DNA of 64,000 bases from Macrostomum lignano. Taxonomy: Eukaryota. This document shows, one piece after another, positions 1-64,000 of the stretch. The stretch's first letter is position 1. Each line of letters begins with the position of its first letter. The notes under the pieces are model-generated. The model was not told where the DNA came from. It ran no database searches and saw nothing but the letters and a program-made list of their open reading frames with translations. The DNA lies in the NCBI GenBank assembly GCA_002269645.1, contig NIVC01003997.1:1-64000 (forward strand), in the 5' to 3' direction. A program made the position numbers and the translations under genes.

Positions 1-61
1 AACACAGTACAGTGAGAAGTATTTGTCATTAATTTAAAACAAAAACCCAAAAAAATTGTAG

Positions 62-2726
62 GCAGCCAGTCTTTCTCGAGGCGACATCCATTTGCTTGCT
101 GGCTGGCCAGTATGCTCATGTGCTTTGCTGGCCCAATCATTGCCAACTGCCTGCTTGGCTCAATTGTTGCTCCATTCAGGAATAACCGCGACATTTTGTT
201 AGCCACGGCTGTCTGGTGAGGCAGCGGTTTTTTTGTGATTTTGTGTCACGGCGACTGGGATGAATCTGCAAACTGATAATTGAATTGCTTGCATTCTATT
301 TTACTGTTGTCAGGTACATTATCAACTACATGCCATGGGACCTGGCATACAGAGCCAGCAAGTTTGTGCCAGTGCACACCGTCATCTGCCTGATGAAGGA
401 GCTGCAACGAGCCAGGAAAATTTCTGACGGAGTCGCTTTCGCTTACAAGCTGAACCCGAGAGCCTACCTGGTTGTGCTTGCTATCGGCGTTGTCAAGGGT
501 GAGGGCGAGTTATGGAAGTATGGAACTCTGTGTCTGACTGTCTCTGTGTCTGTCTGTCTCTGTGTCTGTCTGTCTCTGTGTCTGTCTGTCTCTGTGTCTG
601 ACTGTCTCTGTGTCTGACTGTCTCTGTGTCTGACTGTCTCTGTGTCTGACTGTCTGTCTCTGTGTCTGACTGTCTCTGTCTCTGTGTCTGTCTGTCTCTG
701 TGTCTGACTGTCTCTGTGTCTGTCTGTCTGTCTCTGTGTCTGACTGTCTCTGTGTCTGACTGTCTCTGTGTCTGACTGTCTCTGTGTCTGACTGTCTCTG
801 TGTTTGACTGTCTCTGTGTCTGACTGTCTCTGTCTCTGTGTCTGTCTGTCTCTGTGTCTGACTGTCTCTGTGTCTGACTGTCTCTGTCTCTGTGTCTGTC
901 TGTCTCTGTGTCTGACTGTCTCTGTGTCTGACTGTCTCTGTGTCTGACTGTCTCTGTGTCTGACTGTCTCTGTGTCTGACTGTCTCTGTCTCTGTGTCTG
1001 TCTGTCTCTGTGTCGGACTGTCTCTGTGTCTGTCTGTCTCTGTGTCTGACTGTCTCTGTGTCTGACTGTCTCTGTGTCTGACTGTCTGTCTCTGTGTCTG
1101 ACTGTCTCTGTGTCTGTCTGTCTCTGTGTCTGACTGTCTCTGTGTCTGTCTGTCTCTGTGTCTGACTGTCTCTGTGTCTGAATGTCTCTGTGTCTGACTG
1201 TCTCTGTGTCTGTCTGTCTCTGTGTCTGACTGTCTCTGTGTTTGAATGTCTGTGTCGGTCTGTCTATCTGTCTGCCTGTCTGTCTGTCTGTCTGACTGGC
1301 AGCCTGTCCATCGCTCGTCTATAAGTAGTTGTTTTTTGTCTTTCTGTCTGCCCGTCTTCCTGAATGTCTATTATGTCTGTGTGTATGTCTGACATACCTA
1401 GTTTTGTCTATTTAGTATTTTATCCAGCTTCCATACGTCTTGGTTTGTGAGCCATGAGCCAATCTTCATTTGTTTGCCAATTTTACGTATTGCAGGTTCC
1501 GGCTACCTAGAGATGAAGCTATTCGAGAGGCTGGTCCGAGGCCTCTGGCTGCCCGCTTCTAACGAGTGCCTGAAGCCCTGCTTGTAAGTTAGAGTTTCTA
1601 TTTCTCTACGGTATTGAAATATTGAACACTATTCATGTGCTTTTTTTCATAATTTCGGCCTGTTGGAAATGACCCATTTGTGTATTTTTTCTACTGCAGC
1701 ACCACAAAGGCCAGCTGCCTCATTGCGGCCGCCTTTCTACTAGAGAAGCTCGGCCGGCTGCCCTGCTCACACGATGGCGCCTTTCTGGCCGCTGTGCTTT
1801 CTCTGTTCTGCTTCAAGTGAGCGACAAATGTTTTTTAAAAGCGCTCTCTGTGCTTATATACCCAACGGTAGTCTTGAACCTCCTCTGGTACTGTAATCCC
1901 TCTTGGTATTGAGAGGAATTCTCTTTGGTAGCCAAACGAATCCCGTTTTTAGTTGGGTAATCCACCCTCATTCGTACTAAAGGGGATACATATTGGTAGT
2001 CAGTGGAACGCCTATTAGTACATGGGGATTCTCATGGATAGTTAGAGAATTTCTATCTTGTTAGTCGAGGGAATACCATGGTAGTCGGGGATTCTTATTT
2101 GCATGGGGAGGGGGAATCCCAATTTTGGTCAAGGGAATCCCCATTGGTGGTTAAGTATTCCCCATTTGTGGTCAGGGCCGGAATCCTATTGGTGGTTAAT
2201 GGAATCCCGATTGTTGATCTGGGAAATTCCCATTGGTGGTCAGGGGAATCCCCATTGGTGGTCAAGGGAAATCCCCATTTGTGGTCAGGGGAATCCTCCT
2301 TTGTGGTCAGGGGAATCCCCATTGGTGGTCAAGGGAATCCCCATTTGTGGTCAGGGGAATCCCCATTGGTGGTCAGGGAAATCTTATTTTTTGTCATTTG
2401 AGGGAAGCATCATTGGCTATTCTAATCTTAACACGCAAGAAAAAAACTGCATCTTTTTAAAATTCTCCCTTCTTTCCAGGCTGGCCTCCAAACTGCTGCA
2501 CATCCACGATCCTTTCCGGCCATTTGAGAGCGTCTTCTGCACCGTCCTCCTTGGCGGCCTGGTTGACGCCATACGCCGCGCAGCCGAGAGCTCCCCGGCT
2601 ACGGCCGCGGTGCCTGCCACCGGAAAGACATCAGGCGGGCAGCAGCAGCACCAGCAGCAGAAAGATGTTAGCGATGGAACAGCTAACGGCTTGGCCAGAG
2701 ACAAGGAGCAGAAGAAGAACGATTAA
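62..2726 (+). CDS. TMEM38: Trimeric intracellular cation channel TRIC/TMEM38; partial (5' exons upstream of window). Exons 62-215, 314-498, 1496-1583, 1700-1816, 2480-2726
   Basis: Spliced translation [17 protein letters not shown]...LLATAVW|[10 protein letters not shown]...[10 protein letters not shown]...GVVKG|[25 protein letters not shown]|TTKASC...FK|[16 protein letters not shown] matches TRIC motifs. All junctions are GT-AG with consistent phases; stop at 2724-2726. Confidence 0.93.
525..1295. repeat. Intronic GTCT-derived tandem array (about 16-bp unit GTCTCTGTGTCTGACT)
   Basis: Directly visible; fills TMEM38 intron 499-1495. Confidence 0.95.
2040..2385. repeat. Intronic minisatellite, about 21-22-bp unit GGGAATCCCCATTGGTGGTCA
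   Basis: Directly visible in TMEM38 intron 1817-2479. Confidence 0.9.
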
Positions 2727-3116
2727 GATGAGCAAATCGACTTCTCGGAAACTTTTAACCGTTGTTATCTGTTGGTTATGTTCTGGTCTGTGAGAGTTAA
2801 TTGGCCGGTCAATCAGTGTTTAAACCAGCCCAATTTTTATTGGCTTTTGTCAGTAATTCTAGTCTAGTAGTCTACAATGTATTTGTAGTATTGAATTCGA
2901 CCTTCGCTAATGAATCTGCATAGCGGTATTATATTATTTGTATTGTTCGTCTGAAATGAACGAATAGATGCTTGTTAGCTTGGAAGCAAGCTCGGTACCA
3001 TTTAACCTTCTTTCTGACTGCCGACTTTCAGCCCCTAATTTTTTTAGTCACCATACGAACACTTATGATTACGAATTTGCAAATCAAATCAGTCTCAATC
3101 ATTTAAAGTCGAATGC

Positions 3117-4703
3117 TCACCCCACTCCGTCTCTCTAACCCCTTGGGTACTCTACACTCGCCCACCCCACTTCGTCTCTCTAACCTCTTGCGTACTCTAC
3201 AGTCGCCCACCCCACTTCGTCTCTCTAACCCCTTGCGTACTCTACAGCCGCCCACCCCACTCCGCCTCTCTAACCCCTTGCGCACTCTACAGCCACCCAC
3301 CCCACTCCGCCTCTCTAACCCCTTGCGTACTCTACAGCCACCCACCCCACTCCGCTTCTCTAACCCCTTGCGTACTCTACAGCCGCCCACTCCACTCCGC
3401 CTCTCTAACCCCTTGCGTACTCTACAGCCGCCCATCCCACTCCGCCTCTCTAACCCCTTGCACACTCTACAGCCACCCACCCCACTCCGCCTCTCTAACC
3501 CCTTGCGTACTCTACAGCCACCCACTCCACTCCGCTTCTCTAACCCCTTGCGCACTCTACAGCCACCCACCCCACTCCGCCTCTCTGACCCCTTGCGTAC
3601 TCTACAGCCGCCCACTCCACTCCGCCTCTCTAACCCCTGCGTACTCTACAGCCGCCCATCCCCACTTCGCCTCTAGCCCCTTGCGTACTCTACAGTCGCC
3701 CATCCCCACTTCGCCTCTAGCCCCTTGCGTACTCTACAGTAGCCCATCCCCACTCCGCCTCTCTAACCCCTTGCGCACTCTACAGCCACCCACCCCACTC
3801 CGCTTCTCTAACCTCTTGCGCACTCTACAGCCACCCACCCCACTCCGCCTCTCTGACCCCTTGCGTACTCTACAGCCGCCCACTCCACTCCGCCTCTCTA
3901 ACCCCCTGCGTACTCTACAGCCGCCCATCCCCACTTCGCCTCTAGCCCCTTGCGTACTCTACAGTCGCCCATCCCCACTTCGCCTCTAGCCCCTTGCGTA
4001 CTCTACAGTAGCCCATCCCCACTCCGCCTCTCTAACCCCTTGCGCACTCTACAGCCACCCACCCCACTCCGCTTCTCTAACCCCTTGCGCACTCTACAGC
4101 CACCCACCCCACTCCGCCTCTCTAACCCCTTGCGTACTCTACAGCCACCCACCCCACTCCGCCTCTCTAACCCCTTGCACACTCTACAGCCACCCACCCC
4201 ACTCCGCCTCTCTAACCCCTTGCGTACTCTACAGCCACCCACCCCACTCCGCTCTCTAACCCCTTGCGCACTCTACAGCCACCCACCCCACTCCGCCTCT
4301 CTGACCCCTTGCGTACTCTACAGCCGCCCACTCCACTCCGCCTCTCTAACCCCTGCGTACTCTACAGCCGCCCATCCCCACTTCGCCTCTAGCCCCTTGC
4401 GTACTCTACAGTCGCCCATCCCCACTTCGCCTCTAGCCCCTTGCGTACTCTACAGTAGCCCATCCCCACTCCGCCTCTCTAACCCCTTGCGCACTCTACA
4501 GCCACCCACCCCACTCCGCTTCTCTAACCCCTTGCGCACTCTACAGCCACCCACCCCACTCCGCCTCTCTGACCCCTTGCGCACTCTACAGCCACCCACC
4601 CCACTCCGCCTCTCTGACCCCTTGCGTACTCTACAGCCGCCCACTCCACTCCGCCTCTCTAACCCCCTGCGTACTCTACAGCCGCCCACCCCACTCCGCC
4701 TCA
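3117..4703. repeat. Intergenic 45-bp minisatellite (CCCCACTCCGCCTCTCTAACCCCTTGCGTACTCTACAGCCACCCA) with higher-order blocks
   Basis: Directly visible; the 15-codon periodicity of the overlapping ORFs confirms a 45-bp unit. Confidence 0.95.
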
Positions 4704-5365
4704 ACCATTTTCGCCACTTATTGATCATGGCTAGCTCGTAACAGTGCAAATTTCCTTGTTCATTTTTCAAGGCTACGCAATCGATCGTAGCGGGGCTAAA
4801 GTCCGAAATCTGGCCCAATTTGCCAGCAAGTTCGATCCTCGCATTATTTTCATGCAACATCTTGCTGCTTTCGATATTTATTGTTCGTTTCTTTTTTTCT
4901 AATCATTTTCTAGTTTAGCAGACCGCTGTTCATTGTTGTACTTTAAAAATGAGTTTCGAATAAAAATTTTCGATAACATTTTTGACTAATTTTGTTAGTT
5001 ATCGACCGAAGCTTCTAGTACTTTTAGTCAGTATGACCTCGCCACACCTGTTTTTGGCACATGCCTTTTGCTGTGTACACCTGTCGCTTTTGATCGCATT
5101 ATGTTTGTGTGTGGGTGTGGTAGCTTTTTACCCGTGTTTTTTAGTCATATCCTACAGCAGGCATATCAACCAGTATTAGTTTGCAGTATTAGACAGTCGC
5201 GCATGCAGTGCATCTACTTGCTTACCCGTCTATACTGTAGTTTGTGGCCTTGCTTATTCTTTTCTTCCGGTTTCCTATCAGAACAATAAAACCTTTCTTT
5301 ACCCGAAGATTCTGCCGCTTTTTTGCTCATAGGCTTTGCGTTTTTATTCGCGATTACAGTGAAAT

Positions 5366-5998
<633 letters not shown>

Positions 5999-6233
5999 CT
6001 AGAATTCAGCAAGTCAGTATTCTCAGTTCCGAAGTTAATGTCAATGCTCCCACAGCTCTAGCATTTAACGGTCCCGTCTATTTGCATGCTGGTCAGATTC
6101 ATTGCACCGCCGAGCTCCCCAGCGTCAGAGTGAGTAGACAACAGCCCGACAGCACGGAGAGGAGAATCGCAGGACTCCGCCACCGCCTGATGCTCTTAAT
6201 CAGCAGCAGTGGCAGCCGCCCAGCTCAGCCAGG

Positions 6234-9200
6234 ATGAAGCGGGCTGAACCCAGCAGCAGCGGCGGCGGCGGCCCAGCCGCGGAGGAGTCGCTCATGACGG
6301 TAGTGCAGGACATGAGCCGCCAATTAGAAGAGAAAGCCGACCGATTAAATCTGCGCTCGTCAAGCGTCAGACGAATCATCAAGGAGGTGCTGAGCGATCA
6401 GGACGTGGTGAGCATGTTTCGCGAGTACCTCAGCTGCGACAAGCCGCCCGCTGCGGCCTACGAGCCGAAGCTCACCCGCAGTCAGGTGAAGCGGATCTGC
6501 TTGGACTCTGCTGCGGCCGCTTCGTCAGCTTCAGCTGTTGAAGCCAACGCCGATCGCGAGGACGCCGCCCTCGACGATAACGACAACGACGACAATGACG
6601 ATGAGGACGACGACGAAGAAGACGACGGAGATTATGTTGTGGCCGAGGACGAGGAGGACGACAAAGACGACGAAGAAGAAGACGAAGATGAAGACGATGA
6701 CGTCACTGTCGCAAATAAGTGCGGCGACAAAGACTTGCCAGCGACACCTGTCTCCGCTGCCGCCGACGACGACGCCGTCGCCGCCTCTGCGACCTACGCA
6801 ACTCGTTCGCGCTGTCCGATTCCGGACTTCTCTTGGGAGAAATACGAAGAGGCCATACTGAAGAGCGACTTCTATTTGGGCGACTTTGCTGTGAGCGTCT
6901 CTGGGTCTTTGAGAGGCCAATGTTCAGAACCTAGTGTCCCATCCTGAGGATCACCTGACAGGATCAAATAGGCGGTGTCCCATCCTGGGGATCACCTGAC
7001 AGGATCAAATAGGCAGTGTCCCATCCTGGGGATCACCTGACAGGATCAAATGTCCAGCTTCAGAATCAGGTGTCCCATCCTGGGGATCACCTGACAGGAT
7101 CAAATAGGCGGTGTCCCATCCTGGGGATCACCTGACAGCATCAGATAGGCGGTGTCCCATCCTGGGGATCACCTGACAGGATAAAATAGGCGGTGTCTCA
7201 TCCTGGGGATCACCTGATAGGATCAAATAGGCGGTGTCCCATCCTGGGGATCACCTGACAGCATCAGATAGGCGGTGGCCCATCCTGGGGATCACCTGAC
7301 AGCATCAGATAGGCGGTGTCCCATCCTGGGGATCACCTGACAGGATCAAATAGGCGGTGTCCCATCCTGGGGATCACCTGACAGGATCAAATAGGCGGTG
7401 TCCCATCCTGGGGATCACCTGACAGCATCAGATAGGCGGTGGCCCATCCTGGGGATCACCTGACAGCATCAGATAGGCGGTGTCCCATCCTGGGGATCAC
7501 CTGACAGGATCAAATAGGCGGTGTCCCATCCTGGGGATCACCTGACAGGATCAGATAGGCGGTGTCCCATCCTGGGGATCACCTGACAGGATCAAATGTC
7601 CAGCTCCAGAATCAGGTGTCCCATCTTAAGGATCATCGCATTTCATCCAGCTCGACGACGTGGACTTGGATGCCGATGCAGTGTCGGCTTCGATTCAGCC
7701 GTCCAGTCAGTCGCAGACGCAGCAGCAGCAGCCGCCGCCTCTGCTCTCGACGCCGCCGCCAAGCGGCGCGCCGTTGGACGACATCGGCGCGGTCAAAGCC
7801 GAGGACGCCGCCATCTTTGATGAGGACGACGTGGAGTTTCGTAATTTCCTACGCGACATCTATCTGGACCGCATCGAGGTGGCCGACCCGCCCAATGAGG
7901 CCGAGGAGGACGCCGATTTTAACGTGATGGCCGAGCCGGAGGAGGCGTACCAGGAGGACTTCGTTGAGGATCTGCGCTACAACCGGGCGTCTAGGATTCC
8001 CAAGCGGGAGGTTCGGGATTTGCTTGACGAGATTTGCAGCGACCTGGTGAGCTGGACGCGAACTGAACTTGGGATGGGGTAGGTGGATTGCTAGTCTAGT
8101 CTATTTTAAAAGAATTATAGTGGATTGCTAATCTAGCCAACTTAAAGAAATATTGATTGCTGGGGTTGCTAGTCTAGCCATCTCTTAGAGAGGTATCATG
8201 TATTGCTAGCCTATCCAACTTGTAAGGATACAATGGATTGCTAGCCTATCCAACTTGTAAGGATACAATGGATTGCTAGCCTATCCAACTTGTAAGGATA
8301 CAATGGATTGCTAGCCTATCCAACTTGTAAGGATACAATGGATTGCTAGCCTAGCCAACTTGTAAGGATACGATGGATTGCTAGCCAACTTGTAAGGATA
8401 TAATGGATTGCTAGTCTAGCCAACTTGTAAGGATATAATGGATTGCTAGCCTAGCCGACTTGTAAGGATATAATGGATTGCTAGACTAGCCAACTTGTAA
8501 GGATACAATGGATTGCTAGCCAACTTGTAAGGATATAATGGATTGCTAGCCTAGCCGACTTGTAAGGATATAATGGATTGCTAGCCAACTTGTAAGGATA
8601 TAATGGATTGCTAGCCTAGCCAACTTGTAAGGATATAATGGATTGCTAGCCTAGCCAACTTGTAAGGATACAATGGATTGCTAGCCTACCTGCGCCACTC
8701 GCACTAGCTCCTCAAGCCTCTCTCATCCCCTCTTCCCCAACAGTTCGACTCGCAGCTGTCCGCCGGCCGCCATCTCCAGCAGCAGGCCGGCGCGTCCTCC
8801 CCGCCCCAGCCGCTGTCCCAGGACGATCAGGAGGAGGCGACAGCCGAACCGGAGTGTTTGCTGCAGCCCTGCGCGGTGGAAGACCTCAGCCAGGAGCAGC
8901 GAGTGGAGCTGAGAAAGCAGCTCACAATGTACGTGCAGCTGTTATGCACCATGCGCATCACCTGCCATCAGCAGTCGCCTGAGCTGGCCGACTCGGCTAA
9001 GGTGCATCTCAACGAATTAAAGCTGCTAGCCGATGCTTACGAAGCCGCTAATCCGGCGAGTACTTCGATCCTGCGCGTGGCCAATCTCGATGGCGCCGTT
9101 TCGCTGGCTGACAATTTTGCCGGGCTCAGCGACACCGATCTGCTAGTGTGCTACAGCCGCCCCAGTCGCTCCCTGAGCTCCCGGTCCGACTGTACAGCTG

Positions 9201-12200
9201 ATGAATTAGCGGAATCTACTTATCTAATGCCGCCTCAGCTGTGCAACCTGTTCCTGACCTCTTCCGTGTTCCCCTACGCCCAGCTGTTCCCGCCCGGCAT
9301 GTCCGCCTCTGTTTGCCGGTCAAAGCGGACCGTCTTCACGCCTAGCGAGGACCGCCTGCTGCTGCTCGGCCTCACTCAGTTCGGTCATCGAAGAGACGTG
9401 TTCCAACTGATTAGCAAGTACACCATGCCCTGGCGCAGCCAGGTTGCTATCAGCGCCAGGTGTGTCTATTTGAGCAAGCTGCAATCTTTGCTGTTTAGAG
9501 ATTCGCTCTGTCCGGCTCGAGTGCTGACCAGGTGAGAATTATCTTATAGAATCAGATATAATCATTGGTAGGACCATTATCAGTGGGATCAATGTCTATG
9601 GGATCAATTTCTATGGGATCAGGACCTGTGGGATCAGGATCTGTGGGATCAATGTCTATTGGATCAGAATCTGTGGGATCAGGATCTGTGGGATCAGGAT
9701 CTGTGGAATCAGGATCTGTGGGATCAGGATCTGTGGTATCAGGATCTGTGGGATCAGAATCTGTGAAATCAATGTCTATGGGATCAGAATCTGTGGGATC
9801 AGAGTCTGTGGGATCAATGTCTATGGGATCAGAATCTGTGGGATCAATTTCTATGGGATCAGAATCTGTGGGATCAATTTCTATGGGATCAGAATCTGTG
9901 GGATCAATGTCTATGGGATCAGAGTCTGTGGGATCAATGTCTATGGGATCAGAGTCTGTGGGATCAATGTCTATGGGATCAGAGTCTGTGGGATCAATGT
10001 CTATGGGATCAGAATCTGTGGGATCAATGTCTATTGGATCAGAATCTGTGGGATCAGGATCTGTGGAATCAGGATCTGTGGGATCAGGATCTGTGGTATC
10101 AGGATCTGTGGGATCAGAATCTGTGGAATCAATGTCTATGGGATCAGAATCTGTGGGATCAGAATCTGTGGGATCAATTTCTATGGGATCAGAATCTGTG
10201 GGATCAATTTCTATGGGATCAGAATCTGTGGGATCAATGTCTATGGGATCAGAGTCTGTGGGATCAATGTCTATGGGATCAGAATCTGTGGGATCAATGT
10301 CTATGGGATCAGAATCTGTGGAATCAATGTCTATGGAATACCTTTGAGATCAAAATGAGTCACTGGGGATCAAAAGAATCCACGCCAACTCAAACCCGAA
10401 CAGATCCCTGATTATCAGCTGCCTACGCCGGCGACAGCACCTGCTCTCAGCCGCATCCCAGCCCCAAGCGGGCAAGTCCGCGGCCCCAAGCTCACCGCCG
10501 CCCGACTCTAAGCAGTCTGAGCCGGACTCAATCGATTTGAACTTTTGCCAATCCAACTGGATCAACTCCGTGCCGATTCTAACCGACTGCGTGCTGGACC
10601 GACCAGCCGACTGGTGCCACCTACCGCAGCTGTTCCGCCAGCACCTGCTGCTTGAGCGGCCCCGCCTTCGCGGCCAGCTGCTGAAACCAACGGAGCCGAA
10701 CCCGCTGGAGCGGGACACCGCCAATGATCAGGCTAACAAGCTGTTCAAACGCTGCCGGATACTGTTTAAAGATATGCGACACGAACGGCTGCTAGGCGTG
10801 CGACTGCTCTGGCGCGATCCTCAGATGGCCGCGGTTGTTCCGGCGTCGTTGAATCCGCCGCCGCAGTCGCTGCAGCGCCGACGCCGCGGTCCGAAGAGGC
10901 GGCGGGTTTCCGGCCACCCTATGACCATTCGGCAGGCCCTGCTGGCCAGCGGTCGCCGGCCGCACGACCGCTCGCCGACTCGACTGCTGATGCCACGGAT
11001 TTCGTCCGTGTCGGGCTCGCAGCAGCCGCCAGCCCAGCTGCCCTCCCCGCCCATCTTAGACACCGCTTCTGCAGAGTGCGCCAATCAGGTTAAGAAGAAA
11101 GTCAAAGACTACTTGCTGAGTAGAATGCGGATGAAGTCGGGCAATTTCTCTTCATCTGACATGCCGCCGCAGCCTCCGCCACAGCCTCCACCGCCGCCGC
11201 CGCCGCCACCGCCTGCCGTCATGGCGAAATCCTGCCGCTTAATTCTACCCAAGCCTCCGTCTGTGCAGGCGTCTACCGCCGACACTTGTCAAATTGCGTC
11301 GGATTTGATCCTGTCCGAGCTGCGCTCCCGGCGCAGGGATCAGCAGGTACAGCAGCAGCAGCAGCAGCAGGATATGCCAGCCCTAGTTCTAGCCCTGCAG
11401 TCGTCGCAAGCGTCATCGGCGTCTTCATCGTTGTTGTCGTTTCTATCAGGTCTGCAGGCGACCAACTGCATGGAGACGTCGATTAGTCCGCCGGCCGGCT
11501 GCAACGCCGACCTTCCGACCGACGACGCTATTACCATGGCGGCGCCAGCCGCGGCGGCTGACGACTATCAGATTCAGTCGCCGTTGCCGCCGCCTCCAGC
11601 GTCGATCGCTGCTGCAGAATTATCCATTGACACTAACCAGCCGCCAGCGACACAACCAAAAATGGAATTGGACGATGATGCAGTTATAGACGATAAAGAC
11701 GCTGTCGATTTATCGCCGGAGACCATACCGACGCTTAGTTGCTTGCCGTATCTGTCCGAGTTTTTGCAGTCTAACACCTTTAGAGAGCTGCGGCGCGGTC
11801 GGTAAGTATCCAGGGTGAGGAACGCTTCATAGGGATCAGGATTTGGGATCACAATCTGTGACCAGAATCCTGGGGATCAGAATTTGGGATCACAATCTAG
11901 GATCAGAATCCTGGGGATCAGGATTTGGGATCACAATCTGGGACCAGAATCCTGGGGATCAGAATTTGGGATCACAATCTAGGATCAGAATCCTGGAGAT
12001 CAGAATCCTGGGGATCAGAATCCTGGGGATCAGAATCCTGGGGATCAGAATCCTGGGGATCAGAATCCTGGGATCAGAATCCTGGGGATCAGAATCCTGG
12101 GGATCAGAATCCTGGGGATCAGAATCCTGGGGATCAGAATCCTGAGGATCAGAATCCTGGGGATCAGAATCCTGGGGATCAGAATCCTGGGGATCAGAAT

Positions 12201-15200
12201 CCTGGGGATCAGAATCCTGGGGATCAGAATCCTAGGGATCTTCTCGATCAGAATCCTGGGGATCAGAATCCTGGGGATCAGAATCCTGGGGATCAGAATC
12301 CTGAGGATCAGAATCCTGGGGATCAGAATCCTGAGGATCAGAATCCTGGGGATCAGAATCCTGGGGATCAGAATCCTAGGGATCTTCTCGATCAGAATCC
12401 TGGGGATCAGAATCCTGGGGATCAGAATCCTGGGGATCAGAATCCTGGGGATCAGAATCCTAGGGATCTTCTCGATCAGAATCGAGAAGATCAGAACCCA
12501 GGGACCAAGATCCATCCTACACATTAGGATGCAAGTGATCAGAATCCATTTGATAAGGATTTTACTGTTCTCATTACCTCAGAAGTTACCATCATAATTC
12601 AGAGAAATAATGCATGAAGGCTATTGCTTTTAATCCTATGAATAAAAATCCCTAACATGCGTTCATCTTCTCAGCTGGAAACCGGGCCGCAGCGGCCGCC
12701 TGGACCAGGAGAATCTGGATCAGCTGGTCACTGACGACCTGTGCGAATCCGGCGGCGCCGATGACGACCGCGACATCGAATTTGCGTCCGCCTTCCTGCG
12801 TTGCCTGCGCACAGAGCTGAGCTCGACGCCGGAGGCCTACTGGGAAGCGCTGCAGACAATTGGCCGGCTGGCGGAGACTCCCGACTTGGACCAGGTAGGG
12901 CGGCTGCTTGTGTTTGGTTTAACAAATCGCCCTTGTATAGCTTAGAGATTCGCCATTCAGTAGCTTAGAGAATCGCCATTCAGCAGCTTAGAGATTCGCC
13001 ATTCAGTAGCTTAGAGATTCGCCATTCAGTAGCCTAAAGAATCGCCATTCAGTAGCCTAGAGAATCGCCATTCAGTAGCCTAGAGAATCGCCATTCAGTA
13101 GCTTAGAGATTCGCCATTCAGTAGCCTAAAGAATCGCCATTCAGTAGCCTAGAGAATCGCCATTCAGTAGCTTAGAGATTCGCCATTCAGCAGCTTAGAG
13201 ATTCGCCATTCAGTAGCCTAAAGAATCGCCATTCAGTAGCCTAAAGAATCGCCATTCAGTAGCTTAGAGAATCGCCATTCAGTAGCCTAAAGAATCGCCA
13301 TTCAGTAGCCTAAAGAATCGCCATTCAGTAGCTTAGAGAATCGCCATTCAGTAGCCTAAAGAATCGCCATTCAGCAGCCTAAAGAATCGCCATTCAGCAG
13401 CTTAGAGATTCGCCATTCCGTTGCTTAGAGACTGGACTGAGGCTACTGAGATCGCCACTCCGCACACCCCTCCCTACTCAGGTGAGCTTCTACCGCTCCG
13501 CGCTGTCTGCTCTGCCCGCCCACGCCGGCTGCTCCCGCAGCATGCTGGCCGGTTTCGTCTCCGTGGAAACGGCGCTCCTCGTTGACGCCCTGCCGAACCA
13601 CCTGAGCGTGTGGCGCAACCGCTGCCTTGTCCGCAAGATTCACCGCCAACTGCGGGAGCAGCGCTGCAAATCGCCCATTGTGCTGCACAGATTTGAAAAG
13701 TCCCTGGCCCGTTGGATGTCCACGGCCAGTTCAATCCCCGACGATAACCGACTAGCCAGGCTGATTGACGATTTGGACACTACGTTCAAGTACTTTCCTT
13801 ACTGCTTGTCCGAGACTCTGTCCCAGTTTCCCGAGGTGCCCAACTTTGCCGAGTCTAGGGACGCGTTCGAGTATGTCGACTTGACGTCTTCGCAGCCTTC
13901 TGCCGCGACCACGGCATCGGCGGCGCCGTCCACTGAGGATTTCGCTCGGCGTCCCCGCGACAGCGTATTCGAATGCCTGCCGGAGAGCCTCGGCCTGCAC
14001 GAGGATCGCTCGTTAAGCTGTTCGTGCGCCTGTCACGTGACTTCTCCGACTAATCCAGCCGAGGCGCAGAAGTCCAAGGAGTCCGGTAGTTCGGCCGCGA
14101 CCATTCCGGGCGAACGTCGGGTACTTCGCCACTGCGACAACTGCGCCCTGGTGTCCAGGCATCACATGCTGCTAGTTGAAAAGCTGGAGTCCCGCCGGCT
14201 GCGACACTATGACTACGCGTGCGTGCACTTTCCGCCGGAGTTCCGTCCCAGATCGGATCTGCCACCGGCGCCTCAAGTGAGCTACACGAACTCTTGATCG
14301 TGTTCTTCCACCTCTGTGACCCTAGGTGACCTCCAGGGATCTCGTAGCCTTATGACCCCTTGGTCTCATGACCCCTTTACCTCATGACCCCTTGACCTCA
14401 TGAGCCCTGACCTCATGACCCCTTGGTCTCATGACCCCTTGACCTCATAACCCCTTGGTCTCATGAGCCCTGACCTCATGACACCTTGAGCTCATGACCG
14501 ATTGACATCATGACCCCTTGACCTCATGACCCCTTGACCTCTTGAGCCCTCGACCGCATGACCACTTGACCCCATAACCTACCTGTGTGACGTCGAGTGG
14601 ACGTCATGACTTCTTTTCTCTCTATGACCTCGAGACGTCGTCATAACCCCTTGCCTCCGGGCTCTCTATGACCTCGAAGTGATCTCGGGTCATCTGTTGA
14701 TCTTATAAATTATTTCATGACCCTTTAATCCAAAGTATGAGTAGATCTATGATCCTATGCACGTGTATAACGATGTCCGCTTCTTCAGGTGGACGCCGAG
14801 GTGGTGGTCCCCGCCTACCGGCCGGCTTCTTCGATCCAGCAGCGGCGCCAGCAACCCACTGGAGGCGTCGGCAGCGGCAGCAGCGGCGGTGGTGGCGGTG
14901 CTAGCGGCAGAGACAACACCGGAAGCGGCGGCGGCGTCGGCGGTGGCTGCGGCGGCCAGCCTCGGCATCGTCAGCAGCATCGAACCGCCGAGTCGGCCGC
15001 CCTACTCGAGGAGACCTTTGCCGTCACCATCCGGGCCGCGGCGCTGTACGCGGACGCCGAGGAAGACAACGACGAGATTTCCGCCGCCGGCGCTTCTTCC
15101 TCTGTTGACGCCGGCGCCGCCAACGCCGTCGTTGAGGTCGAATCCTCGACGACAACCCGGTGCGGCCCGGCGTCCGCCATGACGCCGCACGAATACGAGC

Positions 15201-15481
15201 TTGCCGAGCGTCGGCGGCCTCTGTTCGAACCGTCGGCGTCGAGGCGGCGCCTGGCTGACCGAGCCTGGACGGAGGCGGAGGACCGGGCGATCCTTCAGCA
15301 CTGCCAGGCCAACGGCTTCTCCTCCGGCGCTTTCCGCTGCCTGAGCGAGCGCCTGCTGGACAATCGTACGGTTGAAAGCGTCCGGCAGCGCTTCCGCTTG
15401 CTGATGCGCTCCTACCTGGCCGCCCAGGGCGCCGAGTACTCCACCTCCGATATGGACGAATTGAGCGACTGCGACGAGTGA
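6234..15481 (+). CDS. GON4L: GON-4-like / Mute / YY1AP-family protein. Exons 6234-6890, 7651-8046, 8744-9531, 10404-11801, 12675-12894, 13482-14276, 14789-15481 (exon 3/4 junction slightly uncertain)
   Basis: N-terminal LEEKADRLNL..VRRIIKEVL...YEPKLTRS, acidic tract, TRSRCPI, EDLRYNRASRIPKREVRDLLDEI, LRKQLTMYVQLL, VFTPSEDRLLLLGL, a PAH-like segment (DIEFASAFLRCLR) and a C-terminal SANT/Myb domain (WTEAEDRAILQHCQ..RTVESVRQRFRLLM). GT-AG junctions are phase-compatible. Confidence 0.88.
6933..7630. repeat. 41-bp minisatellite (GGATCAAATAGGCGGTGTCCCATCCTGGGGATCACCTGACA) filling GON4L intron 1
   Basis: Directly visible. Confidence 0.95.
8200..8690. repeat. 35-bp minisatellite (GATTGCTAGCCTATCCAACTTGTAAGGATACAATG), GON4L intron 2
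   Basis: Directly visible. Confidence 0.95.
9575..10375. repeat. 15-bp minisatellite (TGTGGGATCAGAATC and variants), GON4L intron 3
   Basis: Directly visible; 5-codon periodicity in overlapping ORFs. Confidence 0.95.
11830..12510. repeat. 15/16-bp minisatellite (CTGGGGATCAGAATC), GON4L intron 4
   Basis: Directly visible. Confidence 0.95.
12940..13435. repeat. 23-bp minisatellite (TTAGAGAATCGCCATTCAGTAGC), GON4L intron 5
   Basis: Directly visible. Confidence 0.95.
14330..14680. repeat. Degenerate about 16-bp minisatellite (GACCCCTTGACCTCAT), GON4L intron 6
   Basis: Directly visible, with diverged units. Confidence 0.85.
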
Positions 15482-15571
15482 CCCGAGTCTCGGATACGAA
15501 CTGTGACGTACTTTTATTGCTGTACTTTCCGTTCTAATGGTCTGTTTCATCTGTGTCATCACTCTGTTTCA

Positions 15572-16760
15572 GGCCGATTTCAATCTAGTTTATGAAGGCC
15601 GATTTCAATCTAGTTTATGAAGGCCGATTCCTAGCTAGTTATGAAGGCCGATTCCTAGCTAGTTATGAAGGCCGATTCCTAATTAGTTATGAAGGCCGAT
15701 TCCTAGCTAGTTATGAAGGCCGATTTCAATCTAGTTTATGAAGGCCGATTCCTAGCTAGTTATGAAGGCCGATTTCAATCTAGTTTATGAAGGCCGATTC
15801 CTAGCTAGTTATGAAGGCCGATTCCTAGCTAGTTATGAAGGCCGATTCCTAATTAGTTATGAAGGCCGATTCCTAGCTAGTTATGAAGGCCGATTTCAAT
15901 CTAGTTTATGAAGGCCGATTCCTAGCTAGTTATGAAGGCCGATTCCTAATTAGTTATGAAGGCCGATTCCTAGCTAGTTATGAAGGCCGATTTCAATCTA
16001 GTTTATGAAGGCCGATTCCTAATTAGTTATGAAGGCCGATTCCTAATTAGTTATGAAGGCCGATTCCTAGCTAGTTATGAAGGCCGATTCCTAGCTAGTT
16101 ATGAAGGCCGATTCCTAGCTAGTTATGAAGGCCGATTCCTAGCTAGTTATGAAGGCCGATTCCTAGCTAGTTATGAAGGCCGATTCCTAGCTAGTTATAA
16201 AGGCCGATTCCTAGCTAGTTATGAAGGCCGATTCCTAGCTAGTTATGAAGGCCGATTCCTAGCTAGTTATGAAGGCCGATTCCTAGCTAGTTATGAAGGC
16301 CGATTCCTAGCTAGTTATGAAGGCCGATTCCTAGCTAGTTATGAAGGCCGATTCCTAGCTAGTTATGAAGGCCGATTCCTAGCTAGTTATGAAGGCCGAT
16401 TCCTAGCTAGTTATAAAGGCCGATTCCTAGCTAGTTATAAAGGCCGATTCCTAGCTAGTTATAAAGGCCGATTCCTAGCTAGTTATGAAGGCCGATTCCT
16501 AGCTAGTTATAAAGGCCGATTCCTAGCTAGTTATAAAGGCCGATTCCTAGCTAGTTATAAAGGCCGATTCCTAGCTAGTTATGAAGGCCGATTCCTAGCT
16601 AGTTATGAAGGCCGATTCCTAGCTAGTTATGAAGGCCGATTCCTAGCTAGTTATAAAGGCCGATTCCTAGCTAGTTATGAAGGCCGATTCCTAGCTAGTT
16701 ATGAAGGCCGATTTCTGAAGTTTTTTAAGGCTGATTCCTACAAATTTATTTAGGCCGATT
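15572..16760. repeat. 24-bp minisatellite (GAAGGCCGATTCCTAGCTAGTTAT) downstream of GON4L
   Basis: Directly visible; 8-codon periodicity (YEGRFLAS). Confidence 0.97.
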
Positions 16761-17364
16761 AAAAAATCCTCAAAAGTTCTATTATTACTCTTGTAGTTTT
16801 GCGACCCCAAATCAAGCACTTCGGTTGATAATTGTGTTGCTGTGTCTGCTGCACTATTTACAGTTAAACTGAATGCGCCACTTAATATCGCGTTTGTTTA
16901 AGTCACTCCGTGCGGTCTGTTAATATGCTGATAGCGCGAGTGCGAGACCGTTTATGCAATTTATAATATTTTGCCCTTATTGTTATTCAGGTTTAAATAG
17001 AAAGCATTTTTCTGCAATAGTAACGAGCAGTTCCTTGTGCATTGAGTCTGTCTGTGTGTGCTCAATTGTATCCAGCTGACGCTCCTCACTGAGTCCCAGA
17101 GTGCTGACTGATAATTCCGTCATATTCTTTTCGTTGTCAATACATTTTACATTGTTCATCCCGCTTGCACTCTTGCATATTGCATCTGTACTCGTACAAG
17201 CGTCATTTCAATTCAGTTTTGTCTGTGCACATTTGTGTTTGTGGCAGAAGTGCACAGACAAACTAAACTTTATCATTAATTAATTTTCTACTCATATTCT
17301 TTACAGAAAATAGAAAACAGACTCAAAAGGTGGAAAATACAGACACAAGAATTGATAAAATTGA

Positions 17365-17975
17365 CACAAGTGTAGATGGAAAGGACAGACAAGTATAGAT
17401 GGAAAGGACAGACACAAGTATAGATGGAAAGGACAGACAAGTATAGATGGAAAGGACAGACGGGTATAGATGGAAAGGACAGACACAAGTATAGATGGAA
17501 AGGACAGACAAGTATAGATGGAAAGCACAGACACAAGTATAGATGGGAAGGACAGACACAAGTATAGATGGAAAGGACAGACACAAGTATAGATGGAAAG
17601 GACAGACACAAGTATAGATGGAAAGGACAGACAAGTATAGATGGAAAGGACAGACAAGTATAGATGGAAAGGACAGACACAAGTATAGATGGAAAGGACA
17701 GACACAAGTATAGATGGAAAGGACAGACACAAGTATAGATGGAAAGGACAGACACAAGTATAGATGGAAAGGACAGACAAGTATAGATGGAAAGGACAGA
17801 CACAAGTATAGATGGAAAGGACAGACACAAGTATAGATGGAAAGGACAGACACAAGTATAGATGGAAAGGACAGACACAAGTATAGATGGAAAGGACAGA
17901 CAAGTATAGATGGAAAGGACAGACAAGTATAGATGGAAACGACAGACACAAGTATAGATGGAAACGACAGACACA
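17365..17975. repeat. 23/25-bp minisatellite (GGAAAGGACAGAC(AC)AAGTATAGAT)
   Basis: Directly visible. Confidence 0.95.
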
Positions 17976-18374
17976 CAGTTCCCATGCGATCGCCCGCCCT
18001 CACCCAGCCAGTTCACTATAGATTTTCAGACTTACATGTATCTCCATGCAGTTTCAACGCAGCAGCCGTGTGAGGGATTGGGAGCGCGCACAGCTGGCTC
18101 TCCTATTCAGATTCCTAGGTTGAAAGTCGAAATGTGCTGCTGCTGGGGTGGAAGCGCTTGACTAAGGCTTGGAGAGAAAAATGGCTGCTGGCTCTCTCCC
18201 TGCTTGACCTTTTCTTCGCTACTACCGTGGAGGCAGAGCCCGCGGGCCTCCAGCCCGCCAGCCCTCTAGCTGTACACGGAAGTCGGGAAAGTTGATGACT
18301 TTAGAAGCTGTGTCATCCCTTGCCATTTTGTTCGCCTTAAACCCTGCCTTACGTGGAACGGTCGCGTTGTTAAA

Positions 18375-18805
18375 AAAGAATATAATAATAGTACATTGTG
18401 CACACGAGGGCGGAAAGCCTTCCAACTAACTTCTGCCAGGTGCGAAAGTGACTTCAGTAGGATTGGGTTTTGGGAACTGTGCTGGTATAGCTGACATTCT
18501 TCTGTGTTTATCTCGTTTCAAACGCAGCTCACACACAGGACTTTTCTCAACTTCGAAGAGTCCCCGAATGAGGCGTAGACATAGATCTTAGGTTGCAGGT
18601 CAAGGTCGTGCACCATCAGGCATATACGCTCGTACACGCTAAGGACCTTGGAAAGGTTGGTCTGAAAGCAGGCGAGGTTTGAAAATTGTTGCAGGAGCTC
18701 TGAGACTGGAGCTCCAAATTAAAGTGGCCCACGCGCGGAATCGAACCCGGGTACGTTAGGCGCAAGAGCCAAGCGCGTTTACGTCCGAACTCCTCCTGCT
18801 GGGCC
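18375..18805 (-). mobile_element. Possible tRNA-derived SINE or tRNA pseudogene (head about 18725-18805) with downstream body and (ATT)-rich tail
   Basis: The minus strand reads GGCCCAG...CCCGGGTTCGATTCC...TGGGCCA: a perfect B box, a 6-bp acceptor-like stem, and degenerate D and anticodon arms. Only one copy in the window, and the body extent is inferred. Confidence 0.5.
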
Positions 18806-21360
18806 CCTGCCGAGACACTATATAAGGTAGTGTGAAAAATAGCTCCATTTTGCATTATGCTACTTTTTAGTAGCCGTAGTGAAATTTAAGTCTTAGCTCG
18901 TACCCGGTTCCGAAATTACATATGATATGGTTAAATACTTTTTAACAAGTATTGGGTTGCGGCTGAGTGCAAATTAGGCAACTCATGCCCGACTTTAGCT
19001 TCCGTCAGAATTGGCTGAGGCAATAACAGCAGTTCTTCGGTGGTCCTAGTCCTAGCCTCCACCTGCAGGGCCGAGCGGCCATGTAATGCTTATGGCTCAA
19101 TAAGACCAATAATATAGTCGATTCTGTTTCCACAACCATTCCAGAACCATTTAGAAAACCAAAACGTTTAACCGTTATCTGTTTATAACTTTTTAGAGGT
19201 GGAGACGTACTATATGGATTTCTTACTTCACCACATACTTTTTATATGGCTAAAACACTGTATATTAGAACAGAAGCTGGTGCTGTTGTACTGATTATTC
19301 TTAGATGATTCTGGTTCTGGTAATCGCAACGTTTCGAAGATTCCGCAATTATTTGTCTTCTAGAACCGGTACTTAAAACAAAAGTTACATGTAGAATATA
19401 CATTTATTGCTATAAAAACGCACACGCAATTAGACTCTGTGAGTAGTGAATACTATTTTTTATAAACAAGCATTATCTAAGTTACTTAATTGGAGTTTAT
19501 ATTCGAATTTAGTGTATGCACACGCGTCACACAATTCGGAGCTTAAAATTCATATTGCCTGTTCCGTTTTCAGAACTGTGTTCTGGTTCTGGAATTGGGA
19601 TCGGGAAATTTTCTCGATCCTTTGTCATGTTTTCACTGTAACAGTAAATAATATTTAAAATCGTCTTTTTTCACTATTATTATCAATATTATTTTGTCAT
19701 ATCTAGGAGTAAACAAAGTCAAAGAAAGACAAGGGGACAAGATTAAAATTACAACTGTAAAGACTGAAAAAACATTTAAAATAGGTTCGACACATATTAT
19801 TTTACTATCCTACTCAAGAACTAAGCCTAATCAAGTAAATTTTTGAATTTTTGAAAAGCATTTAATTTTTTGTACCAAGTATAAAAATTATAAATTTCAT
19901 TAGGCCTAGGTTTAATAAAGTCAAAAATTTAGTTAAAATACGACCACACACACACAGACAGACCATTTTTAGTATATGGAAATTCATTTTCAGTGAGAGA
20001 GAGCCCAGCCATTTCAAGCTTGGCTTGACTTCGAATTAGCATTGCAATTGAAAAAGAAGTGGTCAATGAGTTAAAAAATATCTAAAGAAGTATTTTTTTC
20101 CAATTTGATTTATTTTATGATAGTGAAGTAGAAAGAATTATGTGCTGTATATATTACTGATAAGTAGAGCATCTAATGAAAAGGAATACATAATAATAGA
20201 TACATAATAATATACATCGAATACAGAGGCCATGACCCTCTAATATTGGGAATGCCCAGGACTAGAAGTAATATGTACATTTTTAATTCAAAGTAATTTT
20301 ATAGAAAGCCTATAGCAATAAAAATTGCCAGATACTCTAATATTCTTAGTTGCTAAAAACTTAATATAATTATGCATAAATATTTTTGAGCTATAGTTTT
20401 ATTTTTGTTTAAAATGAGAATAATTAATACTATTTTAAAAGACATGTTTTGTGAGAAAGTTTTCTTAGAAAACTAACTTGCAAAGTCTAATGACTTTTTT
20501 AAGGAGAAATTTCAGTGTACCAACTAGGCCTACCATTATTTTTTCTGGCATAATATATTGTACCATTTGGACTATGGACTCTGAGCTAAAAGAGCAAAGT
20601 ATTAATATATACTTTGAAAAAAAGTCATATGTTATATTGCTAAAAATTGCTATTTCCATTAAAATGGCCACATAGATATGGGTCCTATAAAACTCTTTTA
20701 TCTTAAGGCACTATGCTCTATGGGCTTCTAGATAAGAAGCCACCAATGCTATATACCTCATTGCTATTTAGGTAAAAGATTTTGTAAGCTGTTCTAATGA
20801 GGTGCAATGTGCCTAAGGTAATTGGCAAAAATGCCTATCTGGAAAAGTATATATACAACTAACTGGCTAACAAGGCATTTAGAGTTAATAATACAGTTAT
20901 AGTTACTCCTGCCATTTACCCAAAGTTATGTTAATTTTGCTTAGGTTTCTTTCATAGGTAAGTTGCATTTTTGGTTAATGTAAAAGTCCCATGGCTGATA
21001 TAAATCAGGGGGTTTGCGCATGTATGCTAACTACCATATGCTCATAGCATGCAATGTTGTCACAATATTCACATTAAGTTCAGCTAATGGCTAGTCAAAA
21101 TAAATTCATATTAATGAGTGATTGCCTTGATAGTTTGTTAATTGAAAGGGATACAACCTAGGGACACCACGTGGTGGAAATATGTATGTACATATGTATA
21201 GTTAGTCAACCTGGTCTATTTCATCACTTGATTATGTATGGATACCTTAAATTAGGTCTTTCTACATAAGTTTTATAGACTAAAGAATTTTCTGTAAAAG
21301 TCATTCAACATTCGTTCTCCATTCACACTGCAGTGCTAGTCCACCCCACACAACAACAAA

Positions 21361-22799
21361 ATGAACATCTTTCGCCTCATTGGCGACATGAGCCATCTGG
21401 CTGCTATTCTGATCTTGCTGGCCAAAATCTGGCAAACTAGATCTGTCAGCGGGATATCAGGCAAATCTCAAGTGCTGTTTGGTCTGGTGTTTGTAACTCG
21501 CTATCTGGATTTGTTCACCAGCTTTGTGTCCATCTACAACAGCGTTATGAAGGTGAGATTAGAGCAGTCAGGTGTGATCCTTAGCTCACTGCTGCCCCCT
21601 CCCTCAGCTCACTGTTATTCTCTCCTTCAGGTCACTTCTATCCCCTCCTTCAGGTCACTGCTATCCCCTCCTTCAGGTCACTTCTTTCCCCTCCTTCAGG
21701 TCACTTCTATCCCCTCCTTCAGGTCACTTCTATCCCCTCCTTCAGGTCACTTCCATCCCCTCCTTCAGGTCACTGCTATCCTCTCCTTCAGGTCACTTCT
21801 ATCCCCTCCTTCAGGTCACTTCTATCCCCTCCTTCAGGTCACTTCTATCCCCTCCTTCAGGTCACTGCTATCCTCTCCTTCAGGTCACTTCTATCCCCTC
21901 CTTCAGGTCACTTCTATCCCCTCCCTCAGCTCACTGCTGCCCTCTCCCTCAGCTCACTGTTATCCTCTCCTTCAGGTCACTTCTATCCCCTCCTTCATGT
22001 CACTGCTATCCCCTCCTTCAGGTCACTTCTATCCCCTCCTTCAGGTCACTGCTATCCCCTCCTTCAGGTCACTTCTATCCCCTCCTTCAGGTCACTGCTA
22101 TCCCCTCCTTCAGGTCACTTCTATCCCCTCCTTCAGGTCACTGCTATCCCCTCCTTCAGGTCACTGCTATCCCCTCCTTCAGGTCACTTCTATCCCCCCC
22201 CCCTCCTTCAGGTCACTGCTGCCCCCTCCCTCAGCTCACTGCTGCCCCCTCCCTCAGCTCACTGTTATCCACTCCTTCAGATCACTGCAATCCCATTTTG
22301 GCTAAAATTCAAGAACTCAACCTTTTCTTACGCACCAAAATATCCCAAACAGATAGTGTTCATCTTTGCCACCTGGCTAACCGTGTCCCTAATCTATTGG
22401 AAATTCCGTTCCACTTACGACGGCAATCACGACACGTTTCGAGCCGAACTACTAGTAGTAGTCTCCGCCGGCCTATCCGTGCTATTGAACCACCAGCTGG
22501 CCCCGCTGGAGGTGCTGTGGACTTTCAGCATCTACCTGGAGTCCGTGGCCATCCTGCCGCAGCTGTTTCTCATTAGCAAAACTGGGTCGGCAGACACCAT
22601 CACGTCTCACTACCTGTTCGGCCTGGGCTCCTACCGGGCTTTCTACATACTGAACTGGATCTACCGCTACATGGTTGAGGACTTCTTCGATCCTATCGCC
22701 GTGGTGGCTGGCTGCGTTCAGACCATCCTGTATGCCGACTTCTTCTATATCTACGTGACCAAAGTGGTTCGCGGAAAATCCACTCAGATTGAAGTTTAG
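21361..22799 (+). CDS. KDELR: ER lumen protein-retaining receptor (KDEL receptor/ERD2), 212 aa. Exons 21361-21552, 22353-22799
   Basis: [16 protein letters not shown]...[20 protein letters not shown]...YNSVMK|IVFI...[10 protein letters not shown]...[17 protein letters not shown]...[24 protein letters not shown]. Phase-0 GT-AG intron; full length. Confidence 0.98.
21570..22285. repeat. 23-bp minisatellite (CAGGTCACTGCTATCCCCTCCTT) filling the KDELR intron
   Basis: Directly visible. Confidence 0.95.
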
Positions 22800-24329
22800 A
22801 GCGGGACAGATAATCTCAACAATAAACTACCGAATTAAGGAGCAAATTAGACCGAAATTTCAATCGTATAAATTCGCTAATCGGATTCTTTCTTGTCTTC
22901 CCTGCTTAAGGTGTTGTCCGTACGTTTGACTCAAAAATCTTTATATATTTCCTACTTGTTAGACTGCACTGAATTCTTAGAATCCAATACCCCAACTCGC
23001 TTTAATAGCAGTTGTGTCAAATATTGTTTTGTATTATGAGTTAAAACTAATAATATTCTTTTTATCATTAAATACACGACTAACTGTTTGTTTAAGTGCA
23101 CTGGTTTCTTGGAAAGTATATTTATTCTTTTTCAAATTCCCCGCCGGTGTTAGCAGTCCAGTTTATCTCGCTAATCGCTGTGTAAAATACGAATGCGCTT
23201 CCCCTGTTTGCTCAGTTGGTGTCCAGCTGGTCTTTTCTCGATATAAGAAATTGGCTTTGATTTAATTTAGCTTCGCGCGGTCGCTCTACTCTTCCTTCCT
23301 CTGCGTTTCTAGTCCGTAATTGGAGTTTTTGTTTGTTTTTACAAATCCTGTTCGCTTCAGTCGCCTTATTATCTGCTCATTGATGGCATATCATTAGGCT
23401 TATATCGTCTCTTTATTGTTTTGCCTGATTCGCTTTAGGAATTTGAATTATTTTAAATCTCAGAAGGCTCTCATTATCCCCACAGTGAGTAGTATGCAGT
23501 GCAAATTTATTTATATAGAATGGACAGAATTCTCAGTTGTCACCACGTTGGTTGGCCTTGTGCGGTAACTGCTACTAAATGTTAAAAGATTTGACTTTTT
23601 TGTTCTTCAAATTGGGTCGCTTATTAACGATAGAACTACCCGAGGGGTAAAGTGTGAATTGCACGACAACCCACCGTCCGATTTTCGAGCACAAGCCACA
23701 AATGAATGTTGCTGCGCGCGGGTCTAATTTATTTTTTTCTTGTGTCTTGGCGCTTGCACTCAAATGCCGGTTCTGGAATCCTGCATGTCCTGTGGCCAAT
23801 TCAAAGCCGGTGCATACTACTTACTGATTTTAAGTAGAGAAATCCAGACATTGTCGCCGCAGCGGGGCCCGCTGGTCAGAGAGAGACAGTAAGCTTGACA
23901 GCTTTGCAAGCAAGGTGCTTCAAGTCGCAATACTTAAATTCCGTTCATTCCATATTTTCTATATCTGGTAATCCTATCTGCGCCCCTTGGCGTTGCCTTG
24001 TTGCGAATTCCCTTTGCCAGCGGAAACTCTCTCCGCCTCTCGGTTTGGTTTCCAAGGCGTTGCGGCGTCCGTCCAAGGAGACTTTGAAACTTGAATCAAG
24101 GTCTAGATTGCCAATTCTTCCCTAAAACGAAAAAATGACTGCAGTTTTCTGCCAAGTTTTAAAAGCCCTTCGAAGAAATTTCGATGTCACCACTTTTATT
24201 TTTTAGATTTGCGCAGTCGTGATGTGGTATAGTTTTTATTCAGACATTTGACGGCTTGTTGCCGGCACAATATTAAATGATTGCGGCTAAAATCTTAGCA
24301 GCTTCATAATTTCCCTTTGATATTTGCAA

Positions 24330-24825
24330 AATCTTTGTCTGTGGCGCTAAATTGGCGCTGAAATCTTGTGTGTGGCGCTAAATTGACGCTAGAATCTTTG
24401 TCTGTGGCGCTAAATTAGCGCTAAAATCTTGTATGTGGCGCTAAATTGACGCTAGAATCTTTGTCTGTGGCGCTAAAATCTTTGTCTGTGGCGCTAAATT
24501 AGCGCTAAAATCTTGTATGTGGCGCTAAATTGACGCTAGAATCTTTGTCTGTGGCGCTAAATTGGCGCTAAAATCTGTATGTGGCGCTAAATTGACGCTA
24601 GAATCTTTGTGGCGCTAAATTAGCGCTAAAACCTTTGTCTGTGGCGCTAAATTAGCGCTAAAATCTTGTATGTGGCGCTAAATTGACGCTAGAATCTTTG
24701 TCTGTGGCGCTAATTAGCGCTAAAATCTTGTATGTGGCGCTAAATTGACGCTAGAATCTTTGTCTGTGGCGCTAAATTAGCGCTAAAACCTTTGTATGTG
24801 GCGCTAAATTAGCGCTAAAATATTC
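24330..24825. repeat. Compound minisatellite built from GGCGCTAAATT/TTAGCGCTAA subunits
   Basis: Directly visible. Confidence 0.9.
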
Positions 24826-25805
24826 TGTGCTTGTAAAGTCTCACAGTCCAGAGAATATCAACTAAGAGTTGCATAAATGTTTCAGTTTTAATAACTAGAA
24901 GCGGAAGAGCTATCAATGGCACACCAGATTCTGGCTGAAGACCTCCTTGACTTGAAGCGGCGCGCAAAGCAAACAAGGCTCTGTTTGTTTAGAATGGGGG
25001 GGGGGGAAGCCGGGGCTCCGAAGCCAGGCCGAGAGACTGAGTGGAAACTTTCCCCGTCAAGTGACAACTTCAGCTTCCCAACTCTTTTAAAAGAATTCTA
25101 TGCATCGTAGAGACAGACAGACGGATAGAGTAGGTGGAAGGTATTAAGGAGCGATATAATATGTATATATATGAAATAATTTGGGGTTTCGCGGGCCCCG
25201 TCTTGCCTGCCTGCCCATCAGGCGCCGCATGGCTGAAGGAAAACAGGCGGCTCGGCGTGTGTCCGATCGAGGCCGGTGCAGCGGGGCCAGGGACCACCCT
25301 TAGCCTGGCTTCATGCTGCTGCTGCGTGTGTGGGATTCGGGATTGCCGAGTTGAAACTGCCGCTCAGCGGGACGTCTTCATACCGCGTTCTGCGTCCCGC
25401 ATTAAAGATCTTCCACGTTGTTCTCTTCGAATTTCTGCATCTCTCTCTCCATGCTTTCAGGGTGCTGATACGGCAGAAAAGTGAAGTGGAGACAAACCTG
25501 GCTTGGAAGGATTAAGTGACTGATTATGAAGGTGCACAGATTTTTTATGTAGCGTCCTTAATTCGATTCTGCGAAGATTGTCTGCCCTGTTGACTTGCTA
25601 AACTGCTCGATGCGCTGGAGTTGTAGCGAACATGGCTCGTGGCCCGAATTCTGTGTCTACTGTAGCAACATTTTTTCGCGCTTAGCTGTTTAAATTGTTC
25701 GAATTTCATTGAAAAGAATATGCCGGTTTTTTACACTTGCTCCCATTTTGCAGGGGATTCTGGTTGGAAATGTCTCGTCCCACTGCACATTAGTGAGTCT
25801 TAAGT

Positions 25806-25845
25806 AACTGACTGACTGACTGACTGACTGACTGACTGACTGACT

Positions 25846-25877
<32 letters not shown>

Positions 25878-25990
25878 GACTGACTGACTGACTCACTGAC
25901 TGACTGACTCACTCACTGACTCACTGACTGACTGACTAACTATCTAACTAACTAAATAACTAACTAACTGACTAACCAACGAAGGAACGA
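25806..25990. repeat. (CTGA)n microsatellite decaying into (CTAA)n
   Basis: Directly visible. Confidence 0.95.
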
Positions 25991-26914
25991 ACTAAAAAAT
26001 AACTAATTCACTCACTCGCTCTTACTCGCTATGTAAAGATTTACTGACATCCTCAAAAAATAGCGGAGCCTGAGTACGCTCGTACAAAGGGAACAGCGAC
26101 TATGTCATCAAAGGCAAGAAACCCAGCGGAGGGAACAGGTGGAGGCAGACATCCTGGAGGATTGAATGAATGCCGCATGCGCGGGCGCCTCTCCAGAACA
26201 CCTGAGGCCTCCTTCAGTTCAGAACAGAATCCGGAAGCATTGAGTAGCGCAGAGATTCTGAGAGCTGAGTCAGGGCTCGGCCGTTTGACAAGGGATCAGC
26301 CTGAAAATCCGGAAGAGTCGGTGCGTTCGACGGTGAGGGTCTGGGAGACTCGAGACAATCTTCCCATGCCTCCTGGTCACCCGGCAACAACACTGGGGAG
26401 TGGGGGGGGCTTTGAAACACTAGCCTCAGCCCGGCTTGGATGTCCCAGTTCCGTGTTTATCCCTGTATTCGGTGAGTTGCCCCCCGCGCTGGGCAAGTTC
26501 CGCGGAGATTCGAATGGGAAGTGAGAAAGACAGGATATCGGATGGGGAGACTGGCAGGCAGGCCTTTTCAGCACGTGATGCCGAATATAAAGAGACTTCG
26601 TGCGAAGAAGGAGGTTCATGACAGGGCATGGATGGCGCAAGCTGCATTCCCTTGGCTTGGGTGGTCGCATCGCCCGCTAACTATGCCACTTAGCAAAGCT
26701 GAAGTCCCTGCATGGGCGGACTGCCCCCTGCTTTGATATTCTTCACCGTGTCTCTCATCTGCCTGTCTGTCTGTCCGAGTCTTTTTTTATCTTATAGAAA
26801 TTCCTTTCCAACCGGCTTTATAATGCCGATTTTCTTGTGCTGGTCAAGCTTAAAACTGATGGCCGGAAAGCTTTCCGCCAGTTTTAGTAAGAGTTTTAAG
26901 CATAGATTAGTGCT

Positions 26915-27207
26915 AGTGTCTGTCTGTCTGTCTGCCTGTCTATGTCTGTCTGTCTGTCTGTCTATGTCTGTCTGTCTGTCTGTCTGCCTGTCTATGTCTG
27001 TCTGCCTGTCTGTCTGCCTGTCTATGTCTGTCTGTCTGTCTGTCTGCCTGTCTATGTCTGTCTGCCTGTCTATGTCTGTCTGTCTGCCTGTCTGTCTGTC
27101 TGCCTGTCTGTCTGTCTGCCTGTCTGTCTGTCTGTCTGTCTGCCTGTCTATGTCTGTCTGTCTGTCTGTCTGCCTGTCTGTCTGTCTGTCTGCCTGTCTA
27201 TCTGTCC

Positions 27208-27253
<46 letters not shown>

Positions 27254-27260
27254 GTCTGTC

Positions 27261-27293
<33 letters not shown>

Positions 27294-27306
27294 GTCTGTC
27301 TGTCTG

Positions 27307-27365
<59 letters not shown>

Positions 27366-27396
27366 GTGTCTATCTTTCTGTCTGTCTGTCTGCCTG

Positions 27397-27429
<33 letters not shown>

Positions 27430-27510
27430 GCCTGCCTGCCTGCCTGTCTGTCTGTCTGTCTGTCTGTCTGCCTGTCTGTCTGTCTGTCTGTCTGTCTTTG
27501 CGTCTGTCTG

Positions 27511-27555
<45 letters not shown>

Positions 27556-28028
27556 TTGCGTCTGTCTGTGTCTGTCTGTCTGTCTTTGCGTCTGTCTGTG
27601 TCTGTCTGTCTGTCTTTGCGTCTGTCTGTGTCTGTCTGTCTTTGTGTCTGTCTGTCTGCCTGTCTGCCTGTCTGTCTGTCTGTCTGCCTGTCTGCCTGTC
27701 TGTCTGTCTTTGCGTCTGTCTGTGTCTGTCTGCCTGTCTGTCTTTGCGTCTGTCTGTGTCTGTCTGCCTGTCTGTCTTTGCGTCTGTCTGTGTCTGTCTG
27801 CCTGTCTGTCTTTGCGTCTGTCTGTGTCTGTCTGTCTGTCTTTGCGTCTGTCTGTGTCTGTCTGTCTGTCTTTGCGTCTGTCTGTGTCTGTCTGTCTGCC
27901 TGTCTGTCTGTCTTTGCGTCTGTCTGTGTCTGTCTGCCTGTCTGTCTTTGCATCTGTCTGTGTCTGTCTGCCTGTCTGTCTTTGCGTCTGTCTGTGTCTG
28001 TCTGCCTGTCTGTCTTTGCGTCTGTCTG

Positions 28029-28069
<41 letters not shown>

Positions 28070-28088
28070 TTGCGTCTGTCTGTCTGTC

Positions 28089-28121
<33 letters not shown>

Positions 28122-28188
28122 GTCTGTCTGTCTGTCTGTCTTTGCGTCTGTCTGTCTGTCTCTGTCTGTCTGTCTGTCTGTCTGTCTG

Positions 28189-28225
<37 letters not shown>

Positions 28226-28226
28226 T
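26915..28226. repeat. Long (GTCT)n-derived microsatellite, about 1.3 kb
   Basis: Directly visible; source of five spurious long ORFs. Confidence 0.97.
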
Positions 28227-29154
28227 ACTAACATTCTGTCTGCCTGATTTACACAAACCGGTCTCCTCGCATTTCAAGAGTTGTGCAGCCACTTGAAACT
28301 TAAGACTCAGCCGTGCTGCGACCCCAGCTGATTCTGCACCATCAGGTTGCCAGAAGTTGCGGGCAGCTGCAAGCTACAAATACGCGTAAAAAGCTCTTGA
28401 AAAGATGACAATGGAAGCTGCTGGAGGTCCACAGAAATTTTTCCGATCCAAGCGTTTAAGAGAAGTGCTTGCGCAACAGCCTCCATCAGTGGTTGGGGAA
28501 AACTCTGAACCTTTTGACTCGGACACAGGACTTCAATATAGGCAGGGTATGAATGCTGTAGAGGTGTTTCAATTTCCAGCTTGAAGAGCGCACTTGAATT
28601 TTGATGATGAAACTCGAATCTTTTGACTTTCCTAGATATGTGGAGGGCAGAACACATTATTAGCTCGTGTTTATTGACCTCCGTCCTTTTTGAATCGCTG
28701 CATGAAAACCCGCAGGCCAATTTTTGTGCACAAGCCCCAAATATCTTCGTGCAACGCCGGTTTTTGTGCAAGGGGTCACGGCGCGAGAGTCTGAGCTGCT
28801 CTGGCCCCACCATCAGCCCCCATTTACTTTCCCACTCTCCAGCCTTGTGAACTCTGAAGAAAAGAACTGAGGGAATACACGGAAGTGATACCTCTTGACA
28901 GAACTATAATATTTTTGCGGGGGCTATTAATTTCAATAAGCTGTTACACTTTCACAAATAAAAAGCGTCGCAATATTACTTCTATGTATACCACATTCGC
29001 GCAAGTACTATGTATAGAAACATGGATTGGAGGTTTGTGCATAGCTTGAACTGTTTTACAGTAATATTGAAACCCTTGTACAGAGCAGCCTCGCTACCTG
29101 TACGAGTTCAACGCACACTGACAACGAAAATTATAGATAGAAATCTGGGGGAAG

Positions 29155-29725
29155 GTCACACCCGGGTGGTGGGAGATCACACCCGGTGAGGCAAGCTGAG
29201 GGCAGGTGGGAGATCACACCCGGTGAGACATGGGAGCAGGTAGGAGATCACACCCGGTGAGACATGGGAGCAGGTGGGAGATCACACCAGGTGAGACATG
29301 GGGGCAGGTGGGAGATCACAGCAGGTGAGACATGGGAGCAGGTGGGAGATCACACCAGGTGAGACATGGGAGCAGGTAAGAGATCACACCAGGTGAGACA
29401 TGGGAGCAGGTGGGAGATCACACCCGGTGAGACATGGGGGCAGGTAGGAGATCACACCAGGTGAGACATGGGAGCAGGTGGGAGATCACACCCGGTGAGA
29501 CATGGGGGCAGGTAGGAGATCACACCAGGTGAGACATGGGAGCAGGTGGGAGATCACACCCGGTGAGACATGGGGGCAGGTAGGAGATCACACCCGGTGA
29601 GACATGGGAGCAGGTGGGAGATCACACCCGGTGAGACATGGGGGCAGGTAGGAGATCACACCAGGTGAGAGATTACACCAGGTGAGACATGGAGGCAGGT
29701 GAGAGATCACACCAGGTGAGACATG
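29155..29725. repeat. 34-bp minisatellite (CGGTGAGACATGGGAGCAGGTAGGAGATCACACC)
   Basis: Directly visible just 3' of the Lhx2/9 stop codon. Confidence 0.95.
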
Positions 29726-29839
29726 TCCCAAGCCAATCCATTAAAAACAGCCATCAAGACAAAAGCAACGTTTAAAGGAAATTTCGGAAAGTTAACGTTG
29801 ATTAGCCAGCCAGCTTGTCCTCATTTGACCTCGCGCTCC

Positions 29840-36244
<6,405 letters not shown>

Positions 36245-36564
36245 TCGAGCAGCGGTGTATCTTTCTTGGAAAAGCGAACCGGTCAAGCTAGGATTTCTCA
36301 ATGCGGGTATTGCAACAAGAAATTTAATCCCAGGATTTTTTGCGGCTTTGGTAGCCATTCCGACCACCCCGCGGCCCGCCTCATCCTTAGGGAAAAAATT
36401 GCTCAGCCAATGAAAAGCAAGCGAGTTCTCGGCCGACAGCCAATGGGAGTTTGAGAGCGGGAGGGGATTATTCACATTTGGGAAAGTTTGATTCCTGTCC
36501 TAAATAGAGTTCCAGCGAAACTGTGAGACTTGACTGGGGTGGTTTCAAATGGATAGAATGTCAA

Positions 36565-37100
36565 TGGCGGGTGTAGATTGCGAGCTTGGAGGGTGTGGAT
36601 TGGTGGGTGTGGAGGGTGTGGATTGGTGGGTGTGGAGGGTGTGAATTGGTGGGTGTGGAGGGTGTAGATTGGCGGGTTTGGAGGGTGTAGATTGGTGGGT
36701 GTGGAGGGTGTAGATTGGCGGGTTTGGAGGGTGTTGATTGGTGGGTGTGGAGGGTGTAGATTGGCGGGTTTGGAGGGTGTAGATTGGCGGGTGTAGAGGG
36801 TGTAGATTGGCGGGTTTGGAGGGTGTAGATTGGCAATTGTGGAGGGTGTGGAAGGTGTAGATTGGCGGGTGGGGAGGGTATAGATTGGCGGGTGTGAAAG
36901 GTGTAGACTGTGGAAGGTGTAGACTGTGGAAGGTGTAGACTGTGGAAGGTGTAGACTGTGGAAGGTGTAGACTGGCGGGTTTGTAGGGTGTAGATTGGCG
37001 GGTTTGGAAGGTGTAGATCGGCGGGTGTGGGGTGTAGATCGGCGGGTGTGGGGTGTAGATTGGAGAGTGTGAAGGGTGTAGACTGTAGGGTTTGGAGGGT
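36565..37100. repeat. 23-bp G-rich minisatellite (GGAGGGTGTAGATTGGCGGGTTT) upstream of Lhx2/9
   Basis: Directly visible. Confidence 0.92.
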
Positions 37101-37702
37101 AAAGTTTGGTGCGCATGAATGGTGCAAATAGGCTAGAAGATTAAGGTATTAATAAGCTGGTGATGGAGGTTGGAGTGGAGGCCTCATTAATTAAAAAACT
37201 GGACTTCACTGATCTATTGAATCACAACCTCGTTGATATATAGAATCGCAACCCCATTGATCTACAGAATCGGGCCCGCCCTCATTGATCTATGGAATCT
37301 ATGGATCTATGGATCTATGGATCTATGAAATCGCACCTCATTGATCTATATAACTGGGCCTCATTGATCTTTAGATTCGGACTTTACCAATCGCACTACT
37401 CATAAGTAGGATAGTTGGATTTGACAACCTGCATTAAGTAGCAATAATATATTTGTACTCATAGTAAAACACATCGAACGAAAGCGTTACATTTGGAGTG
37501 CAGGAATTTTCAGCATTGAATGCTGATCACAAATGAATAGAATTCTTAACGGCTCGTGGAATTTGCACAGAATTTTAAGTAATCGCAAAAATAGAAACTT
37601 TTAAAGCATATTTATTATAGCAGAATCTCTGGCTACCGATTTTGTTGCATGTTAACAAATTTTTCTTAAAAAATCATTAAACAAGTACCATGGTACATCA
37701 CA

Positions 37703-38068
37703 AGGGAGCCGAAGCCCAGTGATCTGGCGCGGCGCTTTGATGTGCCAGCGGCCCAGGCTCGATTCCAAGTGCAGCCACATTCATTTGGGGCTGAATTGGA
37801 ATCTCGGCTTGGCTCTGCTCGTGCAATTAACGCCATTTGAGGGCCAGCCCCTCAAGGCACAGTGAAGTGTACATGCCTAACGATAAATAAAGTTAGGGCC
37901 GCTGTACACTCCTGTGTGAGTGTGTGCCTGCGTACGTATCCGCGCGCTTGTATGCCTGCTCAGGGGAGTCGGCGGAATGGGCAGTAATGCCTCTCGCCGG
38001 TTGTGTGCCTATGTCGCTTAAAGTGCGCCAGGGTACACATGGCTCCCTTGTTCCAAAATAAAAAGAAA
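37703..38068 (+). mobile_element. tRNA-derived SINE, copy 1
   Basis: About 330 bp of high similarity to 46961-47310; B box GGCTCGATTCC at 37756-37766, degenerate A box, A-rich tail. Confidence 0.85.
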
Positions 38069-38282
38069 TGGTTTATAGCAAACTTAGCAAAACAACAGCA
38101 ATAAATGAAAACACTGCACAAAGGCGAAAGGTAAGGGATAGGGGCAAACACAAGACAGGTGTGAACAGGCTGGCAAACAGAAATTTACAGGCAAGATTAG
38201 ACAGGCGCTACGCAATAATAAAGGACAAATTATTAATAGAAAAATTTCTAACAGTAACAGGCGAAAGAATTGTTAGGAGTTG

Positions 38283-39080
38283 CCATCTCATCAACCAGCC
38301 TCCATCTCATCAACCAGCCTCCTCCATCTCATCACCCAGCCTCCTCCATCTCATCACCCAGCCTCCTCCATCTCATCACCCAGCCTCCTCCATCTCATCA
38401 CCCAGCCTCCTCCATCTCATCACTCAGCCTCCATCTCATCACCCAGCCTCCTCCATCTCATCACCCAGCCTCCTCCATCTCATCACCCAGCCTCCTCCAT
38501 CTCATCACCCAGCCTCCTCCATCTCATCACCCAGCCTCCTCCATCTCATCACCCAGCCTCCTCCATCTCATCACCCAGCCTCCTCCATCTCATCACCCAG
38601 CCTCCTCCATCTCATCACTCAGCCTCCATCTCATCACCCAGCCTCCTCCATCTCATCACCCAGCCTCCTCCATCTCATCACTCAGCCTCCATCTCATCAC
38701 CCAGCCTCCTCCATCTCATCACCCAGCCTCCTCCATCTCATCACTCAGCCTCTTCCCCATCTCATCACTCAGCCTCTCCTCCATCTCATCACCCAGCCTC
38801 CTCCATCTCATCACTCAGCCTCTCCTCCATCTCATCACCCAGCCTCCTCCATCTCATCACTCAGCCTCTCCTCCATCTCATCACCCAGCCTCCTCCATCT
38901 TATCACCCAGCCTCCTCCATCTCATCACCCAGCCTCCTCCATCTCATCACTCAGCCTCTTCCCCATCTCATCACTCAGCCTCTCCTCCATCTCATCACCC
39001 AGCCTCCTCCATCTCATCACTCAGCCTCTTCCCCATCTCATCACTCAGCCTCCTCCATCTCATCACCCAGCCTCCGCCAT
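38283..39080. repeat. 22-bp minisatellite (CCATCTCATCACCCAGCCTCCT) beginning at the pLGIC stop codon
   Basis: Directly visible. Confidence 0.95.
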
Positions 39081-42000
39081 CATCCGGGCGCGATCCCTCG
39101 CCGCCCAGGCCAGATAGACTGTCCAATAGGCTGCCGCGGCCGCCGCGAAAGTCGACGCGAAGGCGACAAAAAAGACGACATCGGCGCACCGCCGCAACCG
39201 CCGCTTCCTGTCGGCGTTTGGCGGCACCGCCGGGCCGATGTAGCGCCTGACGGCTCGGGCCCAGGCCGTCTCGGTGCTGCGAGCCAGCTGACTGCCGCTC
39301 AGCAGCTCCCGGCCGCTACCGCCGCCGCCGCCGCTCTCAGTCGACAAGGATGCAGTCTCTTTCCCAGCCGCGTTGGAGAGCAGAGCGGCCACGGCGAGGG
39401 CCAGGGCTCGAGTCAGGCCGGCAAAGCAAAATAGCAGGCACAGATAGAACCAGGTGTCCAAGGCTCTGCTGCCAGCTCCATGGGGTATCACCTGGTGAGA
39501 ATTTTGGGTCGGCTGATGATTGTGTCAGTTACTTATGACGGTTACCTCAGGACAGGTTACCTCAGGACAGGTTACCTCAGGACAGGTTACCTCAGGACAA
39601 GTTACCTCAGGACAGGTTACCTCAGGACAGGTTACCTCAGGACAGGTTACCTCAGGACAGGTTACCTCAGGACAGGTTACCTCAGGACAGGTTACCTCAG
39701 GACAGGTTACCTCAGGACAGGTTACCTCAGGACAGGTTACCTCAGGACAGGTTACCTCAGGACAGGTTACCTCAGGACAGGTTACCTCAGGACAGGTTAC
39801 CTCAGGACAGGTTACCTCAGGACAGGTTACCTCAGGACAGGTTACCTCAGGACAGGTTACCTCAGGACAGGTTACCTCAGGACAGGTTACCTCAGGACAG
39901 GTTACCTCAGGACAGGTTACCTCAGGACAGGTTACCTCAGGACAGGTTACCTCAGGACAGGTTACCTCAGGACAGGTTACCTCAGGACAGGTTACCTCAG
40001 GACAGGTTACCTCAGGACAGGTTACCTCAGGACAGGTTACCTCAGGAGGACAGGTTAACCCAAGACTCATTGCCTAGGCCTTATTGAAGTCTTTCATTTA
40101 AAAAAATTCATAAAGGCATATTTGCTAAAACAAAGAAATTTATTTTAATATTCAAGAAAAAGTAAAGTAAACACCGGATTCTAATTAACTGTCGCCCCTT
40201 ATTGGCAACTGCTCACCTCCCCTGCATCGAATTTCATCCCGCTGTGGGAGCAGATCTTGGCTCAACTTTTTGTCTAATCTGGCCAATTAAAAACCCTGCT
40301 TTAAGGAAGTTCCAGCTTGTAAACAGTTTGATCTCGAACTCGTGACTCGCTGTTTCCTCTTCAGGTTTTTCTACGAAGAACTTAAAGTTCATTCGCAATG
40401 TACAAGGAAGTCTGTTGCGATTGAAAATGCAGAAATTAGCAGATCTCCTAACTCGTATTAAGTTCTGACCAGAGACAGACTAATCGACAATTTTTACGCA
40501 GTATTGCTTGGATTTTAATACCCACCATATTTTAATAATCCCACCCACCATAGTAGGATAATCTCACCCAATATAGTTGGATAATCTCACCCAATATAGT
40601 TGGATAATCTCACCCAATATAGTTGGATAATCTCACCCAATATAGTTGGATAATCTCACCCAATATAGTTGGATAATCTCACCCAATATAGTTGGATAAT
40701 CTCACCCAATATATCTAATAGTTGGATAATTTCACCCACCCTAGTTCGATAATCTCAACCAATATAGTTGGATAATCTCACCCAATATAGTTGGATAATC
40801 TCACCCAATATAGTTGGATAATCTCACCCATTATAGTTGGACAATCTCACCCAATATAGTTGGATAATCTCACCCAATATAGTTGGATAATCTCACCCAA
40901 TATAGTTGGATAATCTCACCCAATATAGTTGGATAATCTGACACACCCTTATAACCATGAGCTGAGCTGAACTGTGCGACTAATTCACCCAACAGACCCA
41001 AACAATAACTCAATATGCACCTAATAAGTACTCAAAATCAAAGTTCAAATTTGCTTTTAAACCGTTTCCATTTTAGGTAAAATGACAGATTCGTCCCGTT
41101 TTGAATAAAAAATCATTCTTCACAAGAGCAATCGACAACTATAGTAAAACAATTTTAATAAAAAGCAGAGGCGCTTAAACAAAAAGGCGTTTGTTTCCCG
41201 AGAATTTGCTATTGAATGGCGGGTGAAAATATTCTATATTTGGCCATACTGCTGGCTTGCCGGGCTGGAGGGTGAGAGGGAGAGAAGGAAGAGGCTGCAG
41301 ATGGGACCGTGTCGATCCGTGCGGTCTAAAAATAGCGACAAACCCTTCCACTTTTCTGCTCAGGCAGAAATTTCACTGAGACTGAAATTTAATCGAATTT
41401 CTCAGACTCTGGGTGAGGACTGGCTTAAGATTATTCCGGAGAGAAGTAACTGCAACTCTTCTGGTGAAAATCGGTCAGACACTCAGGTGAGACTGGGTCA
41501 GACACTCAGGTGAGACTGGGTCAGACACTCAGGTGAGACTGGGTCAGACACTCAGGTGAGAATCGGTGAGACACTCAGGTGAGAATGGGTCAGACACTCA
41601 GGTGAGAATCAGTGAGACACTCAGGTGAGAATCAGTGAGACTCTCAGGTGAGAATCAGTGAGACACTCGAGTGAGAATCAGTGAGACACTCAGGTGAGAA
41701 TCAGTGAGACACTCAGGTGAGAATTGGTGAGACACTCAGGTGAGAATCAGTGAGACTCTCAGGTGAGAATCAGTGAGACACTCAGGTGAGAATCAGTGAG
41801 ACACTCAGGTGAGAATCAGTGAGACTCTCAGGTGAGAATCAGTGAGACACTCGGGTGAGAATCAGTGAGACTCTCAGGTGAGAATCGGTGAGACACTCAG
41901 GTGAGAATCAGTGAGACAATCAGGTGAGAATCAGTGAGACTCTCAGGTGAGAATCAGTGAGACACTCAGGTGAGAATCAGTGAGACACTCAGGTGAGAAT

Positions 42001-44456
42001 CAGTGAGACTCTCAGGTGAGAATCAGTGAGACACTCGGGTGAGAATCAGTGAGACTCTCAGGTGAGAATCGGTGAGACACTCAGGTGAGAATCAGTGAGA
42101 CAATCAGGTGAGAATCAGTGAGACTCTCAGGTGAGAATCAGTGAGACACTCAGGTGAGAATCAGTGAGACTCTCAGGTGAGAATCAGTGAAACTCTCAGG
42201 TGAGAATCGGAGACAGAGCCAAGCCACACTCACCAGGTTCACAATGGTCCACAAGAACATTTGCCCAGCCAGACACACCAGAGGCACGGCTGTCTGCACA
42301 AGGGCGCTGCCGACTCCCAGCCTGACTGACAGCCACACAGTCAGCACCATAGCAGAAGTTGGGCCATAGACGGTGGTTACGTAATAGGCTGCGTCTCGCT
42401 TCAGCAGCACCCACAGCACTGACTGACGCAGCTTCAGGCCGTTCAGCGCCCATTCTGTGCCAACACGGTCTCCAAGGCCAACCGCTCGGCTGCCGTTGCT
42501 TAGCAACCAACGACGCTGTGCAATAATAGCAGTGTCATTGCCAATCGGGTTTGGTATTCTCAAATTGCTCATGTTTACGGCGCAGAGCTCGGTGTCCAGG
42601 GGGAACAGATGCAGCTGTGGTCGGAGGGGGCAGCTGGATTGTGGAATTCAGTGCGTATAGTGGGGTACCCGCTTCTTTACCTGTCTCACCCATTGTCTGC
42701 CTCTCTCCCTCTCCCTCTCCCTGTCTCCTCTCCTCTCTCTTTCTCTCTCTCCCCCTCTCTCTCTCTGTTCCCCTCTCATATCCCTCTCTCCCTCTCTCTC
42801 CCCTCTCTCCCTCTCTCCCTCTCTCCCTCTCTCCCTCTCTCCCTCTCTCCATCTCTCCCTCTCTCCCTCTCTCCCTCTCTCCCTCTCTCCCTCTCTCCCT
42901 CTCTCCCTGTCTCCTCTCCTCTCTCCCTCTCTCTCGCTCTCCCTCTCTCTCTCTCTCCCTCTCTCTCCCCTCTCTCCCTCTCTCCCTCTCTCCCTCTCTC
43001 CCTCTCTCCCTCTCTCCATCTCTCCCTGTCCCTCTCTCCCTGTCTCCTCTCCTCTCTCCCTCTCTCTCGCTCTCCCTCTCTCTCTCCCTCTCTCTCGCTC
43101 TCCCTCTCTCTCTCCCTCTCTCTCTGTCTCCCTCTCATATCCCTCTCTCCCTCTCTCCCTCTCTCCTCGTCTCCCTCTCATCTACATCTCTCTCTCTTTC
43201 TCTCTCTTTCTCCCTCTCTCTCTGTCTCCCTCTCATATCCCTCTTTCCCTTTGTCCCTCTCTCCCTGCCTCCCCCTCATTCCTCTCGCTTCCTTCTCATT
43301 CTCTTTCCTCTCACCTCTCCCATCCCACCCCTCTCCCTCTCTCACATCCAACTTCTCTCTCCCCCAACGGCCCCTTTCCCACACTCGGTTCCCTCACATT
43401 CAGGCGGCAGGCCACAGTGAGGCTGACAACTCCGGACCAGCTCGAACCGCCGGCTGCAGCAGCTGTCCAGCCGAGCCTCAGGCTAACGTTGATCGCGGTG
43501 AAATTCACTTTGTCCAAGGACTCCAGGCTAGCGACAATGCTGCCGCTGCTGACGAGGTTAACATGAAATTGCAATTATTTGAAGCAGGATTTCATAAGAA
43601 ATTTATTTTCCTTAAAGTGCTCTGCTTGGCATAAATGAAGGTCGCATACAGCGATTGTCTCAGGATAGGGATATCCTTAGGCAGATTCTGACAGACCATG
43701 GATTTCAGCCCATCTTAGCTCTCTTCTCTCCTACTCTGCCCTCTCTTACCCTCCCCACTCTTACTCTCCCCCCTCTTACCCTCCCCTCTTACCCTCCCCT
43801 CTTAACCTCCCCTCTCTTACCCTCCCCTCTTACCCTCCCCTCTTAACCTCCCCTCTCTTACCCTCCCCTCTTAACCTCCCCTCTCTTACCCTCCCCTCTT
43901 AACCTCCCCTCTCTTACCCTCCCCTCTTACCCTCCCCTCTTACCCTCCCCTCTTACCCTCCCCTCTTACCCTCCCCTCTTACCCTCCCCTCTCTTACCCT
44001 CCCCTCTCTTACTCTCCCCTCTCTTACTCTCCCCTCTCTTACCCTCCCCTCTCTTACTCTCCCCTCTCTTACCCTCCCCTCTTACCCTCCCCTCTTACCC
44101 TCCCCTCTTAACCTCCCCTCTCTTACCCTCCCCTCTCTTACCCTCCCCTCTCTTACTCTCCCTCTCTTACTCTCCCCTCTCTTACCCTCCCCTCTCTTAC
44201 TCTCCCCTCTCTTACTCTCCCCTCTCTTACTCTCCCCTCTTTTACTCTCCCCTCTCTTACCCTCCCCTCTCTTACTCTCCCCTCTCGGTCACACTCGCAC
44301 AGTGGTCACTGGACTTTCTATTCTTATAAAAGCTGCACACTCTGCCTGAGGGGTGGTTTGACTCTCCTTAATGACTTACTTTTCACCTGCAGAGCTGGCC
44401 ACAGCAGCCGCAGCAAGCAGTTGCAGAAAAATTACCGCAGCCTGGGCGAGTCCCAT
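39063..44456 (-). CDS. Divergent pentameric ligand-gated ion channel (Cys-loop/Pro-loop family) subunit. Confident exons: 39491-39063 (M2-M3 loop to M4) and about 42680-42234 (loop 7 to M2). Probable exons: about 43550-43400 (beta1-beta2) and 44456-44387 (signal peptide). 5' structure unresolved; one apparent +1 frameshift near 42630
   Basis: Signal-like [23 protein letters not shown]; [21 protein letters not shown]; GTPLY...[11 protein letters not shown] (FPxD loop); [25 protein letters not shown] (M1); [18 protein letters not shown] (M3); [12 protein letters not shown]...YWTVY (M4). The 42234/39491 junction is a clean phase-0 GT-AG. Confidence 0.8.
39539..40050. repeat. Near-perfect 15-bp minisatellite (CAGGTTACCTCAGGA), about 34 units
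   Basis: Directly visible; a single variant unit near 39600. Confidence 0.98.
40550..40940. repeat. 23-bp minisatellite (TTGGATAATCTCACCCAATATAG)
   Basis: Directly visible. Confidence 0.95.
41470..42210. repeat. 23-bp minisatellite (CAGGTGAGAATCAGTGAGACACT)
   Basis: Directly visible; abuts the pLGIC donor at 42233. Confidence 0.95.
42690..43370. repeat. Polypyrimidine (CT/CCT) low-complexity tract
   Basis: Directly visible. Confidence 0.95.
43720..44290. repeat. 12-14-bp C-rich minisatellite (CTCTTACCCTCCCC)
   Basis: Directly visible. Confidence 0.95.
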
Positions 44457-45224
44457 TGCATGCAGTGGCTGAGCGAGTGGCAGAAGCTGGCAGTTATCAA
44501 TGCTAGTAATATATACATGTAAAGTGCAGACGCTTGAATGAGCCTGACAAATGCCTAAATAAGGCATGGCCAGAGGAGGGGCATAAGCAGCAGGGACTCT
44601 GCCCCATCCTCAGCCTCCTATACTCAAGCTGTTGAGCTCCTATTGGATCTCCTAGAGGTGGATCAGGGGATTCTGGGGCTGACTACTCAGCCCCCCGATT
44701 GGTCCGGACAAAACAGCCAGTGGGTATTCGGTCATATTTTTAAACTGCAGGACAGAATGGGAATCCAAAACCCATCTGCTCAGAGAGAGATTACCGGACA
44801 GCAGGGGAGGATTAGCGGCCGCCGCTGCAGATGCGATGCGAAATTCGATATCACTAAATTGCCAGGTGTAGTGACAAAGACTTTGTGAAGACTGGGGTTT
44901 TTCAATTATTAAAGCTACGAGGTATAACAGAAACATGAAATCTGAGTAAACACTGAGTTTATTTGACTCTTTGCTCAAAGAATGTTCCGGAATTGTCCTG
45001 ATGTAGGATTTCTGTGAAGAGCGCATTGGCTGCGGGCTCTTGGCGGCAGGTCTATTTTTAAACAGGCGATACAACAAGAACAGAACAGCTTTAAGCAATT
45101 CAGCAGCAGAATTATTTATGAACAATTTTAAACGTGCTTAAACATACATCAGGGTCAATCGTTTGTGCGGCTTGACGGCAAAATTAGAAATTTCACAACA
45201 GGATATTCTAGTCTCTCAAACTGA

Positions 45225-45645
45225 ATTATCCCCAGATTCCCAAACCGGACATACCAGAATTCGAAACCGGACATCCCCAGATTCCCAAACCGGACATCCC
45301 AGATTACCAAACCGGACATCCCAGATTCCCAAACCGGACATCCCCAGATTCCCAAACCGGACATCCCAGATTACCAAACCGGACATCCCAGATTCCCAAA
45401 CCGGACATCCCCAGATTCCCAAACCGGACATCCCAGATTCCCAAACCGGACATCCCCAGATTCCCAAACCGGACATCCCCAGATTCCCAAACCGGACATC
45501 CCCAGATTCCCAAACCGGACATCCCAGATTCCCAAACCGGACATCCCCAGATTCCCAAACCGGACATCCCAGATTCCCAAACCGGACATCCCAGATTCCC
45601 AAACCGGATATCCCCAGATTCCCAAACTGGACATCCCAGATGCCT
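45225..45645. repeat. 22/23-bp minisatellite (CCAGATTCCCAAACCGGACATCC) just 3' of LAMP
   Basis: Directly visible. Confidence 0.95.
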
Positions 45646-45681
45646 AGAAACCCGGTGCAGTCCAATTTCTGGCTTCCGGCT

Positions 45682-47787
45682 TCACTCCATATTCGAATAG
45701 CGAGTCGCCTTGCCGAGCCGGGTGACCAGGTAGCCGGCCACGATGATCACCATGCTGACCCCGATGACCCCGGCGATGGCCAGGGCGACGATGCCAGTGC
45801 GGTGCCGCCTGGAGTCCGCCTCGCACAGAAAGGCTGCGAGCGGGGAGCGGGCGTCTGTATGAGATCTTGTGAGATCTATGTGAGATCTATGTAGGATCTA
45901 TATGAGATCTATGTAAGATCTATGTGAAATTTATGTGAGATCTATGTCAGATCTATATGAGATCTATATGAGATCTCCGTTGGATCTATATTAGATCTAT
46001 GTAAGATCTATGTGAAATCTATGTGAGATCTATCTGAGATCTATCTGAGATCTATATGCGATCTCTGTGAGATCTATGTAAGATCTCTGTGAGATCTATG
46101 TGAGATATATAAGAGATCTATATGAGATCTCTATGAGTATATATGTGATCTATTTGATATATATGTGAGATCTTGTGAGATCTATGGGAGATCTAAATGA
46201 GATCTATGTAAGATCTATGTGAGATCTATGTGAGATCTAAATGAGATCTATGTGAGATCTATATGATAAAATTGCGATCTATATAACTCTCATAGTCAAT
46301 CTACAGGTACATTGAACTTCTATCAACTTCATATGAAATTAATTGAAATATTTGTACAGTACATTTTAGATTCGAAAATGCACTCTTGATTAAAAAGGTA
46401 GCGTTGTATAAAATTTACACGCACTCCAGCCTACTACTGAGTAGAAATGCATCAACACTATAATCTGCTAAAACAACTCACCTCCATCGTGCGCCTTCTC
46501 CCGCCCGTCCGACTCGCTGAGCGCCGTCTCCAAGCGGACAGCTGGGAAATGGACCAGGGCGCCTTCGCCTGGCGCGCTTTTCAGATCGGCGCCGAGTCGG
46601 CGCCAGCGCAGCCGGATCTCCTCGGGAGAATTGCAGACGAAAGCGTTGCGAACTGGCGCAGCGAATAGCAGCAGAGTTCGCTCGGCCCTGGGCAGCCAGT
46701 ACTCAACAATGGGCGACTCGCCTGCGGTTGCAGTTGGGATTGAGCACGTTTGGAGTGCTGGGATGCCAGTTGGCTCAATGGGGAGTTGCTGAGATGCCAG
46801 TTGGCTCAATGGGGAGTTGCTGAGATGCCAGTTGGCTCAATGGGGAGTTGCTGAGATGCCAGTTGGCTCAATGGGGAGCTGCTGAGATGCCAGTTGGCTC
46901 AATGGGGAGTTGCTGAGATACCAGTTGGCTCAATGGGGAGTTGCTGAGATGCCCTGGCTAAAGGGAGGCCGTAGCCCAGTGGTCCAGCGCGGCGCTCTGA
47001 TGTGCCAGCGGCCCAGGCTCGATTCCAAGTGCAGTCACATTAATGTGGGTCTAAATTGGAATCTCGGCTTGGCTCTGCTCGTGCAATTAACGGCCTTGAG
47101 AGCCAACCCCCCAAGGCGCAGTGAAGTGTACATGCCTAACGATAATATAAAGTTAGGGCCGCTGTACACTCCTGTGTGAGTGTGTGCCTGTGCGTATGAC
47201 TGCGTACGTATCTGCGCGCTTGTGAGCCTGCTCTGGGGAGTCGGCGGAATGGGCAGTAATGCCTCTCGCCGGTTGTGCGACAATGTCGCTTAAAGTGCAC
47301 CAGGGTGCACTCAGCCGTTGTCTCTGATAAAAATAAATGCCATGTCTCGGATCCTGTTAATTTGATTCGCAAAACAGAAGTCCATGAGAAAAGAAGATTA
47401 ATTTTAAAAAATTAATTTTAAAAAAAAACTAAACTTTCATTGCAGCTAGTATACAGCAAGTCCCAGTCGCACAAACCCGACCCACCTTTCACAATGCTGG
47501 CATTGGCGAACACGGGGTCCCTCAGATCGGCGAGCAGGCGGAGGTCGCTAACGAAGCTGTAGGTGACTGTGGCCTGCGAATTTGCGGAGTGATGGTCAAT
47601 TCTACCGGCCGTGCAATGCTGCGTGCTACTATAAGTAGGAGAGAAATCATCAAAAATATTTTTGTCTTGTAACTTCTTACCGGCGAGACTTGGGTCCATA
47701 CGTTGTCGAATACCTGAGGAATTTCAATTGTTAGATTGATTTTGGTTGATTTTGGTCTGCCTGTCTGTCTGTCTGTCTGTCTGTCTC

Positions 47788-47853
<66 letters not shown>

Positions 47854-48550
47854 CCCAGCCCTCACCCGCTCCCGAAAGCGCATCTCGAGCCGCAGGCGGC
47901 CGTCGGCCCAGGCCACCTCCAGCCTGGCAGTCCGATTGCCGCAGTCGCCCTCAACTCGACTGCCGTTAGACGCCGAGGGCAGCGAGACCACCGCTGTGCA
48001 GACGCCCTCTGGCTTGTCGTCTTCCGCCCGGCGGCAGGGGTAGGGCAGCGAGAAGGCCGCCCCGGAGAGGTCGGCGACCACGCAGGGCCGCTCGGAGCTG
48101 CTGGAGTTGCCGGACGGGAAAACCCGGAACTCGCTGGCGCCGGCTCGGGTTACCAGGCCGGCTGCAGGGGCGAGGATGGCGCTGCGTAAGAGAGGCTTTC
48201 AGGCACTGAGACAGACACTGAGACAGGCGCTGAGACAGACACTGAGACAGACGCTGAGACAGATACTCAGACAGGCACTGAGACAGATACTCAGACAGGC
48301 ACTGAGACAGACACTGAGACAGACACTGAGACAGATACTCAGACAGGCACTGAGACAGACACTGGAAGACACTAAGACAGACACTGAGACAGACACTGAG
48401 ACAGACACTGAGACAGACACTGAGACAGACACTGGGACAGAAACGCACAAAGACAAAGACAATCAGGCGGGCAGACCATATCATTTGCTCACAGCTCAAG
48501 ACACTCAGGGCGATGCCAGTCGCCAACACTGAGACGCTGGTGAACTTCAT
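45682..48550 (-). CDS. Single-domain LAMP family type I membrane glycoprotein (LAMP5/UNC-46-like), about 288 aa. Exons (minus) 48550-48493, 48161-47866, 47713-47681, 47573-47486, 46721-46482, 45833-45682
   Basis: Signal peptide MKFTSVSVLATGIALSVLSS; LAMP fold CVVADL...F..PY...VVSLP...VEGDC...LEVAW...LEMRF; W..V..TVTY; FANA; FAAPVRNAFVC..EEIRL; VHFPAVRLE; FLCEAD; then a TM helix and a short tail ending RYSNME (YxxPhi). Exon lengths sum to 867 nt with consistent phases. Confidence 0.85.
45860..46270. repeat. Degenerate 11-bp minisatellite (GAGATCTATGT), last LAMP intron
   Basis: Directly visible. Confidence 0.92.
46740..46955. repeat. 31-bp minisatellite (GTTGGCTCAATGGGGAGTTGCTGAGATGCCA), LAMP intron
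   Basis: Directly visible; ends where SINE copy 2 begins. Confidence 0.93.
46961..47338 (+). mobile_element. tRNA-derived SINE, copy 2 (antisense in a LAMP intron)
   Basis: A box TAGCCCAGTGG (46972-46982), B box GGCTCGATTCC (47016-47026), body shared with 37703-38040, A-rich tail. Confidence 0.87.
47755..47852. repeat. (GTCT)n microsatellite in the 152-nt LAMP intron
   Basis: Directly visible. Confidence 0.95.
48200..48445. repeat. 12-bp minisatellite (GAGACAGACACT), LAMP intron 1
   Basis: Directly visible. Confidence 0.93.
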
Positions 48551-49171
48551 CGGAGCGCGATGGATGAGTAGAAACTGCGCGTCAGTCAGTGAGTTGCCAA
48601 TACGAGCCAAGTCATGCGGCAGCTGCAGGCGACAAGCTAAATTTCTATCAGAGTCTTGGCCTTTTCCTATGCTGCCTGAGCATGGGGGGAGACTGGGGAG
48701 GCTGGAGTGGATGTCGTGGGGACAGAGAGAAGAGTGGACGAGAAGCTGGTTTTTATCGATCGATTTTTTGGCCGCGTGAGAGGAGGCGGGCGAGAATTTC
48801 GGGTTTGGAGGGGCGGCAGAACGGGAAGTGGGAAGGAGGCGAGAGGAGGTTCTGGTTGCTGGGGGTCGCACAGGAAGAGCGGGAAATCAGCTCCAGTTTC
48901 TCCCTCCGGGCCCGTATGAACGATTCTCCTTATTGCAGCCAATCAACTACAAAACTCACTTCTTCCTTCCTGTCTTCCCTAACCCCCTGCTCCTCTTCTG
49001 TCCCTCTCCCTGCCTGTCCCCGACTGTCAGAGCCGTGCACAAATTTCTTATCCTACAGACGGAGAACCAAGCTGTAACTGCACTCTGAGTAACTACTTGA
49101 GTGATTTAAACTATTTCGGGATTTTACAATGAAGAGCGTCGCTATTGGACTTGAGCTGAGAGAGATGGGTG

Positions 49172-49970
49172 GCACTGTTTAGAGTGAGGGTACTGTTTAG
49201 TGAGGTCACTGTTTAGTGAGGTCACTGTTTAGTGAGGTCACTGTTTAGTGAAGTCACTGTTTAGTCAAGGTCACTGTTTAGTGAGGTCACTGTTTAGTGA
49301 GGTCACTGTTTAGTGAGGTCACTGTTTAGTGAGGTCACTGTTTAGTGAAGTCACTGTTTAGTCAAGGTCACTGTTTAGTGAGGTCACTGTTTAGTGAGGT
49401 CACTGTTTAGTGAGGTCACTGTTTAGTGAGGTCACTGTTTAGTGAAGTCACTGTTTAGTGAGGTCACTGTTTAGTGAGGTCACTATTTAGTGAGGTCACT
49501 GTTTAGTGAAGTCACTGTTTAGTCAAGGTCACTGTTTAGTGAGGTCACTGTTTAGTGAGGTCACTGTTTAGTGAGGTCACTGTTTACTGGGGTCACTGTT
49601 TAGAGTGAGGTCACTGTTTAGGGAGGTCACTGTTTAAAGGGAGGTAACTGTTTTGAGTGAGGTCACTGTTTAGTGAGGTCACTGTTTAGTGAGGTCACTG
49701 TTTAGTGAGGTCACTATTTAGTGAGGTCACTGTTTAGTGAAGTCACTGTTTAGTGAGGTCACTGTTTAGTGAGGTCACTGTTTACTGGGGTCACTGTTTA
49801 GAGTGAGGTCACTGTTTAGGGAGGTCACTGTTTAAAGGGAGGTAACTGTTTTGAGTGAGGTCACTGTTTAGTGAGGTCACTGTTTAGTGAGGTCACTGTT
49901 TAGGGAGGTCACTGTTTAGTGAGGTCACTGTTTAGTGAGGTCACTGTTTAGGGAGGTCACTGTTTAGTTT
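49172..49970. repeat. 16-bp minisatellite (GTTTAGTGAGGTCACT), intergenic between the divergent LAMP and GPCR genes
   Basis: Directly visible. Confidence 0.96.
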
Positions 49971-50812
49971 ACTGTTGTGCACTGTGTTAGATGCCTTGTT
50001 CGTTCACTGATCATTCTAATCAAAGTCGCTAAGGGCGGTAAACTAAAGTAATATTTCATTTTCACTTAAAACTTAAAAAATTGCCTTAAAAATAACTTAA
50101 GAAGTTAGTGCCTTATAGTTAAGAAGGTCAAGAGTTCATTCAAGAAGCAAGTAATTCTTTTAAATATCAGATTGAACAATCAAAGCAGAGTGAATTTACA
50201 ACGTGGTGGCACATTTATTTTGGTTTTGCATCGAGAGCATGTTTACAGATTACATCGCAGTCAAGGTTTTGATATCCACTCACAAGAGTTCTTCCAACGT
50301 GCCAACGGACCTTAGTAATAAGGGACCATTTTAAAACAAACAAAGTAATTAAGAGCGCCTATACCTCGCGAATGCATAGCAATGTACACTGACAGGGAAT
50401 GTACATCTCCAGTCCTCATATGGCTAGTGATATGTACAGCTTGTGTGTACGCTGGCTGGGGGGGTACGAGTAGTCAAACCAACCCCCCAACCCTTCCAGT
50501 TCCTGTTCAGCCAATGAGAGCTCGCGAATCAGAATGCACGTAGAGAGCCTCCTCGAACAGAGTCGTAAAATTTTATTTACTTCATTTGTTTCACTGCCGT
50601 GGACCGGTTGTGGGTGCCAGTCTATAATTAGCCGCGACAACGTGCCCAGGGCTGCCTACCCTCCCGCCTAACCCTGTGAATCTGCTTTCCGCTCCGCAAG
50701 ACTTTCATCGACTCTCTCTAATCAGTCAGCTGATAAGAAAGAAGAATTGACTTTAAATACAAGCTGAACTCGACTCAACTATACAGCCTATAGTTAGAGC
50801 AGAGTTTTGATT

Positions 50813-53376
50813 ATGGCAAAGCAAATTTTAACCAAACAGATTTTGCTTGTAGTCTTACTAAGCTTGCTGATACCCAGCAGCTGGGAAGCCCTGACACTAC
50901 CTTGGGAGACTACAGCTCAAACCCTTGATCCCACACTGACTCGGCCTGCTGCTGCTGCTGACTCAAATAGGCTCCTGCTCAGAGACATCAGCGGCAGCCT
51001 CGAGGTGCCGACCAGGTGCTATTCTGACTCCAGCCAGTGCCAGGTCTACGGCGACTGCTGCCAGTCTGCGGCAGAAATCCCGGATCCCGTCTCGCACAGA
51101 TCCGCCCGATTCACCTGCCTGCCAATTGAGCCGCTCAGGCCTGACGGGGAGGCGTCTGATGCGGCCCGCGCCACCGACTGCTGCCAGCTGCAGAGGCCAG
51201 CGGCTCTGGCCGTGTCTGCCTGCCCAGCCGCCTCCAGCGGCTCCATCAACGATGCTGTCGCTGCGGCTGCAGCTGCCGCCGCCGATCCCAGAGATGTCGA
51301 AGCGTGCGGCAACTTCAACACCGATGAAGGCTTCCGCCGGTTGACTCTGTCATCGATCCCCGTGTTCGGTCCCGACGGCGTGCTGTACCGCAGCGTCCAC
51401 TGTCTCCGCTGCCACCGGCCACCGCTGTCAGAACCCATCAGTCAGGACAGGTTCCTGACTAACCTGACAGTCCGCTGCCAGAATCCAGAGGATTACGTCG
51501 GCAGAAATGCCAGCGCCTGGCAGGGCGAGCTGATGCGGCTGCTGCTGAGCGGGGGCAGCCTACCCAGGCGCTGCCACCTGGCGTTCCGGGTTCAGGAGCG
51601 GCTGGTGCACCGCTGCTACGCGGGGCTGCCGCAACTGCACACAGCCGGCGGTGAGAAGTCGCCCAGCGGGGACTGCCTCACCGGCGGCACCAGCTATGCG
51701 TTCTCGGCGGCGCAGTGTCGGGTCTACCGCAATTCCGCCTGCGCCAAGGATCCGGCCGACGGCGAGCCGCAACTCCAGCCTGACTGGCTGCGCTCCCAGT
51801 GCGCCGGCGGCAGCTCCGGAATCCTCACTCAGTCCAATCGCGAGTCGTTCAGCGTCCGGCCGAGGCCCAGCCTGTTGGACTCCGTGTTCAACTTCAATTT
51901 GGATCCGAGACTGCTGGCCGGTCAACTGGCTGCAATGTCCACCGAGTCGCCGGCTGCTGACGGTCAGCTGCGAGATAGCAAGAACGAGTCCAGTTCTGGC
52001 GACAGCCCCGGCAACGTCACGGAGGAGGCTGCGTCGGGGCGAGGAGGACCTGCGTCGGCTGCTGGCTTGGCTGATTGGACCGACTGGGCTACAATGGCGG
52101 CTCAGGCAGCCTCGGCCGTTGCGGTTGGTGTCACTGTGGGATCCTCATGCCCTTGAACTTCCCAGATCCCAAGCCTTTCTGCAAATGCGAGTATCCGTGC
52201 TCTGACCCAATCCTGTAAACTTCTGAGCAATCAGTCTGTAAACTCCTGAGAAATCAGTCTGTAAACTTCTGAGAAATCAGTCTGTAAACTTCTGAGAAAT
52301 CAGTCTGTAAACTCCTGAGAAATCAGTCTGTAAACTCCTGAGAAATCAGTCTGTAACTTCTCAGATCTGAAGTGCAGTGCATGTCCTGCGAACCCTACCC
52401 AATATCCTACCCAACGCAGGCCCTCAGCCTCACCTGCCTGTACCTGAGCCGCCGCCGTCTGCGCAATCGCTCCGGCCTCCTCTTAGTGTCGCACGCGCTC
52501 AGCCTGGCCGCGGTGAACATTCTCTCCCTCGTCGAGGCCGCCATCGCCGCGGCCTCCTCCGGCGATGTCAGCGGCTCGCCCTGGACCTGCCTGCTGGCCC
52601 TGTTCTGCATGGACGCCGGGTTCACCTGGGCTGGCCTGTTCGGCGTTGACCTGCTGCGCACCCTCACCAACCTGCTGGCCAGGCCGTCAGCGCCATCCAG
52701 GCGCTACGCCCGGTTCGCCGCCGTCGGCTGGGGCCTCCCGGCTGTCCCCGCCGCCGTGGCCGCCGGCCTGCACTTTGGCGACAGTCCCGCCCTGTTTGAC
52801 GCCAAGTCCTGCGGCCTGCCGGAGACCTCGGCAACGACGGCTGTGGCGGCGGCCTGCCGGGTTGGCCTGGCCTTCGCGCCCTGGGCCCTGGCGCTGGCCT
52901 TCAATGTCGCCTGCCTGATCGGCGTGGCCGCCTGCCTCGGACGGGCCGCCAGCCAGGCCCCGGCGTTCGAGCACCGATCGACCGGCGGTGGCCGATGGTC
53001 GAAGCGCCTCAACGGCCGGGCGCGCCGGACGCTCCGCAGGACGATGCTGACCGCCGGCCGGGTCTCTGCAGTGCTCGGCGTGGCCTGGCTGCCCTACTGC
53101 TGCCTCATCCTGGCCGGATTCGACGACCCGGCATCCGGGGTGTACATCGCTGCCAGGCTGCTCACCGACCTGCACGGCTGCCTGCTGCTGGCGGCCTTCG
53201 CCCGGCTCAGGCACTGCCGCCGGCTGGCTACTCAGCTTAGCGGCTGCAAGTGGCGGCACAGCGCCGCAGGCTCCTCCCTGGGCTCGTCATCCAAGTCCTC
53301 CTCCGCCGCGGCCTCCAAAGGTCGAAGCACTTCCTCGACTGCGGCCGGCGTGTCGGGTGGCGCGTCATCTCGGTGA
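50813..53376 (+). CDS. Class B (secretin/adhesion/Methuselah-like) 7TM receptor with an N-terminal somatomedin-B-like and Cys-rich ectodomain. Exons 50813-52123 (alternative donor at 52135) and 52420-53376
   Basis: Signal peptide; CYSDSSQCQVYGDCC (SMB-like); PVFGPDGVLYRSVHCLRC; seven hydrophobic segments with LRNRSG after TM1, WAGLFGVDLLRT in TM3, GWGLP in TM4, an ECL2 Cys, LGVAWL in TM6 and LHGCLL in TM7; Ser-rich tail. Confidence 0.82.
52215..52360. repeat. 23-bp minisatellite (TCAGTCTGTAAACTTCTGAGAAA), GPCR intron
   Basis: Directly visible. Confidence 0.92.
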
Positions 53377-53520
53377 CTGCTAGGGAATCGTCTGAATGGT
53401 TTCTAATAGCAAAATACGTGTAATTTGCAAGACTTCTCGACAATGTGAAAATTTGAGCATGTGAAACGCTCTGGTCTATGGCAATTGAAGTGAAATTGTC
53501 GAGTTGTCTATGGCTTCTAT

Positions 53521-53693
53521 CAAGGAGTTCTATAATTATTAGCATCTGGAGTGGAAACGAGTTTTCCACTTTTACCTCATGAGTCATGAGGCCTGGCTCC
53601 ATGCGGTAAAAATTATCTAACAATTTGCGTGGCCTCGTGAGGTAAAAGTGCAAAACTTGTTTCCACCCCAGATTCTAATTATAGAACTCCTTG
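53521..53693. mobile_element. 173-bp hAT-type MITE with about 60-bp imperfect TIRs and an 8-bp TSD (GCTTCTAT)
   Basis: The left arm CAAGGAGTTCTATAATTA...TTTTACCTCATGAG (53521-53583) is the imperfect reverse complement of the right arm CTCGTGAGGTAAAAG...TAATTATAGAACTCCTTG (53634-53693). GCTTCTAT occurs at 53513-53520 and 53694-53701. Confidence 0.85.
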
Positions 53694-56560
53694 GCTTCTA
53701 TGAATGAAGATAACCACACAACTTTCAAGCAATGACCTGCCGGGAAATTTGAGCCATAGACATTTCGAACGAATGTCAAGATTATGAATTTTAATGTTGC
53801 CAAGAGTCCCATCGACCTTTGATTTCCAAATGACCTTGGAGCACAAAACTGAAGAGCAAATGTTTGGATTTAGACAAATGCGATACTGAATGCTCTTAGG
53901 ACTTGCAATCTTGCTATTAGTATTAGTCAAGGCATCAGTCTGCTTTCACAAGCTCGAAATCATCGCCCGAAAGTCGTTTTATTTTTTTCAAAGACATTGA
54001 CGAAAAACAAGTGAAGTATGCTTCACTAGAGTTTAAACTTATGTGTACCTTTCCCAGTCACCGAGGGATCTTGATCCCACTCCTCTGTATTCATTATGGA
54101 CTGAACTCCGAATCTCCTCTCCCGATGAAAACTAATGTCAGTCTAATGTCTAATGTCAGTCTGAGGCGTTAGATTGATTATCTGCGACTCTGGGCGATAG
54201 AAGTAACTCTAAGGCCGTGGAGTCTTATCGAGTTGCTATTTCGCATTTCTAACAACTCTATTTAGCCTACTTGAGTTAGTAGAAAGTTAAGCGCCAACAC
54301 GTGATGCGCTCGTTAAGAAAAAGTCACATTTAGAGTCGCCCAGAGTCACCAGTGAGTTCACTCTTAGCGATTCTTGCCTCGGTAGTTTACAAATAGATCA
54401 ATTAAAAAACTGGAGTTAAACAAAACACGGTCAAGCGTCAAACCGACATTTCATATGGAGCATTTTTTAATTAATTAGCTATTTTTTGCGATGCTGTTGC
54501 AGCATCTATCAAACACACAAAACTTCTTTCAGCCGGCAGGGCGGACAAGATAATATATTTTTTCGAACTGTGGCTGGCTGGGTGGCTGGTCGAAACAAGA
54601 AGCAACACAATTAAAACACAAAACGGGCACGAGAGGCGGAGCGCTGATTAAACAAAGATTAGGTAGCGCTGGGTTCTACTAATAGTAATATAGTAATAAG
54701 TATAGGGTTTTTCGGCTATAAACTCGGTTCGATCCTCAAAAAACAATACGCGATTACGGTGAGACAGGCGGACAGGAAAATCGATAAAAATGGGTTGCAA
54801 ATTATAATTAATTATTAGATATTATATATTTCATTTATTATAGTTAATTTCCGGCCATATAGCTAACAAATATAATATTAATAATAAATATTTCTAAGCG
54901 CATAGCATATAGCATCATCATTATTGACAGGCTGGGCTGGGCTGTGGGACTCCGGGATCTCAGTTAATATCGCTTAGTAGCATATTGTGCACGTGTTCGT
55001 TTTAATAATAATATTACTGGCAGAGAAAAAGAGTGAGAATTGAAGCTGCTAAACAATAATCAGAGCTTGAAAACATACGGCTGTGTAACTATGGTAGGCA
55101 AAGCATAATTAGCTTAGCAATCAATAATATAATAAAGAACTAAAGCTGCAGACAGTTAAATGTAAAAAGATTTCTATTGTCAGGCTGGGGGGCACTGAGG
55201 CGGGAGAGCGGCGGGGGCCAGTGGCTAACTACCAAACAAAAGCGCAATCGTTAGCAGAGACAAATTAAGACAGAAAAGAGCGCAGATGAAATCCTTTATC
55301 CATTGAATTTCGAGACGAGAAAAAACACATACTGTTAAAAAGCTAACAAAACTAATGTATAAATAGATTAGTAATACTTATTAATACACAACAGTCGCTA
55401 GACATCTGAAACCAGAAAAACCAGGTCGAGCGGAAAAGTTCAAACGAAAGTTGGTTAGGATTAAAAAAAACACTTAAAAAACGGAGCTCCAATGACCGAC
55501 AAGAAGCAGCCTTCTTATCTGAGCTGGTGCGGCACTTTATATAATTAACTATTATTATTCTAGCTAAGCCTTCGCTATGAAAAAATCATTAATAAATTTG
55601 ACAGTTGGCTAGCAAAATTTCTACTAAACACCTTCATTATTAGCAAAGGGAACAGGAAAAAAATTGAAGGCGCAAAACACGCGCCAGCCTACTAGCAGTA
55701 GTTTAGCAAACAATCCGGCAGGTGTATAGAATAATGCAATTATAAAATATTTATTGGTGCCAAATGTGAATCTTGTAAAAGTTGGGCCGCAACTGTCTTA
55801 TTATTATTTTTAATGAATAAAGCCGAGTAACAGCAAACCGCGGAACAGGCAAGCAATTTTTTTTGCTTTTTTTTCTGCTAACGAATAACTCTCGATAGCT
55901 GCGGCTCGGTTTGTCGGTCGTGTTCAGCGAAGTTACACTCGAAAAAGTCGATATTAATTAAGCTAGGATTGTCTCAGAGACTGTGTAACCTGCTCCACCA
56001 GACACAGGCGCCGACGCCTTGCAGCAGAAATCAAGTTTAAAAAAATTTTAACTTTCCATAATTTTGTCAGAAACGGACAAACAAAGTAGGCAAGGTTACA
56101 GACTCGCGGTAATAATAATTAACAATATTTTTCATACTAGAAATAGAAATATGTAGTTAAGCTCGCGGCAGATTAACTTAGAGTAACTTACAAAACATAT
56201 GTAAAGATAACGGATTAAACAGCAGACTACTGTAAGTAAGTAGCATACAAAGCGGTTTATCCTTTAAATTTGCGATTTTAAACCCAACAGAGGAGGAGAA
56301 AAAGAACAGAAGCTGATGAAGCGGGTGAGAGCGAATCATCAGTGTGTGATTATTAGTGCATTTATTGCAATGACGGCGGCTTGGTTCGCGAAAATGGCAT
56401 ATTATATAAAAATATAAGAGTTTTATTAATTAATTGTTAATAAATGTATTAGCATAGCATAGATTTATATGCAGAGTACAGGCCTTGCGTGTCACTGTGT
56501 CCGTACGAATTCGTTTACTCACACATGAATCAGAATTCATAATTTATTAACTGCCAAACT

Positions 56561-59500
56561 TCACTTCTTCCTGCCCAGAGTGAAGAATCTCTTCTTGCCG
56601 GCCGATTCGCCCGCGCCAGGCGCCCCGGCGCCGCCAGGCGTGGCGCCAGACGGTCCGGCGCCGGCGCCCGCGGGCGGCAGAGTGGCAGCCCTGGCGGCGG
56701 TGGTCGGCGTGGCCCCGGCGGCGGCGTTGACCCGGGTGACCCAGTCGGTCATCTCGGCCTCGCTGCGGGCCTGGAACAGGTACTCGGCCCCGCTGGCCAT
56801 CTTCAGGCGGAACACGTGCGGCCGCTTGTTGTAATCCGGCGCCGGCGCGCTGCTGGCGCCGTTCAAGTCTAGCGGCGCCTCGTGATGATAGGTGTCCTGC
56901 GGCCGCTCCTTGGCGTAGCGCTGGTCTTTGTAGAAGCGCAGGTGCCCGGCCTCCAGCACAACGTAGCTGCGGAGGGGGGGGGGTGGGGAGACGTGAAATA
57001 AACGCGATTTCAGATTAGCGAATTAGCGAAAGCAGAAGACAAGCAACTCACATCTGCTGCCAGCTGCGGTGCTGGGCCTTCTTGCCAGCCTGGTCCCATT
57101 CGTGCTTGCGCGCCAGCGGACCCTCCAGCTTGGCGGCCGTGATTGGCGGCTGCTGCTGCTGCTGGGAAGTCGACGGCTTGGCGGTTGTTGAAGGCTGCTG
57201 CGGCTGCGAGGTCGGCGACACCTGGCTGGGGGCCTGCTGAGTCGGGCTGGCTGGCTTCTTCGGCGGCTTCGGGCTGGGCGGCGGCTGCGGCACCTGGGAG
57301 GCGACGGCCTCGGCCCGGCGACGGGACTTCTCCTCGGCCTTGGCCGCCCTGGCCTCCTCCGATTGGTCCTGCTCGCGCAGCTCGAAGGTAGTCTGGCGTT
57401 GCAGCGCTTGGAAGCGCTCCTCCTGCGACTGCGCCGCCTTCTCGAACGCCTCGTGCTGCCTGATGAGGGCCAGGGTCTCCTCCAGGCTGTCGCCAACGTG
57501 CCGGCTATTGAGGTGCGGCTCCTGGGCCAGCAGCCAGCCTTCCGCCACTGCAGCGTCCCGGGCGAATTGGTAAACCTGGGGGAGGCGGATGAAGTATCGA
57601 TCGCTTGTAAATGCCTTGTTGTGGACCAATCAGGGACTCCCACTGAGCTGTCGGGGGACTGACCAATCAGACTCCTACTGTGCTGGGGGCGCTGACCAAT
57701 CAGATAACCCCTGTGCTGGGGGGCGCTGACCAATCAGAGAATCCCAATTGTGCTGAGGGAGCTGACCAATCAGAGATTCCCAATTGTGCTGGGGGAGCTG
57801 ACCAATCAGAGAATCCCAATTGTGCTGAGGGAGCTGACCAATCAGAGAATCCCAATTGTGCTGAGGGAGCTGACCAATCAGAGAATCCCAATTGTGCTGA
57901 GGGAGCTGACCAATCAGAGAATCCCACTTGTGCTGAAGGAGCTAACCAATCAGAGAATCCCAATTGTGCTGAGGGAGCTAACCAATCAGAGAATCCCAAT
58001 TGTGCTGAGGGGAGCTGACTAATCAGAGAATCCCACTTGGGCTGGGGGAGCTGACCAATCAGAGAACCCCTGTGCTGGGGGAGCTGACCAGTCAGACTCC
58101 TACTGTGCTGGGGGAGCTGACCAATCAGACTCCTACTGTGCTGGGGGAGTTGACCAATCAGACTCCTACTGTGCTGGGGAGCTGACCAATCAGACTCCTA
58201 CTGTGCTGGGGGAGTTGACCAATCAGACTCCTACTGTGCTGGGGGAGCTGACCAATCAGACTCCTACTGTGCTGGGGGAGCTGACCAATCAGAGAACCCC
58301 TGTGCTGGGGGGAGCTGACCAATCAGAGAACCCCTGTGCTGGGGGAGCTGACCAATCAGAGAACCCCTGTGCTGGGGGAGCTGACCAATCAGACTCCTAC
58401 TGTGCTGGGGGAGTTGACCAATCAGACTCCTACTGTGCTGGGGGAGCTGACCAATCAGAGAACCCCACTTGTGCCAGGGGAGCTGACCAATGAAACCCTC
58501 ACCTCAAGCATCAGCTGGAACTGATCCCACTTCTCGTCCCAGGCGTCGTTCATGTCGAAGCGCTTGCCAATCACTTCCCGCAGTTTCTCCTGCACCACGT
58601 CTAGCTTGGGATGGCGGCGCTGAATGAGGGACTTGCCGAGGTTGCCGGCAATGGTGAAATTCTCATCCCTGGCGTCCATCTCGGCCTTGAGGTTCTTGTG
58701 CGAGTTCATCAACAGCTCGACGCCGGAGACGTCGCGCGGCTTCTCTTGACCAGCCATCTCGGCGTTGATGCCGTCCATCCACATGAGCAGGTCGCGGATC
58801 ATGTTCAAGAACCTGTGGAACTCGCCATTGTCGGCCAGATCGGCTTTGCGCTTCTGGCAGTGCAGGGTGAGCCGGTTCCAGGCGTCGATGACTTCGTCGC
58901 GTTTGTCGCGAATCAGCTGCTCCTTGTCGCCGCTGTAGGCCGGCAACAGGTCGTCGGCGTCGCGTTCGACGCCGTGCACGGCGGCTTCGAGAGTTTTCAA
59001 ATCGTGCTCGAAAGTGGCGTGCTTCCTGGTGTAGGCGTCGGCCGACTTGGCGTCCTTGCCAACGTCCTCCGGGATGGAGAGCTCCTTCTCTTCGATTCGG
59101 TCGAGGACGTCGTGACAGTCGCTGAGGAAACGATGGAAAGCGTGGGCGGCGGTGAGCAGCTGGGTGCGGGTGTCCATCAGCTCCAGCAGGTCGGCCCAGG
59201 CTTCGTTGACGCGGTCCTTCCATTCGGCGATCTCCGCCGAGCTGCGGTGGCCCTGGTCAATCAGGCTGTCAACGAACTGGTTGGCTGCGGCCACCTGAGG
59301 GATTGAGGGGGGGGGCAGGAGAGTCAGTCAGTCAGTCAGTCAGTCAGTCAGTCAGTCAATCAGTCAGTCAGTCAATCAGTCAGTCAGTCAGTCAGTCAAT
59401 CAGTCAGTCAGTCAGTCAGTCAATCAGTCAATCAGTCAATCAGTCAATCAGTCAATCAGTCAATCAGTCAATCAGTCAATCAGTCAATCAGTCAATCAGT

Positions 59501-62500
59501 CAATCAGTCAGTCAGTCAGTCAGTCAGTCAGTCAGTCAGTCAGTCAGTCAGTCAGTGTCAGTCAGTCAGTCAGTCAGTGTCAGTCAGTCAGTCAGTCTTT
59601 TTAGATTGTCTTAGTGTCTGTCTGTGTGACTGCCTGCCTATCTTAGCGTTTGTCTGCTTGTCAGCCTCCCCAGCAGCTCACCCTCTCGGTGCCGATAGCC
59701 TCGGTCTCCTTGGCGAACTCCCTGAACCGCTCGCGCAGCAGCACGCAGTGGTCGAAGTCCTTGCCAAGATCGTTGCTCTGTGCCACAATAGTCCGCTCCT
59801 GAATCCAGGCCTCCAGGTCGAGAATCTCCCGCTGCAGTTGGTAGAGTTTCAGCTGCTCCTGCAGCCAGGCCCGCTTCTCGGCGCACAGCTCTTTGAGGGT
59901 GGCGTACAGGCGGTCCAGGCGGTTCTGAGCCTGGGCGATGCGCTCGGACTCGGGGTGCTCGGCGTCGATGAGGTCGCGGGCCCGGCCGCCCAGGTTGCGG
60001 ATCTCGTCGGCGTAGGCCTCGACTGCGCGCTCCACCTGACGGAGATGGACAAAGTTAAGTAAATAGGCGCTTTGGATGTGACCAAAATATTAACGGACAC
60101 TATAAATTTAACTTTATGAGGGACTTTAAAGAGTGAGATTAACATACTGTGAAATTTATAGAGTGAGATCCAAGAGATGAGATCAATAGAGTGAGATCCA
60201 AGAGATGAGATCCAAGAGATGAGATCCATAGAGTGAGATCCATAGAGTGAGATCCAAGAGATGAGATCCATAGAGTGAGATCCATAGAGTGAGATCCAAG
60301 AGATGAGATCCATAGAGTGAGATCCAAGAGATGAGATCCATAGAGTGAGATCCAAGAGATGAGATCCATAGAGTGAGATCCATAGAGTGAGATCCAAGAG
60401 ATGAGATCCATAGAGTGAGATCCAAGAGATGAGATCCATAGAGTGAGATCCATAGAGTGAGATCCAAGAGATGAGATCCATAGAGTGAGATCCAAGAGAT
60501 GAGATCCAAGAGATGAGATTCATAGAGTGAGATCCAAGAGATGAGATCCATAGAGTGAGATCCAAGAGATGAGATCCATAGAGTGAGATCCAAGAGATGA
60601 GATTCATAGAGTGAGATCCAAGTGATGAGATCCAAGAGATGAGATCCATAGAATGAGATCCAAGAGATGAAATTCATGCAGTGAGATTAGACACTGACAC
60701 TAAATAGCAAGGAATAGAACCCCACCTGCTCGTGCTTCTTCATAGCATTATTAGCAGCCTGCTCATCCCTGGCGCGGGTCTCCTCGGGCATGAGGTACAG
60801 CTCCTGCTCTCCCATCCAGGTCTCGGCTTCGCGGGCGTCCTCCAGCCACTGCTGGTCGGACTCGCTGTCCTCCAGCCGGTGCTCCCGATCCTTCAGGGTG
60901 TCCTCCAGCTGGCGCCACAGATCCAGCAGGTCATCGATTCCGCGCTGGTACTGTTCAGCCTGCGGCACGCCCTGGGAGATGAGCTCCTTGGCCTGGGCCA
61001 CGGTGTCCTCCATGCGCGGCCTGTGGTTGTCAACCTCGGCGGACAGCACCTGTTGCGGTTAGCAAAATTTTGTGGAGGTCTGGGTGTGAAATTAAAGCAC
61101 GAGATCTACCTTGCCTATCCCTTTGCAAATCATTTAGATTAGAATCTACTCAATCTCTATTCGAATCTACTCAATCTCTATTCGAATCTACTCAATCTCT
61201 ATTCGAATCTACTCAATCTCCATTCGAATCTACTCAATCTCCATTCGAATCTACTCAATCTCTATTCGAATCTACTCAATCTCCATTCGAATCTACTCAA
61301 TCTCCATTCGAATCTACTCAATCTCTATTCGAATCTACTCAATCTCCACTCCCACAGCCCATCTCACCTTATGCCGCCGCTGCAGCTGCGTGGCGGACAG
61401 CAGCGAGTTGCCAACATCGCCAGACCTGGTCAGGGCCAGCTTCTCCTCGGCCCACATCTTCTCGTCTTCGATGTCGCGGAACAGCTGCTGGATTCGCTTC
61501 CGCCTGACCAGTTCGTCCTTCTTTTTGCTCATCGGATCGCGCAGCTTCACGAATGTCTGCTGCAGCGACAGGTGAGTCTTCTCGAATACCTCTTCCTTGT
61601 CGGGGTGCTGCTCCTTGAGCTTCTCCTTGTGCTCGGTCATGTCCTCGAGCTGGCGCTGGCGCTCCTCCATCTGGCGCTCCTGATCCTCGATGCCCTTCAG
61701 GCAGATGTCGACGTCGGTAAGGGTGACCACCTCCTCCTCGTCAACCACCATCTGGCTGATGAGCTTCTCCATCCAGACGTTGACGTCCTGGGCGGTGTTG
61801 TTGAAGATGGTCTCCCGGTTGGCTTCCAGCAGCTTTTCGCCCTTCTGCTTGACCTGCTCCTCGAGCTCGGCCCATTTGGCGGCCAGCTCGGACACTTCGG
61901 TCTGCACCGGCTCGGCGAACTCCGGCTGCTCAGCAACCAGCTGCTCGGCAGTCTTTCGAATAGTCTCCAGCCGTTCTTTGTTTGCTTCGATTTCCCGTTC
62001 GAATGTCTTGTGCCGATTGTACGGCTAGTGATGTTCTTCGAGTCCTTGAAGCTCTCGTCCTCGGCCACTAGACGGCGGTCCTCGATCCACTCGGCCAGGT
62101 CGTCCATGTCCTGGCGGAGATGCTGCAGGCGGAGCAGGGCCCGCAGCTGGGCCAGGCGCTCCTCGGCTCGTTCCAGATTCGACGAGCGTCGGCGACGAAT
62201 AGAATCGACCTTCTGCTGAATCTTCTCCTTGGCGAAGTGCTCCTCCTCGGACAGCAGTCGCTGGCCATTGTCGTCCAGGGTAGCCAGCTTGTCGTCATTC
62301 GCCTTCATCGAGGTGATGAAGTTCTCGCACTGCTTGATGAGCAGCTCGGCGTGCTCCACCTGCGTTTGTGCGAGGCAATTAATTAATTAATTAATTAATT
62401 GGTTCTAGATAAAATACAGATTTATGATCATAGCTGTCATAGACTCCAGATCAAATATAGATTTATGATCATAGCTGTCATAGACTCCAGATCAAATATA

Positions 62501-63346
62501 GATTTATGATCATAGCTGTCATAGACTCCAGATCAAATATAGATTTATGATCATAGCTGTCATAGACTCCAGATCAAATACAGATTTATGATCATAGCTG
62601 TCATAGACTCCAGATCAAATACAGATTTATGATCATAGCTGTCATAGACTCCAGATCAAATACAGATTTATGATCATAGCTGTCATAGACTCCAGATCAA
62701 ATACAGATTTATGATCATAGCTGTCATAGACTCCAGATCAAATACAGATTTATGATCATAGCTGTCATAGACTCCAGATCAAATACAGATTTATGATCAT
62801 AGCTGTCATAGACTCAGATCAAATACAAAATAATGGTCATAGACTATCATAAGTCAGGTCATAAATTCAGCTCATACACTGTAGACCATGACAAACAGGA
62901 CTTTGGTCACAGCTCACAGACTAAAAGCGTCACACATTTCAAACGAAATCTCTTTGATAAAGAAAAACTTACAGAGGTTGGCGTGTCCTGCTTAGACAGG
63001 AAGTTCTCCTGAGAGCTGAGCAGAACGTCGCACTGCACAGCGTCGCGCATAAAGATCTGCAGACTGAGACTCTGCGATAGCTGAGTATGCTTCACATCCC
63101 ACATGTGCTGCAGAGCGTTCCAATCCTCCTCGAGCGCGTTGAGTCGCTGGCTCAGGAACATGTACTGAGCGTCAGTCTGGCCTTCCGTCACCGTCGGCCG
63201 TAGCTCATCAGGCTGGCGAACTCCTCTTCGTAGCCTTTGATCTCCTGTTTGAGGTTCTGGTGCTGGGTGAGCAGCTTCTCAGCCTCGGCCAAATCCTTGG
63301 GAATATCCTCGGTGGCCACAGTTGTCTGGGTGTTGCTCAGCCAGAT
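56561..63346 (-). CDS. SPTBN: Beta-spectrin, 3' part (gene continues upstream of window). Exons (minus) 63346-62973, 62359-61368, 61049-60726, 60035-59682, 59294-58503, 57575-57052, 56966-56561; apparent 1-nt deletions near 63192 and 62022
   Basis: Spectrin repeats (GQTDAQYMFLSQRL, LQIFMRDA, QLQREILDLEAWI..R..VAQSNDLGKDFDHC.LLRERFREFAKET, IAEWKDRVNEAWADLLELMDTR, KPRDVSGVELLMNSH, VYQFARDAAVAEGWLLAQEP), a C-terminal PH domain (LEGPLARKHEWD..GKKA..RSW..YVVL..FYKD..DY.KRPHVFRL) and the tail KKRFFTLGRKK. All junctions are GT-AG. Confidence 0.97.
57622..58495. repeat. 33-36-bp minisatellite with a CTGACCAATCAG core, about 25 units, in a beta-spectrin intron
   Basis: Directly visible. Confidence 0.95.
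59322..59600. repeat. (TCAG/TCAA)n microsatellite, spectrin intron
   Basis: Directly visible. Confidence 0.96.
60160..60680. repeat. 14-bp minisatellite (GAGATCCATAGAGT / GAGATCCAAGAGAT), spectrin intron
   Basis: Directly visible. Confidence 0.96.
61140..61350. repeat. 21-bp minisatellite (ATTCGAATCTACTCAATCTCT), spectrin intron
   Basis: Directly visible. Confidence 0.95.
62405..62830. repeat. 41-bp minisatellite (ATTTATGATCATAGCTGTCATAGACTCCAGATCAAATACAG), spectrin intron
   Basis: Directly visible. Confidence 0.96.
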
Positions 63347-63724
63347 CTGAAGCATAAGCGGTGAAAAAGCATCTCGTTAGCAAATCCATTCTGCATAATA
63401 AATTTATGCAGTCATTTATTAGCAGAGAGGGCTGTCGGCCACCCTGGCGCAGCGCTGACGGCAGTTCTGCCAATTCTACATGCAAGCGCTCACTCAGGAT
63501 GTACAGCGCGCACTCTGACTTTCTAATCATCAAGCATGTACACTCCCTGTGCCTTGGGGTTGGCCCTCATGGCTTAATTGTGAATTGCATGACAAACCCA
63601 AAATTGACCCGGGTAAAAATTTGAATGTCGATCGACACTAGTGTCAATGGTGTCTTGTCGATACTGGCGTGGCCACCGTTGACACTACTTTTTTGACACT
63701 CAAATTCCAAGACATCATACGACA

Positions 63725-64000
63725 CTTCCGTTGACACTGCGGGAGTGCCCGTTGACACTGCCCGTTGACACTACCGTTGACACTGCCCGTTGACACTGCC
63801 GTTGACACTGCCCGTTGACACTGCCCGTTGACACTGCCCGTTGACACTGCCCGTTGACACTGCCCGTTGACACTACCGTTGACACTGCCGTTGACACTAC
63901 CGTCGACACTACCCGTTGACACTACCCGTTGACACTACCGTTGACACTGCCCGTTGACACTGCCCGTTGACACTGCCGTTGACACTGCCCGTTGACACTG
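63725..64000. repeat. 13-bp minisatellite (CGTTGACACTGCC), runs off the window end
   Basis: Directly visible. Confidence 0.95.

Follow-up and report, generated by a model that had tools for sequence, protein, structure and literature searches.

What does a stretch of flatworm DNA encode when its translation resembles an ion-channel subunit in scaffold and departs from the family in pore and binding site? Invertebrate genomes commonly contain orphan pLGIC subunits whose pores are non-canonical, and these are seldom studied. The case considered here comes from Macrostomum lignano, in a window of 64,000 nucleotides (contig NIVC01003997.1, positions 1 to 64,000) for which a preliminary description had flagged the interval 42234-42680 as part of a pentameric channel with an altered Cys-loop, a lost aromatic box and an atypical pore. 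On balance, the analysis favors a maintained, extremely derived pLGIC exon of the anionic branch, belonging to a subunit that has a canonical Cys-loop and has lost the classical pore and binding features.

The flagged exon and its neighbors

The flagged interval is composed of one internal coding exon, E5, and 66 nt of intron (Table 1). The 127 codons of E5 specify the last 10 residues of the Cys-loop and its closing Cys, beta7-beta10, the pre-M1 Arg, M1, and M2 to 20'. Its minus-strand reading frame runs to a strong donor (AAC CTG/gtgagt) at 42234. This frame, together with phmmer homology to anionic Cys-loop receptors, bears out the earlier claim of a channel-subunit open reading frame, and the flagged stretch is almost certainly a coding exon derived from a pLGIC gene.

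Both the E4/E5 and the E5/E6 junctions are phase 0, and the latter (TIVNL/VIPHG) is also present in UniProt A0A1I8JQ25. E4 has three possible acceptors, of phase 2 (cgtcag/ at 43548), phase 1 (ctgcag/ at 43453) and phase 0 (gag/ at 43520). The gtgagg and gtgagt donors and cag-ending acceptors at the locus match the splice motifs of the species, GT[GA]AG donors and CAG acceptors (PMC8629364). The intracellular loop in E6 is short and Ala/Gly-rich. The remainder of the E4-E5 intron is a CT microsatellite (42696-43343), and introns at the locus are rich in minisatellites.

Public gene models at the locus are wrong or incomplete. The RNA-guided Mlig_3_7 annotation has no transcript or gene model over E4-E6 at any of three paralogous loci (L001; L002, which is the window; and L003), and A0A1I8JQ25, the only public model with the E4-E6 region, takes an internal Met as its start and has been merged with a neighboring LIM gene. 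One public gene model at the locus bears the misnomer 'integron cassette'.

Table 1. Features of the locus, in window positions; a slash marks an exon-intron boundary
Feature	Positions	Strand	Evidence
E1, signal peptide MKFTSVSVLATGIALSVLS	48493..48550	-	in RNA-guided NCBI models PAA49015.1, PAA72778.1
E2, N-terminal LBD exon, WADGRL (WxDxRL motif)	47866..48161	-	HMMER: EVAWADGRLRLEMRF vs GlyR beta RQKWNDPRLKLPSDF
Mini-exon, 11 codons, VFDNVWTQVSP	47681..47713	-	in public models
E3, LBD exon ending ...LRDPVFANASIVK (loop A / beta4)	47486..47573	-	donor AAAG/gtgggt, phase 1
9-bp direct repeat CAGCATTGT, left copy	47491..47499	-	at E3 end; in 3/3 loci
Ig-like exon, phase 1 to 1	46482..46721	-	E3 spliced to it in public RNA-guided models
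Terminal exon: Ig-like end (AFLCEA), one TM helix, short tail, stop	45682..45833	-	upstream transcript
Candidate first exon, signal-peptide-like	44380..44456	-	inferred; donor AA/gtaagt, phase 2; ATG and donor kept in 3/3 loci
E4, beta5-beta6 and first Cys-loop Cys (ends ...SLTVACRLN)	43398..43548	-	donor /gtgagg; HMMER alignment to GlyR beta runs through E4
9-bp direct repeat CAGCATTGT, right copy	43534..43542	-	at E4 start; in 3/3 loci
3' intron end, falsely counted in the flagged interval	42615..42680	-	acceptor ...ccgaccacag/; in-frame stop 42648-42650; C-run
E5, internal coding exon	42234..42614	-	translation; phase 0 at acceptor cacag/ and at donor /gtgagt; aligned by phmmer to GlyR beta
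E6, M2-M3 loop (VIPHGAGS), M3, intracellular loop, M4 (YWTVYL), stop codon	39063..39491	-	alignment to GlyR beta; E5/E6 junction

Membership in the anionic branch

A phmmer search of the PDB had as its top true matches GlyR beta (E=5.5e-10), GABA-A gamma2 (~1e-6) and GluCl (3e-5), with the GABA-A gamma2, delta, pi and beta subunits ranging from 1e-6 to 1e-3. The significant matches were all GlyR, GABA-A, GluCl or pHCl, and no cationic receptor was found among the best 60 PDB matches. HMMER aligned the gene to GlyR beta in collinear order, from WADGRL by way of FAN as far as the Cys-loop.

Superfamily-conserved residues were judged against a published list (Jaiteh et al. 2016, PMC4795631, Table 1), in which the Pro of [F/Y]-P-x-D, the motif of the beta6-beta7 loop tip, is 100% conserved. 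This motif is present in E5 as LFPLD, aligned to LFPMD of GlyR beta, and the Arg before M1 and the prolines of M1 and of the M2-M3 loop are likewise in place (LLKRD, YGPT and VIPHG vs LRRQ, YAPT and ELPKV in GlyR beta, gapless). In all, 6 of 7 superfamily residues of the ECD-TMD interface could be placed with confidence, namely three in the Cys-loop (F, P and D) and one each before M1 (Arg), in M1 (Pro) and in the M2-M3 loop (Pro). For the seventh, the beta9 aromatic, there is a candidate Trp in GTEW, preceding the pre-M1 Arg by 18 residues, and another Trp, of RRW, lies 37 before this Arg, in a region outside the tool alignments; in GLIC, GABA-A beta3 and 5-HT3A the beta9 aromatic is found 30-32 residues before this Arg (PMC4795631).

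Four TM segments are indicated by hydropathy (M1-M2, M3, M4), by helices in a low-confidence AF2 model and by the M1-M3 alignment to GlyR beta; the single-sequence AlphaFold model is unreliable (pLDDT 46). The M4 end has the form YWxxYL, which we take to be a GABA-A-like motif.

The Pfam profiles that the preliminary description had proposed as a check gave no qualifying match: the assembled models scored 14.2-16.5 bits with Neur_chan_LBD (PF02931), under the cut-off of 26, and Neur_chan_memb (PF02932) had no match at E<=10. E5 alone had no Pfam match, and the post-Cys-loop ECD alone had no PDB match. With E5 as the query, a set of 1.84 billion representative proteins yielded no close relatives and only the gene's own model, in agreement with the orphan status proposed earlier. 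By its sequence, the gene encodes an orphan and extremely derived subunit that belongs to the anionic branch of the Cys-loop (pLGIC) superfamily.

The Cys-loop

Two forms of an altered loop 7 had been suggested, one a Cys-less 'Pro-loop' obtained by dropping one C from a run of five, the other a C-x15-C loop contiguous with the exon. Splicing of ...ACRLN/gtgagg (43398) to ...cacag/ (42614), a predicted junction, instead gives a C-x13-C loop with FPLD in which both cysteines are present, and HMMER aligns the spliced region to GlyR beta. A canonical C-x13-C loop arising through different splicing of the cDNA had been named in advance as the outcome that would speak against an altered loop, and it is the outcome to which the predicted splice sites, the phase match and the HMMER alignment point. 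With E4 joined to E5, the Cys-loop is very probably canonical.

A non-canonical loop 7, either Cys-less through a 1-nt error in the C5 run or C-x15-C, derives some encouragement from L003, which has C4 and in which the required 25-residue frame stays open, and from a 13-residue string with 6/13 identities to the GABA-A beta6 strand. The string is intronic and out of frame, however, and six such stretches occur by chance in the 64-kb window. The C-run (42626-42630; G5 on the plus strand) is C5 in L001 and in the window, L002, and C4 in L003; it sits in the intron and is length-variable. Because this 1-nt indel is tolerated while the downstream exons remain under purifying selection, with C5 in two of the three loci, the stretch around the run is non-coding. 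The C-x15-C form would need a tccag/ acceptor (phase 2) that is matched by no upstream E4 donor, whereas the spliced alternative has consensus sites, matched phase, an exact C-x13-C and HMMER's own alignment. A non-canonical loop is hardly credible against this background.

The pore and the binding site

The alignment of M1-M2-M3 to GlyR beta is gapless and anchored at YGPT/YAPT, IP/LP and ALDTW/ALDVW, and thus the earlier pore numbering stands. So does the claim of a gapless segment of anion-channel length between the M1 Trp and the M2-M3 Pro, which spans 36 residues in the phmmer alignment. The pore has LVQ at -2' to 0', Pro at 4', Val at 6', Ala at 9' and Phe at 13'; the gene has neither the -2' Pro/-1' Ala/0' Arg motif nor the 9' Leu gate, and the family frequencies are 79% for R/K at 0' and 75% for L at 9' (PMC4795631). 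The atypical pore is upheld by this gapless alignment.

The canonical aromatic positions were presumed to be second Cys +7 for loop B and pre-M1 Arg -11 for loop C. Counted from these anchors with textbook numbering, and assuming an ungapped beta10, both positions are Leu, which is consistent with the earlier suggestion that the loop B and loop C aromatics are lost. The odd pore and binding site are real features of the gene as read from its sequence.

Selection among paralogous loci

Comparison of L001, L002 and L003 of GCA_002269645.1 identified 15 substituted sites in E4-E6 (957 nt), 13 synonymous and 2 nonsynonymous. Both substitutions in E4 and all 3 in E5 are synonymous, and E6 has 8 synonymous and 2 nonsynonymous; none of the 3 sites substituted upstream of the internal ATG (MSNL) is nonsynonymous. 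The resulting pN/pS is 0.04-0.056 for the shallow divergence (1-4%) among these recent duplicates, and the probability of at least 13 synonymous sites in 15 is 1e-4 with matched mutation classes and <1e-3 with CpG bias. The sole exonic indel is a 3-nt in-frame insertion in E5, and ORFs are intact in all three loci. A stop-free frame of 319 codons was reached in 1 of 20,000 shuffles, and GC3 is 0.76 as against 0.61 for GC1 and 0.55 for GC2. There is thus little doubt that E4-E6 have evolved under purifying selection. A dN/dS near 1 had been named as the mark of a pseudogene; the pN/pS of ~0.05 indicates instead a maintained gene.

The same evidence bears on whether E4-E6 could be a decaying relic, the untranscribed or non-functional 3' remnant of a pLGIC gene killed by a 3.96-kb insertion. 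The absence of a gene over E4-E6 in the RNA-guided annotation, the degenerate pore and binding loops, the lack of a Pfam-level match and the minisatellite-filled introns would all suit a relic. However, the excess of synonymous changes in three copies (P ~1e-4), the in-frame indel and open frame in every copy, and the retention of superfamily-conserved residues despite extreme divergence make decay very improbable.

The upstream transcript and the division of the LBD

All of the beta1-beta10 elements are in the locus and collinear, and no model joins the beta1-beta4 exons to E4. The N-terminal LBD exons lie 4-6 kb upstream of the flagged exon. In E2 the Y...W spacing is 45 residues, presumably as in GlyR alpha1, followed by WADGRL. 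Three public models (A0A1I8HE12, PAA49015.1 and PAA72778.1) have the exon order E1-E2-mini-E3-Ig-TM, with 100% identity to the exons in the window; RNA-seq guided the Mlig_3_7 annotation (PMC5730564). UniProt names the proteins of this transcript 'Ig-like domain-containing protein', and the Ig-like exon has no Pfam match. An AATAAA at 44963 lies ~720 nt past the stop of the upstream gene, and the candidate signal-peptide exon follows ~500 nt later.

The 9-bp direct repeat at the end of E3 and the start of E4 occurs only at these two places in the window, both strands having been searched, and both copies read S-I-V in one frame. When one copy and the 3,957 bp separating the two are taken out, a single continuous in-frame LBD exon is restored, and the Ig-like and TM exons lie within the 3.96-kb segment so bounded. 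The segment may interrupt a formerly single LBD exon; since neither terminal repeats nor transposon genes turned up in it, the 9-bp repeat is the one mark of an insertion.

Because the RNA-guided models splice E1-E3 to the Ig-like and TM exons, the channel-half mRNA most likely starts at 44380-44456. The donor of this exon is the only upstream donor that is phase-compatible with the E4 cgtcag/ acceptor, and among phase-2 donors that follow E3 the only other one has been destroyed in L001. An mRNA beginning at this signal-peptide exon would encode a predicted subunit of 345 aa without beta1-beta4, which may not fold. Among the copies the exon has 1 synonymous and 1 nonsynonymous difference, with no constraint signal of its own. 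An N-truncated product with its own signal peptide has, in our estimate, slightly less than an even chance.

Alternatively, the locus could be one full-length pLGIC gene, in which E1-E2-(mini)-E3 is also joined to E4-E5-E6, skipping Ig/TM, to give a protein of ~445-466 aa with a complete or near-complete LBD; the Ig/TM exons would then belong to an alternative 3'-terminal isoform. Such a gene would explain why the locus has every ECD element, in the same order as GlyR beta (WxDxRL, FAN, beta5-beta6, Cys-loop), and why the upstream LBD exons are without substitution among copies, and a collinear 455-aa model has typical pLGIC length. With its phase-1 donor, E3 can be joined in frame to the internal ctgcag/ acceptor at 43453, and an exon-skipping isoform of 445 aa is equally permitted by phase. 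This junction removes the beta5 region, however, leaving the interval from loop A to the first Cys ~16 residues short of canonical, and to keep beta5 the splice would have to use a weak gtgaaa donor with a gag/ acceptor, off the species motifs (PMC8629364). Furthermore, no public model joins E3 to E4, and the RNA-guided models join E3 to the Ig exon. A full-length gene is rather unlikely, though not remote.

A tentative account, at less than even odds, is that a receptor gene was cut in its LBD exon by the 3.96-kb fragment with a 9-bp duplication, and that both halves have been selected in all subgenome copies of this neopolyploid flatworm. One half would be a half-LBD-Ig-TM surface protein and the other a signal-peptide-led pLGIC subunit without beta1-beta4 and with a hydrophobic, charge-free pore, acting as a silent or dominant-negative partner or, least likely, re-associating with the tethered half-LBD. 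Were the halves separate selected genes, with the half-LBD on the Ig-TM protein complementing the N-truncated channel half, one might expect the break to fall exactly in the beta4-beta5 connection, a signal-peptide-like exon on each half, and conservation of both halves among copies, as is seen. But the upstream exons differ among copies at 0 and 3 sites vs ~3 and ~8 expected, a conservation weakly above background, and we know of no precedent for such reassembly in pLGICs; complementation of this kind seems far-fetched.

For the preferred reading of the flagged exon, that of a maintained and extremely derived anionic-branch subunit, the pentamer-forming, gating-interface scaffold would be kept, and the product would not by itself be an agonist-gated anion channel. 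Most likely it would be a silent or modulatory subunit co-assembling with other members of the pLGIC superfamily, or else a receptor that answers to a non-classical cue. A silent or modulatory role is conceivable, at somewhat less than even likelihood, and an orphan, possibly non-conducting or accessory subunit is the best functional guess.

Comparison with known receptors

The best sequence matches of the M. lignano gene are GlyR beta and the GABA-A gamma, delta, pi and beta subunits (PDB 7mly_E, 6hug_C and others). Shared with them are a C-x13-C loop with [FY]PxD, an Arg before M1, a Pro in M1, the 36 residues from M1 Trp to M2-M3 Pro, a gapless M1-M3, and ALD[TV]W in M3; a Pro near the cytoplasmic end of M2 is at 2' in GlyR beta and 4' in the gene. 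Unlike these receptors, the gene has Leu-Val-Gln instead of the -2'Pro/-1'Ala/0'Arg filter, Ala for Leu at 9', Val for Thr/Ser at 6', Phe at 13', loops B and C without aromatics at the canonical positions, a very short Ala/Gly-rich intracellular loop and Pfam scores below threshold, and the N-terminal half of its LBD may be on another polypeptide.

CHRFAM7A (dup-alpha7) is a human partial-duplication chimeric nicotinic subunit, in which the N-terminal ligand-binding exons have been swapped for unrelated 5' exons. The truncated subunit can enter pentamers and damp their function, and by analogy it would be the closest precedent for the 345-aa model. Whereas CHRFAM7A is a recent extra copy beside an intact parent, the M. 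lignano gene has no detectable intact parent or close paralogue, its remaining protein is itself highly derived, and its truncation is inferred.

Cys-less 'Pro-loop' receptors form a set of orphan, uncharacterized invertebrate pLGICs with flatworm members (Jaiteh et al. 2016, PMC4795631). In contrast to these, the M. lignano gene has both Cys-loop cysteines when spliced and groups by similarity with anionic Cys-loop receptors rather than the Cys-less clade. It shares phylum, superfamily and anionic branch with the flatworm pLGIC repertoires of McCusker et al., a survey that worked from predicted proteomes and required complete models, 3-5 TM segments and the F/YPxD motif. The public models of the locus being split or fused, the gene was probably not scored there.

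Implications

Family inventories built on current public proteomes will miss the gene. Purifying selection on a gene whose charge filter is gone, along with the 9' Leu gate and the aromatic binding box, points to a role other than classical fast inhibitory transmission. M. lignano is tractable to transgenesis, and the hypothesis is thus directly testable. If the gene split is true, the locus would provide a natural, selected N-terminally truncated Cys-loop subunit outside primates, and a clean exon-level gene fission caused by insertion.

Splicing of the Cys-loop

The reading frame of the flagged minus-strand exon (E5), which carries the C-terminal part of the Cys-loop, beta7-beta10, M1 and M2, is closed by a stop at 42648-42650 and runs open from 42647 to a consensus donor (AAC CTG|gtgagt) at 42234. 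Just upstream of LHLFPLD lies an acceptor (...ccgaccacag|CTG CAT), which starts the exon at 42614 in phase 0, and about 780 nt upstream, beyond a CT microsatellite, the ORF of E4 ends at a phase 0 donor (|gtgagg, 43398). Both the E4 donor and the E5 acceptor agree with the splice motifs of the species, GT[GA]AG and CAG (PMC8629364). As predicted from these splice sites, from their phase and from the HMMER alignment of a 26-residue Cys-loop stretch of the spliced product to GlyR beta, E4 and E5 when joined encode a canonical C-x13-C loop. The preliminary description had read loop 7 as non-canonical, either Cys-less or C-x15-C; both readings cross the intron, and both give way to the C-x13-C loop that different splicing yields, a result that the description itself had named as its refutation.

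For the C-x15-C reading, the tccag| acceptor would have to be used in phase 2, and the upstream exon has no donor to match it. The reading in which one C is removed concerns a C-run (42626-42630) within the E5 acceptor's polypyrimidine tract. Among three paralogous loci of GCA_002269645.1 this run is C5 (minus strand) in L001 and in L002, the window, and C4 in L003. Because the run is thus a 1-nt length polymorphism, and the downstream exons of the C5 copies are under purifying selection, the stretch is taken to be non-coding. A 13-residue string in the intron was considered as a coding relic or a GABA-A beta6 strand; its 6/13 identities are reached six times by chance in the window, and it was judged to be chance plus intron. 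Nothing was found in the literature on whether anionic pLGIC genes conserve their intron positions or on Mlig gene identifiers.

Membership of the pLGIC superfamily

Pfam returned no usable match for E5 alone or for candidate upstream ORFs. When E5 was combined with the downstream ORF (E6), a PDB search matched solved anionic Cys-loop receptors, the best being GlyR beta (E=5.5e-10), GABA-A gamma2 (~1e-6) and GluCl (3e-5), and no cationic receptor stood among the best 60 PDB matches. The GlyR beta alignment is gapless from pre-M1 to M3, with GlyR beta segments TLRRQVGFYMMGVYAPT and ELPKVSYVKALDVW; with the upstream LBD exons included, the HMMER alignment to GlyR beta is a single stretch from WADGRL (vs WNDPRL) through FAN to the Cys-loop. 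Conservation was measured against the seven superfamily-wide residues listed by Jaiteh et al. (PMC4795631). Six are confidently placed (F, P and D of the Cys-loop, the pre-M1 Arg, the M1 Pro and the M2-M3 Pro), and for the seventh, the beta9 aromatic, a candidate is present where the alignment is not decisive. The gene lacks both of the pore residues that are commonly conserved, the Arg/Lys at 0' and the Leu at 9'. In Pfam the assembled models reached 14 bits for the LBD, vs a cut-off of 26, with no Neur_chan_memb match; a PDB search with the post-Cys-loop ECD alone returned no match, and a single-sequence AlphaFold2 model was too poor for use (pLDDT 46). It was concluded that the gene product belongs to the pLGIC superfamily as a strongly derived member.

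Searches of 5.8 billion clustered proteins and, with E5 alone as query, of 1.84 billion representatives gave no relatives beyond the gene's own models; two further matches in the latter search are TAL-effector-type repeat proteins. In proteins of this type, 34-residue repeats match the M2-M3 stretch (window 39400-42330, minus strand) time after time: Hax3 was the top PDB match, its E=2.5e-10 being summed from seven stretches of ~8 bits each, and the two other matches of the representative search are likewise multi-stretch. These matches look like a repeat-summation artefact, not homology.

Purifying selection across three loci

The three fetched loci were compared over the 957 nt of E4-E6. They share a common layout, including a pair of 9-mers, and the ORF is intact in all three. 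The window differs from L001 by seven synonymous changes and one nonsynonymous change (His to Tyr in IPHG), and from L003 by nine synonymous changes, one nonsynonymous change (Arg to Leu near the C-terminus) and one 3-nt in-frame insertion (IGND to IGNND). In all, 13 of 15 substituted sites are synonymous, with pN/pS of 0.04-0.056; random placement of mutations of these same classes yields 13 or more of 15 with P = 1e-4. Eight of the 15 sites are CpG-associated; CpG transitions are synonymous just 39% of the time, and P is still < 1e-3. Nearby non-exon unique sequence differs by 1.15% (L001) and 2.2% (L003), plus several indels. GC3 (0.76) exceeds GC1 and GC2, and a stop-free frame of 319 codons arose in 1 of 20,000 shuffles.

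The preliminary description had associated a dN/dS near 1 with a pseudogene. The low pN/pS, the lone exonic indel being in frame, and the intact ORFs stand against such a relic, and on the three-locus comparison that hypothesis was therefore rejected. Gauged by the shallow divergence since duplication, the substitution pattern indicates that E5 is part of a protein-coding gene under purifying selection. Upstream of the internal Met (MSNL) there are three substitutions, each of them synonymous; this is weak support for coding through E4. From E2 through the TM exon there are no differences, against a local background divergence of only 0.4-1%, which hints weakly at constraint there.

Divergence of the window from L001 and L003 climbs steadily along 36480-49170, from 0-0.9% near 49 kb to 5-7% near 37 kb, suggesting either a gene-conversion/recombination boundary or separate histories of the two ends.

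Pore and binding site

Since the alignment to GlyR beta is without gaps from pre-M1 to M3, the M2 numbering is secure, and the unusual pore of the preliminary description is borne out: Leu-Val-Gln at -2' to 0', Pro at 4', Val at 6', Ala at 9' and Phe at 13'. The same holds for the reported absence of the loop B and loop C aromatics. Counted from anchors, Leu occupies both the loop B position (second Cys +7) and that of loop C (pre-M1 Arg -11), the reference positions being those of GlyR alpha1, GABA-A beta3 and nAChR alpha1.

Gene anatomy and the upstream transcript

The exons and other features of the locus are collected in the table. The E5|E6 junction, TIVNL|VIPHG, is also found in UniProt A0A1I8JQ25. 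In this fused model, entered as 'LIM zinc-binding domain-containing protein', E5 from its internal Met is joined to E6 and then to the neighbouring LIM exon, the E6 stop being read through because of frameshift-type indels in the older assembly; each of the three Mlig_3_7 loci retains an intact stop codon.

Features of the locus (window coordinates)
Feature	Position	Strand	Remarks
KDEL (ER lumen protein retaining) receptor	21361-22799	plus	intron 1 holds long repeat-encoded ORF
LIM-domain exons, two	33092-33550; 36002-36475	minus	Pfam LIM, E=1e-11 to 1e-13
E6	39063-39491	minus	M2-M3 loop, M3, short Ala/Gly-rich loop, M4 (…YWTVYL), stop
E5	42234-42614	minus	C-terminal Cys-loop part to M2
E4	43398-43548	minus	
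Signal-peptide-like ATG exon	44380-44456	minus	donor AA|gtaagt, phase 2; ~500 nt past AATAAA
AATAAA			inside 3,957-bp segment, ~720 nt past upstream gene's stop
Terminal exon	45682-45833	minus	Ig-like domain end, one TM helix, short tail, stop
Ig-like exon	46482-46721	minus	phase 1 to 1
E3	47486-47573	minus	ends ...LRDPVFANASIVK
Mini-exon	47681-47713	minus	11 codons
E2	47866-48161	minus	Y...W spacing 45 residues; WADGRL
E1	48493-48550	minus	signal peptide
9-bp direct repeat CAGCATTGT	47491-47499; 43534-43542		flanks 3,957-bp segment
Secretin-family 7TM receptor	50807-53376	plus	755 aa in annotation
Beta-spectrin C-terminal exons	56561-62359 (56.5-62.4 kb)	minus	spectrin-repeat and PH-domain
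Minisatellite/microsatellite arrays	38283-39081, 39540-40047, 40535-40939, 41463-42215, 42696-43343, 43726-44286, 45228-45641, 45860-46266, 46752-46953, 48200-48441		

Upstream of E4, the exons E1, E2, a mini-exon and E3 form a collinear set of LBD exons, and on their discovery a model in which MGLAQ... with E4-E6 made up the whole gene was dropped. The simple continuation of these exons into E4 was revised in turn, as public models splice E3 to Ig-like and TM exons. A second homologue search recovered M. lignano proteins in which E1, E2, the mini-exon and E3 run on into other exons; A0A1I8HE12 is reproduced exactly by exons of the window, and its cluster includes NCBI PAA49015.1, PAA56074.1 and PAA72778.1 from the Mlig_3_7 annotation. 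Since that annotation was made from RNA-seq with StringTie, TACO and TBONE (PMC5730564), the transcript from the N-terminal half-LBD to Ig-TM has RNA support. The E3-E4 junction occurs in no public model found by the homologue searches. Among related entries, A0A1I8HRX4, a 137-aa fragment of the N-terminal exons, is named 'Integron gene cassette protein', an evident misnomer, and its sister A0A1I8HIJ8 is named 'Neur_chan_LBD domain-containing protein', with no Pfam match in the current library.

Direct repeats of CAGCATTGT flank a 3,957-bp segment that contains the Ig and TM exons; this 9-mer occurs just twice in the window, both times encoding Ser-Ile-Val in the same frame. Removal of the segment with one repeat copy restores a single continuous LBD exon, and the segment resembles a genomic fragment that was inserted with duplication of its target site. 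Within it no transposon ends, terminal (inverted) repeats or transposon genes were found; a search for a donor gene with an Ig+TM query gave no matches and is uninformative, as even the query's own parent protein was missed.

For the channel half, two 5' ends are predicted as alternatives. Of the upstream donors, only that of the signal-peptide-like ATG exon is compatible with the E4 acceptor (cgtcag| at 43548), a rival phase-2 donor directly after E3 being destroyed in L001; splicing from this exon would give a product of 345 aa. The phase-1 donor of E3 fits an acceptor within E4 (43453), which would give an in-frame isoform of 445 aa without the beta5 region. SL trans-splicing onto E4 acceptors would place the terminal ATG of the SL in frame only at a weak gag| acceptor (43520) and is speculative.

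The locus and its neighbours

The window is eukaryotic DNA with many minisatellites, which protein searches assign to Macrostomum lignano, a flatworm that is free-living, and scaffold NIVC01003997.1 (GCA_002269645.1) is identical to it in all unique segments compared. The species is a neopolyploid, whose assembly contains 180 Mb of duplicated blocks at identity of at least 95% (PMC5704211, PMC10733133, PMC5730564). The paralogues of NIVC01003997.1 are NIVC01002667.1 and NIVC01001061.1. Transgenesis is established in M. lignano. Arrays with periods of 2-31 nt occupy each intron and the 3' flank of the pLGIC gene; their copy numbers vary between the three loci, and several give rise to long spurious ORFs. 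The neighbours are ordinary animal genes. The two LIM exons, which lie a short distance downstream of E6 on the same strand and are followed by poly-Ala/Gln-rich sequence, are probably part of a LIM-homeobox-type gene, for which there is no annotation in the Mlig_3_7 loci fetched.

Proposed function

The protein has kept the Cys-loop, the residues of the ECD-TMD coupling interface and four TM segments, and its ECD part carries five N-glycosylation sequons. Missing are the residues for charge selectivity, a Leu at 9', a polar ring at 6' and the aromatic box. In a homopentamer the lumen would be hydrophobic and charge-free, with a ring of Phe at 13', and there would be no classical orthosteric site, so that a transmitter-gated chloride channel formed by this subunit alone appears unlikely. 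Judged on sequence features, it would be most economical for the subunit to join heteropentamers as a silent or modulatory partner; alternatively, it may serve as receptor of a non-classical cue, or in some role other than that of a channel. Should the 345-aa form be a real product, the nearest precedent would presumably be human CHRFAM7A (dup-alpha7).

Orphan, derived pLGIC subunits are already known (PMC4795631), as are GABA-A-like genes in M. lignano (PMC6881066), and the gene is therefore a further member of a known superfamily; a possible splitting of the gene is the more novel reading of the locus.
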